DNA from: Thermoplasmata archaeon | GTDB taxonomy: Archaea > Thermoplasmatota > Thermoplasmata > GCA-020350865 | Assembly (NCBI GenBank): GCA_020348445.1 | Contig: CP070751.1 | Coordinates: 4,743,778 to 4,807,777, forward strand | Length of the DNA: 64,000 bases | Direction: 5' to 3' | Part shown: in pieces, positions 1-64,000 of the stretch | Layout: the number at the start of each line of letters is the position of its first letter | Position numbering within the stretch: position 1 is the stretch's first letter | Made by a program: the position numbers and the translations under genes | The notes under the pieces: model-generated | Seen by the model: only the letters and a program-made list of their open reading frames with translations | Told to the model about the DNA's origin: nothing | Databases searched by the model: none

Positions 1-33
1 GAATCAGCCGCTCTACCGCTGAGCTACAGTGGC
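1..33 (-). tRNA. tRNA gene, 5' part only (continues beyond the left window edge); isotype not determinable
   Basis: The minus strand from 33 reads GCCACUG UA GCUC AGCGGUA GAGC G GCUGA UUC. This gives the acceptor 5' strand, U8-A9, a 4-bp D stem around a GG-containing D loop, and the 5' strand of the anticodon stem. The window ends at anticodon position 34 (C). Confidence 0.6.
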
Positions 34-34
34 A

Positions 35-191
35 AATGATGTCCATACGACGTAGCTTAGCTGGCTAGTGGAGACCGAAGGTTTCCACGAAAGACCGCTG
101 AGCTACAGTGGCATATGTATTTGATGTGAGTAGCTTAGCCGGTGCAGAGGGGCTCGCAATGGCACCTCCAAACCACTAAGCTACAGTGGCA
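35..191 (-). repeat. Two tRNA-sized (78-79 nt) units that repeat the first ~18 nt of the adjacent tRNA and then fold into a long hairpin instead of a cloverleaf
   Basis: The minus-strand unit starts are at 112 and 190 (the real tRNA starts at 33). All three begin UGCCACUGUAGCU(C/U)AG(C/U)GG. In unit 2, tRNA nt 7-18 (plus 95-106) pair with plus 52-64 around an inner stem GUGGA/UCCAC. In unit 3, plus 176-184 pairs with 130-138. There is no T arm and no 3' acceptor strand (no GCCACTG on the plus strand nearby). Confidence 0.6.
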
Positions 192-426
192 TCGAGCTTA
201 CAGCATGAAATACCACTGAGCTTAAAAGGGTTTTGTGAAAAATATGAGGTGTTTTTGGCTTTTATAATCCAATTCAATCGATACCCTGATTTTGCCGACG
301 TGATAAGAGATGAGCATATTAAAGAGATTAGAAAAAATCTGATTTTCATCAATATAACTGCTCTCATCTTTCTTACCATCTTTATTAGGATTAACCACGC
401 CCTTAATAAAAAGTTGTATCGGTAAT

Positions 427-1014
427 TTATCCTTCCTTTTCAATATGCTCTTTGATCAGAACATTTACAGAATTTACTAAAGTGTTGAGGCTATCCACAG
501 CTCTCGTCAATTCTTCCCTTGTCCTTGTTTGCTCTTTATTCATCGAAATCAATGTTTCTGAAACGATCCCGTATTTTTCATCTAATTTGTTGAAATGCTC
601 ATCAGTGTGAACGGTAAGGTTATCAACCTTTTGCCCTACTTCCTCCACTTTTTGACCTACACAATCAATCTTTTGACCTAACCGATTGAAGTGCTTTCCG
701 GCTGTGGCATATCCCTGGAACATTTCATATGCTAAATCACCGGTCTTCACTTCAAATCTCTTGAATTCCCCCTTTGGCTTGCTGAAATTTCGCCTTACAG
801 ACTCCACATAAACCATGTCGTTCTTCAGTCTGATTTTTTCAGAGAATTCATCTATGGCTTTTCTTTCGCCTTCGCACACTATTCTGACCTCCCCATCTGT
901 GAGGTTCTCGATATATCCGACCAATTTTAACTTTTGAGCAGTTCTCATGATAAATGCTCTATAGCCGGCTTCCTGCACATCGCCTCTTATCTTTAAAATG
1001 GCCCTTGTTTTCAT
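427..1014 (-). CDS. Acylphosphatase-like domain protein with a C-terminal coiled-coil/repeat region
   Basis: The N-terminal ~90 aa fit the acylphosphatase-like signature (ILKIRGDVQEAGYRAFIMRTAQKLKLVGYIENLTDGEVRIVCEG). The C-terminal half has reiterated GQKID/VGQKVEEVGQKVDNL segments. Confidence 0.5.
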   Translation of the reverse strand: MKTRAILKIRGDVQEAGYRAFIMRTAQKLKLVGYIENLTDGEVRIVCEGERKAIDEFSEKIRLKNDMVYVESVRRNFSKPKGEFKRFEVKTGDLAYEMFQGYATAGKHFNRLGQKIDCVGQKVEEVGQKVDNLTVHTDEHFNKLDEKYGIVSETLISMNKEQTRTREELTRAVDSLNTLVNSVNVLIKEHIEKEG

Positions 1015-1116
1015 AATCTCCAGAAGCGCCCTATTGCTTTTTAGAATTAATAAGTTTCGGTCTTAAAAGATATATTACGTCAGCGTTTATCTCAAGATAA
1101 ATGTTCAACATACAGC

Positions 1117-1704
1117 TCAATTTCTTTTGGCTCGTACATACTTTTTAACCATTATATCATAAGCTTCTTGACAAACCCCGCCCTCTCTTTTTAGGTCTAA
1201 CAAGACCTGTGGAGTTGAAGCGACCCACAATCCCTTTATTTTTTGCTTTTTATAGAGAACATGGGGATCGTAAACGAGTAATCTGAAATTACCTTTGCCA
1301 ACTAATCCTTTTTTCACAATTTTATCTTTCCACTTAGGAATATCGTCTTTCACAACATATATATCTGCACTTGACGGGAATAAATAATGATTGAGTAGGT
1401 TTTCAGCAAAGTATGTTGTTAGAGCATAATCCATATCAATTTTTTTTAAGAACTTGGATGGTGAATCCATAAAAAAATCATAATGCAATGGCTTTCTTGA
1501 TATGGATTCCCAGATATCCAATAGACTTTCTATTTTAACAACTTTGGTTTCTTTAACGAGTCTTCTTTTCTGTAGAGTTTGCAGATATTCGATCGTCCAG
1601 CTAGTGGAGGTTTCCGAGAGTTTTGCAACTCGGTATTTAGTGAGGGTACCATTAGGTTCATTGAGAAGAACGCGGAGGATCCGTTCCCTTTTTTCACCAT
1701 GCAT
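1117..1704 (-). CDS. Putative winged-helix DNA-binding protein, function unknown
   Basis: There is an N-terminal wHTH-like segment (RERILRVLLNEPNGTLTKYRVAKLSETSTSWTIEYLQTLQKRRLV). The rest is unrecognised. Confidence 0.4.
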   Translation of the reverse strand: MHGEKRERILRVLLNEPNGTLTKYRVAKLSETSTSWTIEYLQTLQKRRLVKETKVVKIESLLDIWESISRKPLHYDFFMDSPSKFLKKIDMDYALTTYFAENLLNHYLFPSSADIYVVKDDIPKWKDKIVKKGLVGKGNFRLLVYDPHVLYKKQKIKGLWVASTPQVLLDLKREGGVCQEAYDIMVKKYVRAKRN

Positions 1705-1848
1705 AATATGTCGGAAAGGTTATACGTTTATAAAGGTTTCCGATATATCGGAGTTAAGAGTTATTTAAATAGGTTTCCGATATATTTGTATTAATTATAA
1801 GACTCAATTATATAAACGCTTGTATCAATACATCTAAAATTAGTTTCA

Positions 1849-2730
1849 TTATTCTTTTTCCTCGGGAGTTATCTTATCTTCAGGTTCTCCTTTCGTCTTG
1901 GTTGGCTCTTTTGAACCTAACTTTCTTGAGGCCAAGATTATGGCCACCAGAGCTACAATTATGCCTAAGATTCCCGATCCCATGGCTGTATAGACAAGAT
2001 TATTGTCCGGATCCTTCTCAATTATTGTCTCTTTCTCGGTGCTCTCAAGGATTTCTATTTCTTTTGTAAGATTGTTTATCTCTAACCAAAGCTCTGCATT
2101 TTCAGATTCAAGTTGAAGCATCGAATTGTTTAATTCATTTATCCTTTTATCGAGTTGGTTTATTTGCTGTTTAAGGTCATTGATTTGAAATTGAAGTTCT
2201 TCAAGATTAGAAGCAGTTGGGGTATAGTTTATGATTATATCGTTGAAATAGAAATTATTTGTCCCACTTTCCGAAATGGAAAGGTGTATATTATCTAACG
2301 AACAATTTAAACTCAAGAATATATCGTCATTAATTTCAGCGCCCCAATATATATCATACTCGTACAATTCGATTTCTAGACTATAATTTGACCTTCCTCC
2401 CCCAAAGCTCGATTTTACTGTGATGTTATTGACAAATATGGGATATGTAAATTGAAGCCAAAAATGATTGGAAAATTCACTGCTATCTTCATAAATAATA
2501 CCTGAACTTAAATCACCGTCAAATATTTTTGTTGCATTAGTGGGGTCACCATTTAAATAGACTCCTGAGGTAAAAGGAGTATTAATAGCATCTGATTCTA
2601 CAATTTCACCTATATCGAAAGTCTCAGCATTTGTTCCAGGTAAAACCAAACAGCTGAAAATGCCGATCATCGATAATATTGCACAAAGTCTTCCTCTGTT
2701 TTTCATGATATCCCTCAATTTGTATATCAC
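1849..2730 (-). CDS. Secreted, C-terminally anchored coiled-coil surface protein
   Basis: It has an N-terminal hydrophobic signal (LCAILSMIGIFSCLVLPG) and several N-x-S/T sequons. It has a long heptad region (LEELQFQINDLKQQINQLDKRINELNNSMLQLESENAELWLEINNLTKEIEILE). It ends in a C-terminal TM helix (GILGIIVALVAIILA) plus a Lys/Glu-rich tail. Confidence 0.45.
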   Translation of the reverse strand: MIYKLRDIMKNRGRLCAILSMIGIFSCLVLPGTNAETFDIGEIVESDAINTPFTSGVYLNGDPTNATKIFDGDLSSGIIYEDSSEFSNHFWLQFTYPIFVNNITVKSSFGGGRSNYSLEIELYEYDIYWGAEINDDIFLSLNCSLDNIHLSISESGTNNFYFNDIIINYTPTASNLEELQFQINDLKQQINQLDKRINELNNSMLQLESENAELWLEINNLTKEIEILESTEKETIIEKDPDNNLVYTAMGSGILGIIVALVAIILASRKLGSKEPTKTKGEPEDKITPEEKE

Positions 2731-2983
2731 AATTGTTGTTAATATAATTTATTAGAAGAGGATTTAGGCGGTAGATAAAAAGAATAGGGCAAGTGATATT
2801 CCATACATTATTTATAGAAGAGGTTTTGATGTTCCGTAACGATGATTAAATAGTACTATTTCCGAAGGGCGCGCCCGTTTAATAGTAAAAGCTGGGGATT
2901 ACATTTAAATTGGGCCAAAAAACATTGCTCGGAGCAAATGTTTATATATGGGATTAATTTAATATTGTTATGAGGTTGGATAA

Positions 2984-4336
2984 ATGAATAGCGATAGGAA
3001 GAAGTTAGTAATTCGTATATTCTCGATTTTGTTGATAATTTTACTCTCGATTAAAGGATTGTTTTTAATCCCTTCTATGATAGACAACGCAACTTCTGAA
3101 GGATCGACAGAAATTAGTGGTTTCATATCATCGGATGCTGTATGGGCTTTGGAAAATAGTCCTTATATAATAATTGAAAACACTTTAGTTGAAGAAAATG
3201 TCAATTTAACTATCGAACCTGGTGTAATCATTAAATTCAACTCAGATAAATATATACGTATTGATGGAACATTATATGCAGTAGGAACTGAATCAAATAT
3301 AATTACTTTTACTTCAAATTCAAAATCACCTGAAAGAGGTGATTGGGGTAAAATACAAATCGAAAAAACCAGTAAAGATTCTATTATAAAATATTGCAGA
3401 GTTGAATATTCATCAGAGGGAATTGATTGTAGCGCATTAATGATTTCTATAACAGATAGCACCTTTTATACCAATGGAAATGGGATTGATTTGCATGATT
3501 GCGACTCAATTATAATGAATAATGAATTTATCAACAATGAACTTGGAGTTAACGAGGGGAAAAATATAATTAACAATGTATTTATTAAGAATGGTCGAAG
3601 CATTCTCTATGGAGAAAATGTTACTAATAATATTGTTATAAATAATGATAGAGGAATTATAAATTCAAATCTTATACAAAATAACTATATCCTTAATAAT
3701 AATGGGGGTGTCGATATTGGGAGGAAAATTAAAGTCTATAATAACTATATTGTTAATAATAGTGAATATGGTATCAACATTTTAGGTTCGGCAAATGAAA
3801 ATATCACGAATAATATTATTACGAATAATGAAATTGGAATAGAAATGGAACAGGGGGCAACTTCTCAAATAATGAATAACAAAATTGCTAATAATAAAAT
3901 CGGAATTAATATTTACTTTAGTTCTTCTTCTAATGAAGATACAAATTTTACAATAAGAAATAATAATATCCAAGATAATATTGAGTATAATTTCCGAAAT
4001 AGTGTAGAAAAAAAATATTATATGAATTATAACTGGTGGGGAACGACAGATACATCCTTAATAGATATATCTATTTATGATTATCAAGATGATTTTGAAT
4101 TAGGTAAAGTTGAATATTTACCAATCTTAGAATCACCAGTGGATGTTATACTTCAAAATATGCTCCCAATTTCAGAATTAGATCTAAGTCAATATGATTT
4201 AGATGAACCCAAAGAGGATTCGGATGATGACTTCATAGATTTTCTTGGATCAGAATTCTTCATTGCAATTAGCGTAATTGTCATTGTCTTAGGATTAAGT
4301 ATATTCTTTTATAGAAGAAAAAGAAGAGATGTCTAG
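2984..4336 (+). CDS. Parallel beta-helix (PbH1/NosD-like) repeat surface protein with a C-terminal TM anchor
   Basis: It has an N-terminal signal/anchor (LVIRIFSILLIILLSIKGLFLIP) and many short Asn-rich turns of the form NNxIxNNxxGI. It has a C-terminal TM helix (FFIAISVIVIVLGLSIFFY) followed by RRKRR. A GAGGT lies ~8 nt upstream of the ATG. Confidence 0.55.
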   Translation: MNSDRKKLVIRIFSILLIILLSIKGLFLIPSMIDNATSEGSTEISGFISSDAVWALENSPYIIIENTLVEENVNLTIEPGVIIKFNSDKYIRIDGTLYAVGTESNIITFTSNSKSPERGDWGKIQIEKTSKDSIIKYCRVEYSSEGIDCSALMISITDSTFYTNGNGIDLHDCDSIIMNNEFINNELGVNEGKNIINNVFIKNGRSILYGENVTNNIVINNDRGIINSNLIQNNYILNNNGGVDIGRKIKVYNNYIVNNSEYGINILGSANENITNNIITNNEIGIEMEQGATSQIMNNKIANNKIGINIYFSSSSNEDTNFTIRNNNIQDNIEYNFRNSVEKKYYMNYNWWGTTDTSLIDISIYDYQDDFELGKVEYLPILESPVDVILQNMLPISELDLSQYDLDEPKEDSDDDFIDFLGSEFFIAISVIVIVLGLSIFFYRRKRRDV

Positions 4337-4352
4337 GGGACAACCCTATCCA

Positions 4353-5606
4353 TCAGCATCTATAATGCCCTTTTTCGTACAGCTTTTTCGAATGCTTCAA
4401 GGCCTCGATTACAGGCATGCTCTGACCTGCAAGATAAGTTATGCATGCCCCCCCGCCCGTGCTGATATGGTTGACCTTACCTTCCAAATTCAGGTTCCTT
4501 GCGGCAGCTACTGTCTCACCACCGCCAATTACTGAAAAACCCTTGGATTCTGCTATGGCATTGAAGATAATGGTCGTACCCACCGCAAATTCCTCTATCT
4601 CAAATACACCTGCAGGACCGTTTAATATGATGTTCTTGGCTTCCAAGATTTGATTTCTGTAGTTAACAGCTGTATCCAACCCTATGTCAAATATCCTCGA
4701 TTCTGCTGGTAGGTCCCCTAACGATAACCCTTTTCTTTCTCCGTTGTCATTTAGTACTAAGTCAGCGGGCACGTCTATTTTACTGCTGTGCTCACTATCC
4801 AGGGCTTTTGCCTGCTCCGTGAGCTCCTCGTATTTACCTACCTCCTTTTCGAGGAACGAGATGTTCGGCTCTCCAAGATCATGCCCCCTGGCAAGTAAGA
4901 AGATATTGGCAACAACACCTGTTGTGAGTACTCGATCAACTACATCATTCTCCAACATGTTTCTCATTACCTCTATGGTGTCGAAAACCTTTATCCCGCC
5001 AAGAACGGCGATACTTGGCCGCTCGTTACTGTGCATAGCCTTCTGAAGCATTGAAATCTCCCTTTCCATGACCTTTCCTGCAAGGCATGGCAGAACCTCG
5101 GTAAATCCAGTAAGCGAAGGTTGAGCCCTGTGCGCAGCAGCAAAGGCATCGTTTATAAAATAATCTCCAAGCTCAGCAAGATGGGAAACCATGTGACTTT
5201 CTGCCTGGGATGCAAAATCCTTGCCCTTTAACAAATGCTCCTCTGCATAGAACCTCACGTTCTCCAAAAGGATCCTTTCGCCCTTTTTCATGTTTTGAAC
5301 CTTGGTGAGGGCCTTGCTTCCAAAGAAATCGTCGATATAAGTGACCTTCTTACCGAGCCTTTTGGTGATTTGCTTTGCATGCTTTTTCAAGTTAGTAAAA
5401 TCCCTTTTGCCTGGTCTGCTCTGATGGGCAAGCAAAACGACCTTGGACTCCGAGAGTTCCTTTATGGTCTTTATATGGTTCCGAATCCTGGTATCGTCTA
5501 AAATTTCACCTGTCAAGGGATTTATAGGGGAATTGATATCCACTCTGACTAAAACGGTCTTTCCCTTCAAATCGAAATCGTCGATTGTCAGTATTTCCTT
5601 GGGCAT
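4353..5606 (-). CDS. pgk: Phosphoglycerate kinase
   Basis: 417 aa. The N-terminus (DDFDLKGKTVLVRVDINSPI...DDTRI) and the C-terminal STGGGA motif (HISTGGGACITYLAG) are typical of PGK. The length fits archaeal PGK. Confidence 0.9.
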   Translation of the reverse strand: MPKEILTIDDFDLKGKTVLVRVDINSPINPLTGEILDDTRIRNHIKTIKELSESKVVLLAHQSRPGKRDFTNLKKHAKQITKRLGKKVTYIDDFFGSKALTKVQNMKKGERILLENVRFYAEEHLLKGKDFASQAESHMVSHLAELGDYFINDAFAAAHRAQPSLTGFTEVLPCLAGKVMEREISMLQKAMHSNERPSIAVLGGIKVFDTIEVMRNMLENDVVDRVLTTGVVANIFLLARGHDLGEPNISFLEKEVGKYEELTEQAKALDSEHSSKIDVPADLVLNDNGERKGLSLGDLPAESRIFDIGLDTAVNYRNQILEAKNIILNGPAGVFEIEEFAVGTTIIFNAIAESKGFSVIGGGETVAAARNLNLEGKVNHISTGGGACITYLAGQSMPVIEALKHSKKLYEKGHYRC

Positions 5607-5724
5607 GTTTTCGGTGGATTATACATTAGTGGTATATAAAAATGTTTAGGAGTTTATAAAGGTCCTAGCCTTTGACTGGCATATATCAGCAACATTTAAA
5701 AGCATCTATTATCATAGACATCCA

Positions 5725-6513
5725 ATGTCCACTTTAATTGATCTGAAAGGCAGTCCCAATCCCAAAATAATTGGCAGGGCTATATACAGCTATGAGGTTT
5801 TAGGCTCCACGAACATCCAGGCAAAGGATTTGGCAGAATCAGAAGCTGAGGATGGTACCGTTGTCATTGCGAAAATTCAGAGTGAGGGTAAGGCGAGGCG
5901 AAATCGGAATTGGATATCGCCGGAAGGTGGTTTATGGCTTTCAGTGATACTAAGGCCGAATATCCCTCCTCAAAAGGCCACCTTGGTAACACTTATGGCG
6001 GCAAATGCTGTTGATGAAACTCTTTCTGAATATGGTCTTAAGGCCAAAATAAAATGGCCCAATGATGTTCTTATAGACGGCAAGAAGGTATGCGGGATTC
6101 TCACTGAGGCAAAGACTAAAGAAAATGAGATAGAATATCTTGTTCTGGGAATTGGAATCAATGCGAATTTCGATTTAAGTGAATTACCTGAGGATATCAG
6201 AGGGGCTTCCACTACGATAAAAAATGAATTAAAAAGGGATATCTCCCAGGATGAATTGCTTCAAAGGTTATTAGGACATGTGAATAAGTATTATGAAGGG
6301 CTCCTTGCTTCTGATTTTCAAAAAATTGTAAAAACTTGGAAGGAAAAAAGTGATACACTGGGAAGGCATGTGAAAATCACAACTCAGATGGAGAGTATCC
6401 AGGGCATAGCTCAGGATATAGACGATACAGGGGCTCTGATATTAAAGAGGGATGACGGTGATATACAGAAATTATTTGCAGGGGATTGTGTATATTTACG
6501 GAATGTTGAATAG
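5725..6513 (+). CDS. birA: Biotin--protein ligase (class I, no N-terminal HTH)
   Basis: It has the BPL signature GKARRNRNWISPEGGLWLSVILRP (GRGRxGRxWxSPxG type) and KWPNDVLIDGKKVCGILTE. Confidence 0.75.
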   Translation: MSTLIDLKGSPNPKIIGRAIYSYEVLGSTNIQAKDLAESEAEDGTVVIAKIQSEGKARRNRNWISPEGGLWLSVILRPNIPPQKATLVTLMAANAVDETLSEYGLKAKIKWPNDVLIDGKKVCGILTEAKTKENEIEYLVLGIGINANFDLSELPEDIRGASTTIKNELKRDISQDELLQRLLGHVNKYYEGLLASDFQKIVKTWKEKSDTLGRHVKITTQMESIQGIAQDIDDTGALILKRDDGDIQKLFAGDCVYLRNVE

Positions 6514-6522
6514 AAAAAGAAG

Positions 6523-7644
6523 TTGGGATATGACATGGATGTAGTAGAGTTAACAAAAAAGCTCGTTGAAATCCAGAGTGTGACAGGTAATGAAACCGAA
6601 ATTGGAGAGTTCATTACTTCAGAATTAGATGATCCCAATGTAGAAATGCAAAAGGTTGCAGGTTTTGGTCCCAATGTTATTGCTAAACATATAACAAAGC
6701 CCGAAGACCCTATCATCATCCTGAACTGCCACATGGACACAGTGGAGGTCATGCAAGGTTGGGAATCTGATCCCTTCACTCCAAAAATCGAAGGTAATAA
6801 ATTGTACGGTCTTGGAGCATGCGATATGAAGGCCGGAGTTGCAATTGCCATTGATGTCTTTAAGAAAGCACAAGAAATGGACAAGAATATTGTATTTACT
6901 GCAGTCTCGGACGAGGAAGGAAACAGCAAGGGCTCTTATGTCCTTCTACAAAAAATGAAACAGGAAGAACTCAAGGGAGATAACTCAAATTTGCTTTGCC
7001 TGATACCCGAGGATACCGAGGAACACGTGAAGCTTGGAGCTAGAGGAAGATACGTAATCGATATAGATGTTTTTGGCTGCTCTGCCCACGGAGCCACTCC
7101 TGAATGCGGTACAAATGCAATAGTCAAGTCCACCAAGATTGTAGATGGGCTTAATGATCTACCCTTAGCTGAGCATCCGATCATGGGAAAGGGCTCATTT
7201 TGTATCTTAAAAATAGAGGGTGGGGGAGATTCCCTATCAGTTCCTGATAGGTGTACCATTAGAGTGGACAGGCATACGGTACCTGGAGAGGATAAAAGCA
7301 AAATAATAGAAGACTTTGATAATCTACTTAAAAAACTGAATTTAAATTGTGAATACAAACTATCCTTCATAAAGAGGGAAACTCCATTCTTAGAGCCTTA
7401 TATCCTTGACAAAGAAAATCCCTGGGCAGTTAAATTTCTTTCAGCATATAGGGAGTATTGTGAAAAAGAGGCCCCAATTGCCTATGGAAGATCTGTGGGG
7501 GATTTCAATGCCTTTGGATGCCTCATGCCCACCATCGTTTTTGGCCCTATGGGGGAGAATGTCCACGGTTCAAATGAATGTGTCTTTATAGATTCAATAA
7601 AAAGGTGCAGGGATCTTTATCTTAAGTTCTTAGAGGGATTATAA
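6523..7644 (+). CDS. M20 family metallopeptidase (ArgE/DapE-type deacylase)
   Basis: It has the M20 metal-binding motifs LNCHMDTV and GACDMKAG, SDEEGNS, and a dimerisation-domain-sized insert. Confidence 0.7.
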   Translation: MGYDMDVVELTKKLVEIQSVTGNETEIGEFITSELDDPNVEMQKVAGFGPNVIAKHITKPEDPIIILNCHMDTVEVMQGWESDPFTPKIEGNKLYGLGACDMKAGVAIAIDVFKKAQEMDKNIVFTAVSDEEGNSKGSYVLLQKMKQEELKGDNSNLLCLIPEDTEEHVKLGARGRYVIDIDVFGCSAHGATPECGTNAIVKSTKIVDGLNDLPLAEHPIMGKGSFCILKIEGGGDSLSVPDRCTIRVDRHTVPGEDKSKIIEDFDNLLKKLNLNCEYKLSFIKRETPFLEPYILDKENPWAVKFLSAYREYCEKEAPIAYGRSVGDFNAFGCLMPTIVFGPMGENVHGSNECVFIDSIKRCRDLYLKFLEGL

Positions 7645-7655
7645 ATTTGAAATAA

Positions 7656-8693
7656 TTATGTAGTGGCTTGACTACTTGAGCACTCTTTTTTTCCGTTTGC
7701 AAAGATGTCATCATAGTACGGTTTTATTGCAGATAGGAATTCCTTGACCGAGGTAAAGGAGTTAGTTGCATAGTATTGGTACCACCCGCAGCGTCTTTCG
7801 CAGATTCTCATCTGGTCCCTGTAACGTGCCGCTTCCTCGGATTTGAGGTATTCCATAAGAGAGGTCTTTGTGAGATCGCATGTCTTCTGCCCAAGGATTC
7901 GGCATGGATAGAATATCACGCCATCGCAGTCTATTATGATGGAGGACGTTGAGCAGCCGTGGGGCATGTTGATTCTGTCCAGGTAACCATATGGAGTTGT
8001 AATCGTGTTTTTATAGGTTTTCTTCAGCCTGCTGATTTCCTTTCTAAAATCATCTGTGTTTGGGTAGAAATTCTTTGTTCTGTCCAGATGAACTGCAGGC
8101 ATAATCACGGTCCTGGCATTGGCCTTGTAAACCTTCCTAACCTTATCCTCAAGTGCACCCAATTCCTCGTGGGTTACCACGGTTTGTACACACACTGGTG
8201 CATATACCTGGAATTCCTCAAGACGCTCCAGCATATCCAAATTTTTATGGCCCTCGTCTATACTTATGTGCAGATAATCGATATATTTGCCGTACTCCTC
8301 CATGGGTGCCTTATCCAGAAGTAGCCCATTGGTTGTGAAAAACAGATAAAAGGGTTTTGTTGCCGCATATCTGAGTATTTCGCCGAGATCATCTCTTCTG
8401 AGGGGTTCGCCTCCCTCCAGGCTCAGTAAGGTGATACTGGAATTTCCCAGATTGTCCAGGACGTTAAACACTTCCTCTGTTGGAAGAACTGGTGTTTTTT
8501 CCATCCAGACATTGCAGAATTTACATCTCATATTGCATTTGTTGGTTATCTTGTACGAAGCGTAGAAGGGGTAAATAGCCTCTTTTCTGAAATAATTGCT
8601 TGCGATATGACCCGCAATCTTCGAGTACTTTGTTATTGGAAGAAGCCTCATATACATCCCACAAAAGCCAACTTTGGGCCTTTTATTGCCCAT
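7656..8693 (-). CDS. Radical SAM protein with a Cys-rich (SPASM-like) C-terminal region
   Basis: It has the CNMRCKFCNVW CxxxCxxC motif and the GGEPL glycine motif. It has further C-terminal cysteines (HGCSTS...IDCDG...YPCR...CERRCGWY). Confidence 0.7.
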   Translation of the reverse strand: MGNKRPKVGFCGMYMRLLPITKYSKIAGHIASNYFRKEAIYPFYASYKITNKCNMRCKFCNVWMEKTPVLPTEEVFNVLDNLGNSSITLLSLEGGEPLRRDDLGEILRYAATKPFYLFFTTNGLLLDKAPMEEYGKYIDYLHISIDEGHKNLDMLERLEEFQVYAPVCVQTVVTHEELGALEDKVRKVYKANARTVIMPAVHLDRTKNFYPNTDDFRKEISRLKKTYKNTITTPYGYLDRINMPHGCSTSSIIIDCDGVIFYPCRILGQKTCDLTKTSLMEYLKSEEAARYRDQMRICERRCGWYQYYATNSFTSVKEFLSAIKPYYDDIFANGKKECSSSQATT

Positions 8694-9645
8694 AATAAGG
8701 ATTTATGGCATATAATATTTTTGATTATTTATTTAGTGGTAATATTGACGTTGTTTTCCTATATTTATGGCTTTAGATTTTAATAATGATCAACAATTAA
8801 AACAATTCTCTTTATTTCTCATTATATCTTGTTATAAGGTGGTGGGGATGAGTAAACCCTCAACCCAGGGCGATGGACCAAATCTCAGGAGGAATTCACC
8901 TCTATCAATGAAGCATCGAATAGGATGCCTTCTTCCTCGTGTACAATCCGTAACAGATATGTCGAATCAATTGATTCCGATTTGGCAGCCGACACCTTAA
9001 GAAGCTTATACAATTCCCTATCAACACGAGGTTGAATGGAACCTGCCTAACATCTTTTAGATGATGACTGTCGAACCGATTTCAGATCGATTAAACGATC
9101 GGCACCGATTTTGGAGACAATCAAGAGGTACGTTTCAACAGAGATTGATTCACACACTTGGTTTGCCCTCAAAGCAGGTTGAGAATCAAAAAATGAGCAT
9201 TGATCGCCAGAAGGGAAATCATGCCCCAATGAAGGTGAACCTCCATTTTCGATTCCAAACCAAAGTACCGATTACTATTGCGGATGCGACGATCTCTTGG
9301 GATGGATTGCTCCCTCCCAATCAATCGAATATACACTCGATCAGGTTTTTCAAGTTGGTGAAAGACCAGCTTGTATCGCCTTGTAAGAGAAAACACTCAG
9401 ACATCACATATGATGAAAGGGTATCTTCTCAATTGGTAAAAGGGTTCAATACAAACCGCAAAGGTTCGTATTTTTTCAGTAGCAGTTACGGATCCGGCAC
9501 GCACCAATTATGCCTTGTTGCGCGCGTAACTAGACATTTGATTGGTGGTGTGAACTTACTACCTACCCTCCCCACCAAAACCTATATGAGTTTGCGAAGT
9601 AATAAATCTTTTGTTACTCCTCTAAAAAAGATCCCAATATCCTTT

Positions 9646-12600
9646 CTACTTCTCCCAACTTACCTGGTTTGCGCCGCCTTCTGTTTCCTCCTCATCCACA
9701 GTTAACGCCTCCACGACCTCTGCCTCCACCACCTCCACATCCGCGTATGCTGTTTGGGGGGAGCTCTCAACCTGAAAATCAACTGTTTCTTCCTTGCCCT
9801 TTCTTCTTAACAACAGGACCATAATTAGAATTATCACGATAATGATGATGAACAGTAATAGATAGACCAGGTTATTCTCCAGCATCTCAAATGCTCCACC
9901 CTCCTGGGGGCTATCATCCTCATCTACGCCATTACCATCCCCATCACCATCCCCATCACCATCGCCATCGCCATCGATGTCTTGCCACTTTGTTGGGTCA
10001 TCTGGGAAGGCATCAGGATTTGTTCCATTGGGATTGTCTCCATAGCCATCTCCATCTCTGTCTGACCATTGAGTGGGATCGTTTGGGAATGCATCAGAGT
10101 TGTCTCCAATCCCGTCATCATCAGAATCCTGCCACTCTGTAGGATCCAATGGAAATGCGTCTTCGTCATCCAAGTAAGTGTCGTTGTCATCATCAGAATC
10201 CATGGAATCAGGGATGAAATCCCCATCAGTGTCAATGGGTACTGAGCTGGAGTTGTACGGATCAGTTCCTTCGGATTCCTCTATTGTATCCTCATACCCG
10301 TCATTGTCATCGTCCAAATCCGCATTATCTCCTATCCCATCACCATCTGAATCTTCCCATTCTGTTGGGTCTTCTGGGAAGGTATCATTCTCATCAGGGA
10401 CACCATCGTCGTCGTAATCGTCATCTATGACTGGTTCATACACGTTCACCCTCAACAATGTGCTAGAAGCGTTGTTGCTGAGATTGTCCCTTGCACCGTA
10501 AATTATTGTACCTGTGTTCAATGGCAGGGTAAATGGCGAGGTATATACATTATAAGTGGAGCCTCCGTCGATGCTGTACCATATAAAATCTACGCCGACA
10601 CCCGTGGTGTCATTGGCAATAAAAGTAACTGGTGTTGTGGTATTTACCCAATATCGTTCGTCAGGAGGAGGAGTAACATTCCCTATGAAAATGGTGGTAT
10701 TTGGCGGTGTTATATCTATATTGACAGTTATAGAAAAGACAGATTCATTGTTGCCGAGATAGTCCTCTGCTCCGTAGGTGATGTTGTGCAGTCCCTCTAT
10801 ATAGCCCGTTAACATGAAATATGAATATTCAAAATATTCGCCGTCGATTGTGTACCAAATAAATGAAACACCGCTTAATTCATCTTCTGATGTCAGAGTG
10901 AATGGTGTACTTTGAGTCACATTCCAGCAATCAGAGTCATTTAATCGATATTTGGGCTCCCCATAAGAAAGTGATGAGTTTGGTGGGGTATTATCCAACT
11001 GAACAAGGATACTGTCATATGTTTCATTGTGATTCAGATTGTCTATTGCGCCCCAGGTTATATTGTACTCGCCATCTACGTAGTTCGATAAATTGAATAC
11101 CTGACCCTCGAAATAGGTTCCATTTATCGTGTACCAAATCGTGTCAATCCCTGAATATGACTCCAGAGAGGCGAGGGTGAATTCAGTTAGAAATGTTACA
11201 TTCCAGTTATGCTCATTAAGTCTGCGATATTTTGGAGAACCAACAAAGATCTCAGTTTGAGGGGAGGTATCATCTAAAACGACCACCTTTTCATTTCCTG
11301 TTTCGTTGTTACCAATCATATCAACGCTGCCCCAGGTTATTGTGTGAATTCCTTCATTATAACCGCTGAGATTGAAAGATATCCCTTCGAAATATTTTCC
11401 GTCGATGGTATACCAAGTGTAGTTCACACTAGATCGATTATCGAAAGCTAGCAAATCAAATTGTGTGAAAGAGGTTACATTAAAATTATCGCTTTGATTC
11501 AATCGATACTTTAAACCAAAGAGTGTTATGTTCGTAGTGGGCGCCTGTGTATCGACATACACATAGGTCGTGTTGCCTGTTTTGTTGTTTCCCACACGAT
11601 CTCTTGCGCCAAAAGTTATGATATGGATACCATCTGAATAACCATCCAAGTTGAAATCCGAGGCCTCAAAATATATGCCATCGATGGTGTACCAATTTGT
11701 ATCGATCCCTGATTGGGTATCATCAGAATTAATGTCAAAGAGTGTGGAAGTTGAAACATTCCAATGATCTTGAGAATCCAGGTGATACTTTGGCAAACCT
11801 ATATCCAAAGATACAGAAGGAGGAGTCGTGTCGAGAATTACTGTGATAGTTATTTCTGTTTCATTATGTCCGAGATTATCCTGGCTCCCATATACTATCG
11901 TATGAGAACCGTCATCATATCCTGAAAGGTTGAAGCTAGAGCCCTCGAAATATTCTCCATCAATGATGTACCAACTGAAAGCAACACCCGAATAACCGTC
12001 ACTGGCATTGAGTATGAATGTGGTTGTATCTGAGACGATCCACGGATCAAAGTCATGTTCTCGGTATTTTGGATCACCCACCTCCATTTTGGTATTCGGT
12101 GCTAGTTTATCGAGAAAGATGACTATTGAATTGCCTGTTTCGTTTGTTCCGAGATTATCGATACTGCCCCAGGTAATTGCATATGAACCTTCATTTAATC
12201 CGAAGTCAGATAGTGTGAAACTTTCCCCCTCGTAATATTTTCCATTGATTGTGAACCAGGTTATCATTACACTTGAATTATGGTCTGGATGATCCACTGG
12301 TGTAAGGTTAAATTGTGTATAGGCGGTAACGTTACATCCATCGAATCCGCCAGTGGGGTATTTATCGCTTCCAAGGGTTAAAACCGTTTGGGGCATTGAA
12401 TCATCCAGCCAGACTGTGATGGTATTTGACTCGTTATTACCCAGGTTGTCACAGCTGCCCCAGGATATGGTACGTGCACCTTCATCATAACCAGAGAGAT
12501 TGAATACCAGACCCACATACAAATCAGAATCGATTTTATACCATGTAAAAGCCAAGCTTGAGTTGTGGATTGGTAAATCCTGCGGTGTTAAAGTAAAGGG

Positions 12601-15600
12601 GGTCTCGGAGGTCACATTGGCTTCATCTTCGTATTCCACAGGATGATGCGGAGAGCCTATGGTCAATTCAGTATAGGGTACTGAATCGTCGAGCCAGACT
12701 TTGATAAGATTCCCTGTTTCATTGTTATCGACATTATCTTTGCTGCCCCAGGTTATGTCATGCTCTCCCTCAGAATAGCCTGATAAGTTGAAACTTGTAC
12801 CTTCATAGTAATCCAAATCTATAGTGTACCATGTGACTGCCACACTTGCGTTATGGGAGGGATTGTCTTTTGCTGTTAGGAAAAAAGTAGTATTTGACGT
12901 GACATTGCATCCTTCCTGTGGGGATAACGGATATTTTGGGAGAGCGATTGTAAGTGTTGTCTCAGGCGTGCTGTCATCCACCCATATGGTGATAGTGCTG
13001 GCCGAGCCGTTGTTACCGAGGTTGTCCTCACTGCCCCAGGTTATTGTGTGGGCACCTTCACCATAACCCAACATTGTAAATTGCGAGTCTTCATAGTAAT
13101 CAGTACCTATGAAATACCAATGAAATGCAATGCCTGATCCATGAGAGGGATTGTCTAGTCCAATGAGAGTAAGCTGTGTATTCGAGGTCACGTTGCATTC
13201 GTCATTTGGCGAATCAGGATGTTTTGGTTCGTCAATAGAAAGTATGGTGGAAGGTCCACTTTCATCTATCCAGACTGTTATATTTATGGTTCCGTTGTTG
13301 CCGCTAAAATCCTCACTTCCATATGAAATGTTATGCGGTCCTTCACTGTAACCTGAGAGTGTGAAGGGCGTTCCATCAAATTCAAAATAAACTCCATCGA
13401 TGATGTACCATGTGAAATTCACGCCCGAGTATTTGTCCCATGCCGATAGGTTAAAGGAAGAGGTTTGTGTTATGTTCCAGTCGTCACCAACATTGGCCCG
13501 ATATTTCGGATCTTCTATGGTAAGGGTTGTAATTGGTGGAGTGCCGTCCCACACCGTGATATTGCAGGTATCGTTGTCCCAGTTACCCCATGCATCGCTC
13601 ACGTTCAATGTAACTGTAAAAACACCTATGGTCGAGTATGAATGCACCACACTCGAATCATAAGGACCCATCTTGTTGGAATAGTTACCGTCGCCAAAAC
13701 TCCAGTTGTACCATGCGATGTATCCCGAGTCATCCCATGAACCTGAACCATCTATCACTATGGGTTGATCTGTTCCTGTTGAGTTGTCTGGACCTGCGTC
13801 CGCTATGGGAGTTACATTATCCTTCCCAAATATCTGCATCGTTGGATCACCTAAAAGGTTCCACTCATAAACGACCCATCTGTAGGTGTTGTGTGTCAAG
13901 GCATCCGAGGCGAACTCCACCTTTGTTTGTTGGAGGGTTTTACCGATTCTAATCTCGTAGTTGTTAAAAAGCTGATTGTAGAACTCGTTATCAAGTTCAC
14001 CGCTGTATTTGGAAACGTCGAAGCTGATGAACCATCCAAACCTGCTGTTTAAAATGCAGGCCACAAAACCGCCGTCCGGATTGATTATATACTCTTCTGC
14101 CATACTATCCCTATCGCCCACATAGCCACCATCGCTTCTTCTTCCATCAAATGAACCACTGTAGCATGCTATTGAAAGGTGTATGGGATAGTAAGTGTTG
14201 ACAACATCATCAGCATCTGTATCAGAATAAAATGTACCTTCCTTGATCTCATAGCTTTGGACGGAGCCATGACCGCCATGGTTGACGAAAAGGGTGTTGT
14301 TGGCGATTTCTTGTTCCCAAATTGCAACTGATATCTCGTGCCCGTCTTTCTCGTACAATCGGGTTATATTGTAAACAGAAGGGATGTAACTCTCGACACC
14401 GTCGACTGAAACTCCTCCATCTCCGTTTTTTATATAATCAAGATAATAGGGACCACTTGAATCGGTCTCCCCGTGTAATGTGACATGCCTGGGTCTTGGA
14501 TTTGCCTCGAAGTATGTGACCTTATCAACGAAGGTCTGAGCCTCGGTAACAGAACCTACAGGAGCCCTCCCCACGAAAACCTCGGCCAAAATGTCCGATT
14601 CCTCCCCAGCATCCCCACCTCCTCCATTGGCAGAGTCCTTCTCACCGTATATGGAATCTCCATCATTGTCCCAGTTTCCGTCCAAACCTCCAAAATATAG
14701 GTCAGTGGGGATGTCATCATCCTCTTCTGGACCTCCTGTAGCGAAAACGTAACCATAACAGCCCCTGTGAGGCATTATTTCGTCATCTCCTCCCAGCATT
14801 ACAAAACTCGTGCTCCAATTGATGTATGCATCCTTGATGAAATTACGGATTTCTTCCTGGGTATCGTTACCGTTATAATCGGGATCGGCTGTGATGGCCT
14901 CTTTGGTAACCACTATAGTTGGTATCCCGGAGCTGTTCTTATTATTTGCCATTGTTTGAAAAGTGGAGGCCAGTGCATTGCTTGTAATTATCACATAGTT
15001 ATAAGTTTCAGATGAATTTGTCAGGGAAAGCGGTGTGATACCCCCCGAGGATTCCTGTTCACTGGAAGTTTCATAGGAATCCAGCATTAAGGGATTATCC
15101 ACAAATCCCTTTACTAATTCCTTGTCTTGGTCTAAACCACGGTACAAAGGAGATATGTCCCTAATATCAAGGGTGGTTACCGTGACATCCATGTTCGTGA
15201 AGTAAAGTACTTTTCCAGAAGAAGGTAAATAATGCATTGGGTACAAGTTTAAAAATAGGATTTTATAACCCCTTAACGTTTGCACAGAAACAAATGAAAA
15301 TTCAATCTCTGGATATCTATTTTCTGAGTCATATATTGACCAATCTAATGTCTCAGTCGACAGACTTGTATCCTCTGAACCCATGATCATGGATTCCTCG
15401 CCTGGCTTGATATAATATGTTCCATCAATGACTACCTCGTCTTTTCCAGTTACTTTGATATTTCCCAGGACATTGCCTTGTGGAAGGAGAACATTTATAC
15501 TCTTTACAGGAATTATTGGCATGCCCGGTTTTATCTCGTTGCGTAGAGGCTCCATCCGTGGAATATCATATTCCCCTATTTTTTCCATCTCAGGTTCTGA

Positions 15601-15885
15601 AAAACTGTAACTTATTGAAAATGTATTTTCCTTGACAACATCGATTATGTCTGGGTCCACTGATTTCAAATCCTGATAAAACGAAACCTCGGTGGTGCTT
15701 AAATCTGAGTCTGCATCCGACACTTTTATGTCAGCAGAAATTGGTGCGCCCACGCTATCTTTCACATCCAAGTGATCTTCTGGGATTTCTTTTCCCAAAT
15801 CCCCTAAAACACCTGGGATGCCCATTGTAAACAATAAGAGCAAAACCAGAAAGAGTGCGGTTTTTGTGGATTTTTGTTTTGCCAT
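9646..15885 (-). CDS. Giant surface-anchored C25 (gingipain-like) cysteine peptidase: signal, propeptide/C25 domain, PKD, 11 WYTIDG-type repeats, thrombospondin-type-3-like Ca repeats, TM, cytoplasmic tail
   Basis: The signal peptide is ALFLVLLLLFTMGIPGVLG. The C25 catalytic dyad context is FVNHGGHGS (about 14262-14290) and HLSIACYSGSFDG (about 14158-14187). The PKD domain is DAGPDN...WSFGDGN...VTLNVSD. There are 11 repeats of ~93 aa with the motif (F/Y)TWYTIDGxYFEG...GxHTITWGSxDNLGNNET. The Asp-rich DxDxDGxxDxxD repeats and a (DG)n run lie at ~9930-10440. The TM helix is LLLFIIIIVIILIMVLLL. Confidence 0.8.
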   Translation of the reverse strand: MAKQKSTKTALFLVLLLLFTMGIPGVLGDLGKEIPEDHLDVKDSVGAPISADIKVSDADSDLSTTEVSFYQDLKSVDPDIIDVVKENTFSISYSFSEPEMEKIGEYDIPRMEPLRNEIKPGMPIIPVKSINVLLPQGNVLGNIKVTGKDEVVIDGTYYIKPGEESMIMGSEDTSLSTETLDWSIYDSENRYPEIEFSFVSVQTLRGYKILFLNLYPMHYLPSSGKVLYFTNMDVTVTTLDIRDISPLYRGLDQDKELVKGFVDNPLMLDSYETSSEQESSGGITPLSLTNSSETYNYVIITSNALASTFQTMANNKNSSGIPTIVVTKEAITADPDYNGNDTQEEIRNFIKDAYINWSTSFVMLGGDDEIMPHRGCYGYVFATGGPEEDDDIPTDLYFGGLDGNWDNDGDSIYGEKDSANGGGGDAGEESDILAEVFVGRAPVGSVTEAQTFVDKVTYFEANPRPRHVTLHGETDSSGPYYLDYIKNGDGGVSVDGVESYIPSVYNITRLYEKDGHEISVAIWEQEIANNTLFVNHGGHGSVQSYEIKEGTFYSDTDADDVVNTYYPIHLSIACYSGSFDGRRSDGGYVGDRDSMAEEYIINPDGGFVACILNSRFGWFISFDVSKYSGELDNEFYNQLFNNYEIRIGKTLQQTKVEFASDALTHNTYRWVVYEWNLLGDPTMQIFGKDNVTPIADAGPDNSTGTDQPIVIDGSGSWDDSGYIAWYNWSFGDGNYSNKMGPYDSSVVHSYSTIGVFTVTLNVSDAWGNWDNDTCNITVWDGTPPITTLTIEDPKYRANVGDDWNITQTSSFNLSAWDKYSGVNFTWYIIDGVYFEFDGTPFTLSGYSEGPHNISYGSEDFSGNNGTINITVWIDESGPSTILSIDEPKHPDSPNDECNVTSNTQLTLIGLDNPSHGSGIAFHWYFIGTDYYEDSQFTMLGYGEGAHTITWGSEDNLGNNGSASTITIWVDDSTPETTLTIALPKYPLSPQEGCNVTSNTTFFLTAKDNPSHNASVAVTWYTIDLDYYEGTSFNLSGYSEGEHDITWGSKDNVDNNETGNLIKVWLDDSVPYTELTIGSPHHPVEYEDEANVTSETPFTLTPQDLPIHNSSLAFTWYKIDSDLYVGLVFNLSGYDEGARTISWGSCDNLGNNESNTITVWLDDSMPQTVLTLGSDKYPTGGFDGCNVTAYTQFNLTPVDHPDHNSSVMITWFTINGKYYEGESFTLSDFGLNEGSYAITWGSIDNLGTNETGNSIVIFLDKLAPNTKMEVGDPKYREHDFDPWIVSDTTTFILNASDGYSGVAFSWYIIDGEYFEGSSFNLSGYDDGSHTIVYGSQDNLGHNETEITITVILDTTPPSVSLDIGLPKYHLDSQDHWNVSTSTLFDINSDDTQSGIDTNWYTIDGIYFEASDFNLDGYSDGIHIITFGARDRVGNNKTGNTTYVYVDTQAPTTNITLFGLKYRLNQSDNFNVTSFTQFDLLAFDNRSSVNYTWYTIDGKYFEGISFNLSGYNEGIHTITWGSVDMIGNNETGNEKVVVLDDTSPQTEIFVGSPKYRRLNEHNWNVTFLTEFTLASLESYSGIDTIWYTINGTYFEGQVFNLSNYVDGEYNITWGAIDNLNHNETYDSILVQLDNTPPNSSLSYGEPKYRLNDSDCWNVTQSTPFTLTSEDELSGVSFIWYTIDGEYFEYSYFMLTGYIEGLHNITYGAEDYLGNNESVFSITVNIDITPPNTTIFIGNVTPPPDERYWVNTTTPVTFIANDTTGVGVDFIWYSIDGGSTYNVYTSPFTLPLNTGTIIYGARDNLSNNASSTLLRVNVYEPVIDDDYDDDGVPDENDTFPEDPTEWEDSDGDGIGDNADLDDDNDGYEDTIEESEGTDPYNSSSVPIDTDGDFIPDSMDSDDDNDTYLDDEDAFPLDPTEWQDSDDDGIGDNSDAFPNDPTQWSDRDGDGYGDNPNGTNPDAFPDDPTKWQDIDGDGDGDGDGDGDGNGVDEDDSPQEGGAFEMLENNLVYLLLFIIIIVIILIMVLLLRRKGKEETVDFQVESSPQTAYADVEVVEAEVVEALTVDEEETEGGANQVSWEK

Positions 15886-16007
15886 TAGATCACCGATACT
15901 TGTAACTCATATTATTCTTTTGGTTAAATTTCAAGGTCTTTTCTGTCCCGTGTTTTTTGGGTAGCCAGACGGTCCTGGGTTTCAATATGCAAATTTCAGT
16001 ATTTATA

Positions 16008-19000
16008 TTATTTGTTGGGAGATTTGGGTCTTTCCTTTTGGTTAATCCTATTGCCAGGACTGCTTGTATCTTCCCATGTTACGTTTTGATAAGTGGTCTC
16101 TTCCCCCACAGAATTTACGGGAGGCTCAGGTTGTTCTTGAACGACGATCTGTTGCTGGGCAGGCTCGGGCTCCTTCTTCCAAGAGGCGCTCGCCCTCCAT
16201 CTCTTATATCCTTTGTACATCAATATCAAAATGATCAACAAGATTATTCCTATTATCAAAAAGTTGATGCAAAATGATTGCTCAAACTGGCCAATGAATG
16301 GGAGCTTTTCCCAATCTGTGGGTTCCCGCCATCTATCCTTATCTGTGGGATATTTATCCTCTGCATCACCTACGCCATCACCGTCCGTATCTGGATTCAA
16401 GGGATCTGTTTCATCTTCATCAACGATTCCATTTTGGTTTTTATCCTCGTCGATATCCAGTAGCCCGTCATTGTCGTCATCAGTGTCTCTTATATCCTCA
16501 ACCCCATCTCCGTCCGTGTCTATGATGTCCACGATCACCTGGAGTGTGGATTTATCGGCCTCATTGTCCAAGGCATCGATACCATAATAGATTATGGAGG
16601 TTGTCGAATTTGGAACCTTAAAGGGCGATTCATATATTGTATAACTCGTGCCTCCATCGATGCTGTAAAGTATAGTGGTGCCGTCCGCACCAGAGTCAAA
16701 GGAATCCAGAGTGATGGGAGTGGATGTGGCAATATGGAGTTCATCATTGATGGTGCCATTGGGCTGCCCTACTTTTATTGAGATTTTCGGGGGTGTGTTG
16801 TCGATATAGACCCTCTGGGTGTTTCCAGTTTCGTTGTTCTCTAGATTATCCATGGAGCCCCAGGTGATGGTATGGAAGCCATCGGATTTTCCATCGAGAT
16901 TGAAGATGGTCCCCACAAAGTATTTACCATCCAATGTATACCATGTATGGGCAACACCAGAATACATATCAAATGGCGTTAATGTGAAAGTCGTTTGGGA
17001 GGTGATGTACCAATTGTCGTTATCAGCCATGGGGGATTTTGGTGAGCCAATATCCATATCTGTATCAGGATGTTTCGTGTCAAGGTATATGAGTTGAGTT
17101 TTTTCGGTTTCATTGTTACCCAGGTTGTCATAACTACCGTATTTGATGGTATGAAAACCATCTAAAATCCCGGTCAGATAGAAATTTGAACCCTCATGAT
17201 ACACTCCATCTATGGTGTACCATGTATCAGCGACACCAGAACGTTGGTCAGTTGACGTCATTGAAAACATTGAGGCGTCCGTTACATTCCAATAATCATA
17301 TTGGCTGTCACGATATTTTGGCGAGGTAAAATCGATATCAGTTACAGGACGGGTATTATCCAAAATCACGATTTTTGATTTTGCTGTTTCATTGTTGCCT
17401 AGGTTATCTATGCTGCCATAGGTGATGGTATGAACACCATCATTTAAATCGGAAAGATAGAAAGTAGAGCCTTCGAAATACTCGCCATCAATTGTGTACC
17501 ACGAAGTATACACCCCGGATTTCGAATCAGAGGAAGATAATGAGAACTCAGTATCGGACGAGACATTCCACGTGTCGATTCCCGCTGCCCTGAATTTCGG
17601 TTGGTCGAAACTCAGTGAGGTTGAAGGGAAACCAGCATCTAAAATCACATTCAAGGTATTGCCTGGCTCCGAGTTCCCAAGGTTATCCACGCTACCCCAA
17701 ATTATGGTATGCAACCCCTGTCCTAAGCCAGACAAATTGAAGCTCGTTCCCACATAATAGTTGCTATCAATGAAGAACCATGTGTAATTCACTCCTGAAT
17801 ATTTGTCTGAGGGTATTAGGGTAAATATTGTTGCATGCGTGACGTTCCAGTAATCATCCAAATTGTCGCGATGCTTTGGCTCGCTTATATCATACGGGGT
17901 GTTTGGTGGGGAATCATCGAGAATGACATCCATGAAATTGTACGATTCGTTGTACCCCAGAGTATCCCTGCTTCCCCACGTTAGGGTGTGCAGTCCTTCA
18001 TCAAGACCTGAGAGGGTGAAGGGATTGCCATCGTATTCATGGTATTCACCATCTATTGTGTACCAGGTAAAATCAGCATCATTGGAGATGATCAACACAG
18101 TCAATTTAAAATCAGTTTGGGAAGTTACATTCCAAAGATCGGTGGTGGATTCTCGATACTTTGGTACACCTATGTCCAGTATTGTAACAAGGGATGTGAA
18201 GTTGAGATTCACGATCTCTGGCGGATTTGTTTCGTTCCAACCGAGGTTATCCTGGCTTCCCCAAGTGATGGTGTGCAATCCCTCAGAATAACCAGATAGG
18301 TTAAAGAAATTACCCTCAAAGTAATTACCGTCGATTGTATACCATGTGAAGTCCACACCAGAGTATAGATCGGATGAGTATATCGTAAAGATCGAAAGGA
18401 TTGTCACGTTCCAGTTATCCTCATCATCCTTGCGGTATTTTGGATCGCTTATTGATAGAAGCGATGAGGGGGGTGAATCATCCAACCATATGGTGATGAA
18501 ATTGTCAGTCTCGTTGTTTTCTATTCTATCGTAACTTCCCCAGGTGATGGTATGGGAGCCCTCCACCAAGCCAGATAAAGTAAATGATGTTCCTGTGTAA
18601 AATTCACCGTCTATCGTATACCATGTCAAATCGATACCGGCATTATGAAGAGTAGGTTCGTCCGCCCTAGAAAGAGTAAACTGGGTAGAGGAAGTAACAT
18701 TGCACCCATCGTAAGGTGATAGGGGATGTCTTGGCGTTTCGATGGTCAAGTCGGTAACAGGAGGCGAATCGTCCACCCATACTGTTATCGAGTTGCTCGT
18801 TTCGTTGCTACCAAGGTTGTCCATTGAACCCCAAGCTATGGTATGCGATCCTTCGCTGTAACCTGTTAGATCAAATGTAAAGCCCAGATGATATTCACCG
18901 TCGATGAGATACCAGGTGTAATCGATTCCGGAATTGTGAATATCAGGCTTGTCAGAGCCTGATAATGTAAACTGGGTTGAGGATGTTACATTACAACCTT

Positions 19001-22000
19001 CGTAAGGTGATAGTGGATACCTCGGCGTTCCAATATATAAATTGGTTACAGGGCGCGAATCGTCCACCCATACAACAATTGTATTTCCTGATTCATTGTG
19101 ACCAAGATTATCTTTACTACCCCATGTTATGGTGTGCATGCCCTCACCGTAGGCTGATAAATCAAATGCTGAGCCTGTAAAGTAATCACCGTCTATCGTA
19201 TACCATGTAAAATCGATTCCAGCATTATGGATATCGGGCTTATCAGCTGCTGATAAGGAGAACAGGGTTTCTGACGTCACATTACAACCATCGTAAGGTG
19301 ATAGCGGATATCTCGGTGTTTCAATGGACAAATCGGTTTCAGGTGGTAAATCGTCCAACCAGACAACTATTGTATTTCCTGTTTCATTGTGACCAATATA
19401 ATCGGTGCTACCCCACGAGATCGTATGGGCACCTGCCCCGTAACCTGCAAGGTCGAACAGCGATCCAGCATAGTAATCGCCGTCTATTTTGTACCAGGTG
19501 AAATTTATGTCAGAGTTATGGCCAACTGGTTTATCATTTCCTGATAGCGTAAACTGGGTGCTGGATGTTATGTTACAACTTTCGTATGGTGTTAATGGAT
19601 ATCTCGGTGTTCCCATGTCTAGATCTGTTTGTGGAGGCGAATCATCAACCCAGACTTTTATTGAATTTCCTGTTTCGTTGTTGCCAAGATTATCTTCGCT
19701 GCCCCACAAAATGGTGTGTCCCCCCTCACCGTAGATGGATAAATCAAAAATGGATCCAGTATAATAATCACCGTCTATTACATACCACGTGGAACTGATA
19801 CCAGTGCTGTGAGTTATAGGCTCGTCAGCTCGCGTCAGCATAAACTGGGTGGTTGATGTCACGTTGGAGCCATCATTTGGAGTCAAGGGATATCTTGGCA
19901 GGCCAATGGTCAATTGAGTTTGCGGGGGCGAGTCGTCAACCCAGATCGTTATTGAATTTGCTGTCTCGTTGTGTCCCAAATTGTCCATGCTTCCCCATGT
20001 GATCGTATGCTGGCCCTCTCCATAGAAAGACATATCAAATGCAGAACCAGTATAATAATCGCCGTTGATGGTATACCAGGTAAAATTGATACCAGAGTTG
20101 TGAACATCGGGCTTATCTGATGCTGTTAAGGTAATCTGGGTGTCTGATGTCACGTTGATACCTTCATAGGGGAAGGAAGGATATCTCGGCAAGCCCACCG
20201 ATAATCCTGTTTCTGGGGGTGAACCATCAACCCAGACAAAGAACGAGTTTCCTGTTTCATTGTTACCTAGATTATCGATACTGCCCCACAAAACCGTATG
20301 GGAGCCTTCGCCGTAGGTTGATAAATTGAATGTTGTTCCAATGTATAAATCTCCATCTATGGAATACCATGTGAAGTTCATTCCTGAGTTGTGAAAACCT
20401 GGATAATCTGCACCTGATAATGTAAACTGGGTTTCGTGTGTCACGTTCACATATTCAAATGGAATTTCGGGATATTTTGGAGAACCTATAAAAAGGTTAG
20501 TTGATGGGGGTGAATCATCAAGCCAGACTATGAAAAATTTTCCAGTTTCGTTGTTACCAACATTATCCACACTACCATATGAGATATTATATTTGCCCTC
20601 GATGTAACCTGAGAGGTCGAAGGTGGTACCTTCATAATAATCTGAATCGATGACATACCACGTCTTATTCACCCCTGTTCGTGAATCTGATGAGGATAAC
20701 GATATCTGGGTGCTCGACGTGATGTTCCAGGGATTAAATGTTACTAGGCGGTATTTTGGATCTCCAATAGTGTATGTGGTAATTGGTGGGGTAATATCAA
20801 GATAAACCTGAATTGAATTGGCTGTTTCATTGTTACCCACGTTATCGATGCTTCCGTACATGATCGTGTACAATCCCTCTGCATAGCCTGATAGATTGAA
20901 TTCAAAACCCTCGTAATAATAGGAATCGATGATGTACCAGGAATAATTGGTGCCAGAATATTGGTCAGTGGACTGTAATGTAAAGGTTGTCATGTAAGAG
21001 ACATTCAATATGTCGCCAACGGTTGCTCGAAAGTTCGGCTGCCCTATTACAATGTTCGTTTGCGGAGGTACCACATCTACATTAACGGTCTGAATATTTC
21101 CAGTGGCATTCTGGCCTAGATTGTCCATACCACCCCATGTGAGGGTGTGAACTCCTGGTGTTAGTGTAAAAGGAGCTGAGTACTCGTAATACACCCCATC
21201 GATTGTATACCACGTGAAATTGATTCCAGAGCCATCACCGTCACCATTGTCAACAAGGGTAAGTAAAGTTGTGGTAGAGATATTCCAACTGTCAGTTGGT
21301 TGTTGTCGAAATTTTGGTGTGCCAAATGAAATATCGGTAATGGGTGGTGTGCTGTCGAGGTTGACTTTTATACCCCATGTCTGGAAGTTGCCCACATTAT
21401 CTTCGCTGTACCATAATAAATTGACCTCACCATCTAGAATTCCAGAAAGATTAAATATCAAGTCGTAGTGGGGACCAGAATCAGCAAAATACCAGGTGGT
21501 ACTCATTCCCGAGTACTTGTCATATGGGGATAAAGTGAACAAGGTTTCATCTGTCACATTCCAGGGATGGGAGTCGTGTACCCGATATTTTGGAGTGCCG
21601 ATGGCGATGGGTGTGACAGGTGGAGAGTTGTCCAGGCATACAAATATGTTATTGCCTGTCTCGTTGTTACCCACCATATCCTCGCTACCCCAGGTTATGT
21701 TGTGCAGGCCCTCATCATAGCCTACCAAATCGAATGCCATCCCTTCGAAGTATTCTCCATCTATCGTATACCATGTGAAATTCACACCCTCATAGTTGTC
21801 AACAGCAGACAATGTGAACAGAGTAATCGTGAGGTTCGCGGTGACATTCCAATTGTCCCCGATATTCTCCTTGTATTTTGGATCTCCGATGGTGAGGGTT
21901 GTAACAGGTGGGCCGATATCGGCAACTGTGATATTGACCTCATCAGTATCCCAATTTCCGAAGCTGTCACTGACATTCAAAATCACGGTATAAAACCCGG

Positions 22001-24170
22001 GCACAGTGAAATTGTGTGTTAATATGGAATCGGTCCCATTGTGATATGTTCCGTCTCCAAATGACCAATTGAACCAAGCGATAAAGCCAGAGTTGTCAGT
22101 GGAGCCTGAGCCATCCAAAACCACCGCAACGTTTACATCCGATGAATTGTCAGGACCTGCATCTGCCACAGGCGGTATGTCAGTTGGTACCGCCACGTTA
22201 TAGACTATTGGTGTATAAAGCAAATGACCCTCCTCGTCCAGGATTTTGACGCGGAAATCCCAGAATCCCTCCTGCAAAGCAGTGCAGTTGATCACTCCGT
22301 TTCCACCTCCGATCCAGCTTAAGTTTACTTGAGGTACTACAGATAAAAATGGATCTGACGTGCCGTTCAACCTGGACTCAAGAATAAATGAACCGTTGTT
22401 GCCATCGTTATCGGCACCTACATCCTCATCAGGAAAGCCTGTATCGTTAAGTATGAAGTCGTACACAGGTTTAATGCTCATGTCATCTACAGGATCTGAT
22501 ATGAATATTCCAACAGGGCCGGAATAGATCTCGTTAAAGCCAATGGACATGTTGCCGTCCGGGGCTATATCGCTTATGTTCCAAACCCAAACATGTGTGT
22601 CCGAGCCATTGTAGCTGTCACTGTTGGGAACGGTGTCGTTTCTGAAGCCCATGACATCGTTTTTCCAGGGATCTGTCGATTCGCCCTTGGAGCCTCCAGC
22701 AGTAATAAGTTCTTCATTGCCATCTGCTTCCTCTAGGTCAACCCTCAATCGATTGGGATTACGATTTGCAGGGGCAGTTTCATTGATATGCCATATTAGA
22801 ATTCCATCACCTGGCAGGAATGAGTCGAATCCTTCTTTCTGTCTGTTTTCCACCAAAAAATATTCGGTTGTGTCCTGCGAGGGATCATGAGCCCATATCT
22901 TATAGATTACAGTATTATTCCATACAGGTGGAATTTCCAATCTGAAAAGAGAAAGATCAGATGTGACTATTTTGGGCTCAACCCATCCCAGTTTTATTTT
23001 TGACCATGCACAGAAATGGGCTGGAGAATTTCCTCCTCCATTCCAAGAGCCGCTAGCCATGACACCCCATTTACCTATTCCGTCAGATTCACCGCCGCTT
23101 CCCCCATAATCTGAATCATAAAGGTCAGGTAGGTTTAGTACATGCCCGAATTCATGGGCAAAAACTCCCACCCTTCCGTCTTCTGGTTCTGTTGAATACG
23201 ATCCTGCTGTAACACCATCATTTGTTACATAGAATGTACTGCTTTTATGGGACCATATATCAAATTCGTCCCCGCTTTGCTCCTCTCCTGAGCCTGCATG
23301 TATTATAAATAGGGCATCTATCCACCCATCGGAATCCAAATCATAGGGTGAGAAATCAACTGTTGGATCTGATTTGTTCACAGCCTCTCTTGCCATGTTG
23401 GATACAGAGCCATTGGCATTGTCCCTCCCTCCCCCCTCATTGTCACCATAATAAGCCCTCACATAGTCACTTTGAAAGGGGCCAAAAACATCCACCTCGA
23501 TATCGAATTGACCGTACGATACCTCCTGATAATAGGTGCGCATCGTATTGCCGGTGGTTCCGTTAAGCAACTGCTCAAAATGGGCTTTGTCATTTCCCGG
23601 ATCAAAATCATTATCCTGAAAACTCAGCATGATGGCAACTGCCTTCCATGTGGTGTTTATAGGAGGTGCCCGAGTCCCATGGGGTTTATCTCTCACTTTT
23701 AATCCACTAACATCTGGATGATCATTGGATAAATGTCTTTGTATTCCAGAAATAAATATTGGATCTACCTCACCGACTCTATTATTGGTGGGAACCAAAA
23801 CACCCCTTTCATCTTTTTCTGCGTAGGTCCACCAGCCAGTCTCATCTTCCATAATGGAATATCCATCCATGGTTTCCACGTGACCACCAAACTGTTCCCC
23901 AACTCTTCTAGCTTCAAATTCAGTGCCATCGGGCTGAATTATAATAAAAGGGGCAGGATCTGGTGGATAGGTCGTGTATCCTGTATAATATCCCTCATCA
24001 TCAAGCAAATTTGCATTAATATCTTGGATACTGGGCTCCATTACAGTTGAGAGATTTTCCGAGTTCTCTATATTACTCCCAGCTATTCCTAACAAACCAG
24101 CAATTAAAAGGCAAATAAGTGATAGGAATATCATAGAACTTGGATGATGTTGTTTAGCTTCCTTCTTCAC
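16008..24170 (-). CDS. Giant surface-anchored M6 (immune inhibitor A-like) metallopeptidase: signal, M6 domain, PKD, ~19 WYTIDG-type repeats, Ca repeats, TM, cytoplasmic tail
   Basis: The zinc motif is AHEFGHVLNLPDLYD at 23121-23160 (HExxH plus the LPDLYD typical of M6). The PKD domain is ADAGPDN...WSFGDGT...VILNVSD at ~21930-22190. There are ~19 repeats of the same ~93-aa module as in the downstream gene. D-rich Ca repeats lie at ~16290-16540. The TM helix is INFLIIGIILLIILILMY. The start codon in the track is GTG, and an ATG 12 codons downstream is possible. Confidence 0.8.
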   Translation of the reverse strand: MKKEAKQHHPSSMIFLSLICLLIAGLLGIAGSNIENSENLSTVMEPSIQDINANLLDDEGYYTGYTTYPPDPAPFIIIQPDGTEFEARRVGEQFGGHVETMDGYSIMEDETGWWTYAEKDERGVLVPTNNRVGEVDPIFISGIQRHLSNDHPDVSGLKVRDKPHGTRAPPINTTWKAVAIMLSFQDNDFDPGNDKAHFEQLLNGTTGNTMRTYYQEVSYGQFDIEVDVFGPFQSDYVRAYYGDNEGGGRDNANGSVSNMAREAVNKSDPTVDFSPYDLDSDGWIDALFIIHAGSGEEQSGDEFDIWSHKSSTFYVTNDGVTAGSYSTEPEDGRVGVFAHEFGHVLNLPDLYDSDYGGSGGESDGIGKWGVMASGSWNGGGNSPAHFCAWSKIKLGWVEPKIVTSDLSLFRLEIPPVWNNTVIYKIWAHDPSQDTTEYFLVENRQKEGFDSFLPGDGILIWHINETAPANRNPNRLRVDLEEADGNEELITAGGSKGESTDPWKNDVMGFRNDTVPNSDSYNGSDTHVWVWNISDIAPDGNMSIGFNEIYSGPVGIFISDPVDDMSIKPVYDFILNDTGFPDEDVGADNDGNNGSFILESRLNGTSDPFLSVVPQVNLSWIGGGNGVINCTALQEGFWDFRVKILDEEGHLLYTPIVYNVAVPTDIPPVADAGPDNSSDVNVAVVLDGSGSTDNSGFIAWFNWSFGDGTYHNGTDSILTHNFTVPGFYTVILNVSDSFGNWDTDEVNITVADIGPPVTTLTIGDPKYKENIGDNWNVTANLTITLFTLSAVDNYEGVNFTWYTIDGEYFEGMAFDLVGYDEGLHNITWGSEDMVGNNETGNNIFVCLDNSPPVTPIAIGTPKYRVHDSHPWNVTDETLFTLSPYDKYSGMSTTWYFADSGPHYDLIFNLSGILDGEVNLLWYSEDNVGNFQTWGIKVNLDSTPPITDISFGTPKFRQQPTDSWNISTTTLLTLVDNGDGDGSGINFTWYTIDGVYYEYSAPFTLTPGVHTLTWGGMDNLGQNATGNIQTVNVDVVPPQTNIVIGQPNFRATVGDILNVSYMTTFTLQSTDQYSGTNYSWYIIDSYYYEGFEFNLSGYAEGLYTIMYGSIDNVGNNETANSIQVYLDITPPITTYTIGDPKYRLVTFNPWNITSSTQISLSSSDSRTGVNKTWYVIDSDYYEGTTFDLSGYIEGKYNISYGSVDNVGNNETGKFFIVWLDDSPPSTNLFIGSPKYPEIPFEYVNVTHETQFTLSGADYPGFHNSGMNFTWYSIDGDLYIGTTFNLSTYGEGSHTVLWGSIDNLGNNETGNSFFVWVDGSPPETGLSVGLPRYPSFPYEGINVTSDTQITLTASDKPDVHNSGINFTWYTINGDYYTGSAFDMSFYGEGQHTITWGSMDNLGHNETANSITIWVDDSPPQTQLTIGLPRYPLTPNDGSNVTSTTQFMLTRADEPITHSTGISSTWYVIDGDYYTGSIFDLSIYGEGGHTILWGSEDNLGNNETGNSIKVWVDDSPPQTDLDMGTPRYPLTPYESCNITSSTQFTLSGNDKPVGHNSDINFTWYKIDGDYYAGSLFDLAGYGAGAHTISWGSTDYIGHNETGNTIVVWLDDLPPETDLSIETPRYPLSPYDGCNVTSETLFSLSAADKPDIHNAGIDFTWYTIDGDYFTGSAFDLSAYGEGMHTITWGSKDNLGHNESGNTIVVWVDDSRPVTNLYIGTPRYPLSPYEGCNVTSSTQFTLSGSDKPDIHNSGIDYTWYLIDGEYHLGFTFDLTGYSEGSHTIAWGSMDNLGSNETSNSITVWVDDSPPVTDLTIETPRHPLSPYDGCNVTSSTQFTLSRADEPTLHNAGIDLTWYTIDGEFYTGTSFTLSGLVEGSHTITWGSYDRIENNETDNFITIWLDDSPPSSLLSISDPKYRKDDEDNWNVTILSIFTIYSSDLYSGVDFTWYTIDGNYFEGNFFNLSGYSEGLHTITWGSQDNLGWNETNPPEIVNLNFTSLVTILDIGVPKYRESTTDLWNVTSQTDFKLTVLIISNDADFTWYTIDGEYHEYDGNPFTLSGLDEGLHTLTWGSRDTLGYNESYNFMDVILDDSPPNTPYDISEPKHRDNLDDYWNVTHATIFTLIPSDKYSGVNYTWFFIDSNYYVGTSFNLSGLGQGLHTIIWGSVDNLGNSEPGNTLNVILDAGFPSTSLSFDQPKFRAAGIDTWNVSSDTEFSLSSSDSKSGVYTSWYTIDGEYFEGSTFYLSDLNDGVHTITYGSIDNLGNNETAKSKIVILDNTRPVTDIDFTSPKYRDSQYDYWNVTDASMFSMTSTDQRSGVADTWYTIDGVYHEGSNFYLTGILDGFHTIKYGSYDNLGNNETEKTQLIYLDTKHPDTDMDIGSPKSPMADNDNWYITSQTTFTLTPFDMYSGVAHTWYTLDGKYFVGTIFNLDGKSDGFHTITWGSMDNLENNETGNTQRVYIDNTPPKISIKVGQPNGTINDELHIATSTPITLDSFDSGADGTTILYSIDGGTSYTIYESPFKVPNSTTSIIYYGIDALDNEADKSTLQVIVDIIDTDGDGVEDIRDTDDDNDGLLDIDEDKNQNGIVDEDETDPLNPDTDGDGVGDAEDKYPTDKDRWREPTDWEKLPFIGQFEQSFCINFLIIGIILLIILILMYKGYKRWRASASWKKEPEPAQQQIVVQEQPEPPVNSVGEETTYQNVTWEDTSSPGNRINQKERPKSPNK

Positions 24171-24376
24171 TGTTTCACACTGCCGATTCCCAGGGGATTT
24201 CGGTAAATTCAGTTAACCTTAATATTTCATTGACGCCCACTCGAAATACCCCCCAGTCCATAAATCAATTTTAGTTATAGTAAGAATAATATATATACTC
24301 TTTCATTTTACCCCGCAAAGTGACACTTGAGTCCGTATTTACTAATTATCTGTGGGGATCCCCACTCGGCCATACG

Positions 24377-25975
24377 TCATTTTTTACCTTCCAAAATCGC
24401 CTTTAAAAGACCAACATAGAGTGGAGCCGGCCTTGCAGGTCTGGACTTCAGCTCTGGATGAAACTGGGATGCTACAAAGTATGGGTGGTCAGAAAGTTCG
24501 GCAATTTCCATTCTGATCTTGTCTGGGGACCTGCCAGTGAATTTCAATCCACTGTCCTCGATCTGCTTTATATAATCTGGATTTATTTCGTATCTATGGC
24601 GGTGCCTTTCAGATATGGTTGTGGATTCATAAAGCATTTGAGCTTTGGATCCTTCTTGAACTATCACGTCCTGGGCTCCCAGCCGCATTGTACCTCCCAG
24701 ATTCTTGACACCCTTTTGCTCAGGCAGAATATCCACCACAGGATGCGGTGTGTTTTTGTTGAACTCTGTGCTGTTGGCACCTTCTAATCCAAGGACATTT
24801 CTGCAAAACTCCACTACAGCCAGCTGAAAACCAAGGCAGATGCCTAAAAATGGGATTTTATTCTCCCTTGCATATCTTGCAGCCTCGATCTTTCCCAGGG
24901 CACCCCGTTTTCCAAATCCTCCCGGAACTACCACACCATCGACACCTTCAAGCTGGATAGCTGTGCCCCCTGGTTTTTCATCCTCGGCCTCCACCCATCT
25001 GATATTTACCTTGGATTTGGTAAAGGCCCCGCAATGATGCAGTGCCTCGAAGTGACTGATATATGAATCTTTAAGATGCGTGTACTTCCCAACTATTGCG
25101 ACACTCACCTCACTTTCCGGATTTTCGAGTCTGTCGAGGAAGGCCCTCCATTCTTTTAGATCTTCAGAGGAGGAGGGTACACCCAATCTCTCCAAGAGAA
25201 AATCGGTGAGGCCCTGTTCCTCGAGAATCAAAGGAACCCTGTAAATGCTCTGGGCATCGGGAGCGCTGATCACAGCAGTTGTGGGAACATCGCAGAAAAG
25301 CGATATCTTCTCCTTAATTGACTTGCTGAGAGGGGACTTTGCCCTGCATACGATGGCATCGGGTCGAATTCCTATTGCCCTCAGCTCCTTGACTGAGTGT
25401 TGTGTAGGTTTTGTCTTTTGCTCCCCCACAACGCTCATAACAGGTACCAATGTGATATGTACGAACATACAGTTCTGATGCCCAATCTCTATGTGAAGCT
25501 GGCGGACCGCCTCTAAAAAGGGCATGGACTCGATATCCCCTACAGTGCCTCCCAGCTCAACAAGTGTTACATCCACACCAGATTTTTCAGCGGCCTCTTT
25601 GATCATATTTCTTATCTCATCTGTTATGTGCGGGATAATCTGAACTGTCTGGCCGAGGTAGTCTCCTCTTCTTTCCTTCTCAATTACTGCCCTGTAGGCC
25701 TTGCCGGTTGTGATGTTGTGATCCTTTGTCAGACTCGTATCCAGAAAACGCTCGTAGTTGCCGAGGTCCAAATCCACCTCGCTTCCGTCATCCAGAACAA
25801 AAACCTCGCCGTGCTGATAGGGATTCATGGTGCCAGCATCACAGTTGAGATAGGGATCGATTTTTATGGCAGTTACAGAAAGCCCCCTGCTCTCCAGGAG
25901 TTTACCCATTGAGGATACTGTGATTCCCTTTCCTAGTCCAGATAAAACACCGCCCGTGACGATAATATATTTCAT
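24377..25975 (-). CDS. pyrG: CTP synthase
   Basis: 532 aa. It has [19 protein letters not shown] at the N-terminus and the GATase triad context GICLGFQ...HRHRYE. Confidence 0.95.
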
Positions 25976-26190
25976 TAATTTTACCTCACGGGAATGGGCA
26001 ATTGCGTTGGATGTCTATAAAGCTAACGTGGTACTATGTGGCAGGAACGTTGCTTTAATCCCGTTTTTCTTTTTGATTCAAATCTTTATGTGTGACGTCG
26101 CTTTTAACGATTTTTTGGGTGGGAGATCTATTCATTGTTCTTACAATATAATCATTCATGTATCATATCTTGATAAGGGTAAAGTTCATA

Positions 26191-26316
26191 GGGTGGGAGG
26201 AGGGGGTAATGGATGGGGGGTATTTGATGGGGGGCATTGGATAGGAGGCATAGAATTGGGTGTATTAGAGGTGGTATTAGATAGGGGGCATTGAATGGGG
26301 GGACATGGGATGGGGG
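26191..26316 (+). repeat. G-tract-rich degenerate ~14-nt repeat with two canonical four-tract G-quadruplex candidates
   Basis: GGGTGGGAGGAGGGGGTAATGGATGGGGGG lies at 26191-26220 and GGGGGCATTGAATGGGGGGACATGGGATGGGGG at 26284-26316. Between them are reiterated GG(G/A)GGCAT(T/A)G(G/A)AT-like units. The tract lies in the divergent intergenic region between pyrG and the GTPase gene. Confidence 0.6.
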
Positions 26317-26439
26317 ATTGTTTGAAAAATTTATGAGGTTTAAGGGTGAAAGGAGAGGGATTTATAAGGTGGGGAGGATGTCTTCGTAATCAGCCTACAT
26401 CTTTTTTTATCATTAATGCAATAGGGTATTGATGATAAC

Positions 26440-27630
26440 ATGGAGGTAGGTGTAGTTGGAAAGCCGAATGTGGGCAAGTCCACGTTCTTTTCGGCGGCAA
26501 CGTTGGCAAAGGCGGAGATCGCAAGCTATCCCTTCACCACAATCGAGGCAAATCGGGGTGTTATGTACGTTCGGGCAAAATGCCCTCATGTGGATTTCGA
26601 GACCCAGTGCAATCCCAGAAATTCCCACTGCGAAAACGGAACGCGCCTTGTGCCTGTGGAGGCCATAGATGTGGCAGGTCTGGTTCCCGACGCACACAAG
26701 GGAAAGGGCCTGGGAAACAAGTTCCTGGACGATTTGAGGCAGGCTGCGGCCCTTGTTCACATAGTGGATGCCAGCGGGTCAACAGATTCCGAGGGGAATC
26801 CCTGCGAGGTGGGGAGCCACGACCCCATGGAGGATGTTGAATTTCTGGAAAGGGAGATAAACCAATGGATAAAAGGGATACTCTTCAAGGACTGGCACAA
26901 GCTCTCAAAACAGGTGGAGATGAGCGGAACTAAATTGGAGCGCATTTTTGCAGAGAAGCTCACAGGTCTGGGGATAACAGAGGGAATGATATATGCAGGT
27001 CTTCGGGACGCAGATTTAGGAGATAAACCCACTCAATGGAGCGAGGAGGACCTTCTTCTTCTATCCCATCGGATAAGGGCACACGGCAAACCAATGATCA
27101 TTGCAGCCAATAAATGCGAAATCGCCCCCGAGGATAACCTAAAAAAGCTGAAGGAACTTGAGGATTACATTGTCATTCCCACCTGTGCCGAGGTAGAACT
27201 TGCACTACGAAGGGCCTCAAAGGGAGATATGATAGATTATGTGCCTGGTTCCGATTCCTTCAAGATTCAAGAGGAAAAGGACATTTCGGAGGCCCATAAG
27301 AAGGCCCTGGAAAAGATCCAACATATTCTCGATAAAATCGGAAATACAGGGGTCCAAAAATGCGTTGAGGAGGCTGTTTTCAAACTTCTTGACCTTATAG
27401 TTGTCTATCCTGTGGAAGATGAAACGCATCTGACAGACAAGGATGGCAGAGTACTTCCCGATGCTTATCTTATGAAACGAGGGGCAACTGCTGTGGATCT
27501 GGCGTTCAAGGTTCATACAGATTTGGGTAATAACTTCATAAGGGCAATAGACGCAAGGACAAAGCGTGTGGTAGGGCACGACCATGAGCTTAAAGATGGC
27601 GATGTAATCAAGATAGTGGCCAACGCTTGA
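26440..27630 (+). CDS. Obg-family P-loop GTPase/ATPase of YchF type with a C-terminal TGS domain
   Basis: G1 is [10 protein letters not shown]3 is DVAGLV and G4 is NKCE. The C-terminal TGS-like end is [12 protein letters not shown]. Confidence 0.8.
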
Positions 27631-27636
27631 GGTTTT

Positions 27637-30036
27637 GTGATGGAATCCTGGGATGTGAGAATACTTACAGGCTCTTATTCAGTTGAGGATAACGCCCCAA
27701 CAATAGAGCTCTTTGGAAAAACAAGGGATAATAAATCCATTACAGTCAGGTACAAGGGATTTTTACCTTACTTTCATGTGCTTGCCGATAAGAATGATGT
27801 AGCTGAAATGCTAGGTGATGATCCCGATGTTCTGAAATTGGAGGATATTACCCTGTTTTACCAGGGAAAGAACAAGGGGGCTACAAAAGTAACAGTGAGA
27901 ATTCCAGCTACTGTACCAAAGTACAGGACAAAGCTCCTGACCGAGTACATTGTTTTGGCAGCGGACATTCCTTTCCAGCATCGTTTCATGTACGATATGG
28001 ATCTGGGCTCCTGCACAAGGGTATCAGGCTCAGTTGTTGACAAGGGAAATTACACCTCGGATTTGGTGGTCGAGGCCAAGAAGTTTGAGGATTGCGAGCC
28101 CTTCAAGCCTGATCTGAAAATCCTCAGTTTCGACATTGAAAACAGTTTGAAGGATGGGAGGATATTCACAATCTGCTGTTACATAAAATTCAATGAAGAA
28201 ATTGCAGAGAAAATGTTGAGAGGGGACGAGAAGTCCATAATCGAGAATTGGGTCGAGGTCATAAAAAAACACGACCCAGACATAATTACAGGTTACAACA
28301 TCGACGGATATGACATTCCGTCAATTATAGACAGGGCATCGAAACTGGGATTGGGAGAGCCCACTTTGGGGAGGAATCTCAGGCCACCTAAACAGATCTC
28401 AGGAAGGTTCTGGAGACTGGACGGCCGAATTATCGCAGATGCATGGTGGAATGCAAAAAAGGAGCTCAAGCCCAAGAAAGAGACCCTATCTCACATATCG
28501 GAGATACTATTAGGAGAAAAGAAACTGGATGTGGACCCCAAGAGAATAGACGAAGAATGGGAACAAAATCCTGACAAGGTGGTTGAGTACTGTCTTCAGG
28601 ATGCGAAACTGGCATTACAGATCCTAGAGAAAATCAGGATTCTGGGAAAGGCGATGGATCTTGCAACTGTATCGAAATTACCTCTGGATGATGCCATAAA
28701 CGGCCGTACTTCCATATTCATTGATTCCATTCTAATTCGCGTGGCCGATAGAGCGAGTGTTGGGGTTCCGCTTTCTGGTGGCAAAGGCGGAGGGGAAAAG
28801 ATAGAAGGAGGATACGTTCACTCCATCGATCCCGGCCTGTATAATATGGTCTGTGTGCTTGACTTCAAATCCATGTATCCAAGTCTCATCATTGCAAACA
28901 ACATATGCTTTACAACACTTGATAAAAAAGGTACCATAGTGAGTCCTGTGGATGTCCATTTCCTGGGTAAAGAAGAACGTTATGGGCTTGTGCCCAAGGT
29001 CTTGATAAGGCTAATGGAGGACAGGGACAATTTCAAAGCCAAGATGAAGGAAGCAAAGGATAAAGGTGATCAGGATACATTCTTGTACTACAATGGGCTC
29101 CAGGATGCTGTAAAGATCCTCATGAACTCGATTTATGGAGTCTTTGCATCCTCATTTTACAGGTTCACGAACAGGGATATTGGAAGCAGCATCACGGCAT
29201 TTGCCAGGCAGAGCGTAAAGGAGCTGATTTCGAAGTTGGAGGAAGAGAACCTCAAGGTCATTTATTCAGATACCGACAGTGTGTTCTTTGAGTCTCCAAA
29301 AAAGAGCCTGGAGGAAACCATAGAGTTTGGCCAGGAGATAGCAAACCGGTTCAGTGCCCAGGGTGAGATATTGGAATTTGAAGGGATACTGGATCCACTG
29401 TTCTCCCACGGAAAGAAGAAGAGGTATGTGGGGAGGATCATATGGCCTGAGGAGGGTGTGATCGTGAGGGGGTACGAGGTCAGGAGAACAGATGCCTTTG
29501 ACCTACAGAGTGAGGCACTAACCGCGGTTTTCGAGGATATCCTCAAAAGGGACCCCGATGGAGCTGTTGCCACTGCCAAGAAGTTAGTATCCGACATTCT
29601 CAATGGCGAGGCCCCCAAGGAGAAACTCGTGATTTCAAGGACCGTGAAATCAGAGCGAAACTATGTGAATCCTGATAAGATGGTGAATGTAATTGTGGCA
29701 AGGAAGTTGAAGGAGATGGGCTATGATTTTGTGCCTGGTATGAAGGTCTCATGGATAGTGACAGACAGCAAGAAGACTCCCCAGGAGATCGAGCCCTATC
29801 TGGACGGTAGGGAATTTACAGCTGAACCTGACTGGGATTACTATGCCAAGAGGGTGGCCATGACAATTGCCCGGGTGACTGAAGTATTTGGTTGGGATGA
29901 AAAAAGCTTGCTTGGGGGAGCCAGACAAAAGACTCTGTTCTCTGATGACTTTCAAGGGAAATCTTCGAAAACTAAGGAGGAAAAATCAAAGCCCAAAAAG
30001 ACGGACAAGAAACTCACGCTGGAGGACTTTTTATAA
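27637..30036 (+). CDS. polB: Family B DNA polymerase
   Basis: Exo I is FDIEN and Exo II is YNIDGYDIP. The Pol motifs are DFKSMYPSLII, KILMNSIYG and YSDTDSVF. The track start is GTG, and an ATG follows one codon later. It starts 6 nt after the GTPase stop. Confidence 0.9.
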   Translation: MMESWDVRILTGSYSVEDNAPTIELFGKTRDNKSITVRYKGFLPYFHVLADKNDVAEMLGDDPDVLKLEDITLFYQGKNKGATKVTVRIPATVPKYRTKLLTEYIVLAADIPFQHRFMYDMDLGSCTRVSGSVVDKGNYTSDLVVEAKKFEDCEPFKPDLKILSFDIENSLKDGRIFTICCYIKFNEEIAEKMLRGDEKSIIENWVEVIKKHDPDIITGYNIDGYDIPSIIDRASKLGLGEPTLGRNLRPPKQISGRFWRLDGRIIADAWWNAKKELKPKKETLSHISEILLGEKKLDVDPKRIDEEWEQNPDKVVEYCLQDAKLALQILEKIRILGKAMDLATVSKLPLDDAINGRTSIFIDSILIRVADRASVGVPLSGGKGGGEKIEGGYVHSIDPGLYNMVCVLDFKSMYPSLIIANNICFTTLDKKGTIVSPVDVHFLGKEERYGLVPKVLIRLMEDRDNFKAKMKEAKDKGDQDTFLYYNGLQDAVKILMNSIYGVFASSFYRFTNRDIGSSITAFARQSVKELISKLEEENLKVIYSDTDSVFFESPKKSLEETIEFGQEIANRFSAQGEILEFEGILDPLFSHGKKKRYVGRIIWPEEGVIVRGYEVRRTDAFDLQSEALTAVFEDILKRDPDGAVATAKKLVSDILNGEAPKEKLVISRTVKSERNYVNPDKMVNVIVARKLKEMGYDFVPGMKVSWIVTDSKKTPQEIEPYLDGREFTAEPDWDYYAKRVAMTIARVTEVFGWDEKSLLGGARQKTLFSDDFQGKSSKTKEEKSKPKKTDKKLTLEDFL

Positions 30037-30345
30037 GAATAATATTTAGGAACCTATAATATTTAGATGGAAATCTAGTAGGGCATTTTCTAATATTTTC
30101 ACGATTTTTACTCAGGATCACAGAAACCTTATATATACATATATCCTTATTTGAAGAAGGAAGGGAGTTGCGGGAAGGTTCAACTCTTCGTATGCGAGGG
30201 CGCCATATTAAAAGGTCTAAATGGGAAATGAGGGTAATGACCATGAGTCAGGTTAGATTAGCTGTTATCGCATGTTATGGTGATATAAGTAGAATGGGTT
30301 ACGCCGAGGTGGGGCGCGGGTCAAATACCAATAAACTCTGGAATG

Positions 30346-30357
30346 GGAGGAGGTGAT
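30346..30357 (+). promoter_or_regulatory. Shine-Dalgarno-like ribosome binding site
   Basis: GGAGGAGGTGAT ends 5 nt before the ATG at 30363. It is complementary to the canonical AUCACCUCC 3' end of 16S rRNA. Confidence 0.5.
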
Positions 30358-30362
30358 TAAGA

Positions 30363-30866
30363 ATGAGAAAAGTGAGAACATTCGGAACAATACTTGGAAC
30401 ACTGTTAATCGTAACGATTCTTTTAAGCGACTCAGCAGTCGCAGATTGGACTTGGGTAGGAGATATAACTTATTCTATAGATTGTGAGAATCCCGAAAAT
30501 GCACTTGGTGAATGGGATGGGAATTTTGCCACTGTAGGGACAAATAGCCCCGAACCCGGACCCGGAGACCTAATGCTCGATTTTGGGTGGGGCGGAATAT
30601 CAGACTTCACATATGTTTGGGTGATCGGGACAAATCTTTGGGGTATGGAAGAGAACTATACAATAAATATCTTCGCAAGTGATGGAGAGACATATTGTGG
30701 ACCTTGGAACGGAAATAATGATACATACAACCATAGCTTTTTAACGGATGATTCTGGCGATGATGTTTGGCAATATGTTCAAATTCTAGGTACGACTGGT
30801 CAGACTGATGGTACAGATACAATCTACGGACCAGAGATTGATGCAGTAGGCTATGAGATTCCATAG
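30363..30866 (+). CDS. Small secreted protein, function unknown
   Basis: It has a signal-like N-terminus (FGTILGTLLIVTILLSDSAVA) and a strong SD upstream. I recognised no domain. Confidence 0.45.
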   Translation: MRKVRTFGTILGTLLIVTILLSDSAVADWTWVGDITYSIDCENPENALGEWDGNFATVGTNSPEPGPGDLMLDFGWGGISDFTYVWVIGTNLWGMEENYTINIFASDGETYCGPWNGNNDTYNHSFLTDDSGDDVWQYVQILGTTGQTDGTDTIYGPEIDAVGYEIP

Positions 30867-31006
30867 AGACAAGGTAAATATCCTATAGAACCAAGCTTGT
30901 AGATGCTGGGAGTTAAACAAGCTCCTTGGCATCTTCTTATTTTTTTTAAGCTCAGAACCTTTATAAACTTTCAAAACTATGAGAAATATGTATATAAATA
31001 AATAAT

Positions 31007-33907
31007 ATGCAGAATAAGGAGGGGTGTGTACATACGAATAATAATCCCTGGCGAGGAGATAAGAGGATTAAAGCGTTAAAATGCTTTCCTGTCATAATCA
31101 GTGTGCTTTTTATCATATCGATTACGATATTGATTGTTCCTGACAGAAATCTGATACCAACCTCAAGTGGTGCTACAATATATGTTCCTAACGATTATCC
31201 TACAATACAGGATGCGATAAATGCGGCTAAGGATGGAGATACGGTCTATGTTTTTAACGGGATATATAACGAAGATGTAGTGGTTAATAAGACCATAAAT
31301 TTGACTGGGGAGAATAGGGATAGCACGAAAGTTACCGGTAGTGGTGGAACTAATGTAGTTCGGATTTCAGCTGATTATGTGAATGTCTCAGGATTCACAA
31401 TCAAAAGTGGATCTACTACTATTACAGGGCTGGTGATAGATTCTGATTTTAATACAATTGCAACCAACAACTTCTCTTACAATTGGGTTGGTATCTATCT
31501 CCGATACTCCAGTGGGAATAATATAACAGGCAATATTATGTTTGGAGATGGAATTTGTATTATCGGGGATCAACTTGAGCATTGGAACACGCACAATATC
31601 GACATTTCAAATACAGTCAATGACAAACCAGTGTTCTACTGGAAGGACCAAACTGAGGGTGTAATCCCAGTAGATGCGGGACAAGTTATACTTGCTAACT
31701 GTACAAACGTGATTGTAGAGGCCCAAGCAATTACTGGTGTTTCTGTTGGTATTTCACTTGGATTTTCTTCCAATAACGAGATTATAGGTAATGTCATTTC
31801 CTCATGCATATTCTGGTATGGTATCGGCCTTTATCATTCCAACAGGAATAATATCATAGGCAATTTTGTCGATAACGGCCGAAATTATGGCCTCTATATC
31901 CAGCATTCTAGCGGAAACAACATCTTAGGCAACACCCTTTCCTCCAATGGAGACTCCCCTGGAGATTACGTTATTTATCTTGATTACTCAGAGGGTAATA
32001 ATATTACAACCAACACCTTTTCTAACAGTTTGTATAGGGGGATCGGACTCTATTATTCCAATGGAAACACCATCATAGGCAATGATTTCCAGAACAACCA
32101 ACATGATTGCCTCTACCTCGATTTTTCTAGCAGAAACAACATCTCAGTCAACACGTTTTCGAATGCCACGGCCGGCGATGGCATCCGGCTCATTAATTCC
32201 CATGGGAATTACATCATTGATAACACACTTACTTCAAATGCAGGGCGTGGCATATGGTTCGAATATTCCGATAGGAACTACATCAAAGGCAACAACGCTT
32301 CGCGCAATTTTATAGGCATCCGGTTACAATATTCATCGAGCAATACTATAGAGAACAACACCTGCCACAGGAACGGTCTTCAAGGCATTTTAATTGAATA
32401 TAGCCCCGTGAGGAATACTGTCAAAAACAACACATGTCACAGGAACGGCGGAAGCAATATTTATATCCGCTTTTCCAATGAGACTAATATCGTAGGTAAC
32501 AATATTACGCACAGTGGTTACTATGGTATTCGTATTGTAGAATCCAGTGGGAACAACATCATAGGTAATACCATCTTCTCGAATGCCAAACATGGCATCT
32601 TTATCGTTGGGTCCTATGGGAACAGCCTCATTCGCAACAACATATCCTTTAACGACGAGTCCGGCATTAAGCTCGAATATTCTGAGAGGCATACCCTCCG
32701 TGATAACAACATTACGAATAATAAGCATGGATTGTATCTTTACAGACTTTCACACAACAACATTATAACAGGCAATACAATATCATCGAACAACAATGAC
32801 GGTATCCTTCTCGAATTGTCATCGAACAACAAAATAACAGATAACTATATTTCCGACAATTTAAGAGGCATAAATCTTTCCTTTTTTTCCTTTCCCTCAA
32901 GCAACAATGTTATATCAGGCAACAATATTTCGAACAACACTCACGGCATCAGGCTTTCTTCAGCATTGAACAATGCTATAATGGGTAACAATATTACTTT
33001 GAACAATTTGGATGGCATCCGCTTATTCTTTTCTTCTGATTGGAATGGCATTATAGGCAATACTGTCCTCTCGAACGGCAACTATGGTTTCTATTTAAAC
33101 AACTCAACAAATAACAGCATTTACCACAACAACATCATAAACAATACAAATCAAGCTTACGATAATACAAATAATGCAAACCAATGGGACGATGGCTATC
33201 CATCAGGAGGGAATTACTGGTCAGATTTTGATGAATCAAGTGAAGGTGCGTATGATGAGTACAATGGAGAAGGTCAAAATATATTGGGAAGCGACGGCAT
33301 AGTCGATAACGGGACGATTGGAGGAGGGGGGAAGAATCCATATGTGATTGACTCGGATTCCCAGGATAATTACCCCCTCATCGAGCCTAACAAGAATTTT
33401 ATGATTTTAAAACAGGGCTGGAACCTTATTTCTTTACCTCTGATCCAGAAAGAACAAAACCTTACAAAAGTGCTTAAATCCATCGATGGCTTGTATGATG
33501 CGGTCCAATGGTATGATATCACAGATGCAAGAGATCCCTGGAAGCATTACAAAGTAGGCAAGCCCTATGGAAACGATTTATTTGAGCTAAATGAAAAAAT
33601 GGGCATTTGGATTCATATTACTCAACCTGGAGATACGATATTCTTCTACAACGGTACTCGGCTAACCGAAAATCAGAAAATAGCACTTCATCCAGGTTGG
33701 AACATGGTTGGCTACCCATCATTGAATAATAGGGACAGGACCTCGGCTTTGAACAACATCGACTTCCCATCTGATGTCGATGCGATCTGGACCTATGATT
33801 CCATGACTCAAAGATGGGAGAAGATGGGTCCGTCTGATTATTTCGAGGTCGGAAGAGGATACTACATTCACTCCAAAGTCACAAAGGATTGGGATGTTCC
33901 TCTATAA
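31007..33907 (+). CDS. Large parallel beta-helix (NosD/PbH1-like) repeat protein with an N-terminal membrane anchor
   Basis: It has an N-terminal TM helix (FPVIISVLFIISITILIV). More than 20 consecutive ~23-aa turns follow the pattern SxxNxIxGNxxxxNxxxGIxLxxS. The opening motif is IYVPNDYPTIQDAINAAKDGDTVYVFNGIY. Confidence 0.6.
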   Translation: MQNKEGCVHTNNNPWRGDKRIKALKCFPVIISVLFIISITILIVPDRNLIPTSSGATIYVPNDYPTIQDAINAAKDGDTVYVFNGIYNEDVVVNKTINLTGENRDSTKVTGSGGTNVVRISADYVNVSGFTIKSGSTTITGLVIDSDFNTIATNNFSYNWVGIYLRYSSGNNITGNIMFGDGICIIGDQLEHWNTHNIDISNTVNDKPVFYWKDQTEGVIPVDAGQVILANCTNVIVEAQAITGVSVGISLGFSSNNEIIGNVISSCIFWYGIGLYHSNRNNIIGNFVDNGRNYGLYIQHSSGNNILGNTLSSNGDSPGDYVIYLDYSEGNNITTNTFSNSLYRGIGLYYSNGNTIIGNDFQNNQHDCLYLDFSSRNNISVNTFSNATAGDGIRLINSHGNYIIDNTLTSNAGRGIWFEYSDRNYIKGNNASRNFIGIRLQYSSSNTIENNTCHRNGLQGILIEYSPVRNTVKNNTCHRNGGSNIYIRFSNETNIVGNNITHSGYYGIRIVESSGNNIIGNTIFSNAKHGIFIVGSYGNSLIRNNISFNDESGIKLEYSERHTLRDNNITNNKHGLYLYRLSHNNIITGNTISSNNNDGILLELSSNNKITDNYISDNLRGINLSFFSFPSSNNVISGNNISNNTHGIRLSSALNNAIMGNNITLNNLDGIRLFFSSDWNGIIGNTVLSNGNYGFYLNNSTNNSIYHNNIINNTNQAYDNTNNANQWDDGYPSGGNYWSDFDESSEGAYDEYNGEGQNILGSDGIVDNGTIGGGGKNPYVIDSDSQDNYPLIEPNKNFMILKQGWNLISLPLIQKEQNLTKVLKSIDGLYDAVQWYDITDARDPWKHYKVGKPYGNDLFELNEKMGIWIHITQPGDTIFFYNGTRLTENQKIALHPGWNMVGYPSLNNRDRTSALNNIDFPSDVDAIWTYDSMTQRWEKMGPSDYFEVGRGYYIHSKVTKDWDVPL

Positions 33908-33965
33908 AATTTTATAGAAGAGGGGAAAAAGAGGACTTTTGAAAGGTGAAGGAAAACAACTTTAT

Positions 33966-35243
33966 TTATTTACTCTCTCCCACATCGATCTTCCCATCCT
34001 TCACTACAGTCTCCACAAGATTCCCACCAAAACGATAAGGTATATGCATGTGATTTGGGCAATCGAGTATGATGATATCTGCCTCTTTTCCCACTTCTAG
34101 GCTCCCAATCTCTTGAGCCCTATTTATTGCATGCGCGGCGTTGATAGTGGATGCAACTATGGCTTCAGAAGGCAGCATCCCCATGTTGTAACAAGCCAAG
34201 GCAATCATGAACTGCATGGATTCTGTCCAGCAATTGGGATTGAAATCTGTGGCAAGGGCAACAGGGACTCCAGAATCGATCATGAATCTTGCTCTTGGAT
34301 ATTCCTTCTGCATAAGGGCAAAGGGAGTTCCAGGAACCAAAACTCCAATAACCTCTTTTTCGGCCATACTTTTGATTCCCTCATCTGATGACTTCACAAG
34401 ATGACTTGCCGAAATTGCCTCAACCTCGGCTGCCAGCTCTGTTCCCCCGAGCTGTACTATTTCGTCTGCATGGATTTTTGGCCGAAAGCCATGTTCCTTT
34501 CCTTTCATGAGAATCTTTCTCGATTGCTCAACTGAAAAAACACCCTTTTCGCAGAAGACATCACAGAATTCTGCAAGTTTTTTTTCTGCAACCTCAGGAA
34601 GTGTTTCTTCAACTACAAGATTAACATAACCATCTACATCCTCCTTATACTCAGGAGGTATTGCATGTGCACCGAGAAAGGTGGGGATAAGATCCATTAC
34701 ATGATTTTCATTAAGATATTTTATCACCTCAAGGCATTTTATTTCTGTTTCAGTTTCCAAACCATAACCTGATTTTGCTTCCACTGTTGTCGTACCATAA
34801 CATAACATTCGGGCTAGGGTCCTTTCTGCATTAGAAAGAAGTTCTTCCTTGCTAGCTTTCCTGGTTTCCCTCACAGTTCTGAGTATTCCCCCGCCCATGT
34901 TCAGTATATCCAGATAGGTCTTACCTTCCAATTTTAACTTCAACTCATCTTCCCTAAAGCCCGCAAAAATAAGATGCGTATGCGGGTCCACAAAACCAGG
35001 CATCACAGTTTTTCCCTGAGCATCGATTATTCTTGTATCGGATGTGATATTTACTTTTTGCTCAACATTCTCAGTTTTTCCAACCGCGACAATCCCTCCA
35101 CCAGAAACAGCTACAGATCCTCCTTTAATAACTCCTAACTCAGTCATATGTTCCTTTACTCTGGGTTTACTGTTATCACCCGCAAGTGTCACAAGTTCAG
35201 ATGCATTCTTAATTAGAAGATCCGCGCCCTCCTGCATTTTCAT
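33966..35243 (-). CDS. hutI: Imidazolonepropionase-type amidohydrolase
   Basis: It has PGFVDPHTHLIFAG and YLDILNMGGGILRTVRETRKASKEEL, and the metal ligands KIHADE and ASH. The overall length is ~425 aa. Confidence 0.7.
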   Translation of the reverse strand: MKMQEGADLLIKNASELVTLAGDNSKPRVKEHMTELGVIKGGSVAVSGGGIVAVGKTENVEQKVNITSDTRIIDAQGKTVMPGFVDPHTHLIFAGFREDELKLKLEGKTYLDILNMGGGILRTVRETRKASKEELLSNAERTLARMLCYGTTTVEAKSGYGLETETEIKCLEVIKYLNENHVMDLIPTFLGAHAIPPEYKEDVDGYVNLVVEETLPEVAEKKLAEFCDVFCEKGVFSVEQSRKILMKGKEHGFRPKIHADEIVQLGGTELAAEVEAISASHLVKSSDEGIKSMAEKEVIGVLVPGTPFALMQKEYPRARFMIDSGVPVALATDFNPNCWTESMQFMIALACYNMGMLPSEAIVASTINAAHAINRAQEIGSLEVGKEADIIILDCPNHMHIPYRFGGNLVETVVKDGKIDVGESK

Positions 35244-35266
35244 TACCTCTTCTTATAAACTAAGAA

Positions 35267-36619
35267 CTAGATTCTTTGTATATCAGTTTTATGACCATCA
35301 AATAAAACGGGTTGTTTGAGATTTCGGTAAACAACATTCGATCTGTATAAGTTTTTAATAAGGCTCGTAATCCCTGAATAACCATATGTTTTCACTGTTC
35401 CCAATATAATTTTATCCAGTCTTCTAAATACGCTTCTTCTTGGATTTGCCATATCAAATCCATAGTGCAGGAGCTTTTGCATCTCTTCAGGTGAAATTGT
35501 TGGATGATTCCATACAAGATGCTTTGCATTGTACTTTCTATAATCCTTTTCAAATATCCCGTATTTATGCTCTATCTCGTCCCATAAGGGAGTTTCAGGT
35601 AAAGGAGTTATTATACATATCTGGGTTGCATCCAGTTTTAGTTCCCTCACCTTCTCCAAATCCCTTTTAATGGACTCTGGAGTTTCGATGTCAAATCCTA
35701 TCATATAGTAACCTATTATACCAATTCCCCGGCTGTGAAGGTCTTTTACAATTTCTATGACCTCTTCTGCCTCTGCTTTTTTGTTGATCTTCTCTAAAAC
35801 GGCCTGATTGAAGCTCTCAAGGCCCAATCCCAGGCCGCCAAGACCAAGATGACCGTCATCCCAGCTGTCGAGCTTCTTGTAAATGAGATCTGCTCTGGTC
35901 ATTGTCCACCAGAAGTGTCGATATTTCTTTATAAGCTCCACAACCTGGCCTGCATGCTTTGTATTCATTCCAAAGAACTCATCAAGAATAACCACGCCGC
36001 CTACTCCAATCTTCCTATAATAGGCAAGAACCCTTTCGATGCTCTCTATTGGAACCTTGGTCACTTTATTAGCAAAACTTGGGCTCTGACAGAACCTGCA
36101 GCTGTATGCACAGCCTCTTGTTGTAAAAAGCACACCCATCCAATTGATATGAAGATTCGGAAGTCCAGCTGGAACAATTAGAGGTGGATGAAATATCTCC
36201 TTTATCTCATAATCCAAGGCCCTAGCAATCTCATGCTCGGCATATCCTGTGAATATCCTGTCAAAATAAGGCTGTACCTCCTTTGTTAAAATACCGTAGT
36301 TGCCCCCCCATATCTCGTTTACACCATTTTTTCGGGCAGTCTCGATCATCTTTATGACCTCGGCAACCTCGTTCAAATAAAATGAGAAGCCCACTATATC
36401 CCAGCCTTCCTTCAGCTTACTCATGTACTGTTCCCATGTCGGGTATTCAAGTATTTCAATTTGGGGTATGTTCTGCTTTATGAATCTGAGGCCCGGTGAG
36501 ATGGTCCTGTCTGCATGAAGTTTTGAATTCCAAGTTACATTGGTCTGCATCCAGTTATAGATATCGTTTTTGTCTCTTATGTATGAGGTTGTGAACAGTA
36601 CCCTTTTTTCGGTTGGCAA
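35267..36619 (-). CDS. B12-binding-domain radical SAM enzyme
   Basis: It has an N-terminal Rossmann-like B12-binding region followed by TTRGCAYSCRFCQSP (CxxxCxxC). Confidence 0.7.
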   Translation of the reverse strand: MPTEKRVLFTTSYIRDKNDIYNWMQTNVTWNSKLHADRTISPGLRFIKQNIPQIEILEYPTWEQYMSKLKEGWDIVGFSFYLNEVAEVIKMIETARKNGVNEIWGGNYGILTKEVQPYFDRIFTGYAEHEIARALDYEIKEIFHPPLIVPAGLPNLHINWMGVLFTTRGCAYSCRFCQSPSFANKVTKVPIESIERVLAYYRKIGVGGVVILDEFFGMNTKHAGQVVELIKKYRHFWWTMTRADLIYKKLDSWDDGHLGLGGLGLGLESFNQAVLEKINKKAEAEEVIEIVKDLHSRGIGIIGYYMIGFDIETPESIKRDLEKVRELKLDATQICIITPLPETPLWDEIEHKYGIFEKDYRKYNAKHLVWNHPTISPEEMQKLLHYGFDMANPRRSVFRRLDKIILGTVKTYGYSGITSLIKNLYRSNVVYRNLKQPVLFDGHKTDIQRI

Positions 36620-36764
36620 AATTTCCCCTATACTGCGAACTCCAAATGATTATATAAACATTTTGCAGAATGGAGGTTAAAAGAGGGGGTAAGGCCTTAT
36701 AATGGAGATAGTAAAGCAGGTGTCCCAATATATTTAAATAACCAAAGCCGCATCATATCAAAAG

Positions 36765-37757
36765 GTGGTTTTACTGGATATCTGGTTTCACATCATAATG
36801 GATATCATTTTGATTGCTGGTCTTTTTGGATTGGGTGTTGGATATTACCTAAAAGATAAAAGATGCCACAAGTTCCGTTTGATGGGCTTCGTGCTATTTG
36901 GGACATTCTGGGTACTTCAGATACCGCATTTTTTAGAAATCAGAGATGCTTTCAACGCAATCATCTGTGTCCTTGCCCTTCCATTTTATGGCTTTCTCGG
37001 TTACAATGAATACTTGTCATATATCTGGGAAGAGGAAAAAGATTGTCTGAAGTGGATTGCTGGGGCCTCTTTTTTTGCAGGAGGATTGTACTTCTTTGTT
37101 GACAAAATTCCGATTCTATCTGCTTATATAATATATGGTGTTGCTATTCAGACTGTATGGCTAGTTAACGGAATGGGATTCAACTACGGTGTAGGAGAAA
37201 TCAATTATGCAGGAAATCCCCTGTTTTACAGGACCAATTTCAATGAAATCTCTGTGCCAATAGAGGGATCCCGTGTTGCCATGATTCAATCCTGCACAGG
37301 CCTTCAGAGCATGCTGATATTTGTGGGAGCCATATACTGCGTTTCTGCTTTATCTAAGCGCAAATGGTACGCTTTTTTTGCCACTGTCCCTGTAATTTAT
37401 GTCCTAAATCTTGTCAGGAATGTAGGGATTATCTACATGATGGATGACCTAGGTTGGAGCTACGATTTCTCACATAATACCGTCGGAAAGTTCGGCAGTT
37501 TTATAGCCCTGATAGTCCTCGCATTTGTAGCCTTCAAGCTCTTACCTGAATTACTTGATAATGTAATTGGATTAATGGACCTTTCAAGCAGGGAAAAGAA
37601 AGAAGATGAAGAGGAAGAAGAACTTGAAGAGATGGGCGAAAAGGAAATCGAAGAAAAAGGAGAAAGTGGAGACGAGGAAGAAGATACAGAAATAACAAAA
37701 CGTGAATCTAAAAAAGAAAATGAAAATTCAGAATTAAAAGAGGATAAAGAGGATTAA
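36765..37757 (+). CDS. Archaeosortase (exosortase/archaeosortase family transpeptidase) with an unusual ~65-aa Glu/Lys-rich C-terminal tail
   Basis: It is polytopic, with the family landmarks in order: an active-site Cys context QSCTGLQSMLIF, an Arg context NLVRNVGIIY, and a downstream His (FSHN). The tail is SSREKKEDEEEEELEEMGEKEIEEKGESGDEEEDTE. Confidence 0.65.
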   Translation: MVLLDIWFHIIMDIILIAGLFGLGVGYYLKDKRCHKFRLMGFVLFGTFWVLQIPHFLEIRDAFNAIICVLALPFYGFLGYNEYLSYIWEEEKDCLKWIAGASFFAGGLYFFVDKIPILSAYIIYGVAIQTVWLVNGMGFNYGVGEINYAGNPLFYRTNFNEISVPIEGSRVAMIQSCTGLQSMLIFVGAIYCVSALSKRKWYAFFATVPVIYVLNLVRNVGIIYMMDDLGWSYDFSHNTVGKFGSFIALIVLAFVAFKLLPELLDNVIGLMDLSSREKKEDEEEEELEEMGEKEIEEKGESGDEEEDTEITKRESKKENENSELKEDKED

Positions 37758-37969
37758 CCTCCAGAAACAACCTGTATTATCTCGATATTTTCACCATCTT
37801 CAAGTTCCGCATCCAATGGGATAGGATTTCCATTTTTAGAGATAATATGGGCATCTGGGGCAAGATTCAATTTATCAAGGATGTCCTGGCCAGTTGCTTT
37901 TATTTTAATTTCTATATTTTCTTTTTTCCCATTAGGAATGTACTTTACTTTTATTATCATGATACTCAA
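37754..37969 (-). CDS. ThiS/MoaD-type ubiquitin-like small protein (SAMP-like) ending in Gly-Gly
   Basis: 71 aa with beta-grasp-like length and pattern. The C-terminus is IEIIQVVSGG followed by the stop codon. Its 3' end overlaps the 3' end of the archaeosortase gene by 4 nt (convergent). Confidence 0.6.
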   Translation of the reverse strand: MSIMIIKVKYIPNGKKENIEIKIKATGQDILDKLNLAPDAHIISKNGNPIPLDAELEDGENIEIIQVVSGG

Positions 37970-37977
37970 ATCCCAGA

Positions 37978-38220
37978 TTATAACATTTCATCGCAGAACT
38001 TACACAGCAGTGCGTCCTCCTTGTTCTTTCCGCCGCAGGCAGGACACGTTTTTTTATTCATCTCTTTGATTTCTTTTTTTCTCCTTCTTCCCCCTATGAT
38101 CCAGGTGATAAATGCAAAACCTATTGTCATGGCCAAAACGGCAAGTATAAGGTAGCAAAACGTTGCCGATACGCCAAGATCCTTGCTTATGTCATCTATG
38201 ATACTTGCTGGTATTAACAT
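37978..38220 (-). CDS. Small membrane protein with a C-terminal zinc ribbon
   Basis: It has one TM helix (FCYLILAVLAMTIGFAFITWII), a basic stretch, then CPACGG...CKFCDE. Confidence 0.45.
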   Translation of the reverse strand: MLIPASIIDDISKDLGVSATFCYLILAVLAMTIGFAFITWIIGGRRRKKEIKEMNKKTCPACGGKNKEDALLCKFCDEML

Positions 38221-38330
38221 TGTTTACCACTGCCCTTTGTGATAATCGGAAAATGAATTGGGTGGATAAAAACCTACCGATTCAAAAAAGCTTAAAAAAG
38301 ATGAAAAAATAAAAATAAAAGCCCAATAGG

Positions 38331-38558
38331 TTATTGGGCGGGGGTTCTCAGTGCATTGTGCAGTTGCTTTGCATGGAACCAGGCGTTGTTCTCTTTCAAC
38401 CACCTGTATACATTCCATGCACCTTCTCTGTTCCCCTCAGAAAGATCTTTTTTAGCCACTGCATACCAGTATTTGGCCTGCTCCTTTGTGATGCTCATCT
38501 TGGCCCCAATATTATCTTCGCTCTCAGACACAATTTCATTATTTTCGGTTTTTTGCAT
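38331..38558 (-). CDS. Hypothetical small protein
   Basis: The ORF has a plausible helical repeat (AKYWYAVAKKDLSEGNREGAWNVYRWLKENNAWFHAKQL). I recognised no family. Confidence 0.3.
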   Translation of the reverse strand: MQKTENNEIVSESEDNIGAKMSITKEQAKYWYAVAKKDLSEGNREGAWNVYRWLKENNAWFHAKQLHNALRTPAQ

Positions 38559-38757
38559 TTTTATGCCTCCGTTTGTCTATTTTAATTTTTCACTGAATAA
38601 CGGAACTTCAGCGGAGACTGCATTTCAATCTCAAGTCTGATTATGTAATTCTATTTAAAAAACCTTATATCAGGAGTAAAGCGAAAGTAAACCCGAAATA
38701 ATCATTACTGGCTCACTTCATTTTATTATGAAAGTAGAAAATGTAAATCCTTTTGTT

Positions 38758-39507
38758 CTAATTGTCTTTTTTAGGGGTCAGTCTGTCCATTAGAGCAGTT
38801 ATGAACATCTCGGGCTCATCCACATCGAAAAGGATTTTCTTTGTTGTTTTTATCGGGGGAAATCCCAAAACAAAGGCCTTTTGAGGCCGTTTTAAGGTAA
38901 TGAGCACCCTGTATCCAAAATACCCGGATACAGCCCGATATCTTCGGGGTACCTTCAGATCTTTTGGTAAATCGGGAAGGCGGTCAGTGTCAGCTTTTAC
39001 AGATTCAATATTTTCTATGGGGATGAACAGCTCGATAAAGCTCACCCTGATTAATAGGGTTTTACCTAGTATTTCGTGGTCAGTTATATTTTTTGTAACT
39101 GTGAGCATGACCCCAAATGCCACCTCAGGAATAGAGAAATACAAAGGAATATCCAAGTAATCACTGATAACATATGATATGCCCATAAAAATCGAACCCG
39201 ATATTAGGACCGTGAGTACAAGATTGAGGTGCCCTCCTGCATGCTTGAACCGTAGCGGCTCCACACCCTGCAAATACAGAAGCACCTTGCGCTGTTTGCT
39301 ATGAGCCAGAAAGCCAAGATAACCAATTATCGCGACCGCAATTGAAATTGCGAGAATCGTATAACCCTTTCTCTCTGGTGGGAAATTAATAAGGAGCACT
39401 AAAACCTCCAGTATAAGGGTAATACCTAGTATGATTGTAAGGAGATTCCAGTTGAGGAGCCATTCGTGTTTTTTAAATGTATTTTTCCTTTTCACTGCAT
39501 ACACCAA
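38758..39507 (-). CDS. Membrane protein with four predicted TM helices and a soluble C-terminal domain, function unknown
   Basis: The hydrophobic segments are LLTIILGITLILEVLVLLI, ILAISIAVAIIGYLGFLA, LVLTVLISGSIFMGISYVI and EVAFGVMLTV. Confidence 0.45.
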   Translation of the reverse strand: MVYAVKRKNTFKKHEWLLNWNLLTIILGITLILEVLVLLINFPPERKGYTILAISIAVAIIGYLGFLAHSKQRKVLLYLQGVEPLRFKHAGGHLNLVLTVLISGSIFMGISYVISDYLDIPLYFSIPEVAFGVMLTVTKNITDHEILGKTLLIRVSFIELFIPIENIESVKADTDRLPDLPKDLKVPRRYRAVSGYFGYRVLITLKRPQKAFVLGFPPIKTTKKILFDVDEPEMFITALMDRLTPKKDN

Positions 39508-39689
39508 ATCCTCTGAAATCGGATAATGAGTTGTTCCTTTAAAAATATAAGTGATGCGAGTGTAAGCACATTACATTAATATTTTGGTTGAGACTCAAGG
39601 GATGGGGTTATCGATCAACTGGTAATAGCCATGGTATTGGAGTGAAACCGGTTTGAATTCATGATTGCACAGACAGAAATCTATTTAAA

Positions 39690-39992
39690 ATGGAATGGTA
39701 TTATAGTTTGGGGCGTGAAAAAATGGAAAATCTGACATTGCTTGGACTGATTTACCTGATTGCGGGAGCGATATTGGCAATATTTTTGCCGATAACGCTG
39801 ATATTGACAATATTTGGAATTATCCTTGTGGTAATGGGAAAATACAACACTCCCAACATATATTCACCCTATCCCATGTTCCAACCCTGTCCCGATTGCA
39901 GTCGCAATGTGGGGCCAAGCTCTCAGAAGTGCCCATATTGCGGGACACAATTAGCAGCAGAACCAGCACCTGGATATAACCCAACTCCATAA
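39690..39992 (+). CDS. Small membrane protein with a C-terminal zinc ribbon
   Basis: It has two TM segments (LLGLIYLIAGAILAIFLPITLILTIFGIILVV), then CPDCS...CPYCG. The true start may be the internal Met (MENLTLL). Confidence 0.45.
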   Translation: MEWYYSLGREKMENLTLLGLIYLIAGAILAIFLPITLILTIFGIILVVMGKYNTPNIYSPYPMFQPCPDCSRNVGPSSQKCPYCGTQLAAEPAPGYNPTP

Positions 39993-40050
39993 TCCTTTTT
40001 TATTTATATTTTTATTTTATTTCATTTTCAGGTAGAGGTAGTCCTATTTA

Positions 40051-40365
40051 GGAGGCACTGGGGTGTTCGAGCTTAAGATATCAGCATATTGTAACATAAC
40101 TCGAACATAAGCCATTTTGCGGGACCCGAGGCTTAAGATTTGATTATATTTCAATTATAAGCGAGGGATAAGCCCTTATGTGGGATGTTCGAGATTAAGA
40201 AATCAGCGTATTGTAACATAACTCGAACATAAGCCATTTTGCGGGACCCGAGGATTAAGATTCAATTATCATTTAAACATAACCGAGGGGCAAGCCCTTT
40301 TGCGGGTGTTCGAGCTTAAGCATCAAGTGATGTATAATTATAACTCGAATACAAAGTGCCCCCAC
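40051..40365. repeat. 2.5 copies of a 122-bp tandem repeat built from two related 61-nt half-units (T1, T2), flanked by tRNA-Trp 3'-end-like sequence
   Basis: TGTTCGAG starts at 40064, 40186 and 40307. CCCGAGG starts at 40125 and 40247. T1 forms a hairpin GTTCGAG-N29-CTCGAAC. T1 copies a and b differ at only a few positions. Confidence 0.7.
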
Positions 40366-40390
40366 GTATTAAAATAATTACAAAACAGAG

Positions 40391-40605
40391 TGGGGGCACT
40401 GGGATTTGAACCCAGATCAGCGGGTTTCCACCGTATAGAGAGCGACTCTATACAAGGTATTTTGGGCTTATTCTTGTGATGGGTCATTGCTCCAGTTAAT
40501 CGTCATTTCCGTTGAGCTAAACACCCAACAAATCGGTAAACCCGTTGGCAATCATTCCCATCTATAACTGGAGCCCGCGAGGATCCCTGACTACCCCATG
40601 CCCCC
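40391..40605 (-). tRNA. tRNA-Trp (anticodon CCA) with a ~142-nt intron at the canonical 37/38 position
   Basis: Exon 1 is GGGGGCA U GGGGUAGUCAGGGAUCC U C GCGGG CU CCA G (anticodon at 40569-40571). Exon 2 is A CCCGC UGAU CUGGG UUCAAAU CCCAG UGCCCCC A. The acceptor, anticodon and T stems all pair perfectly. The intron is ~40426-40567, with boundaries good to +/-2 nt. Confidence 0.85.
40488..40562 (-). ncRNA. Box C/D sRNA embedded in the tRNA-Trp intron, predicted to guide 2'-O-methylation of C34 and position 39 of its own host tRNA
   Basis: The terminal stem is GAUGGG/CCCAUC. The order is C-like AUGAUUG, 12-nt guide CCAACGGGUUUA, D'-like CCGA, C'-like AUGACGA, 12-nt guide UUAACUGGAGCA, D-like AUGA. 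Guide 2 pairs over 10 bp with GCUCCAG plus the first three intron nt, which puts C34 at N+5. Guide 1 pairs with AAACCCG-UG, which puts C39 at N+5. Confidence 0.7.
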
Positions 40606-40877
40606 ACAAAGAGCATGGCCTGGTAGAATTTTTCTCATTTCTTTCTCAACTGCTGCGCTCTCTTTCTTCTTCTCATCTTCTTTTTGCGCCATTTCCATCG
40701 TTGCTGCCCTCTTTTCTTCCAAACTCTTGAACTTCTTTTCATCAGGACTCCTCGTTTTACCAACGGGTGAAAGTGTTTCTGGTACATTTACTTTATGGCT
40801 CTAATATGTGTTTAGAATGCTTAAAGATGGGAAATAATGGACATTCCCAATTATAACGTTATTTTTTGGTTAGTCCC

Positions 40878-43800
40878 TCACTTTTCCTTTCTAGGCCATT
40901 TAAAAAACGCCACCAATGCGATTATGGCAAAGATAACAATGGTTATCAATAATAAAATAAAAGCATCCACTTCTGAGAAACCCTCTGAATCCTTATCCCC
41001 TTCACCTGAAGATCCATCAATAGGGCTATCAGTGTCAGTTGTATCTTCAACTAATTTAATCTTCACACTGTACATAGCCTGATTATCCACATTATCGGTC
41101 ACAATAACGATTATTGTATGTTTGCCCTCGGAAAGTCCAAAGGTCTCCAAATCGTACTCCCAATTTCCATTTATCAAAACCGAGGTGATGTTGATAGGCT
41201 CTTCATTATCGATGATAAGAGCCATTTCCTTGATTCCTGTATCATCAAATGCATTGCCAATAATAGAAATAGACCCACCAACAACCTCGGATTCCTCGTA
41301 GGCTGCAATCTCAACTTTTGGATCCTGGCTATCCACTTCAAACGTTGTACTTGCCTCCTCTATATGGCCTACCTGATCTTGAACCGATATAGTAATGGTG
41401 TGGGTGCCACTTTCCAGCTCCCTAGTTTCCCATAACTTATAGTTCCAATCCCCATCTGAAATCTTCCAGGTGATATCGATCACGGTCTCGTCATCAATTA
41501 TAAGATATGCATTAGTAATCCCCAAATTATCGAATGCAGTTCCGTAGAATTCTATTGGAGAGCCGGCTTTGAATACCTGATTTTCTTCTGAAACAGCGAT
41601 CTCTGTAGAAGGAGATGTGCCGTCTAATATAATCTTTATCCTATCCGAGGCTACATTACCCGAGCCATCTGTGGCTATAACCTCCACATCATGCTCCCCT
41701 TCGCTTGTTGTGTATTGGGTCTCCCAGTTATAGGACCAAAAACCATCCTGCATTATATTTGATGTGATATCTATCTGGATTGTGCTATCTATCACTATTT
41801 CCAGGGATGCTATTTCCTTATTATCTTGGGCAAAACCCGAAAAATATATGGTGTTTCCTTGTTTAAATACATCTTCATCAGAGGGGTCGTCGATTCTTAC
41901 CACAGGTGTCGTTTTCTCTAAAATTCTGATATTCCTTGTAATGTATGCCAGATTTAAGACCTCATCTATTACCCTAATAGTAATTGTGTGCTCGCCATAG
42001 TCCAGGTCATGTGTGTTTATTTTAATTGACCAGGATTCATCCACAAGATAATATGTGATATCGGTTCTGTTGACCTCGTCAGAATCGATAATCATTTCTA
42101 AAGTATCGACCATTATATTATCTGTTGCCGTTCCACTAACAATGATTGTGTCCCCTAGCCAGTAAATGGCACCCTCAAGAGGGCTTTCCACTAAAAGCTC
42201 AGGATTTATGCCGTCTAAGGATACTGTGGTCATATCGGATGCCTTATTACCCGAACCATCTGTTGCCCAAACCTCAATCTTATGCTCTCCCTCTGAAGAT
42301 GAAGAGGGTGCATTCCATCTGTAGGTCCATGTGCCGTCTTCCAGTAGATTTGATATAATATTTACAGTATCATTATTATCAAAGATAAGTTCGAGGGATG
42401 CGATCTCCTCATTGTCAGTGGCTATACCGGCGATATCGATCGTCTCCCCAGGTCGAAAAATCTGACTGTCTGTTGGATTCTGGATTCTGACTTCAGGTGA
42501 AACTTCCTCAAAGACACTGATGGCTTTTGTATCGGAGGCGTTATTTTGTGCTGTATCACTGATTATTACAGTTATTGTGTGATCACCATAACCTATATCA
42601 TCTACATCCATTTCATATGAAAAATGGTCATCAGATAGATAGGAAGTTATATCGGTAAAATTTTGCTCGTCAGAATCTATTATCAATTTTACAGATTCTA
42701 TCCATCCATTATCTGTTGCAGTTCCATTTACAGTTAATGCATCTCCTAACCAAAACGAGTCCCCTTCAGATGGACTCTCTATGTTGAGTACAGGATCAGT
42801 TGCATCCAACAAACTGAAATTTTTCTGCATCATTGAGATGTTCTCATTATCACTTGCCTTGGCCTTGACCATATGAATACCAGGTTTAAACACTGAAGTG
42901 TCTAAGGATAACTCCCATGTGGTAAATGGCTCCTCCCATTCCTCGCTTGTATCTAATGCAGGCATCCAGTTATTCATGTCATCTATATCAATTTCTACCT
43001 TGTCAACACCTTCAGGTCCCCATGCTGTACCCTCGATAATAAATATATCTCCATGAAAAAATTCCTCTCCCTCCAAAGGCTTTTCAAGAACCAATTTTAA
43101 GCTGCTGTAGATATTTACCGTGATATTGATGATTTTCGTTGTAGATTGCGAAAACTCATTGGAGAAAACAGCGTAGTATCTGTCCTCGTTGGGTAGTGTA
43201 AATAAAACATCATTTGAAATCGATCTTTCTTCAACATTATAGGCATCAAATGAAAGGTCATTTGCATAAAGGTTGTAGTTCAATAAATCCGCGATAAAGA
43301 AGTCGATATTACCCGATTGTCCATACGAGTCCCCATGCTCTCCTGTATATACATTTTCAACCTGTGTTATGTGGGCTTCTACATCATATTTTACCTCCAT
43401 TTCGAAGTGTGGATCGACAATCCCCGGAGGTGTGATTTCCTCGTAGTCCAATCTCGGAGCACTCAGAGGTAGATGAAATGTATATGTGTAACTTGCATCA
43501 GCTTCTGAATTTGATATAACCTGAGTCACTCCGTTTATGGGATCGCTTCCAAGGTCGTCTGATTCGGCACTTGACCAGAAATTCCTCTCATCCCCAAGAG
43601 GTATGGTCACATTTCCTGTATAATCAGTTGAGCCCCACGTGGTCGTGGTAAGTAGGTCAGGATTGTAATAGTATTCAGTGGACACACGGACCAAAGCTCC
43701 ATCCACAGGCATTCCAGAGTCGTCCAAAACAGTGGCAGTGTAATTGCATATCTTCGTATATTTTTTTGAAACAGACCAGATGTCGCTGTCACCTCTTGTG

Positions 43801-44930
43801 TTCCAGACCGAGGATATCTTCTTTCCCCAGCCATTCTCATACATCATTGGATTATCCACTGCACCGTCCCAATGGATCCATCTTTTATCCCAGAATTCGT
43901 TCCAAACGTGATCTTCAGCCGTATTGAGGGTACAGGTTGATGGTATCAAACCTGCCCTTGCGATGGCATTTCGCATGTCCTGGTACTCACCGCATCTTCC
44001 ATAGTGCTTTCGATAGATTCTAACAGGTTGTATGGGTCTTTCTGTGATGTCGCTTGTAAATCTCATTGATCCACTGATCCAGCTGTTACACCTCGAGATG
44101 GCCTCCCATAGCGTATATGCTCCCTCTAATTTCTCCTTAAGGAGCGGATAACCCGAATCATTGAAATAGAATAACCAATCCCTCCAGAATTTACCTGTAG
44201 GCGGTGGCACACCGTAGTTTTTGTCAAATGGAGGATCTGTTGTATAATTGTATTCGGGATCCACGTAAGTTGCGAGCTCGTCACTTAACTTCGGTTCCAC
44301 AATATACCAATAGTAAATACCTTTGGGAAGCTCGCAGCTGACATTATCCCTGTCTTTGTAGATCACGGTTGTATAGTCATCCCTTTCCACGATTTCCACG
44401 TATTTGAGATACTGATCGGCATCGTAGATCAACTGGGCATTATGGGTGATAAGCTCTGGAAAGAAGTAATCATCCTGGAGATTCTCGACTGCAGTATGAG
44501 CAATTACAAAAGCAATTTCGTCTATGTATTTCTCATCAGGTGAGTTAAGTATCAGGTTTGCGTATGTGTTCTGGAATTCAGAGGATAACTGGCGGAACTT
44601 AAAGGAGAGATTGCCCCTAAGCCATCTTGGTACCATTGCTAAGGCCTGATCGCAAGTAGGAGGTAGGTCAACTGGAGGTTTTGCTGAAAGTTCATCATCC
44701 CCAGGGTCGAAGTAGATGTAGAACGATTCGCCTGGATCGATTTGAAGAGTTTGTGTGATAGAGGCGAAAAGATCGGATTCTGTCTCATCACTATCTGTGC
44801 TTTCAATGGGGGTTGAATCCTCATCTGAACCTGGATTATCACCTGTTGTGGTACCTGGAATGATGATGTTGGATATCAAAAGCATAATTAGCATCCAAAT
44901 TAACGTGCTCCGATTTTTTGTTGATAGCAT
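40878..44930 (-). CDS. Giant surface protein with an N-terminal transglutaminase-like (papain-fold) domain, about eight Ig-like repeats and a C-terminal TM anchor
   Basis: It has a signal/anchor (LIWMLIMLLISNIIIPG). The transglutaminase-core triad context is HYGRCGEYQDM (43981-44008), EDHVWNEFWD and WIHWDG. There are ~100-aa repeats with GDxIxIxGTAxDNxxIxxLELIxD...GEHxIxVxAxDxxGN. The C-terminus is FILLLITIVIFAIIALVAFFKWPRKEK. Confidence 0.7.
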   Translation of the reverse strand: MLSTKNRSTLIWMLIMLLISNIIIPGTTTGDNPGSDEDSTPIESTDSDETESDLFASITQTLQIDPGESFYIYFDPGDDELSAKPPVDLPPTCDQALAMVPRWLRGNLSFKFRQLSSEFQNTYANLILNSPDEKYIDEIAFVIAHTAVENLQDDYFFPELITHNAQLIYDADQYLKYVEIVERDDYTTVIYKDRDNVSCELPKGIYYWYIVEPKLSDELATYVDPEYNYTTDPPFDKNYGVPPPTGKFWRDWLFYFNDSGYPLLKEKLEGAYTLWEAISRCNSWISGSMRFTSDITERPIQPVRIYRKHYGRCGEYQDMRNAIARAGLIPSTCTLNTAEDHVWNEFWDKRWIHWDGAVDNPMMYENGWGKKISSVWNTRGDSDIWSVSKKYTKICNYTATVLDDSGMPVDGALVRVSTEYYYNPDLLTTTTWGSTDYTGNVTIPLGDERNFWSSAESDDLGSDPINGVTQVISNSEADASYTYTFHLPLSAPRLDYEEITPPGIVDPHFEMEVKYDVEAHITQVENVYTGEHGDSYGQSGNIDFFIADLLNYNLYANDLSFDAYNVEERSISNDVLFTLPNEDRYYAVFSNEFSQSTTKIINITVNIYSSLKLVLEKPLEGEEFFHGDIFIIEGTAWGPEGVDKVEIDIDDMNNWMPALDTSEEWEEPFTTWELSLDTSVFKPGIHMVKAKASDNENISMMQKNFSLLDATDPVLNIESPSEGDSFWLGDALTVNGTATDNGWIESVKLIIDSDEQNFTDITSYLSDDHFSYEMDVDDIGYGDHTITVIISDTAQNNASDTKAISVFEEVSPEVRIQNPTDSQIFRPGETIDIAGIATDNEEIASLELIFDNNDTVNIISNLLEDGTWTYRWNAPSSSSEGEHKIEVWATDGSGNKASDMTTVSLDGINPELLVESPLEGAIYWLGDTIIVSGTATDNIMVDTLEMIIDSDEVNRTDITYYLVDESWSIKINTHDLDYGEHTITIRVIDEVLNLAYITRNIRILEKTTPVVRIDDPSDEDVFKQGNTIYFSGFAQDNKEIASLEIVIDSTIQIDITSNIMQDGFWSYNWETQYTTSEGEHDVEVIATDGSGNVASDRIKIILDGTSPSTEIAVSEENQVFKAGSPIEFYGTAFDNLGITNAYLIIDDETVIDITWKISDGDWNYKLWETRELESGTHTITISVQDQVGHIEEASTTFEVDSQDPKVEIAAYEESEVVGGSISIIGNAFDDTGIKEMALIIDNEEPINITSVLINGNWEYDLETFGLSEGKHTIIVIVTDNVDNQAMYSVKIKLVEDTTDTDSPIDGSSGEGDKDSEGFSEVDAFILLLITIVIFAIIALVAFFKWPRKEK

Positions 44931-45047
44931 TCAAACCGGTCCTTTTACATTGTATAATATCAACTCTATGGTTACTAAAATACATAAAATTTTGCACGAT
45001 GGACTATATATCAATATTCTATGATTATATAAAGAAATTTGAAAGAT

Positions 45048-45527
45048 TTAACCAACTACTGGAACCTCTATTCCTTTATCAGGATATCCAGATTTTTTAA
45101 CTGTAACAGATAGTGAATCCATGGTGCCTTCTTCCACCTCAAGATGTAGTCCGCTAAAGGCGGCTTCGCCGTTTTCATTGGTCTCAGCCCATGCTGTTCC
45201 ACCACTAGAGAAGCTAACATCACAACCAGATAAGGTAACAGTCGCCCCTTTAACCTTATTATTGTCGGAATCCCGGACTATTATTTTCAACGTTCCTGAT
45301 TCAGTTGAAGAGAATCCATCCCCGTTATCATCTGTCAACGTTATCTGATTTGGATCCGGTGAAATGGTTCCAAAAGATTTTGGAGTGCTTATACTATTTA
45401 ACCATGCTATAATAATGACTATGGCAATCGCTGCTATCACAACCAAGATAATCAAATACAGCGGTAATCCCTCAAGGGCACCTTTTTCGTCCCAACTAAG
45501 TTTCTTTCCAAGTTTGGCTTTGTTCAT
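45048..45527 (-). CDS. Possible archaeal type IV pilin-like (class III signal peptide) protein
   Basis: It has a basic N-terminus, then KG/ALEGLPLYLIILVVIAAIAIVIII, which resembles a prepilin-peptidase site followed by the hydrophobic helix. The C-terminal region looks like a beta-sandwich (KGATVTLSG). Confidence 0.4.
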   Translation of the reverse strand: MNKAKLGKKLSWDEKGALEGLPLYLIILVVIAAIAIVIIIAWLNSISTPKSFGTISPDPNQITLTDDNGDGFSSTESGTLKIIVRDSDNNKVKGATVTLSGCDVSFSSGGTAWAETNENGEAAFSGLHLEVEEGTMDSLSVTVKKSGYPDKGIEVPVVG

Positions 45528-45696
45528 TCATTTCCTCCCAAGTCTTTTCCTGATTCCTAAAACTCATTTTCGATATATAATACTTTTTGCAATATATATT
45601 CAAATTATACATCACTAAAAAAGTATTAACTTATTTGTATTAATTTTCGCAATTATAAAGTTGAGTTTATGAATTAAAGTATTTAAAAAAACAGAG

Positions 45697-45771
45697 CGGA
45701 CTCGGCGGGATTCGAACCCGCGACATCCAGCTTAGAAGGCTGGCGCCCTATCCATGCTAGGCCACGAGCCC
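45697..45771 (-). tRNA. tRNA-Arg (anticodon UCU), intron-less
   Basis: The minus strand reads GGGCUCG...CCAGC CU UCU AA GCUGG...GCGGG UUCGAAU CCCGC CGAGUCC G. The 7-bp acceptor stem includes G3-U70 pairing geometry G-U. The length is 75 nt. Confidence 0.9.
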
Positions 45772-45856
45772 AACTCTGAATCTGTGCCCAAAATTATGTG
45801 GTAGCTATTAAAAGTTCCCCTTGGGGGAGAAGGAAAAATTGTACCTTAAAGTCGGG

Positions 45857-45917
45857 GTGTTCAAGTTATGATTATACATCAATTTCGTCTTAAGCTTGAA
45901 CACAAACGACGGTCCAC
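45857..45917. repeat. Palindromic T-loop-like element (GTGTTCAAG-N29-CTTGAACAC) plus an inverted copy of the tRNA-Ala 3' acceptor end
   Basis: The 9-bp arms lie at 45857-45865 and 45895-45903. CGGTCCAC at 45910-45917 is the reverse complement of GTGGACCG at 45942-45949 (the tRNA-Ala 3' end). The element is ~80 percent identical by eye to the reverse complement of repeat copy T1c at 40308-40350. Confidence 0.65.
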
Positions 45918-45942
45918 GAATATAAGTATAAAATAAATAAAG

Positions 45943-46032
45943 TGGACCGGAGGGGATTTGAACCCCTGGCCTCCACCAATTTGGCCATCAAAGGATGCCA
46001 AGGTGGCGATCTTCCAACTGATCTACCGGCCC
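45943..46032 (-). tRNA. tRNA-Ala (anticodon GGC) with a 17-nt intron
   Basis: The sequence is GGGCCGG UA GAUC AGUUGGAA GAUC G CCACC UU GGC A [UCCUUUGAUGGCCAAAU] U GGUGG AGGCC AGGGG UUCAAAU CCCCU CCGGUCC A. The G3-U70 pair, the Ala identity element, is present. The intron is ~45979-45995. Confidence 0.85.
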
Positions 46033-46179
46033 GATTGCGATTGTATTCAAATTGTAGGGCCGGTAGGTATAGTGGGGGCGAAGCCACCACGAATATCTAC
46101 CGGCCCGTATTTAATTGATGTCCCATTTGAGGGACGGTAGGGCGAGTGGAGACTTGTTCTCCACGGGGTCTACCGGCCC
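46033..46179 (-). repeat. Two 73-74-nt units, each starting with the first 11 nt of tRNA-Ala and folding into a ~50-nt two-tier hairpin
   Basis: GGGCCGGUAGA starts (minus strand) at 46032 (the real tRNA), 46106 and 46179. Unit B has outer arms at 46097-46106 and 46057-66 (10/10 bp) and an inner stem GUGGUGG/CCCCCAC. Unit C has outer arms at 46170-79 and 46131-40 (9/10 bp) and an inner stem GUGGAGA/UCUCCAC (7/7 bp). Confidence 0.7.
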
Positions 46180-46265
46180 TTATTAAATTTCAATTGGGAA
46201 TCCTGAATTTATGAGGATATGTTAATTTCGCATAAATATATTATCCTAAATACAGAAGGGGAGCC

Positions 46266-46784
46266 TTAAAGCATTCCTCCCTCTTTTAGTATCCTCTCCA
46301 ATTCCTCTGCAATGCCCTTATCAAGGATAATCTTGTGTTTTCCGATGTCAGATTCTGTAAATATTGTGGACTCTTTGCTTCCATGCTTGATCTTCTTTAC
46401 CTCGTCATGATAAATCTCAAAGTACTCCTTTGCACCGGCCTCCTTTGCATGATCAGCCTTGTCTGGCCAGTACTGTCCATCACTTAGGGAATATAACCGT
46501 TTCGCAACCTTGTCGTCTCCCCCTGGATAAGACTTGGGCTCCCTTATAAACACTGTCCTCAGATTGGTTATCCCAAAGCACCCAGGTCCATCCATGAATA
46601 TGACCTTCCACCCAGCCTTATGTCTCTTATAAATTCCTATACACATACCGTCTATTGATTTAGTCAGGCACTCACCATCGTGAAAAAGCATCTGACCTGA
46701 GGTGTCATATATCGTGCCTTTACCATCTATGTCTCCAAGTTTCATGTTGCTCACCCATATTTTACAATTGTTATCGTGAATCAT
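46266..46784 (-). CDS. Hypothetical soluble protein
   Basis: The 172-aa ORF has a coding-like composition and is tightly linked (3 nt) to the upstream membrane protein gene. I recognised no family. Confidence 0.4.
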   Translation of the reverse strand: MIHDNNCKIWVSNMKLGDIDGKGTIYDTSGQMLFHDGECLTKSIDGMCIGIYKRHKAGWKVIFMDGPGCFGITNLRTVFIREPKSYPGGDDKVAKRLYSLSDGQYWPDKADHAKEAGAKEYFEIYHDEVKKIKHGSKESTIFTESDIGKHKIILDKGIAEELERILKEGGML

Positions 46785-46787
46785 ATA

Positions 46788-47294
46788 TTATGATACAGGA
46801 GGAGTAATACCTGCAACCGAAATCTCGATAATAAGTGCAATGGATATAACTATTCCTGCAATTACTATCCCCATTGCAATATTTCCATCCTTGATATCCC
46901 CGATTATATCCTTACCCTCCATGAATCGTTTAAGTATCCACAATGCAAGATAAATAGAGATTATTGCAAGGACAACAGACAATAGCATCTGGGAAAATCC
47001 CCATGCAACATTCCATGCATAATCTATATTAAAGCTCGGTATTTCAACCAGGCTCGCGATTCCCGAGCGTATGACGATGGCAATTGCCAGAATGACACCA
47101 ATCATAAGAATAGCAACAGCAGCGTTTCCTTGCTCAAGCTCTTTTAATATGTTGAGTTCACCCATCTTACCCATTTGCGTGATCTTCTCAAAAAATACAA
47201 GACCGATATTCACTGCAACAACAGCCAGAACCACTCCAATCAACACCTTGATTATGACCAATAATACTTCCAATGTCCCCTGAAACAGATCCAT
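46788..47294 (-). CDS. DUF350-like small integral membrane protein (duplicated)
   Basis: It has four TM helices and two copies of the GNxAxxIxxxGxxIxxAxII pattern (QGNAAVAILMIGVILAIAIVI and DGNIAMGIVIAGIVISIALII). Confidence 0.5.
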   Translation of the reverse strand: MDLFQGTLEVLLVIIKVLIGVVLAVVAVNIGLVFFEKITQMGKMGELNILKELEQGNAAVAILMIGVILAIAIVIRSGIASLVEIPSFNIDYAWNVAWGFSQMLLSVVLAIISIYLALWILKRFMEGKDIIGDIKDGNIAMGIVIAGIVISIALIIEISVAGITPPVS

Positions 47295-47409
47295 AATATC
47301 ACCTTGTCACATCAATCATTCTCAAGAATCCAAATCCAGATTGAAATCCCTGTATAAAACTTTTTGGAGACTGGAGTTTTATTTCCTAATCGCAGATTTA
47401 TCCTTTATA

Positions 47410-48831
47410 TCAATACCTGTACTCCTTGAGTGTATGCTGGAACCTGTGCTTTTCGGGGGGAATATCCATGGGATATTTTTCTGTAACACAACCGAGGCAA
47501 AGATCGTCTTTTGAAAATTGTAGTGCTTCAACCAATCCCTCAATGCTTATGTATCCCAAGGAATCTGCATTAAGAATCTCTCTTATTTCCTCCACAGTTC
47601 TATCATGGGCTATGAACTGGTCCCTTGTTGTCATGTCAATTCCCAAATAGCATGGCGATATCAGCGGGGGGGTGCCGATTCTGACATGCACCTCAGATGC
47701 CCCTGCCTCTCTTACCATATCCACGATTCGCTTCATGGTGGTACCCCTTACTATACTGTCATCCACTAGAACAACCCGTTTGTCCTCAACTTCACATTTA
47801 ATTGGATTTACCTTCTCCCTTACTGTAATCTCCCTTAATTTCTGGGAGGGCATGATAAAAGTTCTTGCTATGTATCGGTTCTTCATAAGGCCCTCAGCAA
47901 GAGGTATTCCAGATCCCAAAGAGAAGCCAAAAGCATGTGCTCTTCCCGAGTCAGGAACAGGTATTATAATATCTGCATGGGCAGGATGCTCCTTTGCCAG
48001 TCTCCAACCAACTCTCTTTCGAATCTCGTAAACACATCTTTCATCTATGATTGAGTCCCCCCTGGCAAAGTAAGTATATTCAAAGAAACAGTGGGCTCTG
48101 TGCTTTAGGTTAAACAGTTGATGTGATTTGTAATCTTTAGATGTTATTTCCACCACCTCTCCAGGAGCAACATCCCTTATCATCTTGGCACCTATTACAT
48201 CCAGAGCAACACTTTCTGAGGCAATGATATATCCATCTGCAAATTTACCCAAGCATAAAGGTTTTATTCCCAGGGGATCCCTAATTCCGAAAATCCTGTT
48301 GTTGAACATCATTGTGAAAGAGTAAGAGCCTTCGATCTCATTTAACGTCCTTTTTAATGCATTTATAAGGTCTCCTGAGGAGTTTAAGTGGTCAATTAAA
48401 AGATAACCAACAACCTCCTCCTCACAACCGAGTTCAAACTCGTGGCCCTTTCTCTTCAGTCGTTTTCGCAATTTCTCTGCATTGATAAGTATACCATTAT
48501 GGGCCAAGGCCACTTCACCGGCTTCTGTCTTTATGATTGTGGGTTGTGCGTTCTCAGGTTTGGATAATTTTATGGAGTAATAGGTATGACCTATTCCGTT
48601 CCTACCTTTCATGGATTTCAGTTTTTCATCATCAAAAATATTTGCTACCAAACCTATACCTTTGTGCGATTCGATCTTCTTGTTGAATACTGAGATACCT
48701 GCTGCTTCCTGACCGCGATGTTGAAGAGCACGAAGAGAGTAATAAATGTAGTTGGATGCTTTCGACTTCGAGGCGATGGCAACGACACCGCATCTCTCTT
48801 TAAACCTATGTTGTAGTTTTTGAATATTCAT
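47410..48831 (-). CDS. purF: Amidophosphoribosyltransferase
   Basis: It has a short propeptide followed by the Ntn nucleophile context ERCGVVAI. It has RGQEAAGI, the PRPP loop VLVDDSIVRGTT, and C-terminal Fe-S cysteines (PCYLGID, CLGCVT). Confidence 0.9.
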   Translation of the reverse strand: MNIQKLQHRFKERCGVVAIASKSKASNYIYYSLRALQHRGQEAAGISVFNKKIESHKGIGLVANIFDDEKLKSMKGRNGIGHTYYSIKLSKPENAQPTIIKTEAGEVALAHNGILINAEKLRKRLKRKGHEFELGCEEEVVGYLLIDHLNSSGDLINALKRTLNEIEGSYSFTMMFNNRIFGIRDPLGIKPLCLGKFADGYIIASESVALDVIGAKMIRDVAPGEVVEITSKDYKSHQLFNLKHRAHCFFEYTYFARGDSIIDERCVYEIRKRVGWRLAKEHPAHADIIIPVPDSGRAHAFGFSLGSGIPLAEGLMKNRYIARTFIMPSQKLREITVREKVNPIKCEVEDKRVVLVDDSIVRGTTMKRIVDMVREAGASEVHVRIGTPPLISPCYLGIDMTTRDQFIAHDRTVEEIREILNADSLGYISIEGLVEALQFSKDDLCLGCVTEKYPMDIPPEKHRFQHTLKEYRY

Positions 48832-48924
48832 ACAGATGCCCGTTCCTCATTTAGATGGTCCCTTTAAATGGATACAAATCTTGCGTAAAAGTGGGTGGGA
48901 AGAGCCTATTCCATATTACCTAGC

Positions 48925-50322
48925 CTATTTCCCGCACCAGCAATGAAGACATAGAGATTCTTTTGGAAGACCTATTGCTCTTATCATATCATCCAGGGTC
49001 TGGTATTTCAAAGAGGTGACACCAAGATCATCTTTTATCCATTCCACCATTTTTTGGAATTTTACAGAGTTTGAATCTATATATTCAGTGACGTCTTCTA
49101 TGTCATTTCCTTCTAATGCCCTGATGGCTCTTCTTGCTGCAAGTTCACTTATGGTTCTTGTGGATAGGATGTATCTACATGGAAACATAAGTGGGGGGCA
49201 TGCAACTCTTATATGGACCTCTTTTGCCTCATTGTCCCATAATTTCTGGACAGTGAAGTTCCGAAGTTGGGTTCCCCTGACTATGGAATCCTCGCATAGT
49301 ACCATCCGATTATCTTTAATAACCTCTTTTATTGGAATGAGTTTCATTGTTGCCACCATGTCTCTTATCTCCTGGGATGGCGGAGTGTAACTTCTACCGT
49401 ATCCTGAGGTATACTTAACCAGGGGCCTTCTAAACGGCACCTTCGCACCCATGGCATAACCGATTCCGTGGGCTGTTCCGGAGTCTGGGACACCAGAGGC
49501 AAAATCCAACTCTATATCATCATTTTTTGCTAGACACTTTCCTGTTCTTTCCCTGACACCCTCGACACTGATTCCCTCATAACTGGAGGCAGGATACCCT
49601 GTATAGATCCATAAAAATGCACAAATTTGAGTCGAGGATTCTGGCCCCTTCTTGTCACTAAGCCCTCCTTCTTTTAAAAGCACTATCTCACCAGGGCCTA
49701 GGTATTTCACTATGTTAAAGCCGAGATTAGGAAGGGAGCAGGTCTCTGAAACCACAACATGTTCATGGTCTTTCTTCCCTACAACAAGTGGTGTATGCCC
49801 GTGTCTGTCTCTTGCAGCATAGATCCCTTCTTCTGTGAGCAATAAAAGTGAAACAGAACCCTTGATTTTATCGAACATCTTTTCAATACCATCGATTATG
49901 TTTTCTCCACGGGTAATCAATTTACCGATAACCTCGGTTGTGTTGAGAGTTCCGTCATCCATTTCACTGAAAGAGAGACCTTCATTTTGCAATTGAAGGG
50001 CTAGTTCCTCGGCGTTTTCTATAAGACCCGCGGTGACGATGGCAAAATTTCCAAACGAGGAGGAGATTATTATAGGTTGGGAATCCATATCACTTATTAC
50101 ACCTATTCCGCTGTTTCCATTCATATCCTTGTAATCATCAAAGAATTTCGATTTGAATTGGGATTGTGTGATATCATGTATTTTTCTCTGTATCTTTTTG
50201 GTTTCTTTGTTATAGACAGCCAATCCACCACGCTGTGTACCCAGATGTGAATGGTAATCAACACCATAAAACAGGTTATTTGTACAATTGCCCATACCGA
50301 CAACGCCAAAAACTCCACTCAT
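48925..50322 (-). CDS. PurF-like paralogue (class II amidotransferase fold plus PRTase domain) lacking the N-terminal Cys nucleophile
   Basis: It is collinear with PurF (PRTase loop VLCEDSIVRGTQ; C-terminal CPPLMFPCRY and CLHCWCG). However, the N-terminus is MSGVFGVVG rather than (M)CG. The start lies 1 nt after the L37e stop. Confidence 0.7.
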   Translation of the reverse strand: MSGVFGVVGMGNCTNNLFYGVDYHSHLGTQRGGLAVYNKETKKIQRKIHDITQSQFKSKFFDDYKDMNGNSGIGVISDMDSQPIIISSSFGNFAIVTAGLIENAEELALQLQNEGLSFSEMDDGTLNTTEVIGKLITRGENIIDGIEKMFDKIKGSVSLLLLTEEGIYAARDRHGHTPLVVGKKDHEHVVVSETCSLPNLGFNIVKYLGPGEIVLLKEGGLSDKKGPESSTQICAFLWIYTGYPASSYEGISVEGVRERTGKCLAKNDDIELDFASGVPDSGTAHGIGYAMGAKVPFRRPLVKYTSGYGRSYTPPSQEIRDMVATMKLIPIKEVIKDNRMVLCEDSIVRGTQLRNFTVQKLWDNEAKEVHIRVACPPLMFPCRYILSTRTISELAARRAIRALEGNDIEDVTEYIDSNSVKFQKMVEWIKDDLGVTSLKYQTLDDMIRAIGLPKESLCLHCWCGK

Positions 50323-50323
50323 T

Positions 50324-50488
50324 CTAATGCCCCTTTACCCAGTTGTAGGTTCTGATTTTTGTTGAGAAACCAAAACCGCAGGCAGCGCATCTCTTTTTCC
50401 GAATGTGATAAGACCTTTTACCGCATCGCCTGCAGCGGATATGCGTCTTTTTTTGTTTCTTACCCATGGAAGGGGTGCCCTTTGTCAT
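50324..50488 (-). CDS. rpl37e: 50S ribosomal protein L37e
   Basis: I translated this by hand because it is below the ORF-track cutoff: [54 protein letters not shown]. It has the classic MTKGTPS start and a C4 zinc ribbon. Its position after the Sm gene is the conserved archaeal arrangement. Confidence 0.85.
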
Positions 50489-50506
50489 CTTACCTCACCC
50501 ACTTTT

Positions 50507-50755
50507 TTATGGAGAGATGTAAACTACATTGTCCCCGCGCACAATCGCGACATCGAGCTTTCTTTTCAGCTCTTTTTCCACATATTCCTCGGCATTTTTC
50601 AGAACAAGGTTCATGTGCGGATCGTAGCCTTCCAGAATTCCGCGATACTCTCTTTTAGCTTTAAGCTCAACCAATACCTTGTTGTTAAGGTTTTTATTCA
50701 ACATGTTCAAAGGTTTTTGCATGGGCTTCCCCCTAAGTTGTCTGAATATATACAA
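50507..50755 (-). CDS. Sm-like (LSm) archaeal protein
   Basis: The Sm1/Sm2 motifs are [26 protein letters not shown] and [10 protein letters not shown]. Confidence 0.85.
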
Positions 50756-50802
50756 CAGTACTTAAATCTTTGTTATAAATTTCTGATTAAGGTACCTCGA
50801 AA

Positions 50803-52146
50803 TTAGGAGCCTTCGGAAAGTCCCTTCAAATACTTGGGAAGGCCCGAAGATTCCCTTGGACCGACCAAGACCTCCCTTCCCGATTTCTCGTTCAGTTTCG
50901 CGCTCATCCTCGCCACCATACCTGGTATTATAATCTTGTTGTGTTTGATTTTGTCCTTTGCACCTGATTTTTCCAAGGCTTCTGCAACCATCTCAGGTGT
51001 AAGCTTTCCCGCTGCAAAAGCGGTCATCACTGATAACCCCTCTGTATCTATTACCTGAAGGTAGCTTGGTATCTTGCTGTTTTCAATGTCCCCTGCCACA
51101 GTAAAATAAGTCAGAGAAAAATTGGTTGTGAATAGCAAGGGCGAGTTTTCATCTGGGTTGTTTATCTCATAGAGTTCGGGTTTTACCTGAATCGGAATCT
51201 GTGGATCTGTGTAGATGTTCTGTCTTAAAGTGAACAAGGGAAACATCTTCCACTTGGAGATGTCATTGAGCATAAGAGCTGCAGAATATTTCATTGTGAA
51301 TACGGCAGCAGCAAGTGCCTCCTTTTCAGGATCCCCTTCAAGACTCAATATCACTGGATAACCCAATGGTCTGAAGTTCTTTTTTGCAGAAAGCCGCCTG
51401 ATGATGGTAAGAAGCCTCATGGTCTCGCCTAAAGATTTCTTTCCAAAATCCAGCATTATATCTTCCACACCGGCTTTCTTGATATTCTGTGTCAATTCAG
51501 CAAGCTCGTCAAGCCCTCCCTCCTCAAAAGCCACAATTGGACATTCGTACTTCTTTGCAAGCTCAGCCATTGCCTGCCAATTGTCCTTGGTTGCGGCATG
51601 AATCAAGGGCTTCCCACTAGAAGCTATTTTCAGGCCTTCTTCCATTACCTCTGGTTTATCGGAAATTAATATCAAAGGCAATGAAGTCTTTCCCGTAACT
51701 GTCTTTACAGTCTCAGTAAATTTAGCAGGATCTCCTGAAGAGGCCTTTATTGCCAGCATACCCATCTTCAATATCTGTCCAACTCTCTCGAATTCAACTT
51801 CTGAGGCTTCCTTTACCTTTGCCTCAAGTTCCTCTGGACTTGTTGTGTCCTCTACTATCAATGAATAAGCTGTTGGGTGATAGAAGGTCTTCTCGTGCCT
51901 GAAAAGTTCGGTCTCGTTTCCCATCTCTATTTTATTATCACCGGTTCCAACAGTAACAAGCCTGATTGGTGGTGCAGAAGATTCCTCAAGTTGGGTCTTT
52001 ACGTCATCAGAAACATCAGGACAGGCAGAAAGTTCGGCCTGTTTATTTGCCAGTTTCATGGCAAAGGCCAGGCATGTGGGCACACCGCACTTTCCACAGT
52101 TGGTCTTTGGTAGTAACTTGTATATCTCGATTGCCGTCATTCCCAT
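50803..52146 (-). CDS. acsC: Corrinoid iron-sulfur protein, large subunit (AcsC / gamma)
   Basis: The N-terminus is IEIYKLLPKTNCGKCGVPTCLAFAMKLA ([4Fe-4S] motif). ETELFRHEKTFYHPT and NFSLTYFTVAGDIE are collinear with bacterial AcsC as I recall it. Confidence 0.9.
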   Translation of the reverse strand: MGMTAIEIYKLLPKTNCGKCGVPTCLAFAMKLANKQAELSACPDVSDDVKTQLEESSAPPIRLVTVGTGDNKIEMGNETELFRHEKTFYHPTAYSLIVEDTTSPEELEAKVKEASEVEFERVGQILKMGMLAIKASSGDPAKFTETVKTVTGKTSLPLILISDKPEVMEEGLKIASSGKPLIHAATKDNWQAMAELAKKYECPIVAFEEGGLDELAELTQNIKKAGVEDIMLDFGKKSLGETMRLLTIIRRLSAKKNFRPLGYPVILSLEGDPEKEALAAAVFTMKYSAALMLNDISKWKMFPLFTLRQNIYTDPQIPIQVKPELYEINNPDENSPLLFTTNFSLTYFTVAGDIENSKIPSYLQVIDTEGLSVMTAFAAGKLTPEMVAEALEKSGAKDKIKHNKIIIPGMVARMSAKLNEKSGREVLVGPRESSGLPKYLKGLSEGS

Positions 52147-53132
52147 TATTCACCACCTCCAGAGGTTGCAAGTTCCTCAACTGCCTCTCTCACCATTTTA
52201 ACTGCAGAAGGATGCCTCATAATAAGCATGTCTGCCCCTGCTGTGATTGCAGATAGGCCTGTTGTTGCCTCCCAATAGGGACCTCTTATTTTTTCATCGC
52301 CGTAGGCCTCATTTGGTTGATGTGCTTCTCGAGCCTTCCAAGAAATAGAGGTATCGCATAAAATCGGCATCTGCAGCATCTGATCACCCATGAGTGCAGC
52401 TAGCCTTATTCTTTCGATAACAGAGTACGAGTACTCAAGGCCATAACCCAATCCTGCCTGCAACGGATCCATTACGATATTTTCTGGTTTGATACCAAAG
52501 TCAGTAAGCAGTATATTCAGCTGCTTTGCCAAGTTGATATCCAAATTGGAGAAGGCAACAATTGCATGATCATTTGCCATGGTGGCGACACTAATGGATT
52601 TGTACCTTTCCTCCTCTGCAAGTCCAAGAAGACATCTTTCACCCTTTGTTGCGTCTGAGACTACCTGCATGACCTTGGAATCCTTTTCATCATTACCACA
52701 GCCGTATATGAGCAATGGAACAGATACTGCAGAAAGAACCTCCTTTACTATCTCCACTGCCTGATCTGGACTCTTATCCTCCTCCTCGGGATTCGTGCCT
52801 TCCAGTTTCAGGCAGATAGCTTCAGCACCGTACTTTTCCACACATGTTTTTGCCCAGGAGGATGGTGACTCCAAAACATCGTTAAAAGGCTCCCTAGCCA
52901 AAGCCGGATAATCCTCCCGCACGACATCTAGGACCTCCATTGCAATAACTGTCTTTCTGGGCATATCACCCTCGAAATACAAAAAGGGCAGAGTGCTTAC
53001 ACCACCTAATGTAATACTACTTGACCTTGTGCCCCCCTCTTCTTGTGTTCCACCGAACTTAACTTCTCTAATCTTACCTGTCCACTTTTCCTTTGGTATC
53101 TGAACTGGCATATATCTCACCTCGTAACTCAT
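52146..53132 (-). CDS. acsD: Corrinoid iron-sulfur protein, small subunit (AcsD / delta)
   Basis: It has GGTRSSSITLGG, LDINLAKQLNILL and GLGYGLEYSYSVIERIRLAAL, all AcsD-like. It overlaps the acsC start by 1 nt. Confidence 0.9.
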   Translation of the reverse strand: MSYEVRYMPVQIPKEKWTGKIREVKFGGTQEEGGTRSSSITLGGVSTLPFLYFEGDMPRKTVIAMEVLDVVREDYPALAREPFNDVLESPSSWAKTCVEKYGAEAICLKLEGTNPEEEDKSPDQAVEIVKEVLSAVSVPLLIYGCGNDEKDSKVMQVVSDATKGERCLLGLAEEERYKSISVATMANDHAIVAFSNLDINLAKQLNILLTDFGIKPENIVMDPLQAGLGYGLEYSYSVIERIRLAALMGDQMLQMPILCDTSISWKAREAHQPNEAYGDEKIRGPYWEATTGLSAITAGADMLIMRHPSAVKMVREAVEELATSGGGE

Positions 53133-53153
53133 TTTTATTCATATATTCCACTA

Positions 53154-56100
53154 TCACATAAGTGGTGGCATATCCAATGCAGGATGACCCACCTTTTGAC
53201 AGAATGCAACTAGCTCCTCGGCAGTTTTTGCTACTTCCTCAGTTGCGATCTTGTCATAGAAATCAGGCGTCTCTAGCTCCTCGCATCTTTTTTCCATATG
53301 TTCCTTCATTGCTTCCTTGAGCTCCTTGGGCATCCACATGATTCTGTGAAAACCACCATTTGCACGGATGAATTTTTTGCTTAATAAGAATTTCCTGCCA
53401 ACTCCGATGAATCCCGGGGTCTGCAGGCCGCCACCAACTGATCCTGCCAATGTCGAGAACTTCATACCCAATGGTGTTTCTCCTGGGTGCTCACGGTTGA
53501 CAACAATCACACCCTGCAGATCAGGTGTTATACCCACTATGCACTCGAAACATCCGCAAGATGTCATGGGATTTTCCATTAGATCGTATTGATTAAATAT
53601 TTCCAGTTTACCGTGGCTGTATTCTTTTACTGCCTCGTTTACACCCACCCATTGACCCTTGTTCTCGTCTATGGTATCCTTCTTCTCAACAGGTTGATTG
53701 GGGCCTGTGGGTGAAAGTTGATTTGCAGCCTTTGCATCCATCCAGTTGATGGCACCGCATAATCCCAATCTCTCGGGGCTAATGATGCATACATGCTGCG
53801 GTGCAAAAGACTGACACAGCGTACAGGTATAGAATGTCTCAACTGCCTCGTCTGTCAATCCTGCCATCTTCTGGTCCCTTGCTTCATATGTTTCTAGAGC
53901 CTCGGGCAATCGCTTTTGAAGCTCCTCTTCATCTGTTACTATGGTCACCTGCACCCTGTTTAATATGGCACCGAACTCCTGGTGCATCCTTGTATAGAGT
54001 ATTGTTCCAAAATCCTTGAACTTGAGGCCGTTGGCAACACCATTTTTGCTCAATCGAATCCAGACCAGATTCCTTTGACCTGTATGCCAAGCACCTTCTG
54101 CGAAGTTGATGAATTGATGAATTCTTCGCTCCAGCACTGATTCAAAGTCCTCTATCATCTTCTTGCCATAAACCTCGACAAATATTCCAAGGACTGTCTT
54201 GCCCCCCTCTTCCATTTCGTCGACATCTTTGCCAATTAATGTGATCTTTCCGTCCTCCATTTCCTCTGCTGGTCGCATCTTGCAAAGCTCCATTGCCAGG
54301 GTCTTGGCTGCACCGCCTGCTTCCATATGTGTCTGGGGTCTTCTTACTGTCTCACCTTCGAAGGCAGGGCCGTATGCAACAGGTATATCGACTGTTCCCA
54401 TCTTGATGATCATGTCCCTAATCTCGATAGCAGTGGAGATCATCTGGGTATAGTCTTTTTGCATGACATACTTACCAGGAATCTCCTCAATATCCTGATC
54501 TGTTACTGTTGGTGAACCATTGAAAAGCACTGCAAATTCTGCTGCAGTTTTTATGTCGTCAATTGGGCCAAGCTGTAGAACCACGACCTTTGGTCTCTTT
54601 GATAGGTAATTGTAAATTCCCTCCCTGTCACCAGGCTTTACTCCACCAAATACCATTGCAGCTCTTATTGCAAAGGAAAGACCGTGTATGGCCTGTGTGA
54701 ACTCTCCCACACAAAACAGCATTCTGTCCAGACCCTTTTTCTCACCGATTTCGATTCCTACTTCTTTGATCTGTTGTATCGTGTCGAACGTGGGTATGAT
54801 CAGCATACCTTTGTTTTGTGCATCGCGGATGATCTTCTTCAGGGCATCAGGGTCCTTAGCTTTGCCCACAAGAACAATAGCACCTGGGATGGTGTCGTCA
54901 ACAAACGCTATTCCCAGTTCCCTTAGTATAACATCCGATACAAAACCTGAATATAAAGGATCCTCGCCATACGGATCTGGCTGACCTTTGATATATTTGA
55001 GAGCCTCGACGATTTCTGCTGAGACCATGGTTGCTTCGCCAGATTTAACTGCATTTTCGTAGGTGTATTCACCCTCTATTATCTTACGCCTGACATCACC
55101 AAGGATAATTGGAAGCTCTCCCAATGTCTTTACCTTGGCTCCAGTCCACGCTAGTATGCACGGCAGGAAATAACCTGTATCGGGATATTCGATCTCCTGC
55201 TCGCGGCCGTACTTTCTAATGGCTCTGTTGAGGAGGTAATCTGCATAGCCAGTTGCAATAATTGCACCATCAATGGCTTTTTTAAACAACTGCTCTTGTG
55301 ATATCTTTGGGCGCTCGTCCTGGGGAGTTGTTCCATCCCAGTAAATCCTTTCTGGATCATCACTTATACCCAGTTTCCAGCGCCTGTATTTAATAATGTT
55401 GTTTAACTTCCTTGCAGCCTCTTGAGGATCCTTTTCAAATACAAAGAATCCTCCATACACGTCCTTGGCTGTGACCTCTGCGATTTCAGTCACAATTGGG
55501 CTGCCTTTATGGAAGGCATAGACCCCAACATGCGTGGGCCACCCTGTTGCCACAAGCCAAGTTCCGATTGCAACAGCTTTCTCGCTCATCGCCTCTGGAG
55601 CAGAGCCCACCATTGGAAACTGGTGCATGTCAATTCCCATCTTATTGGAAAGCTCGGCCACCAGATTCTCGGCTCTGGAATTATCAACACAAGATCCCAT
55701 GTGAAGAACCAGAGGTAAGGGCCCACCCATTCCAGCCTTTTCCCCCGCTTCTGTTAGAAATCCCTTGAGTGAATCACCAGCATATTCATTTGTGGCCTCA
55801 GGTGTGAGATAACCGTGCTTTGCAAGGGCCTGGGCTGCACATCCTGTTGCCACAACAAGAACGTTATTCTTGGCAAGTTCCCTTGCTATTGTCAGATGGC
55901 CTTCATCATGTTGGGTTTTAACGTTATTACAACCTGCAATAAGGCATATTCCTGCTATTGTGCCATCATTTATTTTGTCCACAAGGTACTGTAGTGGATC
56001 TTCCGAATTGAAATTGCTAAGTATCTTCTTTATTGTCTCCAAGCTGAAACCAGCAGTGACCTTGTTCTTGAACTCGGGGATGAACACCTTGCTCGGATCC

Positions 56101-57290
56101 CTATTCTTGTATGCAGCTATTGCTACCTTTATGATCTCCTTGGCTGCCTCAGCGGCGCCCTTCTCAGTAAACTCTATATGTGTGTCAGTTGGAATCCTGG
56201 TAATGGGCATTGTTGAAATGAGCTTGGTATGAAAGCACTGTGACCAGTATCCTAGGGAGGGTGAGATACATTGGTAATCTACCACAATGGCATCAAGAAC
56301 ACCTGTTAGGATTGCCAGTTCCGAGCATGCGAAGTTCGTACAAATGGGAACTCCCCTTCTCATGAGGAGCTCATTTGCTGTGCAGCAGATACCAACGATG
56401 TTGATTCCCTTGGCTCCTGCAGCTTCAGCTTCCCCTTTTAATTCCTCGGCAGCGTCGCATACAACCTCAGAAAGAACTGGGTTGTGTCCATGAACACATA
56501 TGTTGATATGGTCCTCTTTTAGAGCACCGAGATTTGCTTCTGAAGAAACAATATCGGGGGTTCCAAATAGAATGTCGGCAAAGTCGGTTGAAATATTTTC
56601 ACCTGTAACATCACCCATTGCGCATTTTATTCCACCAAATATGAGGGGTACAGGATCGGCATCGCAGCCCTGATGCGATCTGTGCATAAGCTCTGCAATT
56701 CCCCTGTCAATGTTAGTGCACATAACATCATGGGAATCCACAAGATTTAATCTCTTCTCAGGAAGCATTGTCTTAAGCCAAGTTGCGGGTTGATCGTCTT
56801 GTCTTGCAAAATCTTCAAGTGCTTTTTCTGCAAGTTCCTTTGCTAGGGTCATGTTGTCCTTGCCTGCAATATCTATTCCCACCTTCTCGGCCACTCGTTT
56901 GAGTTTCTCTTCGTCCTTTATTGAATAGGCAGGAGCCTTTCCCTCGGCGAGTGCATGAAGTGTATGGGCAAGATGCCTCCCATGATCAGAGTGGGCCGCG
57001 GCACCCCCGCCTATCATCCTCAGGACCTTTCTTGCCACAATGGTGTAATCCTTTGCTCCGCATATCCCCTCTTTGGGTCCCCTTCCATGGGGATCGATCC
57101 TACAGGGTCCTTGAAGACACAGCCTGCAACACAGACCAGATTCTCCAAATCCGCACTGAGGTGACATTGCATCCATTCTATCCCAGTAGGTTTCCATATT
57201 TGCTTCTGCAGCTTTGTCCAGCATCACCCAGGCTGCAGGGTCAACTGTTTTATCTTTATGGTTTTCTTTCTGTTCTGAATCTTCGCTCAT
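53154..57290 (-). CDS. acsA-acsB: Fused Ni-CODH (AcsA-like, N-terminal ~650 aa) and acetyl-CoA synthase (AcsB-like, C-terminal ~700 aa) in one polypeptide
   Basis: The CODH part has QCGFGESGLCCRLCLQGPCRI, VHGHNP, GICCT, AGCNN and HMGSCVDNSR. The linker ISDDPERIYWDGTTPQDERPKISQEQ lies at ~55300-55375. The ACS part has YPDTGYFLP, GPAFEGE, the A-cluster motifs CQSFAPQHVCIISPERLGLCG (~53740-53830) and SCGCFE (53533-53570), and the end GHPALDMPPLM. Confidence 0.9.
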   Translation of the reverse strand: MSEDSEQKENHKDKTVDPAAWVMLDKAAEANMETYWDRMDAMSPQCGFGESGLCCRLCLQGPCRIDPHGRGPKEGICGAKDYTIVARKVLRMIGGGAAAHSDHGRHLAHTLHALAEGKAPAYSIKDEEKLKRVAEKVGIDIAGKDNMTLAKELAEKALEDFARQDDQPATWLKTMLPEKRLNLVDSHDVMCTNIDRGIAELMHRSHQGCDADPVPLIFGGIKCAMGDVTGENISTDFADILFGTPDIVSSEANLGALKEDHINICVHGHNPVLSEVVCDAAEELKGEAEAAGAKGINIVGICCTANELLMRRGVPICTNFACSELAILTGVLDAIVVDYQCISPSLGYWSQCFHTKLISTMPITRIPTDTHIEFTEKGAAEAAKEIIKVAIAAYKNRDPSKVFIPEFKNKVTAGFSLETIKKILSNFNSEDPLQYLVDKINDGTIAGICLIAGCNNVKTQHDEGHLTIARELAKNNVLVVATGCAAQALAKHGYLTPEATNEYAGDSLKGFLTEAGEKAGMGGPLPLVLHMGSCVDNSRAENLVAELSNKMGIDMHQFPMVGSAPEAMSEKAVAIGTWLVATGWPTHVGVYAFHKGSPIVTEIAEVTAKDVYGGFFVFEKDPQEAARKLNNIIKYRRWKLGISDDPERIYWDGTTPQDERPKISQEQLFKKAIDGAIIATGYADYLLNRAIRKYGREQEIEYPDTGYFLPCILAWTGAKVKTLGELPIILGDVRRKIIEGEYTYENAVKSGEATMVSAEIVEALKYIKGQPDPYGEDPLYSGFVSDVILRELGIAFVDDTIPGAIVLVGKAKDPDALKKIIRDAQNKGMLIIPTFDTIQQIKEVGIEIGEKKGLDRMLFCVGEFTQAIHGLSFAIRAAMVFGGVKPGDREGIYNYLSKRPKVVVLQLGPIDDIKTAAEFAVLFNGSPTVTDQDIEEIPGKYVMQKDYTQMISTAIEIRDMIIKMGTVDIPVAYGPAFEGETVRRPQTHMEAGGAAKTLAMELCKMRPAEEMEDGKITLIGKDVDEMEEGGKTVLGIFVEVYGKKMIEDFESVLERRIHQFINFAEGAWHTGQRNLVWIRLSKNGVANGLKFKDFGTILYTRMHQEFGAILNRVQVTIVTDEEELQKRLPEALETYEARDQKMAGLTDEAVETFYTCTLCQSFAPQHVCIISPERLGLCGAINWMDAKAANQLSPTGPNQPVEKKDTIDENKGQWVGVNEAVKEYSHGKLEIFNQYDLMENPMTSCGCFECIVGITPDLQGVIVVNREHPGETPLGMKFSTLAGSVGGGLQTPGFIGVGRKFLLSKKFIRANGGFHRIMWMPKELKEAMKEHMEKRCEELETPDFYDKIATEEVAKTAEELVAFCQKVGHPALDMPPLM

Positions 57291-57336
57291 TCAAAGCCTC
57301 CCAATATATTCTTGATTCTCAGATCTAAGATTGAAA

Positions 57337-57765
57337 TCATTCCTTTATGTAAAGCGCCTCTGTGGGACAAGACGCAACACATGCCTGGTACTCCCCGCCT
57401 CCACATAAATCACATATGATTGAGATATTCTTCTCCTCCAGCTTAGCAACGGCATCAAAAGGACAGGCCTCTATGCACTCCCAGCAACCAGTGCATTTCT
57501 CCTCATCCAAAACCACTGTTCCGTCTTCTAATTTTGTAATGGCATCGTACTCGCAAGCATCAACACATTTTGGTTTTTTACAGTTGACGCAGACCTGTAC
57601 ATGAGGTTTGTCTTTCTTGATCACAACCATTATCCTTTGATGCATTTTAGGGTCGATTTCCATAACTTCGTCGATATCCTTTGCATCAGAGTGATTTTGT
57701 ATACATGCAAGTTCGCATGTGTGGCATGTCTCACATCTTTCTGGGTATAATTTTACAATTTTCAA
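57337..57765 (-). CDS. CooF/HycB-like polyferredoxin (four [4Fe-4S] motifs)
   Basis: The motifs are CETCHTCELAC, CVNCKKPKCVDAC, CTGCWECIEACP and CDLCGGGEYQACVASCP. It is the first gene of the CODH/ACS cluster. Confidence 0.8.
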   Translation of the reverse strand: MKIVKLYPERCETCHTCELACIQNHSDAKDIDEVMEIDPKMHQRIMVVIKKDKPHVQVCVNCKKPKCVDACEYDAITKLEDGTVVLDEEKCTGCWECIEACPFDAVAKLEEKNISIICDLCGGGEYQACVASCPTEALYIKE

Positions 57766-58098
57766 GTAAACACCCCAAGTGCTGAATATTAATGGATTAA
57801 AAAGCTTAATCCCCCCAGTAACCAGCGTGTCGATTGCGGTAATAATTATTAGTATACTAAAAGGTTTCTGTGTAACGATGTTGAAAATCGTCGTAAAACA
57901 CCAACAAATTTGCAGTTTATGACCGAATGCGATTCAAATGAAAGAAAAATAATATTGATCTCGTTACATTATTGTATTCAGGTTGTAGGATTACTCACTA
58001 TAACCCAATTTGTGCCTCTAACTTTGAAATTTCTTAGATTTGTAATTATATTTGAAAATCCTTTGGGATTATTGTATTAAACAAGTCTTAGATCCAAT

Positions 58099-58374
58099 CT
58101 ATCTAATGGTTGCGAACTTCAAAATCACACCGGTTCCAGCCAGCTTTGACTGGACTTTATCAACAAATCTGAGAACCTCGGGCAGCGTCACATTGTTCTT
58201 CCATTTATATTCGAAGTCGTGCTCTCCAATTGATGATTCAAGGCCCATCTCAGTGAGCTTCTGTGTAATCACCGATCCCTTCTCCCCATCTGCTGAAACA
58301 TAAACTTCAATATAGGTCTTCATATTGTCACCAAAACGCAACCGCAACAATAGGATAAAAGGCTTGTGCATCAA
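58099..58374 (-). CDS. Hypothetical small protein (likely starts at the internal Met, ~58323)
   Basis: The ORF has a plausible alpha/beta pattern from MKTYIEVYVSADGEKGSVITQKL onward. I recognised no family. Confidence 0.3.
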   Translation of the reverse strand: MMHKPFILLLRLRFGDNMKTYIEVYVSADGEKGSVITQKLTEMGLESSIGEHDFEYKWKNNVTLPEVLRFVDKVQSKLAGTGVILKFATIR

Positions 58375-58449
58375 TTATCGATACATGTATTTACATTCAC
58401 TTTACCCTCTCCTATATATTAAAATATCATATCAAATAAAAACTTAAAT

Positions 58450-58956
58450 ATGGGTGAGGAGACAAGATTCTACAATTTCAGCAAGACGATAAATGAACAG
58501 TTGATACTGGATATAATCGAGGATCATGGAGATTACGTGCTCCATGCCACTGAGTCCGTCTTGGCAAGGCGTTTTTTAGACTGGGAAGGGATTTGTTATC
58601 TAGCTGATATTTTAACGGTGTTTAGGAAGAACCACAGGGATTATCTGATCGGAATCGAAATAAAGGACTGGAAACACACAGTCCATCCAAAACTCTGCTG
58701 GGAATACCTAAAAACATACAGAAAGAGCTGTGAATACTTTTACCTGGCAGCTAGAAAATTCTCTGGCACGGCATCAATTATCAAGGAGATCGGATTAATC
58801 AACCTCAGCACCATGAAGGTGGTAAAAAGGGCCGAGTATCTTTTCCCTCAAAAGGAGTTTCGGGCCGGTGTAGTAAGGGGTCTGAAAAAGTTCACTTCTC
58901 CTGTCAGGGATATTATAGAAGATCCGTACCAAATGAGTTTGGATATGTATTTGTAG
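58450..58956 (+). CDS. Hypothetical protein with a possible PD-(D/E)xK nuclease-like core
   Basis: The order ADILTVF ... LIGIEIKDWKH resembles a D...(D/E)xK motif on consecutive beta strands. This call is weak. Confidence 0.35.
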   Translation: MGEETRFYNFSKTINEQLILDIIEDHGDYVLHATESVLARRFLDWEGICYLADILTVFRKNHRDYLIGIEIKDWKHTVHPKLCWEYLKTYRKSCEYFYLAARKFSGTASIIKEIGLINLSTMKVVKRAEYLFPQKEFRAGVVRGLKKFTSPVRDIIEDPYQMSLDMYL

Positions 58957-59059
58957 AAGATACATGGAATACCAAATCTCAGATTGATTCGAATAGGTGT
59001 TCACCAATGAAAACTAATGATTTGTGAGTGTTCTATTTGATATTGAATTATGTGAGAAC

Positions 59060-62000
59060 CTATATGTCCTTTCCCCCAAAATTAGGTAAAACTTCCTCAA
59101 TCTTAAAAGCATTTTCAGATTCCAGGTATGCCAGAATAAACTCCTCAAAGGGAATACCAGTTCTTATTGACAAAAGGACGATATCTTGGATCCTTGTGAC
59201 GTCCATTGGATGAATTTTAGGATTCGATGTTTTAAAGTCGTTTATTACAGATATTATACAATCGGTATCCTTTTTCAATCGATTTTTAAATCCATATCTT
59301 CTCACAAGTAAAATTGTAAACAAAATCAGCAAAAGCGGCCAGAATATAATTAGGAGAAAGATATTTGGTACTCTAGATGGTTCCCCAGGATCCTCTTCAG
59401 GCTCTATCGAAAATGTTTCAGGTCCTGAGCTGTTCCAGTTACCACTTGTGTCCACAGCCCAGATAGTATATGTGTAATCTCCAAGGAAGTCCGAATCGAT
59501 ATTATAGTACCACTGATTATGGCTTCCTTTCTCCATGGTGACATTCGTCCATGTTCCATCAGCAAGTGTTAGATTTATCCAAACTCCGCCGATTCCCACA
59601 TCATCGAACACACCGACAGTTATGTTTATCATGTCGTCTATGTTAAAACGATTCGGTTTTTCTTTCGGTATTTTAATATCTGGGCCGTCGGTATCCTGTA
59701 TTATAAATGATCCTGAACTTGTATTGTTCCAATTACCACTGGTGTCACAGGCAAAGATTGCATAGATGTATAATCCTAAATCAGTGTACGGTTCCCTAAG
59801 ATACCATCCATCACCTCTGAAGTGACTCAGGCTTTTATTTACCCATGTGCCATTGGGATATCGAAGGTTTATCCAAACTGAATCCACAGCCACATCATCC
59901 AATACATCCACAGATATGTTGACATATCCTTCGTTCTCCTGTGGATCAGGTGTATCAACTAAATCATTAAACCATGGAGAAATGATATCTATTATCGTGA
60001 ACATACCAAGATCAGTAGCATTCCATTGTCCACTTTTGTCCTTTGCCCAAATCCTATATGAGGAAACTCCAGGAATAAAATACGAATTTTCGTAGTACCA
60101 ATTGTAACCAGAACCTGGTACCGTACTTGTATTCACCCAGATATTATTAGGATATACGAGGTTAAGCCATACCTCATCCACACCATCGTAATCCTTCACA
60201 TTGAGGGTTATGTTCACAAAACCGCCAACCACCTGTGGATCAGGATAATCTGTGAGATTCCACAATATGGGAGGAATATCAAGCTTGGTAATTTCAAAAG
60301 TCCCGGGGACTGTCGAGTTCCAGTTGGAACTTGTATCCTTTGCCAAAATTGAGAAAAAATAAATACCTTCGTCTGGGTAAGAGATGTTATAGAACCATTC
60401 ATCCCCTGCTCCCTTATTCATGCTGGTATTTAGCAAACCGCCATCTGGATATGGAATTACAACAAAGACCTCATCCACTGCAATATCATCAATGACCTTC
60501 ACAGATATATTAACAAAACCGCCTATTTCTTGAGGATTTGGATCACTTTTTTCATCCCAAATTAAAGGACCATCAGTGTCTCGGATTACGAAGCTATAAG
60601 AGCCTGTTGTGTTCCAGTTGTAGCTTGTGTCATACGCCCATATCTGATAGGAATAAATCCCTAGATCTATGTATGAGGTGTCGTGATACCAACCAAATCC
60701 TGTTCCTTTAGCCATGCTGATGTTAATCCAAGAACTGTCTGGATAAGTTATATTTATCAAAACCTCGGAAATAGCCACATCATCAATTACATCCACTGTG
60801 ATATTTACAAAACCATCGTTCTCCTGGGGATCAGGGAAGTCGAGAATATTGTTAAATTCAGGTCTTATCATATCTATTATCGTGAAAGTTTCCGGCCCGA
60901 AGACCATTTTATTGTCACTTGTATCGTTCACCCATATTGTGTAGGAATACACCCCCACTACAAAATAGGCTGTATTATAATGCCACTCATTTCCAGTTCC
61001 TTGGGCCATTGTGGCATTATACTGCATACCAATAGGATTTGTGAAATTGATCCAAACTGAATCCACACCCATGTTATCTGTGGCATTTACAGTGATGTTC
61101 ACAAAACCTCCAAATACTTGTGGATCTGGAAAATCGCTTCCATTCCATACAATAGGAGGTACTATGTCGATCTTTATATCAAAAGCACCAGGGCCGCTTG
61201 TATTCCAATTCCCACTTGTATCACTGGCCCAGATCCTATAGACATATGCACCCAAATCTGTATAGGAGGAGTTGTAGTACCATCCACTTCCTGATCCTGG
61301 CTCCATGCTCACATTAATCCATGTGCCGTTCGGGTATGTGAGATTAATTAGAACCTCATCAATTGCAACATCGTCTATTATTTCCACCGTTATGTTTACA
61401 GAACCATTTATTTCTTGAGGATCTGGAGTATCATCAAGATTATTAAATTCTGGGCCATCCGTATCTTCCACAAGGAAGCTCTCAGGACTTGTGCTGTTTA
61501 GGTTATTGCTTGTATCATTTGCATAAATCGTATAAAGATAGGTGCCTAAGTCAGAATATATCGTGGTATAAAACCATCCATCCCCCAATCCCTTATCCAT
61601 TGAAACATTGAACCATGAGCCATTTGGATATGTGATGTTCACCCATACTTCATCTACTCCCACATCATCTGTCACATCCACTGTGATATTGACAACACCA
61701 TTATTCTCCTGTGGATCTGGAAAATCGAGAATGTTATTGAATATTGGGCCATCAGTATCCTGGATTGTGAAGGTACCTGGGCCAGTTTTATTCCAGTTGG
61801 AACTTGTGTCCTTTGCCCACACTGTATAGGAATGAATCCCCAAATCCAATAAAGAGTTATTATAAAACCACTCATCCCCTATTCCCTTTTCCATGCTCAC
61901 GTTAATCCAAGAGCTGTCAGGATATGTTATGTTAACCCACACACCGTCAACACCAACATCATCAATTACATCCACAGTGATATTTACAAAGCCTCCGTTC

Positions 62001-64000
62001 TCCTGCGGATCTGGTGTATCAATAAGGTTAGTTAAGATTGGCCCATCCGTGTCCTGGATTGTAAAAATCCTAGGTCCTGTTGAATTCCAATTGGAGCTTG
62101 TGTCATTTGCCCATACAGTATAAGAATAATCACCCAAATCGGGATAGGTTGAGTTATAAAACCATTCATTTCCCGCGCCCTGTGTCATGGTGACGTTAAT
62201 CCAAGAGCTATCTGGGTAGGTTATATTTACCCATACCTCGTCAACTCCAACATCATCTGTAATATCAACTGTTATATTGACGTAACCATCATTTTCTTGG
62301 GGATTGGGAGTGGCATCAAGATTGCTTAGCTCGGGATCAATTGAATCGAAAATCCCGAATGCCCCTGGACCAGCACTGTTCCAATTGTTGCTTGTGTCAT
62401 TTGCCCAAACTATATATGAATATATACCAGAGTCCATATATGAAGTATCGTGGAACCATTCGTTTCCTGAGCCTTTTGTCATACTGACGTTGACTGTACT
62501 TCCATCAGGATATGTTATATTCACCCAAACCTCGTCTACGGCAATATCATCAGTTACATCAACTGTGATGTTTACAAGGCCCCCTGGAACTTGGGGATCT
62601 GGAAAATCATTTAGGTTCGAAAGAACAGGAGGGCTGGTATCTCCTTTGATCTCGAATCCGCCAGGATTTGAATTATTCCAGTTGGAGCTTGTGTCATTGG
62701 CCCAGACAGTGTATGAATAAGTTCCTTGGTCAATGAATGTGGAATTGTAATACCATCCATCCCCACTGCCAGGTAACATACTGATATTGAGCCAACTTCC
62801 ATTTGGATAGGTAATGTTTATCCAGACTCCCCCCACACCAACGGGATCAGTGACGTTCACACTTATGTTGACAAAACCACCGATTTCCTGAGGATCAGGA
62901 GCATCTACAAGTCCTTCAAATAAAGGTCCCTTTGTATCCTGGATTGTAAAGGTCCCAGGACCTGAGCTGTTCCAATTTGAGCTTGTGTCTTTGGCCCAAA
63001 CTGAGTATGAGTGAATACCCAAGTCAGTATAGGTCGTGTTGTAGAACCATTCATCTCCTACTCCTGGTATCATACTGATATTAATCCAAGTAGCGTCAGG
63101 ATAGGTAATATTAATCCAAACCTCGTCCACTCCAACATCATCTGTCACATCCACGTTTATATTAACAAAACCATTATATTCTTGAGGATCGGGAATATCA
63201 TTAAGATTAGCGAGGAAAGGACCGTCAGTATCCTGAATTATGAAAGTACCTGGACCTGAGAAGTTCCAATTGGAGCTTGTATCGTTAGCCCACACGGTGT
63301 AGGAATAACTCCCAAGGTCAGCGTAGGTGGTGTTGTAGAACCACTCATCTCCAGCACCTGGTGCCATACTCACGTTCAACCAAGTGGCATCTGGGTAAGT
63401 TATGTTGATCCATACTCCATCCACTCCCACATCATCTGTGACATCCACTGTAATATTGACATAACCATCATTTTCCTGGGGATCTGGAGCATCATCAAGA
63501 TTGGAGAATACAGGGCCATCAGTATCCTGAATAGTGAACGTACCGGGACCCGTGGTAGCCCGATTATCACTAGTATCGTTGGCCCATACTGTATAAAAAT
63601 ATACACCCAAATCTGAATAGGATGCTTCATAGAACCATTCATTCCCACTGCCTTTGTTCATTGAGACATTGGTCAAGGTGCCGTTTGGATAGGAGATGTT
63701 CACCCAAACACTGTCGACTCCTACATCATCTATTACATCCACCGTTATGTTGACATTTCCTCCATTTTCTTGGGGATCGGGAACATCACCTAGGTTATTG
63801 AGTAATGGGCCATCAGTGTCTTGGATAGTAAAAGTCCCAGGTCCGGCTGTATTCCAATTGTCATTTGTATCGTTGGCAAATATCGTATAAGTATAAGCCC
63901 CCAAATCAGCATAGGATGTATTGTAGAACCACTCATCCCCTGTTCCTTGGATCATCGATACATTGGTCCAAGTCGCATCAGGATACGTGACATTGATCCA
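59060..64000 (-). CDS. Giant surface repeat protein, N-terminus outside the window: at least 16 copies of a ~97-aa beta-sandwich-like repeat, a TM helix, and a ~95-aa cytoplasmic domain
   Basis: The reading frame stays open to base 64000 (WINVTYPDATWTNVSM precedes the track's first Met). The repeat consensus is GPGTFTIQDTDGPxxxNLxDxPDPQENxGxVNITVDVxDDVGVDxVWVNITYPDxSWxNVSMxxGxGxEWFYNxxYxDLGxYSYTVWAxDTSxNWN. The TM helix is IFLLIIFWPLLLILFTILLV. Confidence 0.75.
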   Translation of the reverse strand, partial: WINVTYPDATWTNVSMIQGTGDEWFYNTSYADLGAYTYTIFANDTNDNWNTAGPGTFTIQDTDGPLLNNLGDVPDPQENGGNVNITVDVIDDVGVDSVWVNISYPNGTLTNVSMNKGSGNEWFYEASYSDLGVYFYTVWANDTSDNRATTGPGTFTIQDTDGPVFSNLDDAPDPQENDGYVNITVDVTDDVGVDGVWINITYPDATWLNVSMAPGAGDEWFYNTTYADLGSYSYTVWANDTSSNWNFSGPGTFIIQDTDGPFLANLNDIPDPQEYNGFVNINVDVTDDVGVDEVWINITYPDATWINISMIPGVGDEWFYNTTYTDLGIHSYSVWAKDTSSNWNSSGPGTFTIQDTKGPLFEGLVDAPDPQEIGGFVNISVNVTDPVGVGGVWINITYPNGSWLNISMLPGSGDGWYYNSTFIDQGTYSYTVWANDTSSNWNNSNPGGFEIKGDTSPPVLSNLNDFPDPQVPGGLVNITVDVTDDIAVDEVWVNITYPDGSTVNVSMTKGSGNEWFHDTSYMDSGIYSYIVWANDTSNNWNSAGPGAFGIFDSIDPELSNLDATPNPQENDGYVNITVDITDDVGVDEVWVNITYPDSSWINVTMTQGAGNEWFYNSTYPDLGDYSYTVWANDTSSNWNSTGPRIFTIQDTDGPILTNLIDTPDPQENGGFVNITVDVIDDVGVDGVWVNITYPDSSWINVSMEKGIGDEWFYNNSLLDLGIHSYTVWAKDTSSNWNKTGPGTFTIQDTDGPIFNNILDFPDPQENNGVVNITVDVTDDVGVDEVWVNITYPNGSWFNVSMDKGLGDGWFYTTIYSDLGTYLYTIYANDTSNNLNSTSPESFLVEDTDGPEFNNLDDTPDPQEINGSVNITVEIIDDVAIDEVLINLTYPNGTWINVSMEPGSGSGWYYNSSYTDLGAYVYRIWASDTSGNWNTSGPGAFDIKIDIVPPIVWNGSDFPDPQVFGGFVNITVNATDNMGVDSVWINFTNPIGMQYNATMAQGTGNEWHYNTAYFVVGVYSYTIWVNDTSDNKMVFGPETFTIIDMIRPEFNNILDFPDPQENDGFVNITVDVIDDVAISEVLINITYPDSSWINISMAKGTGFGWYHDTSYIDLGIYSYQIWAYDTSYNWNTTGSYSFVIRDTDGPLIWDEKSDPNPQEIGGFVNISVKVIDDIAVDEVFVVIPYPDGGLLNTSMNKGAGDEWFYNISYPDEGIYFFSILAKDTSSNWNSTVPGTFEITKLDIPPILWNLTDYPDPQVVGGFVNITLNVKDYDGVDEVWLNLVYPNNIWVNTSTVPGSGYNWYYENSYFIPGVSSYRIWAKDKSGQWNATDLGMFTIIDIISPWFNDLVDTPDPQENEGYVNISVDVLDDVAVDSVWINLRYPNGTWVNKSLSHFRGDGWYLREPYTDLGLYIYAIFACDTSGNWNNTSSGSFIIQDTDGPDIKIPKEKPNRFNIDDMINITVGVFDDVGIGGVWINLTLADGTWTNVTMEKGSHNQWYYNIDSDFLGDYTYTIWAVDTSGNWNSSGPETFSIEPEEDPGEPSRVPNIFLLIIFWPLLLILFTILLVRRYGFKNRLKKDTDCIISVINDFKTSNPKIHPMDVTRIQDIVLLSIRTGIPFEEFILAYLESENAFKIEEVLPNFGGKDI

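Follow-up and report, generated by a model that had tools for sequence, protein, structure and literature searches.

Organization of the repeated tRNA 5' end

On the minus strand of the window (the whole 64-kb stretch of DNA that was analysed, from an uncultured Thermoplasmata archaeon), the beginning of a tRNA gene is written three times, and the question raised by this locus is what the two additional copies are and why they stand in front of the gene. The string GCCACTGTAGCTYAGYGG occurs at 33-16, 112-95 and 190-173, giving periods of 79 and 78 nt. This arrangement had been pointed out in the initial annotation, and a pattern search confirmed it: 0.07 matches are expected by chance, and none of 100 dinucleotide-preserving shuffles contained three or more. 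A repeat search of the window returned a 24-nt direct-repeat family (15-38, 94-117 and 172-195) and a second family, D2, with the sequence GTAGCTTAGC(T/C)GG at 52-64 and 130-142, which corresponds to a complementary arm described below. Tandem Repeats Finder did not report the array because the sequences between the copies are too different. Pattern matches to the 19-nt copy of the tRNA 5' end (nt 1-19; hereafter E1) number only three in the whole window.

The repeats lie on the 5' side of a tRNA-Thr(CGU) gene, between a putative promoter and the gene. As had been stated, only the copy at 33 goes on as a tRNA. It is the functional gene, of which nt 1-33 (33..1, minus strand) are present before the window edge cuts it (Rfam tRNA, 20.9 bits, 3'-truncated). 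Its identity as tRNA-Thr(CGU) comes from relatives: in L109, a syntenic locus (related loci are given here by L numbers), an intact tRNA-Thr(cgt) gene agrees with the 33 nt exactly, and a near-match is present in other relatives. Synteny through the upstream acylphosphatase gene was dropped, since the relatives of that gene, including close ones (85-91% identity), have no tRNA downstream; the adjacency of the two genes is specific to the window.

The two additional copies, at 112 and 190, head units of 79 and 78 nt, respectively, in each of which E1 is followed by a core hairpin of 28 nt, an arm of 14 nt and an AU-rich tail of 17-18 nt. In unit 2, E1 (94..112) copies tRNA nt 1-19 exactly, as found by both repeat and pattern search, and the core (66..93) is an inner hairpin of the form GUGGA..ACC-UUC-GGU..UCCAC, with homologous cores in L227, L237 and L243 unit 2. 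The arm (52..65), identified from family D2, the minimum free energy (MFE) structure and its pair table, is the complement of tRNA nt 7-18 in the unit's own E1 copy, and the 18-nt tail GTCGTATGGACATCATTT (34..51) is the immediate 5' leader of the tRNA. Similarly, in unit 3, E1 (172..190; same searches) is a copy of nt 1-19 with T13 and T16; the core (144..171) is an inner hairpin of the form UGGAGG.GC....GC.CCUCUG, with homologous cores in L088, L243 unit 1 and L248; the arm (130..143), supported by repeats, fold and alignment, is the complement of nt 7-19 in its own E1 copy; and the tail TCACATCAAATACATAT (113..129) is identical at 17/17 positions in L088 and near-identical in L243 and L248. 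All of these features are on the minus strand.

Both units fold into the hairpins that had been proposed, with energies of -27.8 and -28.2 kcal/mol and z-scores of -3.8 and -3.2; the inner stem GUGGA/UCCAC is present in unit 2, and ACAUCA is found in both tails. The strand bias of the hairpins is inconsistent: the antisense hairpin is the stronger in window unit 2, L227 and L088, and the sense hairpin in window unit 3 and L237. A weaker fourth copy had been suggested at 209-225, but this stretch falls in the 30-nt spacer (191..220, minus strand) that leads from a TATA-like element to the first E1, and it overlaps that promoter-like motif. The spacer can be aligned in ten related loci with or without units. 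Since a diverged form of the 209-225 stretch is present in L244, L247, L109 and L136, which carry no units, and since it folds no better than shuffled sequence (z +0.36), it is not a fourth unit.

The element upstream of the spacer, CACAAAACCCTTTTAAG (221..237, minus strand), resembles a BRE/TATA pair, and its match to the archaeal promoter consensus suggests that it is the promoter. Its motif, CAAAA(y)(c)yTTTTAA/T, is kept in ten related loci with zero, one or two units, always 29-32 nt upstream of the first E1. Since this distance stays constant whatever the number of units, the units are predicted to lie inside the transcribed leader, where they would be co-transcribed with the tRNA and removed by RNase P. 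In the window, the stretch from the promoter to the tRNA contains no run of five or more T residues, and a T-run directly follows the tRNA 3' end in L244, L227 and L109. In L227, the tail of the unit resembles the leader upstream of the first E1 (ATAGCCATCAAAT versus ATAGCCAATCACAT); thus, the tail looks like copied leader. Upstream of the promoter, the window contains approximately 4.1 kb, partly of 30% GC, that are extra in comparison with syntenic relatives.

Comparison with known RNA and repeat classes

ARAGORN found no tRNA at 34-190, and the one tRNA match from Rfam at E<=10 was to the real gene at 1-33, truncated by the window edge, which leaves the units without a family. The sole other Rfam match near the units, mir-127 at 156-249, overlaps unit 3 and is at chance level (13.8 bits against a gathering threshold of 60; E=7.9). 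At the gathering threshold, a scan of the window returned only two tRNAs, near 45.7-46.0 kb. These results rule out that the units are full tRNAs or tRNA pseudogenes; the initial annotation had already set them apart from ordinary tRNA pseudogenes. The results also bore out its statement that units 2 and 3 have neither a T arm nor a 3' acceptor strand, which excludes permuted tRNAs. Tandem tRNA duplicates and pseudogenes likewise stand head-to-tail at tRNA-like spacing, and in L225 and L226 the units retain remnants of the intron, the T arm or the 3' acceptor; in units 2 and 3, in contrast, only the first 19 nt are recognizable, and the rest is a conserved hairpin unlike the gene body.

The units diverge from the tRNA near position 19/20. 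This break point had been located correctly in the earlier description but is not arbitrary, as it is the D-loop intron site of relatives. In 49 distinct Thermoplasmata tRNA-Thr genes, position 19/20 is occupied by a canonical hBHBh' intron, a motif of two 3-nt bulges separated by a 4-bp helix, in which 91.9% of alignment cells are paired and covariation is strong. Like these archaeal D-loop introns, the units leave the tRNA at the 5' splice site and, after E1, have a hairpin followed by CCGNCTAAGC, which resembles the intron 3' end plus the 3' strand of the D stem. On the other hand, the unit hairpins have no 3-nt bulges and tRNA positions 26-76 do not come next, so that an intron-containing tRNA was rejected. 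A covariance model of the D-loop-intron region gave 23.8 bits for the L088 unit, 18.3 for unit 3, 19.0 for unit 2 (E1 alone) and 31.6 for the real gene; these scores are little informative on an intron relic because E1 alone explains most of them, and the units gain little or nothing beyond it. The real gene downstream of the units has no D-loop intron, unlike the relatives that carry one.

Other classes were rejected on specific grounds. A CRISPR array does not fit, given that the supposed spacers are conserved, contain a common motif (family D2) and stand in the same order in the window and L243. For a plus-strand C/D box RNA (UGAUGU...CUGA), the CUGA is changed to CUAA in unit 3 and L088, and what looks like a D box is the tRNA D-loop read in antisense. 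An H/ACA RNA would need a large internal pocket for pseudouridylation, which the hairpin lacks, and no snoRNA or sRNA in Rfam, no k-turn and no C/D or H/ACA box pattern was found in the units. Finally, nhmmer profiles of both cores matched only the known units in the window and approximately 2 Mb of related loci, which argues against a MITE-like dispersed repeat.

Occurrence and conservation in related loci

Conservation in related genomes was found for both unit types. Five other related loci carry units of type 2, type 3 or both, one or two per array, beside the PGK-linked tRNA gene. L088 and L227 have one unit, and the window and L243 have two; L248, where the array meets masked sequence, and L237, whose contig ends just after the start of a second E1, have at least one each. 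L109, L136, L244-246 and L247, representing four related lineages, have none, although the tRNA and the promoter motif are kept. The lineages that differ in unit number are about equally distant (PGK 76-81% amino-acid identity). The order unit 3-unit 2-tRNA is common to the window and L243, and L237 starts with a type 2 unit.

After E1, identity within a type is 74-90%; for example, window unit 3 and L088 agree at 53/59 positions, and window unit 2 and L227 at 48/60. At the four-fold synonymous sites of PGK, identity is only 29-45%, indicating saturation. The conservation is uneven along the units. In the unit 3 core, 94% of paired and 75% of unpaired positions are identical, and all four inner changes between the window and L088 are unpaired. 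The single-stranded tail is 93% conserved in unit 3 and only 53% in unit 2, and the arms only 71-79%. Compensatory changes in the stems were not found: the aligned units contain no double compensatory change in any stem, and the changes that occur make mismatches or G-U pairs.

The E1 copies vary together with the gene. Unit 2 and the tRNA of the window both have C13, and in L088 and L243 the tRNA-adjacent unit has T13, like the tRNA. The E1 of unit 3, with T13 and T16, equals the 5' 19 nt of the tRNA-Thr(GGU) genes in L011, L058 and L063. The E1 pattern was used to fetch archaeal tRNA-Thr loci, and among these a second E1 was present in L088 alone; a 37-nt string of unit 2 had no match in the genome contig collection, and the pattern E1..AAGCTAC had none in the metagenome contig collection. 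In a survey of the 316 ARAGORN tRNAs in all fetched DNA, matches 106-152 nt upstream were obtained besides the loci fetched with the tandem E1 pattern; those in Dehalococcoidia are tandem tRNA genes, and the inspection covered the matches other than L037, L074 and L089. Short 5'-fragment repeats were also seen upstream of bacterial tRNA genes (L128, L129, L131, L231 and L240).

Origin and possible role of the units

Based on the results presented above, we give a probability of about one half to the reading that the units are old partial duplicates of the gene 5' end which recombine through E1, are co-transcribed with the tRNA and are discarded with the leader. On this reading, they form a small lineage-specific family of approximately 78-nt repeats, which a group of uncultured Thermoplasmata carries in the 5' leader of its PGK-linked tRNA-Thr(CGU) gene. 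Among the roles listed in the initial annotation, duplication scars fit best and a new RNA class less well, given the remnants in L225 and L226; the conservation would nevertheless be compatible with RNase P decoys, processing punctuation or new small RNAs. The unit of L225 contains a hairpin that is 16/17 identical to one in the intron of its own tRNA, a score reached by 0/200 shuffles, and also keeps a remnant of the 3' acceptor, CTCCAGTGCT; unit B of L226 keeps a T-arm remnant. Such pieces of the gene body make these units recognizable as gene-copy stubs and point away from a new RNA class. The 3' end of the PGK-linked tRNA-Thr gene is also partly duplicated, with short inserts, in L227 and L247, and partial tRNA genes as direct repeats beside tRNA genes are a known product of recombination (PMC3293823, PMC9897764). 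Neither the present tRNA body nor the long canonical intron is significantly similar to the cores of units 2 and 3, so that a gene-copy origin of these cores is taken only from the analogous units of L225 and L226.

A possible course of events is as follows. Partial duplication of the gene 5' end would have produced a stub of E1, 28-nt core, 14-nt arm and copied AU-rich leader. The perfect direct repeats of 19-24 nt formed by E1 would then recombine, by which units may be added, removed or reordered and the E1 copies kept like the real gene. Transcription from a single promoter upstream of the first E1 would pass through the units and the tRNA, stop at the oligo-T and yield one precursor. Each unit would fold on itself into a hairpin of approximately 55 nt, locking nt 7-19 of its decoy 5' end, and RNase P would cut at G1 of the last, complete copy, with a leader of approximately 165 nt being discarded. 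Once released, a decoy 5' end or an anti-D-arm would act as a competitor while the real tRNA folds; hence, the hairpins would either stay intact or a unit would be lost cleanly through E1 x E1 recombination. When the whole L243 precursor is folded to its MFE structure, the 3' acceptor strand of the tRNA pairs with the E1 of unit 2, and as modelled for this precursor the competition of a decoy for the acceptor strand is thermodynamically real. Two findings run counter to this account: the conservation is above that expected of a pure scar, and a need to keep the hairpin inert does not predict a single-stranded unit 3 tail that is 93% conserved. Moreover, the units of L226 do not pair with their own E1, so that sequestration is not universal.

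It is possible, though doubtful, that the units have a function, either in cis as modules of the pre-tRNA leader or as small RNAs that the leader releases; the decoy 5' ends, for instance, may gate RNase P maturation by alternative acceptor-stem pairing, or the hairpins may stabilize or time the processing of the precursor. Consistent with this are the identity kept within types despite saturated synonymous sites, the conserved unit 3 tail, a geometry of 19+28+14+17/18 nt common to both types in spite of their different cores, the shared order in the window and L243, the mostly unpaired changes of the unit 3 core, and the competition for the acceptor strand in the folded precursor. However, four related lineages with the same promoter and tRNA do without units, no stem contains a double compensatory change, and the stronger hairpin strand differs from unit to unit. 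In addition, the arms and the unit 2 tail are poorly kept; the more distant L226 (PGK 53%) has unrelated units in which E1 is not sequestered; and the units match neither an Rfam family nor a k-turn or box pattern. The stricter version, which would make the units a conserved and hitherto undescribed class of "decoy 5'-end" hairpin RNAs embedded in the leader, controlling maturation of tRNA-Thr(CGU) through acceptor or D-arm pairing or persisting as stable small RNAs, is unlikely.

Two further explanations concern split tRNAs and site-specific integration. Split and tri-split tRNA genes are known from Nanoarchaeum equitans and Caldivirga maquilingensis, where there is no intact gene and a complementary 3' partner that forms a bulge-helix-bulge (BHB) motif is needed. 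Like the units, they have a free-standing 5' piece followed by non-tRNA sequence, and such a piece could in principle serve several isoacceptors. In the present case, E1 would be joined to body 20-76 by BHB cis- or trans-splicing to give tRNA-Thr isoacceptors, and both the end of E1 at the D-loop intron position of relatives and the identity of the unit 3 E1 with tRNA-Thr(GGU) genes would agree. Nevertheless, it is highly improbable that the units are split-tRNA 5' pieces or alternative 5' exons: an intact tRNA-Thr(CGU) gene with its own E1 directly follows the units in L243, L227 and L088 (its first 33 nt do so in the window), the hairpins contain no BHB with 3-nt bulges around a 4-bp helix, and the sequence before the tRNA body is, by inspection, unable to pair with E1 into one. 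Furthermore, the complement of the unit trailers gave only chance-level matches within the 64-kb window, that is, no partner, and related genomes have the same tRNA gene without units. The claim that the units are not known split, permuted or intron-containing tRNAs therefore held up. The other explanation, which is improbable, takes the units as scars left by an element that integrated site-specifically at the tRNA gene 5' end, or takes the insert of approximately 59 nt with its E1 copy as a miniature cassette that an integrase of such an element moved in trans. A plasmid or virus whose attP had a 5' segment like that of tRNA-Thr, possibly with a hairpin like that of a D-loop intron, would have recombined within E1, and the body of the element would then have been lost, leaving repeats of the attL/attR type.

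Direct repeats of a tRNA end around inserted DNA are indeed the signature of archaeal integration (PMC3293823, PMC9897764), and, as at SSV/pNOB8-type sites, a fragment of the tRNA end (the 24-nt family) is here directly repeated beside the complete gene. In Caldiarchaeum, a 5' fragment of tRNA-Thr(GGU) (nt 1-27) lies 1.8 kb upstream of the gene, and attP was the source of an intron (PMC3293823); there, as in the units, the 5' end of a tRNA-Thr is involved and the boundary is an intron position, and the E1 end coincides exactly with the D-loop intron site of relatives. The patchy distribution combined with high similarity across distant hosts would also fit integration, as would the 3'-end duplications in L227 and L247 at the same gene, the 5'-fragment repeats upstream of bacterial tRNA genes and the extra DNA upstream of the window promoter. 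Known cases, on the other hand, involve kb-sized elements (1.8 kb; 9-23 kb) with an integrase and repeats of 27-44 nt (PMC3293823; tRNA gene fragments of Thermococcaceae, PMC9897764), whereas the units have only 59-60 nt between the repeats, with no integrase, recombinase remnant or other ORF, and form a tandem array of two types in a predicted transcribed leader, with inserts conserved across genus-level divergence. For each type, four genomes agree in both junction and length, a constancy that random deletion of elements would not give. Up to 9.7 kb upstream, none of the nine largest ORFs has a Pfam integrase domain; the cores had no match in plasmid and phage collections and, in viral contigs, at most chance 16-mer matches; no dispersed copies turned up in 2 Mb of related loci; and a second E1 was confined to L088 among the fetched archaeal tRNA-Thr loci.

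The usual interpretation of partial tRNA genes is that a kb-sized mobile element left them as its footprint, and they also confuse tRNA annotation. The present locus departs from this in that such fragments form a short tandem array inside the predicted leader of a working tRNA gene, with hairpins that use the copied 5' end, and that the units are kept at 74-90% identity where neutral sites are randomized. Inert units would illustrate how a tRNA gene copes with decoys derived from itself and gets rid of them, as well as the relation between recombination at the D-loop position and archaeal intron sites. Functional units would add a new kind of cis element to tRNA maturation, and a true decoy hairpin would mean that an archaeal tRNA gene has a cis-regulatory layer built from copies of the tRNA itself. 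In either case, small-RNA sequencing of archaea related to Methanomassiliicoccales can be aimed directly at these units.

Leader units of the tRNA-Thr(CGU) gene

Three minus-strand copies of GCCACTGTAGCTYAGYGG lie in the window, at 33, 112 and 190; shuffled sequence gives an expectation of 0.07 matches, and three or more occurred in 0 of 100 shuffles. A repeat search of the window returned two families: a 24-nt direct repeat (15-38, 94-117, 172-195) and GTAGCTTAGC(T/C)GG, located at 52-64 and 130-142. The copy running from 33 to 1 is a tRNA cut short where the window ends (Rfam tRNA, truncated, 20.9 bits), and its 33 nt match the start of the intact tRNA-Thr(CGU) of a syntenic relative, L109, at 100%. 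The other two copies head two minus-strand units in the leader of this gene, unit 2 (112-34, 79 nt) and unit 3 (190-113, 78 nt). Each independently forms a long hairpin, a downstream arm pairing with tRNA nt 7-19 to enclose an inner stem-loop (-27.8 and -28.2 kcal/mol; z-scores of -3.8 and -3.2, respectively). Both types have the same geometry: a copy of the first 19 nt of the tRNA (E1), a 28-nt core, a 14-nt arm and a 17/18-nt tail. ARAGORN called no tRNA in the units, and their sole Rfam match at E<=10 was a chance-level mir-127 overlapping unit 3. The repeat, shuffle, folding, ARAGORN and Rfam results bear out the repeats and hairpin units of the initial annotation, except for its "fourth echo" at 209-225, which is the TATA-like element/first-E1 spacer, has a diverged form in unit-less relatives and folds no better than shuffles. 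The unit array is real and non-random.

From the proteins encoded nearby, the window is assigned to an uncultured lineage of Thermoplasmatota related to Methanomassiliicoccales. Its genes for PGK, biotin ligase, M20 peptidase and radical SAM (4353-8693) are syntenic with the related loci L109/L135, in which a short intergenic region and then tRNA-Thr(CGU) follow PGK; the PGK-tRNA-Thr linkage is also found in L136, L227, L237, L243, L244-247, L248 and the more distant L226. Compared with syntenic relatives, the window has about 4.1 kb more DNA (~260-4350; 30% GC at 2-4 kb) between the tRNA promoter and PGK. Encoded there are an acylphosphatase-domain protein and a beta-helix protein; of two further ORFs with no clear domain, one has weak coiled-coil-type Pfam matches only. 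Because of this extra DNA, and because close homologues of the acylphosphatase gene occur in other genomic contexts, the region upstream of the promoter is regarded as a rearrangement breakpoint. A very large minus-strand ORF (2079 aa) occupies 9646-15885.

Promoter motif and distribution of units among relatives

The motif CAAAA(y)(c)yTTTTAA/T is conserved and fits the archaeal BRE/TATA consensus; judged by its sequence, it is probably the promoter. It lies 29-32 nt upstream of the first E1 in 10/10 related loci, whether this E1 is the start of a unit (window, L088, L243, L248, L227, L237) or the tRNA itself (L109, L136, L244, L247). No T-run of five or more occurs between motif and tRNA in the window, and oligo-T runs directly follow the tRNA in L244, L227 and L109. 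The simplest reading is a single transcript of promoter, units, tRNA and terminator. The first E1 would therefore sit at the original start of the gene, and a block of core, arm, tail and one more E1 would most simply have entered at D-loop position 19/20.

Among relatives at 76-81% PGK identity, four lineages (L109, L136, L244-246 and L247) have no unit, L088 and L227 have one, and the window and L243 have two; at least one is present in L248 (masked sequence beyond) and in L237, where the array opens with a unit 2-type unit and another E1 starts just before the contig end. Homologues of unit 3 are found in L088 (bin396), L243 (unit 1) and L248, and those of unit 2 in L227, L237 and L243 (unit 2), the order unit 3, unit 2, tRNA being common to the window and L243. 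The E1 variant C13 is common to unit 2 and the tRNA in the window; T13 occurs in L088 and in both unit 2 and the tRNA of L243. Profile searches with both cores, covering the window and ~2 Mb of related loci, detected no further copies.

Break point and origin of the repeats

In 49 distinct tRNA-Thr sequences of Methanomassiliicoccales and other Thermoplasmata, a canonical hBHBh' D-loop intron comes after E1, at site ~20/21 (L008-L127, e.g. L009:3413-3468 and L044:5926-5982), with the pattern GCTC AGCG GTN [hairpin] CGCT ANA GAGC. In an alignment of 40 of these sequences, 91.9% of cells are paired and covariation exceeds all 500 shuffles. The carriers are mostly CGU genes; L011, L058 and L063 are GGU, and ARAGORN did not call these three. 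The units diverge from the tRNA at this very position, and their arm (CCGNCTAAGC) resembles the intron 3' end plus the D-stem 3' strand; however, a covariance model of the intron region gives little or no score on the units beyond E1, so that homology is no more than a possibility. A long intron (~125 to ~380 nt) at the canonical 37/38 site is carried by tRNA-Thr(CGU) of the window's closest relatives (L088:1875-2016, L136:~6424-6546, L227:~305-435 and L225, minus strand), with a conserved 5' segment CCCTTTGGGAAAGCGTTAAyGGAAAC, a conserved 3' end GGGAGAAA and several hairpins that vary; L109, L243, L244 and L247 are without it.

Other loci retain more of the tRNA gene. The unit hairpin of L225 is identical at 16/17 positions to a hairpin in the 380-nt intron of its own tRNA, a score reached in 0/200 shuffles, and the unit also contains CTCCAGTGCT, left over from the 3' acceptor end. 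Over their first ~58 nt the two L226 units share ~90% identity; unit B encloses a T-arm remnant, and the tail of unit A is a copy of the leader upstream of it. These sequences mark the L225 and L226 units as tandem gene copies with internal deletions. The L227 unit tail is similar to the leader that precedes the first E1, which makes leader plus E1 the repeated module. L227 (~450-680) and L247 (~2900-3060) have a duplicated gene 3' end too, with short inserts: the last ~20 nt (T-arm and 3' acceptor strand) recur ~125-150 nt downstream, in L227 with ~55 nt of identical flank, mirroring the 5' stutter at the opposite end.

Bacterial tRNA genes with short 5'-fragment repeats upstream were found in L128, L129, L131, L231 and L240. 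They look like tRNA-Met or tRNA-Thr, from Peribacteria, Neomarinimicrobiota and unassigned metagenome contigs; the copies are 13-20 nt long and lie 72-91 nt upstream, often with a hairpin between. The L129 and L131 inserts have GGGCAGGCAG in common, and the L231 unit tail is complementary to the tRNA 3' trailer. In L130, an intact tRNA-Met copy of Peribacteria is immediately followed by a tandem copy with an apparent ~50-nt D-loop insertion (minus strand, ~7349 onward). Across all fetched DNA (316 tRNAs), confirmed fragment stutter occurred only in loci fetched by the tandem E1 pattern; seven other matches lay 106-152 nt upstream, those in Dehalococcoidia being tandem tRNA genes and three others belonging to L037, L074 and L089. 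Fragment stutter is rare, yet recurrent at tRNA-Thr(CGU).

The window also holds an intron-containing tRNA-Ala(GGC) (45943-46032, minus strand, leader to ~46070; Rfam 57.2 bits), which ARAGORN overlooks at default settings. At 24 nt upstream of G1, the leader carries CTACCGGCCC, which is tRNA nt 1-10 exactly reverse-complemented; two leaders in the window thus have a segment complementary to the 5' end of their own tRNA.

Conservation and nature of the units

At four-fold synonymous sites, PGK identity between these related genomes is only 29-45%, and the sites are hence saturated. Post-E1 unit sequences are far more alike, with 53/59 identities between unit 3 and L088 and 48/60 between unit 2 and L227. 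In the unit 3 and unit 2 types, respectively, conservation is 94% and 85% at paired core positions, 75% and 81% at unpaired core positions, 79% and 71% in the arm, and 93% and 53% in the tail. This conservation across saturated divergence, together with a hairpin design common to both types, is moderately surprising. A functional leader RNA is a minority reading, at perhaps one chance in four. No double compensatory change occurs in any stem pair of the two types, the changes there give G-U pairs or mismatches, and no hairpin strand preference is consistent across units. Template switching in quasi-palindromes, a well-established source of mutations, could also hold the two arms complementary without RNA-level selection.

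Most similar among known features is the partial tRNA gene left as a direct repeat of the complete gene after mobile-element integration (PMC3293823; PMC9897764); in Caldiarchaeum, a tRNA-Thr(GGU) 5' fragment has a proposed link to intron gain (PMC3293823). In known cases, however, the repeats flank kb-sized elements with recombinase genes, whereas the inserts here are 59-60 nt long with no ORF, and the units are tandem, lie within a leader, and comprise two conserved types with identical junctions in several genomes. Integration scars or cassettes are unlikely, less so than split or alternative exons, which are very improbable; a small share of the probability goes to none of the readings. 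When tested, the units did not qualify as a tRNA, a BHB-intron, split or permuted tRNA, a CRISPR array, a dispersed miniature repeat or a guide sRNA.

The units are best classed as self-derived partial tRNA gene repeats, and we give a probability of about 0.5 to their being inert stubs in the leader that recombination maintains and reshuffles. The E1 direct repeats would recombine, so that units are added, deleted, reordered and homogenised; one precursor would be made, and RNase P would cut at the last E1. The hairpin may keep the decoy nt 7-19 and the anti-D-arm from disturbing folding of the real tRNA, and such shielding would explain both the conserved stems and clean whole-unit loss as the alternative. 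When the entire L243 precursor is folded (MFE), the tRNA 3' acceptor strand pairs with the E1 of unit 2, which makes decoy competition plausible; such competition could be a cost or a function alike.

Follow-up and report, generated by a model that had tools for sequence, protein, structure and literature searches.

Adjacent Thermoplasmata genes for M6- and C25-headed proteins with OmpL47-type repeat stalks and predicted membrane anchors

Two giant genes lie next to each other on the minus strand of the window, by which we mean the whole 64,000-nt stretch of Thermoplasmata archaeon contig CP070751.1 that was analyzed. Gene A (2720 aa) and gene B (2079 aa) are separated by an intergenic gap of 122 bp, and the ORF coordinates agree in this respect with the original prediction, which had been made from the DNA letters and their reading frames. 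The start codon of gene A is GTG; another gene caller took an ATG 12 codons downstream.

9646..15885, minus strand: gene B, predicted C25-headed stalked membrane protein, 2079 aa
15886..16007, minus strand: spacer between genes A and B, 122 bp, AT-rich with TATA-like stretches
16008..24170, minus strand: gene A, predicted M6-headed stalked membrane protein, 2720 aa

The two proteins have a common layout that runs from a protease head through a PKD domain, OmpL47-type repeats, and an Asp-rich segment to one transmembrane (TM) helix and a cytoplasmic tail. The heads have no similarity to one another; identity is 56% between the PKD domains and 40-70% between the repeats. The C-terminal anchor regions are of the same kind and have almost no sequence in common, so the earlier claim that A and B differ in the head alone does not hold. 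The repeat counts are not an artifact of assembly because sediment metagenome contigs match the stretch without differences: one contig spans all of it (depth 28, zero differences), and in a second sample it is spanned in pieces, again with zero differences. The sequences originate from sediment and mangrove metagenomes, and a search for RNA-seq runs that contain the locus gave none. A low-depth contig from run X2 has an apparent 359-nt skip at 16839-17199 with just 21 nt on one side, which we treated as unreliable.

As judged from family models and an alignment with a known structure, the head of gene A is an M6 zinc enzyme.

24063..24170, minus strand: signal-peptide-like segment of A, aa 1-36 (rule-based)
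22788..23636, minus strand: M6 (immune inhibitor A-like) catalytic domain of A, aa 179-461 (TIGR03296, PF05547)
23115..23156, minus strand: zinc-site motif of A, HEFGHVLNLPDLYD, aa 339-352 (alignment to InhA 4yu5)
21912..22181, minus strand: PKD domain of A, aa 664-753 (Pfam)

The head scores above the curated cut-offs of both PF05547 (3.4e-28, 99.2 bits, cut-off 22) and TIGR03296 (5.2e-71, 239.9 bits, cut-off 110.8), and its catalytic residues align with those of InhA 4yu5, which bears out the proposed M6 zinc protease; HEFGHVLNLPD in A is aligned with HAFGHDLGLPD in this E-to-A mutant. The Gly of the zinc motif (HEXXHXXGXXD) is an Asn in A and a Gly in the L005 orthologue, and HEFGHVLGLPDLYD stands at the zinc site of the L001/L005 orthologue. 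The signal-like segment has a Lys-rich n-region, a hydrophobic core, and small residues at IAG/S. The regions flanking the M6 domain (aa 37-180 and 461-665) gave zero Pfam matches.

By sequence and structural model, gene B has a C25 cysteine protease head that is synthesized in zymogen form, behind a gingipain-type pro-domain.

15802..15885, minus strand: signal-peptide-like segment of B, aa 1-28, possible cleavage at VLG/D (rule-based)
15175..15531, minus strand: gingipain-type pro-domain of B, aa 119-237 (PF08126, PDB profile, Foldseek)
13834..14997, minus strand: C25 catalytic domain of B, aa 297-684 (PF01364, PDB profile, Foldseek)
14263..14283, minus strand: NHGGHGS, catalytic His context of B (H539 invariant in 19 homologues)
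14149..14169, minus strand: ACYSGSF, catalytic Cys context of B (C574 invariant in 19 homologues)
13549..13824, minus strand: PKD domain of B, aa 688-779 (Pfam)

The catalytic domain matches PF01364 at 1.9e-55 (189 bits), RgpB in the PDB at 2.6e-27 by profile, and 1cvr by Foldseek (E 2e-16, TMt 0.63). Reaching the gingipains in the PDB took a profile of 19 C25 sequences; a single-sequence phmmer search with the head gave PKD matches only. The pro-domain matches PF08126 (Propeptide_C25) at 8.8e-07 (28.7 bits), has profile matches to the RgpB/Kgp pro-domains, and finds 4ief_A and 5mun by Foldseek (TMt 0.64-0.67). With the family threshold passed and the His/Cys dyad aligned to RgpB (1cvr/4ief), its contexts lying opposite NYTGHGSE and FDVACVNGDF, the gingipain-like C25 protease of the original prediction stands. 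The motifs that it quoted are all present: HEFGHVLNLPDLYD at aa 339-352 of A, and NHGGHGS and ACYSGSF at aa 535-541 and 573-579 of B. No T9SS sorting domain was found in B with PF18962 or another CTD model; its C-terminus consists of the TM helix and tail. Each protein has one PKD domain, with PKD_4/PKD scores of 58.4 bits in A and 53.5 bits in B (cut-off 27), and both domains align to ColH PKD structures.

Behind the PKD domain stands the stalk.

16527..21911, minus strand: stalk of A, 19 OmpL47-type repeats, aa 754-2548 (repeat profile, NCBIfam)
10441..13548, minus strand: stalk of B, 11 OmpL47-type repeats, aa 780-1815 (repeat profile, NCBIfam)

A profile made from the repeats counts 19 units in A and 11 in B, each of 91-97 aa, in line with the predicted ~93-aa repeat in about 19 and 11 copies. 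Unit 1 of A is of a short type, a 97-aa subtype makes up units 6-12, and unit 19, a terminal variant, is divergent; the block order in B is as in A, with a short type, a 95-96-aa subtype (units 2-5), a short type, and the terminal variant. The repeat is an already modeled domain type, OmpL47-type, and is not new. NF047446 (OmpL47-type domain) scores 384.7 bits over 18 stretches of A and 196 bits over 9 stretches of B (cut-off 40); in Pfam the unit has no model and gives faint Big_13/Big_3_3 matches only. A and B are not OmpL47 equivalogs, being entirely different in length and architecture. Their scores against the Leptospira equivalog model NF047441 (336 positions) are made up of many partial repeat matches, and B falls below the cut-off (231.6 < 250). 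Leptospira OmpL47 shares the NF047446-type domain with the stalk, but it is a bacterial protein of 39 kDa that has a few of these domains and lacks an enzyme head.

An AF2 model of a di-repeat gives tandem beta-sandwiches (pLDDT 94), for which the best Foldseek match is the BIg rod of Salmonella SiiE, similar over both domains (TMq 0.7) and in its extended two-domain arrangement; the nearest folds also include the Deinococcus HPI layer, an S-layer protein. SiiE is only 16-17% identical in sequence and, as an adhesin secreted by a T1SS, has neither the enzyme head nor the predicted TM anchor of A and B. It forms a rod of 53 tandem Ig-like domains, 175 nm long and stiffened by Ca (PMC6272769), whereas Ca stiffening of the A and B stalks is a possibility. 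Scaled from SiiE at ~3.3 nm per domain, the rods would measure roughly 65 nm in the M6 protein and 40 nm in the C25 protein. N-X-S/T sequons are enriched in both stalks (z 5.6 and 8.5 relative to shuffles), which suggests that the stalks may be N-glycosylated; NVT and NET are conserved sequons.

The C-terminal regions carry the features expected of a membrane anchor by rule-based topology.

16311..16526, minus strand: Asp-rich DxDxDGxxDxxD segment of A, aa 2549-2620, TSP3-like by motif only
16203..16286, minus strand: single predicted TM helix of A, aa 2629-2656 (hydrophobic segment)
16011..16202, minus strand: predicted cytoplasmic tail of A, ~64 aa, with ASWKKE and NVTWED motifs
9916..10440, minus strand: long Asp-rich segment of B, aa 1816-1990, with DxDxDGxxDxxD, DAFPxDPxxW, and a (GD)n run
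9793..9894, minus strand: single predicted TM helix of B, aa 1998-2031 (hydrophobic segment)
9649..9792, minus strand: predicted acidic cytoplasmic tail of B, ~48 aa, with TVDFQ directly after the helix and QVSWEK at the C-terminus

The Asp-rich segments contain 2-3 copies of DxDxDGxxDxxD. Against the TSP3 models (Pfam cut-off 25), B is sub-threshold (TSP3_bac 17.3 bits, TSP_3 14.6 bits) and A has no match. Two hydrophobic segments occur in each protein, at the N-terminus and close to the C-terminus, and the second leads into a tail of ~48-65 aa. Directly after the C-terminal helix there are 4-5 Lys/Arg residues, compared with 0-1 before it, a positive-inside pattern that, together with the N-terminal signal-like segment, agrees with the claim that the heads lie outside the cell. 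No archaeosortase sorting signal (PGF-CTERM and similar) was matched in NCBIfam at E<=0.1, and the tails are longer than the very short basic end that typifies such substrates. An acidic tail motif, EEVE[FW]EPEE, is also recurrent.

We consider it probable that A and B are type-I membrane glycoproteins whose protease sits at the far end of a long rod attached to the cell. The N-terminal part would be exported by Sec and the C-terminal helix would remain in the membrane, as the rule-based topology suggests, and the repeats would make up an extended rod that carries N-glycans and is possibly stiffened by Ca. The tethered heads may then cleave proteins and peptides around the cell, so that the products are freed near the cell's own transporters.

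The stalk is found in 68 homologues, nearly all of the named ones being Thermoplasmata; one distant homologue (29% identity) is from Elusimicrobia. The homologues follow the order signal peptide, head, repeats, Asp-rich segment, TM helix, and tail, with S8, M6, C25, beta-helix, and CARDB heads, and the placement of different heads on a common stalk is thus wider in Thermoplasmata than was claimed. The M6-then-C25 pair also occurs in two other Thermoplasmata MAGs, L005 and L008. The M6 proteins have 19, 19, and 18 repeats, five C25 proteins have 11, and 14 of the 15 complete S8 proteins have 8, for which the same SiiE scaling would give a rod of ~30 nm. Between the window and L005 the repeats are position-orthologous, and catalytic motifs are retained in orthologues at about 63% protein identity. 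The stalk and anchor probably represent a lineage-specific Thermoplasmata chassis that gained different heads by old domain shuffling, with a stalk length that stays specific to each head.

The pair had also been called a cassette system, which is apt in the evolutionary sense only. That heads are presently swapped between stalks through recombination would fit the adjacency of A and B on the same strand and their homology from the PKD domain onward, but we regard it as highly improbable: the repeat DNA is merely 60-77% identical across all units by a gapless repeat finder, A and B share no long identical tracts, and pairing, order, and repeat number are unchanged between genomes ~63% identical in protein sequence, so that head-stalk pairs are stable in orthologues. 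Tandem Repeats Finder reports one 291-bp pair only, at 75% identity, and on these two repeat searches we rejected recent duplication, gene conversion, and an active cassette. The exchange of heads is, from these comparisons, old domain shuffling and not an active cassette.

A third giant gene lies elsewhere in the window.

40878..44930, minus strand: third giant gene, 1350 aa, with a signal segment, transglutaminase-core, six Big_7, Big_13, and a TM segment

It was expected to repeat the idea with a transglutaminase-like head, and the signal segment, transglutaminase-core match (with the Cys of GRCGEY), Big_7 repeats, and TM anchor agree with this. The tail is very short, and the gene follows the same design principle with a stalk and anchor unrelated to those of A and B. 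Radical-SAM genes beside stalked protease genes, in the window and in L003, are not orthologous, and we take their position to be coincidence.

Transient anchoring is one alternative to a permanently attached rod. In that case the head, or the head with part of the stalk, would be cut off as a freely diffusing exoenzyme, and the stalk and anchor would serve biogenesis or latency. The C25 head family is proteolytically processed, and a gingipain pro-domain is detected in B; InhA is likewise a zymogen that is proteolytically processed. Archaeal peptidases of these kinds are also treated as secreted (PMC6461988, PMC9585477). However, 1000-1800 residues of stalk, a conserved head-specific repeat number, and a conserved cytoplasmic tail motif would be costly for a throw-away tether, and no conserved cleavage site was seen between the PKD domain and the stalk, which leaves release from the cell unlikely in our estimate.

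A different alternative concerns the main job of the rods, which might be structural or adhesive, as a glycocalyx-like coat or in particle attachment, with the proteases maturing or remodeling the cell's own surface proteins or destroying hostile peptides instead of feeding the cell. SiiE and the Deinococcus HPI layer, which have the closest folds, are indeed an adhesin rod and an S-layer protein, OmpL47 of Leptospira is exposed on the cell surface (PMC2698987), the chassis also bears non-protease heads (beta-helix, CARDB), and the STABLE protease has been proposed to process tetrabrachion (PMC5744192). The stable-isotope probing result that protein was not catabolized by MBG-D points the same way (PMC9123169). 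Nevertheless, self-maturation would not call for broad-specificity endopeptidases of three classes at the rod tips, and the catalytic residues are conserved; we think it unlikely that this is the main job.

The display of proteases on cell-attached rods remains our preferred reading, with zymogen-activated enzymes most likely held roughly 30-65 nm from the membrane, and peptidases that have been supposed secreted would probably work while still cell-attached. The nutritional role of A/B-type proteases is uncertain because abundant MBG-D Thermoplasmata incorporated no protein carbon in stable-isotope probing though they encode such peptidases, and the same study cautions against deducing a protein-degrading lifestyle from peptidase genes (PMC9123169). 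Such a lifestyle is plausible.

Several known systems resemble parts of A and B. The gingipains RgpB and Kgp of Porphyromonas gingivalis (C25) share with B the catalytic fold, the His/Cys dyad contexts, and the inhibitory N-terminal pro-domain, and they are surface-retained proteases with extra beta-domains, as B is predicted to be; they depend on a T9SS C-terminal domain and are anchored by A-LPS on an outer membrane, whereas B, an archaeal protein, lacks such a domain and has a PKD domain followed by 11 Ig-like repeats, a predicted TM helix, and a cytoplasmic tail. Bacillus InhA (M6) matches A in its catalytic domain and in a zinc site of the HEXXHXXGXXD type, but it is a soluble secreted/exosporium enzyme of ~750 aa, and A differs by Asn in place of the motif Gly, a 2000-aa stalk, and a membrane anchor. 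In lactocepin PrtP and the streptococcal C5a peptidase ScpA, a protease, beta-sandwich spacers, and a C-terminal cell anchor combine for cell-bound extracellular proteolysis. In contrast to A and B, these enzymes use a sortase LPXTG peptidoglycan anchor, belong to S8 alone, and contain many fewer spacers. The likeness to tetrabrachion-STABLE of Staphylothermus marinus is functional: an archaeal surface structure in which a 70-nm stalk bears subtilisin-type proteases above the membrane, and for which a part in peptide fermentation has been proposed (PMC5744192). There is no homology, and tetrabrachion is an S-layer four-helix coiled coil with proteases bound non-covalently at mid-stalk, whereas A and B have an all-beta stalk with a fused head at the tip. 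Term searches of the literature returned no description of a tethered protease-on-repeat-stalk architecture, an absence that is not proof.

A more speculative extension, which we put forward tentatively and think rather unlikely, is that sediment Thermoplasmata carry a stratified cell-bound proteolytic canopy on one lineage-specific chassis, with S8, C25, and M6 heads at three fixed heights of 8, 11, and 18-19 Ig domains (~30, 40, and 65 nm). The acidic cytoplasmic tails would dock a partner via EEVE[FW]EPEE, and this intracellular partner would position, cluster, or recycle the stalked proteases. In that case, most of the "extracellular peptidases" tallied from genomes of sediment archaea would not be free exoenzymes.

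No single part of these proteins is new; public libraries already include models for the two protease families and for the repeat domain. Models of organic-matter turnover in anoxic sediment, and interpretations of porewater peptidase assays, take it for granted that archaeal C25, S8, and metallo-peptidases bearing signal peptides are set free from the cell. Should a large share instead be tethered to the membrane on 30-65 nm rods, the cost-benefit of the enzymes and the attribution of measured activities would change, and substrate reach would cover particles and neighboring cells rather than dissolved protein. The family provides a natural example in which enzymes of three catalytic classes use one and the same display scaffold. 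It also offers conserved head-specific spacer lengths and, for archaeal surface proteins, a candidate motif for docking in the cytoplasm.

The two giant genes lie in tandem with a gap of 122 bp.

16008..24170, minus strand: gene A, a 2720-aa ORF with a GTG start, encoding the M6 head on its stalk
9646..15885, minus strand: gene B, a 2079-aa ORF, encoding the C25 head on its stalk

All of the motifs quoted in the original prediction were found in the window where it had placed them. One Logan contig from a sediment metagenome matches both genes without a difference. The A/B stretch is covered in sample 1 by a single unbroken contig at a depth of 28 and in sample 2 by independent, fragmentary contigs with zero differences. 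Collapse of the repeat arrays during assembly is unlikely because the repeat units are only 60−77% identical at the DNA level. We note that one 2.8x contig from the second sediment sample skips 359 nt in the last repeats of gene A (16839-17199); the flank on one side is only 21 nt long, so the skip may reflect a chimeric contig or a rare variant in length. A 214-aa ORF on the plus strand (9061-9705) converges with gene B and overlaps its last 60 nt. This ORF has an odd composition and no family match; the Logan record annotates it as a gene, possibly a spurious one.

The proposed M6 identity of head A was supported by family models, with E-values of 3.4e-28 for the protein against Peptidase_M6 (PF05547) and 5.2e-71 for residues 179-461 against the NCBIfam M6 domain model. 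In a comparison with solved structures, the zinc motif HEFGHVLNLPDLYD aligns on HAFGHDLGLPDEYD of immune inhibitor A (4yu5, mutant), so both His residues, the Glu, and the downstream Asp of the M6 site are present in A. The Gly position of the M6 motif is Asn in A and Gly in the closest orthologue. By every sequence feature testable here, head A belongs to M6. Protein B covers the entire Peptidase_C25 model (1.9e-55) and also matches Propeptide_C25. A profile of B and 18 homologues matches RgpB (about 3e-27), Kgp, PorU, and gingipain pro-domains; in this comparison the GHGS and AC of B align with the catalytic-His and catalytic-Cys stretches of RgpB, and H539 and C574 are invariant throughout the alignment. 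The top structural matches of the AlphaFold model of head B (core pLDDT above 90) are RgpB and Kgp, whose pro-domains are matched separately. Head B belongs to C25 by every feature testable here, as had been proposed. No similarity between heads A and B was detected.

The two proteins had been described as having the same architecture from the PKD domain onward. Homology does run from the PKD domain (56% identical) through the repeats, but the anchors are alike in kind and not in sequence. By a profile made from the units, A has 19 repeats and B has 11; they are 91−97 aa long, 40−70% identical, and arranged in blocks in the same way in the two arrays. A first unit of the short type (A01-B01, 64% identical) precedes a block of a 95−97-aa subtype that carries a DKPxxHN insertion; short units come next, and the array closes with a divergent unit (A19-B11, 40%). 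Pfam holds no model for this unit; NCBIfam recognizes an OmpL47-type domain in 18 stretches of A and 9 of B, which makes the repeat a known module, and A and B are not themselves OmpL47 equivalogs. A confident two-repeat AlphaFold model (pLDDT 94, pTM 0.81) forms two beta-sandwiches. Its top structural matches are BIg domains of SiiE, a giant Ca-binding adhesin, and the superposition takes in both domains (TMq about 0.7). We class the stalk as an OmpL47-type/BIg-like array. In SiiE, 53 domains measure 175 nm (PMC6272769), and by extrapolation rods of 20 and 12 domains would reach ~65 and ~40 nm. N-X-S/T sequons occur ~2x as often in the A and B stalks as in shuffles (z 5.6 and 8.5), and several fall at conserved positions of the repeat (WNVT, NNET); this enrichment would fit N-glycosylation.

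Both N-termini are signal-like: Lys occurs in the n-region, a hydrophobic core follows, and small residues would suit signal peptidase. The stalk is followed by an Asp-rich segment with DxDxDGxxDxxD motifs, for which TSP3 models score below threshold, and by one strongly hydrophobic C-terminal helix with 4−5 Lys/Arg in the next 15 residues and 0−1 before. By these rules (signal-like segment, hydrophobic helix, flanking Lys/Arg counts), the heads and stalks are predicted to be outside and the tails inside. The tails of about 48−65 residues rule out an archaeosortase-type C-terminal signal. The tails of the stalk family (the window proteins and homologues P0121-P0149) are acidic, and a short motif, [VI]-x-[WF]-[EQ], recurs in them (consensus EEVE[FW]EPEE): 24 tails contain 46 copies versus 5.3 ± 2.2 in shuffles, a figure inflated by relatedness and internal repeats. 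S8-headed relatives carry more than 10 tandem copies.

9649-9792, minus strand: tail of gene B, two motif copies (TVDFQ, QVSWEK)
16011-16202, minus strand: tail of gene A, two motif copies (ASWKKE, NVTWED)

A search with the M6 head led to a Thermoplasmata MAG contig, the nearest relative, on which an M6 gene (19 repeats, 63% identical to A over 2625 aa) is directly followed by a C25 gene (63% identical, 11 repeats, truncated where the contig stops). The pair is found again in a second MAG, there with 18 and 11 repeats; the orthologues retain the catalytic motifs, and in a third MAG the M6 gene again has CTP synthase upstream in conserved synteny. The stalk of B retrieved 68 proteins, the named ones almost all from Thermoplasmata, with one distant Elusimicrobia match (29% identity). 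The homologues are laid out as signal segment, head, 5−19 repeats, Asp-rich segment, TM helix, and tail. About 16 have S8 subtilase heads, joined to the stalk by a Big_7 adaptor and not PKD; other heads are M6, C25, beta-helix/NosD, CARDB, and MG2 domains, and all three protease classes occur on the stalk within one MAG. Repeat number goes with the class of head and is kept among orthologues: 18−19 with M6, 11 with C25 (five proteins), and 8 with S8 (14 of 15 complete proteins). The idea of a cassette stands insofar as different heads share a stalk, but active head swapping is disfavored by the 60−77% DNA identity of the repeats and by the stability of orthologous head-stalk pairs. Repeat units of the window and the nearest relative are largely position-orthologous. 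The M6 and C25 families are huge and elsewhere joined to many other C-terminal modules (for example dockerin, T9SS domains, FN3, CARDB). These comparisons suggest that the heads were joined long ago, by domain shuffling, to a lineage-specific display chassis and that the combinations were then stably inherited.

In one Thermoplasmata MAG, an in-frame TAG (locus L008, 4196-4198) splits the M6 orthologue. It stands in place of the Tyr that is conserved in the GxYxV strand of PKD, and the 1797-aa stalk ORF that follows is left intact; possible causes are a recent nonsense mutation, a mistake in assembly, and variation within the population. A related MAG has one record labeled Methanomassiliicoccales, and this order is known to decode TAG as pyrrolysine. 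At two loci in other Thermoplasmata (L003 15264-19616, L011 2-7222), the S8-headed stalk gene likewise has a second giant gene beside it: at one locus a gene with an InhA-like MAM domain plus CARDB, at the other a gene with six PKD domains, neither with OmpL47-type repeats. Giant surface genes arranged in tandem are a recurring feature (window, L003, L011). The window region is rich in surface display proteins, and its other features include the following.

2984-4336, plus strand: 450-aa beta-helix protein, signal segment and C-terminal TM helix
31007-33907, plus strand: 966-aa NosD/beta-helix protein, N-terminal anchor
45943-46032, minus strand: second tRNA by Rfam (90 nt, 57 bits; none reported there by ARAGORN), adjoining tRNA-Arg(TCT) at 45696-45771; probably an intron-containing archaeal tRNA
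52146-53132 and 50803-52146: two CdhD-like genes after the 1378-aa ORF
53154-57290, minus strand: single 1378-aa ORF, a fused CODH/ACS with a Prismane/CooS-type CO dehydrogenase (aa 53-623) and a complete acetyl-CoA synthase (CODH_A_N, CdhC, ACS C-terminal)
59060-63955, minus strand: Ig-like-repeat ORF (at least 1631 aa; 80 sequons, a single TM helix, and a cytoplasmic domain of ~80 aa), probably running past the window end

A and B are best read as cell-tethered extracellular proteases. Each protein would be exported by the Sec system, the pro-domain would be removed (by homology only, and for C25 only), and the active head would sit on the far tip of a glycosylated rod of Ig domains, with the C-terminal helix keeping the protein in the membrane. 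A rival reading has the heads shed after export. Another assigns a mainly structural, adhesive, or self-processing role, in line with the adhesin and S-layer proteins among the structural neighbors, the non-protease heads that share the chassis, and the suggestion that tetrabrachion is processed by the STABLE protease (PMC5744192). In function, the tethered proteases come closest to that tetrabrachion-STABLE protease complex of Staphylothermus and to bacterial cell-envelope proteinases, whose stalks and anchors are not homologous to those of A and B. A chassis common to three catalytic classes in Thermoplasmata, head-specific conserved repeat numbers, and the acidic cytoplasmic tails with their recurring motif all appear to be undescribed in the literature searched.

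The source metagenomes are from sediment and mangrove. The sediment source and the CO dehydrogenase/acetyl-CoA synthase cluster also encoded in the window fit the published picture of sediment Thermoplasmata, in which C25 and other peptidases are listed as extracellular with no tether described (PMC6461988, PMC9585477). Caution about a protein-degrading role is warranted because abundant MBG-D did not incorporate protein carbon in isotope probing, and peptidase genes predicted protein catabolism poorly there (PMC9123169). If the proteases are cell-tethered, expensive enzymes and what they release would stay close to the cell in diffusion-limited sediment, and the differing conserved rod lengths would put the catalytic classes at differing distances.

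Follow-up and report, generated by a model that had tools for sequence, protein, structure and literature searches.

Palindromic repeat units just 3' of tRNA genes in uncultured sediment archaea (Thermoplasmata)

A previously undescribed repeat lies just 3' of tRNA genes in uncultured sediment archaea of the Thermoplasmata. The copy at the tRNA-Trp gene of the DNA analysed here, a stretch of 64,000 nucleotides referred to as the window, very probably belongs to a lineage-specific family of palindromic repeat units that are anchored on tRNA genes. Read on the tRNA strand, a unit starts at the tRNA end with an AT-rich spacer of 23-24 nt, made up of a T-tract and then a TATA-like half. Next comes the proximal arm, in which the final 9-13 nt of the tRNA gene, up to and including N74, are repeated in inverted orientation; it is followed by a mismatched internal loop of 3-4 nt and by a universal 45-nt core consisting of a 9-bp stem and a 27-29-nt loop. 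Beyond the core lies a direct copy of the T-stem/acceptor 3' strand (the distal arm). The whole unit can be folded as a hairpin with a stem of ~18-20 bp, the outer part of which is the adjoining tRNA's own acceptor sequence. From proximal to distal arm, the unit is ~71-73 nt long, the size of a tRNA.

The module at tRNA-Trp consists of the following features, given by their positions in the window:

40391..40605, minus strand: tRNA-Trp(CCA) gene with a 142-nt intron at position 37/38, identified using ARAGORN with introns allowed
40366..40389, minus strand: AT-rich spacer of 24 nt, TCTGTTTTGTAATTATTTTAATAC on the tRNA strand
40355..40365, minus strand: proximal arm, an exact 11-nt inverted repeat with 40390-40400
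40306..40352, plus strand: universal core, copy 5 of the array and the copy nearest the tRNA (nhmmer E = 1.1e-10)
40063..40305, plus strand: tandem array of four further units (Tandem Repeats Finder, repeat search and nhmmer)
40051..40062, minus strand: distal arm, bordering the array on the side away from the tRNA and copying the acceptor 3' strand and T-stem in direct orientation

The tRNA-Trp gene was missed by ARAGORN at its default settings and by Rfam at gathering score. Its intron contains a stretch complementary to the anticodon loop, in the style of a C/D-box guide intron, and gave a weak match to the sR3 C/D-box RNA. An earlier note on this DNA had described AGTGCCCCCAC (40355-40365) as the exact reverse complement of GTGGGGGCACT (40390-40400), with an AT-rich, 24-nt spacer between them that carries a T-tract on the tRNA strand. 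Both descriptions were confirmed. In tRNA-Trp(CCA), GTGGGGGCACT is complementary to N74 and A73, to the acceptor 3' strand of 7 nt and to two T-stem nucleotides, and the proximal arm is the same tRNA end inverted. On the tRNA strand, the proximal half of the spacer is a T-tract of the archaeal terminator type and the distal half is the TATA-like TTAATTWWATWC. The note's hairpin is also present, but with a stem of 9 bp (40306-40314 with 40344-40352) rather than the 7 bp at 40308-40350 that had been proposed. This hairpin, GTGTTCGAG-N29-CTCGAATAC, has a 29-nt loop (CTTAAG...GTGATGT...ATAA) in the standard orientation, in which the motif strand is opposite to that of the tRNA. The idea that CTTAAG is a restriction site avoided by the genome was rejected based on its frequency (10 seen versus 7.4 expected).

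In total, tRNA-Trp is followed by five cores in tandem, with a 61-nt period nested in a 122-nt period according to Tandem Repeats Finder. Good cores occur at 40063-40108 and 40185-40230, and degenerate units whose arms do not pair (CCCGAGG...GCGAGGG) at ~40124-40184 and ~40246-40305. The distal arm, GGAGGCACTGGG, is identical to the gene sequence, GGGGGCACTGGG, at 11 of 12 positions, and it occupies the same position as in loci L001, L013, L014 and L030.

A second module in the window lies behind tRNA-Ala:

45943..46032, minus strand: tRNA-Ala(GGC) gene (Rfam tRNA model, 57.2 bits; ARAGORN with introns allowed)
45918..45941, minus strand: spacer of 24 nt, TTTATTTATTTTATACTTATATTC on the tRNA strand
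45907..45917, minus strand: proximal arm, in which CGGTCCAC (45910-45917) is the exact inverted copy of GTGGACCG (45942-45949)
45857..45903, minus strand: universal core (E = 4.4e-12) whose 29-nt loop, 45866-45894, is inverted

This tRNA gene contains a 17-nt intron and encodes a G3:U70 pair. The stems and flanks of its core are in the standard register, and the distal arm (~45846-45856) is decayed. Overall, the Ala element (45857-45903) is 81% complementary to the Trp core across 47 nt, and the earlier note had viewed the entire element as flipped between the two genes. Upon alignment, the reverse-complement relationship held for the loops, which match at 23 of 29 positions as reverse complements versus 13 of 30 directly; a score of 23 was reached in none of 2000 shuffles. 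The 9-bp arms and the flanks, on the other hand, are in direct orientation: the stems match directly at 8/9 and 7/9 positions, as do the right flanks (ACAAA, the inverted tRNA-end copy, AC and GAAT/GTAT). Thus, the 'flip' at tRNA-Ala is confined to the loop, which is inverted between arms that keep their direct orientation. Across the family, the loop is in the standard orientation in ~37 cases and flipped in 4 independent cases, and each of the 4 flipped copies has at least one decayed arm. Intrastrand template switching is known to invert small hairpins.

Further tRNA flanks in the window carry related features:

45596..45695, minus strand: decayed module behind tRNA-Arg(TCT) (alignment and sequence)
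46057..46179, minus strand: two hairpins upstream of tRNA-Ala that mimic the 5' end of tRNA-Ala (repeat search; fold z = -6.7)

In the Arg module, the spacer (45671-45695) is intact, and the remnant of the core (~45596-45659) is in the flipped orientation. The remnant of the proximal arm (45660-45670) departs from expectation solely by G/C to A/T transitions. Having thus lost a G/C arm at tRNA-Arg while the arms of intact modules are near-perfect, the family appears, at the sequence level, to maintain its arms against decay. The hairpins upstream of tRNA-Ala (A, 46057-46106; B, 46131-46179) each have a 10-bp outer stem formed by nucleotides 1-10 of the tRNA and their complement. They are set apart by 24-nt spacers, one between the hairpins (46107-46130) and one leading to the tRNA (46033-46056). 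Orthologues occur in L005, L006 and L009, with the inner stem changed on both sides. Similar hairpins mimicking the 5' end are found in the leaders of Ala, Leu and Gln tRNAs.

The AT-rich loops raise the question of chance resemblance among AT-rich intergenic sequences, whose probability we judge to be negligible. Beyond the shuffles described above, the two strands of the window together contain 7 occurrences of the motif GTTCRAG-N20-35-CTYGAAY, versus 0.16 expected, and all matches to the core HMM in the 64 kb, up to an E-value of 7, are at the Trp and Ala flanks. Moreover, 42 distinct copies occupy the same position elsewhere. Chance is refuted by these data. The earlier note had called for further copies; within the window such copies lie at 40063-40108 and 40185-40230, and others were found in 38 loci elsewhere. 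They establish a family rather than a chance AT-rich similarity.

The 42 distinct cores, or ~70 when diverged tandem copies are included, were found in at least 5 Thermoplasmata genomes and in sediment metagenomes. The 38 fetched loci comprised 23 genome loci obtained using a degenerate core pattern, all from Thermoplasmata or Methanomassiliicoccales MAGs, and 15 metagenome loci obtained with the core pattern. Metagenome assemblies break at the tRNAs. In every locus whose flank was read, the core was 3' of a tRNA gene, either ~38-44 nt from the gene or within a tandem array behind it. At least 12 amino-acid specificities are represented, including Trp, Leu, Glu, Ala, Gly, Tyr, Pro, His, Arg and Ser. 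Among tRNAs that had not been picked by the pattern, ~4/9 lacked a clear module. Units are frequently arranged in tandem; such arrays occur in L011, L015, L018, L020, L029, L030 and L031 as well as at tRNA-Trp in the window.

The geometry of the units bears out the proposal that a repeated palindrome sits at a fixed place behind tRNA genes with its stem, spacer length and position conserved. The distance from the tRNA end to the arm was 23 nt in 13 and 24 nt in 14 of 31 loci. Within this spacer, positions 6-9 were TTTT in 22-28 of the 31 loci, and the last position was C in 28. In most loci, the proximal arm and the tRNA end form an inverted repeat of 9-13 bp without mismatches. This repeat includes N74, which lies outside the mature tRNA, and the arm tracks this nucleotide: of the orthologous Ala-TGC genes, that of L005 has T and that of L006 has C at N74, with a matching difference in the arm.

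The core stem has the 9-bp consensus GTGTTCRAG/CTYGAACAC, the conservation of core positions being in part an artefact of collecting copies by exact pattern, as diverged cores exist. The R/Y pair of this stem was G-C in 30 copies, A-U in 12 and discordant in none. Diverged cores likewise remain paired despite changes on both sides, as in CTTTAAG/CTTAAAG and CCCTTCAA/TTTGAAGGG. The outer stems are similarly well paired, with 182 of 195 pairs being Watson-Crick. Between genomes, the arms of intact modules are near-perfect and the spacers and loops have largely diverged. For example, the orthologous copies in L014 and L030 have loops that are ~70% identical and spacers that are ~55-60% identical. 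Such divergence of orthologous copies along with their genomes indicates vertical descent rather than repeated insertion.

We considered whether the units are decayed tandem duplicates of tRNA genes, i.e., pseudo-tRNAs with interiors that drifted to AT-richness. Consistent with this, the unit is tRNA-sized, it ends in an authentic T-stem/acceptor 3' strand, and its stem contains a T-loop-like GTTCGA. Nevertheless, the 5' arm does not copy the tRNA 5' strand but is exactly complementary to the 3' strand. In the Ala module, for example, the arm reads GGACCGG and not GGGCCGG with the G3:U70 pair. The 5' arm further reaches into the complements of N73-N74 and of the T-stem, and a single core is common to more than 12 unrelated tRNAs, its R/Y variant being independent of the tRNA T-loop base. 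The arm sequences contradict a pseudo-tRNA origin, which is thus very improbable. Similarly, templating of the core stem from the tRNA T-loop was rejected as the base at R57 was uncorrelated with the core variant.

A mobile origin has more in its favor. The units might derive from a mobile element directed at the 3' ends of tRNA genes, either as its footprints or as non-autonomous derivatives, through integrase attachment-site accretion (CIME-like), through casposase- or Cas1-like insertion with a target duplication of ~14 nt or longer, or through a target read by base pairing; the persistence of the units would be due to an enzyme acting in trans. For casposons of Thermoplasmata relatives, insertion at a tRNA 3' end generates a 14-15-bp duplication. 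More generally, tRNA 3' ends are classical integrase targets (Williams 2002, as cited in PMC9897764). In the units described here, direct repeats of the tRNA 3' end (14 nt, from T-stem to N74) bracket an insert of ~72-85 nt, and the repeat reaches 26-27 nt, including the trailer, in L009. Units are stacked in tandem, like accreted attachment sites. Their presence varies at syntenic tRNAs: in the window, a module is present at Ala and the Arg module is decayed, and in L009 the Arg module is intact and tRNA-Ala has none. In L010 and L015, one core is flanked by the arms of two different tRNAs. Finally, a second family, with the core AGGATGAAAGG...CCTTTCTATCC, lies between some tRNAs and a duplicated segment running from the T-loop to the 3' end, a layout expected from insertion at the T-loop.

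The genes and the structure of the insert argue against such a footprint. No Y1/RAYT transposase, integrase or Cas1 was found in the 30 ORFs of the window or among the protein families shared between the flanks of the 38 loci. Indeed, 29 of the 30 ORFs had no such Pfam match, and the thirtieth (1350 aa) matched Ig-like and transglutaminase domains. Copies of the core were absent from viral contigs, phage records and plasmids, and an autonomous element with the same ends was seen neither there nor in the window and the 38 loci. The insert includes a tRNA-specific inverted arm and is therefore not portable to more than 12 different tRNAs; since each tRNA has its own flanking arms, these could not travel with a transposing unit. 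In addition, the two ends of the insert do not form an inverted repeat, and the orthologous copies in L014 and L030 diverged with their genomes. On balance, we consider the footprint explanation rather unlikely.

The strand-specific features of the units bear on another explanation, namely that they are small-RNA genes or cis-acting RNA switches in which the core is a universal protein- or ligand-binding hairpin and the arms are tRNA-specific. One arm would lie antisense to the 3' end of the pre-tRNA, spanning the tRNase Z site, and the other would mimic that end. Pairing of the proximal arm with either the tRNA end or the distal arm would then control or report 3' maturation. Alternatively, release of the hairpin might yield an acceptor-stem minihelix comparable to a functional 3' external transcribed spacer. 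Guide RNAs share this design of a universal core joined to variable arms that match the target, and the three copies (tRNA end, complement and second copy) have the layout of an alternative-pairing switch. The complement spans N73-N74(-N77) and thus corresponds to the precursor rather than the mature tRNA. Orientation is strongly biased, with decay in flipped copies. Further, the distal spacer half is similar to the TATA boxes found in real tRNA promoters of these loci (TTTATATTCG in L008 and TTATATATTCC in L020, for example), the unit from proximal to distal arm has the size of a tRNA, and hairpins that mimic the 5' end occur in Ala, Leu and Gln tRNA leaders.

Evidence for an RNA strand was sought in the stems, and neither mismatches nor folding energies carried a signal by which to assign one. 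The mismatches in the outer stems included 4 G.T and 3 A.C, giving no bias toward either strand, and folding energy favored one strand in just 12 of 27 cases. No covarying columns were found inside the loop, and the deviations in the arms are not compensatory. The distal arm does not keep the discriminator and N74, so that the end of a minihelix is not conserved. The module is also preceded by a conserved T-tract. With a TATA box ending 1-2 nt before the arm, the usual archaeal TATA-to-start distance implies that transcription would start ~22 nt inside the unit and destroy the hairpin; a spacer promoter starting transcription at the arm was accordingly rejected. In the window, Rfam at gathering score returned tRNAs only, and at an E-value threshold it added only weak matches to 'permuted tmRNA'; the units belong to no Rfam family. 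A C/D or H/ACA guide sRNA was rejected as well: CUGA is absent, UUGAUGU is no more than a partial box, the ACA is inside the stem, and Rfam gave no match. Readings of the loop as a K-turn, C/D-box or H/ACA element were dismissed for their incomplete boxes. In searches of sequencing runs, the organisms were matched only in DNA runs (sediment and mangrove metagenomes) and in no RNA run, and the coverage of RNA runs compared with the window was limited to the tRNA-Trp exons of relatives. Overall, a small RNA or switch seems unlikely.

The explanation that we tentatively prefer, while rating it below an even chance, is that the units are REP/BIME-like extragenic palindromes on tRNA ends, with arms matched by hairpin-templated copying, that would act as a 3' boundary or as a back-up cassette for termination and processing. 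In this scheme, an extragenic DNA palindrome would sit behind the tRNA's own T-tract terminator and, given that position, would be mostly outside the tRNA transcript. Hairpin-templated (quasi-palindrome) copying and tandem duplication would hold the arms identical to the tRNA end, which is itself under selection; template switching over the 24-nt loop is a plausible means of such upkeep. A host factor would recognize the core, which would account for the conservation of the latter. The unit would thereby provide a cis-acting, polar 3' boundary to highly transcribed tRNA genes. On read-through, it would rebuild the signal of a tRNA end, with its acceptor-type helix and discriminator and, where a unit has retained it, its T-rich trailer, yielding a back-up termination and processing cassette. 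The core-binding factor, the boundary or terminator role and the upkeep of arms by template switching are all inferred. As a T4 tract follows the distal arm in only 14 of 41 units, the back-up terminator idea fits just part of the family. A pure DNA-boundary role needs no tRNA-specific arms, which the copying mechanism, and not function, would account for. Moreover, both the bias in orientation and the spacer's TATA-like half would be compatible with a transcribed small RNA as well.

More far-reaching versions may be envisaged, although we regard them as distinctly doubtful: the modules would be genome-wide cis-antisense switches, one per tRNA and sharing a single sensor hairpin, or the templated product of an unknown enzyme. 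As switches, they may gate the 3' and 5' maturation of most tRNAs and so constitute an archaeal global control of tRNA supply. In the enzymatic version, the tRNA gene or precursor may serve as both ruler and template for inverted and direct copies of the terminus placed 23-24 nt outside both ends. The modules may then represent a new class of target-anchored element, comprising a universal factor-binding hairpin and arms written from the adjoining tRNA end.

tRNA genes are usually viewed as compact units of a promoter and a T-tract. In this archaeal clade, most have a flank built by rule, with a 23-24-nt spacer, a copy and an anti-copy of the end and a common hairpin, and some additionally have mirror-image hairpins upstream. 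If functional, the modules would represent an unknown layer of archaeal tRNA gene insulation, termination or maturation control, together with a core-binding factor. If selfish, they would offer a rare example of a repeat maintaining its own match to an essential gene, and would also be a source of rearrangement, as suggested by the tandem arrays and by single cores bearing the arms of two tRNAs. In either case, pseudo-3'-ends and intron-rich tRNAs mislead tRNA finders, as with tRNA-Trp here, and cause metagenome assemblies to fragment at tRNA loci.

Several known systems share parts of this architecture. The modules resemble permuted tRNAs and two-piece tmRNAs in the order of T-arm, acceptor 3' strand, short stretch and acceptor 5'-type strand. 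This order, with the short stretch as a loop, explains the weak matches to the Rfam model 'tmRNA_permuted' at both tRNA ends (27.8 and 15.2 bits versus a gathering score of 47). The modules differ in having no D-arm, anticodon arm or bulge-helix-bulge, and the upstream tRNA is complete. A split or permuted tRNA, or a BHB substrate, was rejected because the internal loops are symmetric (3x3 or 4x4) and the repeat between tRNA end and arm is bulge-free. As to intrinsic terminators, a hairpin is present, 14 of 41 distal arms are followed by T4, and a conserved T-tract lies in front of the hairpin. In chloroplast non-coding DNA, small inversions of hairpin loops recur, and are common in structures of this kind, while stems and flanks stay; these are a mutational phenomenon and not an element family, and they account for the 'flip' alone. 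The tyrT distal repeats of E. coli (the rtT region) each carry the 3' end of tRNA-Tyr and are likewise tandem units behind a tRNA, each ending in a copy of its 3' terminal sequence. In contrast to the modules, rtT is a single bacterial locus that is not known to have a universal core common to other tRNAs or an inverted copy at a fixed distance.

Among mobile systems, attL/attR sites, CIMEs and casposon duplications similarly present direct tRNA 3'-end repeats of ~14 nt or more past an intact gene, sometimes serially. The far end of the insert does carry such a repeat (T-stem and acceptor 3' strand). Nonetheless, instead of element genes the repeats enclose a non-coding insert of ~72-85 nt that contains an inverted copy of the target and recurs at more than 12 different tRNAs, and there is no integrase or Cas1 gene. 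The modules are MITE-like in being small, non-coding and present in many copies per genome, with 9-bp terminal inverted repeats. Where a MITE would have a direct target-site duplication, however, the core has inverted copies of the tRNA end on its flanks. The placement of the module, 23-24 nt from the tRNA end, is exact to the nucleotide, and no parent insertion sequence was found. The earlier suggestion of a REP- or MITE-like palindrome, or of an integrase or transposase substrate, consequently stands as regards a repeated palindrome at a fixed position relative to the tRNA, and departs from the REP and MITE definitions.

The closest parallel in role is to REP/BIME sequences, which are RAYT-mobilized in bacteria. 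These too are short, conserved hairpin repeats in 3' extragenic DNA, often arranged in tandem or alternating arrays, that are kept over long periods and have probable structural roles in termination, stabilization and topology. By definition, a REP is an imperfect palindrome of ~20-40 nt with a 5' GT[AG]G head and is dispersed in many copies over all kinds of extragenic region, and RAYT, a Y1 HUH transposase, is its partner. The tRNA modules are archaeal, begin with GTGTTCRAG without a GTAG, and occur only behind tRNA genes in the 64-kb window and in the flanks read in the 38 loci; no RAYT was present among the 30 window ORFs or the families shared between loci. They also have a large loop of 27-29 nt and outer arms copied from the adjoining gene. 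Thus, the tRNA modules resemble REP/BIME sequences in role but stand outside that family.

The 11-nt inverted copy of the tRNA-Trp end described in the earlier note was borne out: 40355-40365 on the + strand (AGTGCCCCCAC) and the reverse complement of 40390-40400, the end of the tRNA-Trp(CCA) gene, are identical, and the 24 nt separating the two stretches read TCTGTTTTGTAATTATTTTAATAC on the tRNA strand. The gene gave no match using default ARAGORN or Rfam at the gathering score. The adjoining hairpin was the final unit of a five-unit array.

Features of the three tRNA loci (window positions)
40051-40062: distal direct copy of the tRNA-Trp acceptor 3' strand and T-stem at the far array end, 11/12 match
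40063-40352: five tandem units at tRNA-Trp, 61-nt period within a 122-nt period
40306-40352: hairpin adjoining the tRNA-Trp inverted copy, GTGTTCGAG-N29-CTCGAATAC
40391-40605, - strand: tRNA-Trp(CCA) gene, 142-nt intron (ARAGORN with introns allowed)
45697-45771: tRNA-Arg(TCT), with a decayed module and a normal 25-nt spacer
45857-45903: element 3' of tRNA-Ala quoted in the earlier note
45943-46032, - strand: tRNA-Ala(GGC) gene, 17-nt intron
46057-46106 and 46131-46179, - strand: two 50-nt hairpins upstream of tRNA-Ala, 24-nt spacers

The tRNA-Trp intron (40426-40567, 142 nt) carries TAACTGGAGC, complementary to the anticodon loop, has a weak C/D-box sR3 match and is conserved in size and sequence in the fetched loci L001, L014 and L030. 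By these features, it looks like the known C/D guide intron of tRNA-Trp in Euryarchaeota. Directly upstream of the gene, 40606-40800 (- strand) is highly conserved between genomes, likewise in L001 and L014, and could encode a small lysine-/glutamate-rich peptide; one example, at 40591-40722, is a 43-aa ORF extending into the tRNA gene.

The family was searched for using a degenerate core pattern over reference genomes, metagenome contigs, viral contigs, and plasmid and phage records. Further copies of the core, a hairpin of approximately 45 nt, were indeed found: 23 reference-genome loci, all in Thermoplasmata or 'Methanomassiliicoccales' MAGs (CP070739.1, JAZGAR01, CBDUXN01, CBDVCK01), and 15 more in metagenome contigs. 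The pattern was absent from the viral contigs and from the plasmid and phage records. An HMM built from 42 distinct cores gave 73 matches, revealing 2-4 tandem units on the same strand in most loci; across the window, it matched only the Trp and Ala flanks.

A single architecture recurred throughout the printed flanks, in keeping with the earlier claim that stem, spacer length and position are conserved. On the antisense strand of the tRNA, a copy of the acceptor 3' strand and T-stem (the distal arm, sometimes with the trailer) is followed by the core, 1-4 nt, the reverse complement of the acceptor end (the proximal arm), AC (or AT), a 23-24-nt spacer and the tRNA gene. The gap from tRNA end to proximal arm was 23 nt in 13 of 31 loci and 24 nt in 14. 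Modules occur at tRNAs for Trp, Leu (three anticodons), Glu (two), Ala (three), Gly, Tyr, Pro, His, Arg and Ser, many with introns, some of these in the T-loop. Among tRNAs present by chance rather than selected by the pattern, about 5/9 had a recognisable module, some with diverged cores whose stems still pair despite several two-sided changes. We conclude with high confidence that the units constitute a family of palindromic repeats that is anchored on tRNA genes, specific to the lineage and not described before. In L010 and L015, a single core carries arms of two tRNAs (proximal of Pro(TGG) or Trp type, distal of Pro type), implying that modules at separate tRNA loci have recombined with one another.

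The earlier reading of the Ala element as a flipped Trp element held for the loop only. The two are 81% complementary over 47 nt. The loops match at 23/29 positions as reverse complements and 13/30 directly, with none of 2000 shuffles as good, whereas the stems (8/9 and 7/9) and right flanks match in direct orientation. Thus, the inversion is confined to the loop. With seven occurrences of the motif in the window against 0.16 expected, the resemblance is far above chance, and coincidence has a negligible probability. Module orientation nevertheless matters: the motif lies on the strand opposite the tRNA in approximately 37 copies, against four independent flipped ones (tRNA-Ala in the window, L021, L026, which is the same as L035, and L036), each with at least one decayed arm. 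The tRNA-Ala locus has one unit only, its far arm decayed. At tRNA-Arg(TCT), the core remnant is flipped, and every departure of the arm from its expected complement is a G/C to A/T transition.

Upstream of tRNA-Ala, the 10-bp outer stems of both hairpins consist of tRNA nucleotides 1-10 and their complement. Such hairpins (a copy of nt 1-10(-17), an apical part, the complement, 22-26 nt, then the tRNA) precede tRNA-Ala, Leu, Gln and perhaps Tyr in the window, L005, L006, L009, L013, L002, L011 and L018; at least an upstream 5'-end copy was present at 10/33 tRNAs. In Ala hairpin B, the inner stem has changed on both sides from genome to genome (GTGGAGA/TCTCCAC, GTGGCAG/CTGCCAC, GTGGAGG/CCTCCAC). 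In sequencing runs X1, X2 and X6, contigs of other organisms sampled in the same sediments place a similar tRNA-Arg next to a similar tRNA-Ala (window 45771/45943), only 7-9 nt apart, so related tRNA pairs without any module exist.

Together, the arms and core fold into a long hairpin. Its outer stem is 8-12 bp and its core stem 9-10 bp; a symmetric, purine-rich internal loop of 3-4 nt lies between the two, and the terminal loop comprises approximately 27 nt. The inverted repeat of tRNA end and proximal arm is perfect over 9-13 bp in most loci. It always extends through N74, a base absent from mature tRNA, and the proximal arm changes with N74 (C or T), including between the orthologues of L005 and L006. 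The proximal arm matches the real tRNA end more closely than it matches the distal arm. Because the arm complements the 3' strand (GGACCGG in Ala) instead of copying the 5' strand, decayed tRNA duplicates are a very improbable source of the modules. One core-stem pair was G-C in 30 copies, A-U in 12 and discordant in none. Some loop positions were fixed by the search pattern; outside these, the A after CTTAAG is kept and ATTGATGT is partly conserved, with no internal covariation in the loop among the 42 distinct cores.

The spacer consensus, T-Y-W-A-W-TTTT-...-TTAATTWWATWC, opens, immediately behind the tRNA, with a T-tract terminator of archaeal type; its distal half is TATA-like and resembles the TATA boxes that genuine tRNA promoters carry in the fetched loci. 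Mismatches among 195 outer-stem pairs comprised four G.T and three A.C, and neither strand folded better overall (12/27). Deviations in one arm were not compensated in the other. These results, the T-tract ahead of the module and the way the arm follows bases absent from mature tRNA point to a structure maintained at the DNA level. A small-RNA gene or cis-antisense switch is an unlikely alternative. Organisms carrying the family appeared in DNA runs on sediment samples (marine, estuarine and mangrove) and in none of the RNA runs searched; in relatives, the RNA contigs stop at the 3' end of tRNA-Trp. The GC-rich arms are retained despite clear AT-biased decay, between genomes that have for the most part diverged in their spacers and variable loop positions, indicating that modules are maintained and are not fossils. 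The perfect arms, paired changes and loop inversions would all be accounted for by hairpin-templated ('quasi-palindrome') copying.

The footprint of a mobile element targeting tRNA 3' ends is a somewhat unlikely origin. Against it, 29 of the 30 window ORFs had no transposase, integrase or Cas1 Pfam match, the thirtieth (a 1350-aa protein) matched Ig-like and transglutaminase domains, and protein families common to the flanks of the 38 loci were housekeeping genes. That protein (40878-44930), adjoining tRNA-Trp, has Ig-like (Big_7) domains and a transglutaminase-like core. Tandem repeats of 291-294 nt, at 18895-19487 and 61626-63968, lie within very large ORFs (2708 and 1631 aa); all three products look like large surface proteins.

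We tentatively favor, at somewhat below even confidence, a REP/BIME-like extragenic palindrome sited behind the tRNA terminator, with arms copied from the selected tRNA end and a core recognised by a putative host factor, which may act as a polar 3' boundary. For read-through polymerases, the rebuilt acceptor-type helix, discriminator and T-rich trailer (where the unit keeps one) would form a back-up termination and processing cassette. A T4 tract follows the distal arm in only 14/41 units, which is a weak point of this mechanism.

A second palindromic family with another core (AGGATGAAAGGAG...CACCTTTCTATCC) lies between tRNA and core module in L007, L009, L011, L021 and L037, flanked by the T-loop/T-stem reverse complement (GGGATTCGA) on one side and a duplicated T-loop-to-3'-end segment on the other. 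Non-canonical introns, missed by default tRNA finders, are frequent in tRNAs of the clade, particularly within the T-loop with a duplicated TTCGAA segment (L009, L011, L016, L017, L019, L020, L007). A motif, TCGAGCAGG(C/T)G..., recurs distal to modules in L003, L006, L013 (tRNA-Gln), L031 and L036; it is followed by another CTCGAACA and tRNA 3'-end copy in L003 and L006, and overlaps a small-ORF start (MGQKETRQSLLEK...) on the opposite strand in L031 and L036.

We found no described counterpart in the literature, and know of none, for arms copied from the adjacent gene, a nucleotide-precise spacer and, at some tRNAs, an upstream mirror arrangement. The tRNA-anchored family has some features in common with REP/BIME and MITEs, the kinds to which the earlier note likened it, and with attachment-site accretion, the duplications that casposons leave at tRNA ends, the repeats distal to E. 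coli tyrT and chloroplast hairpin-loop inversions, but for each of them it lacks some of the defining features.
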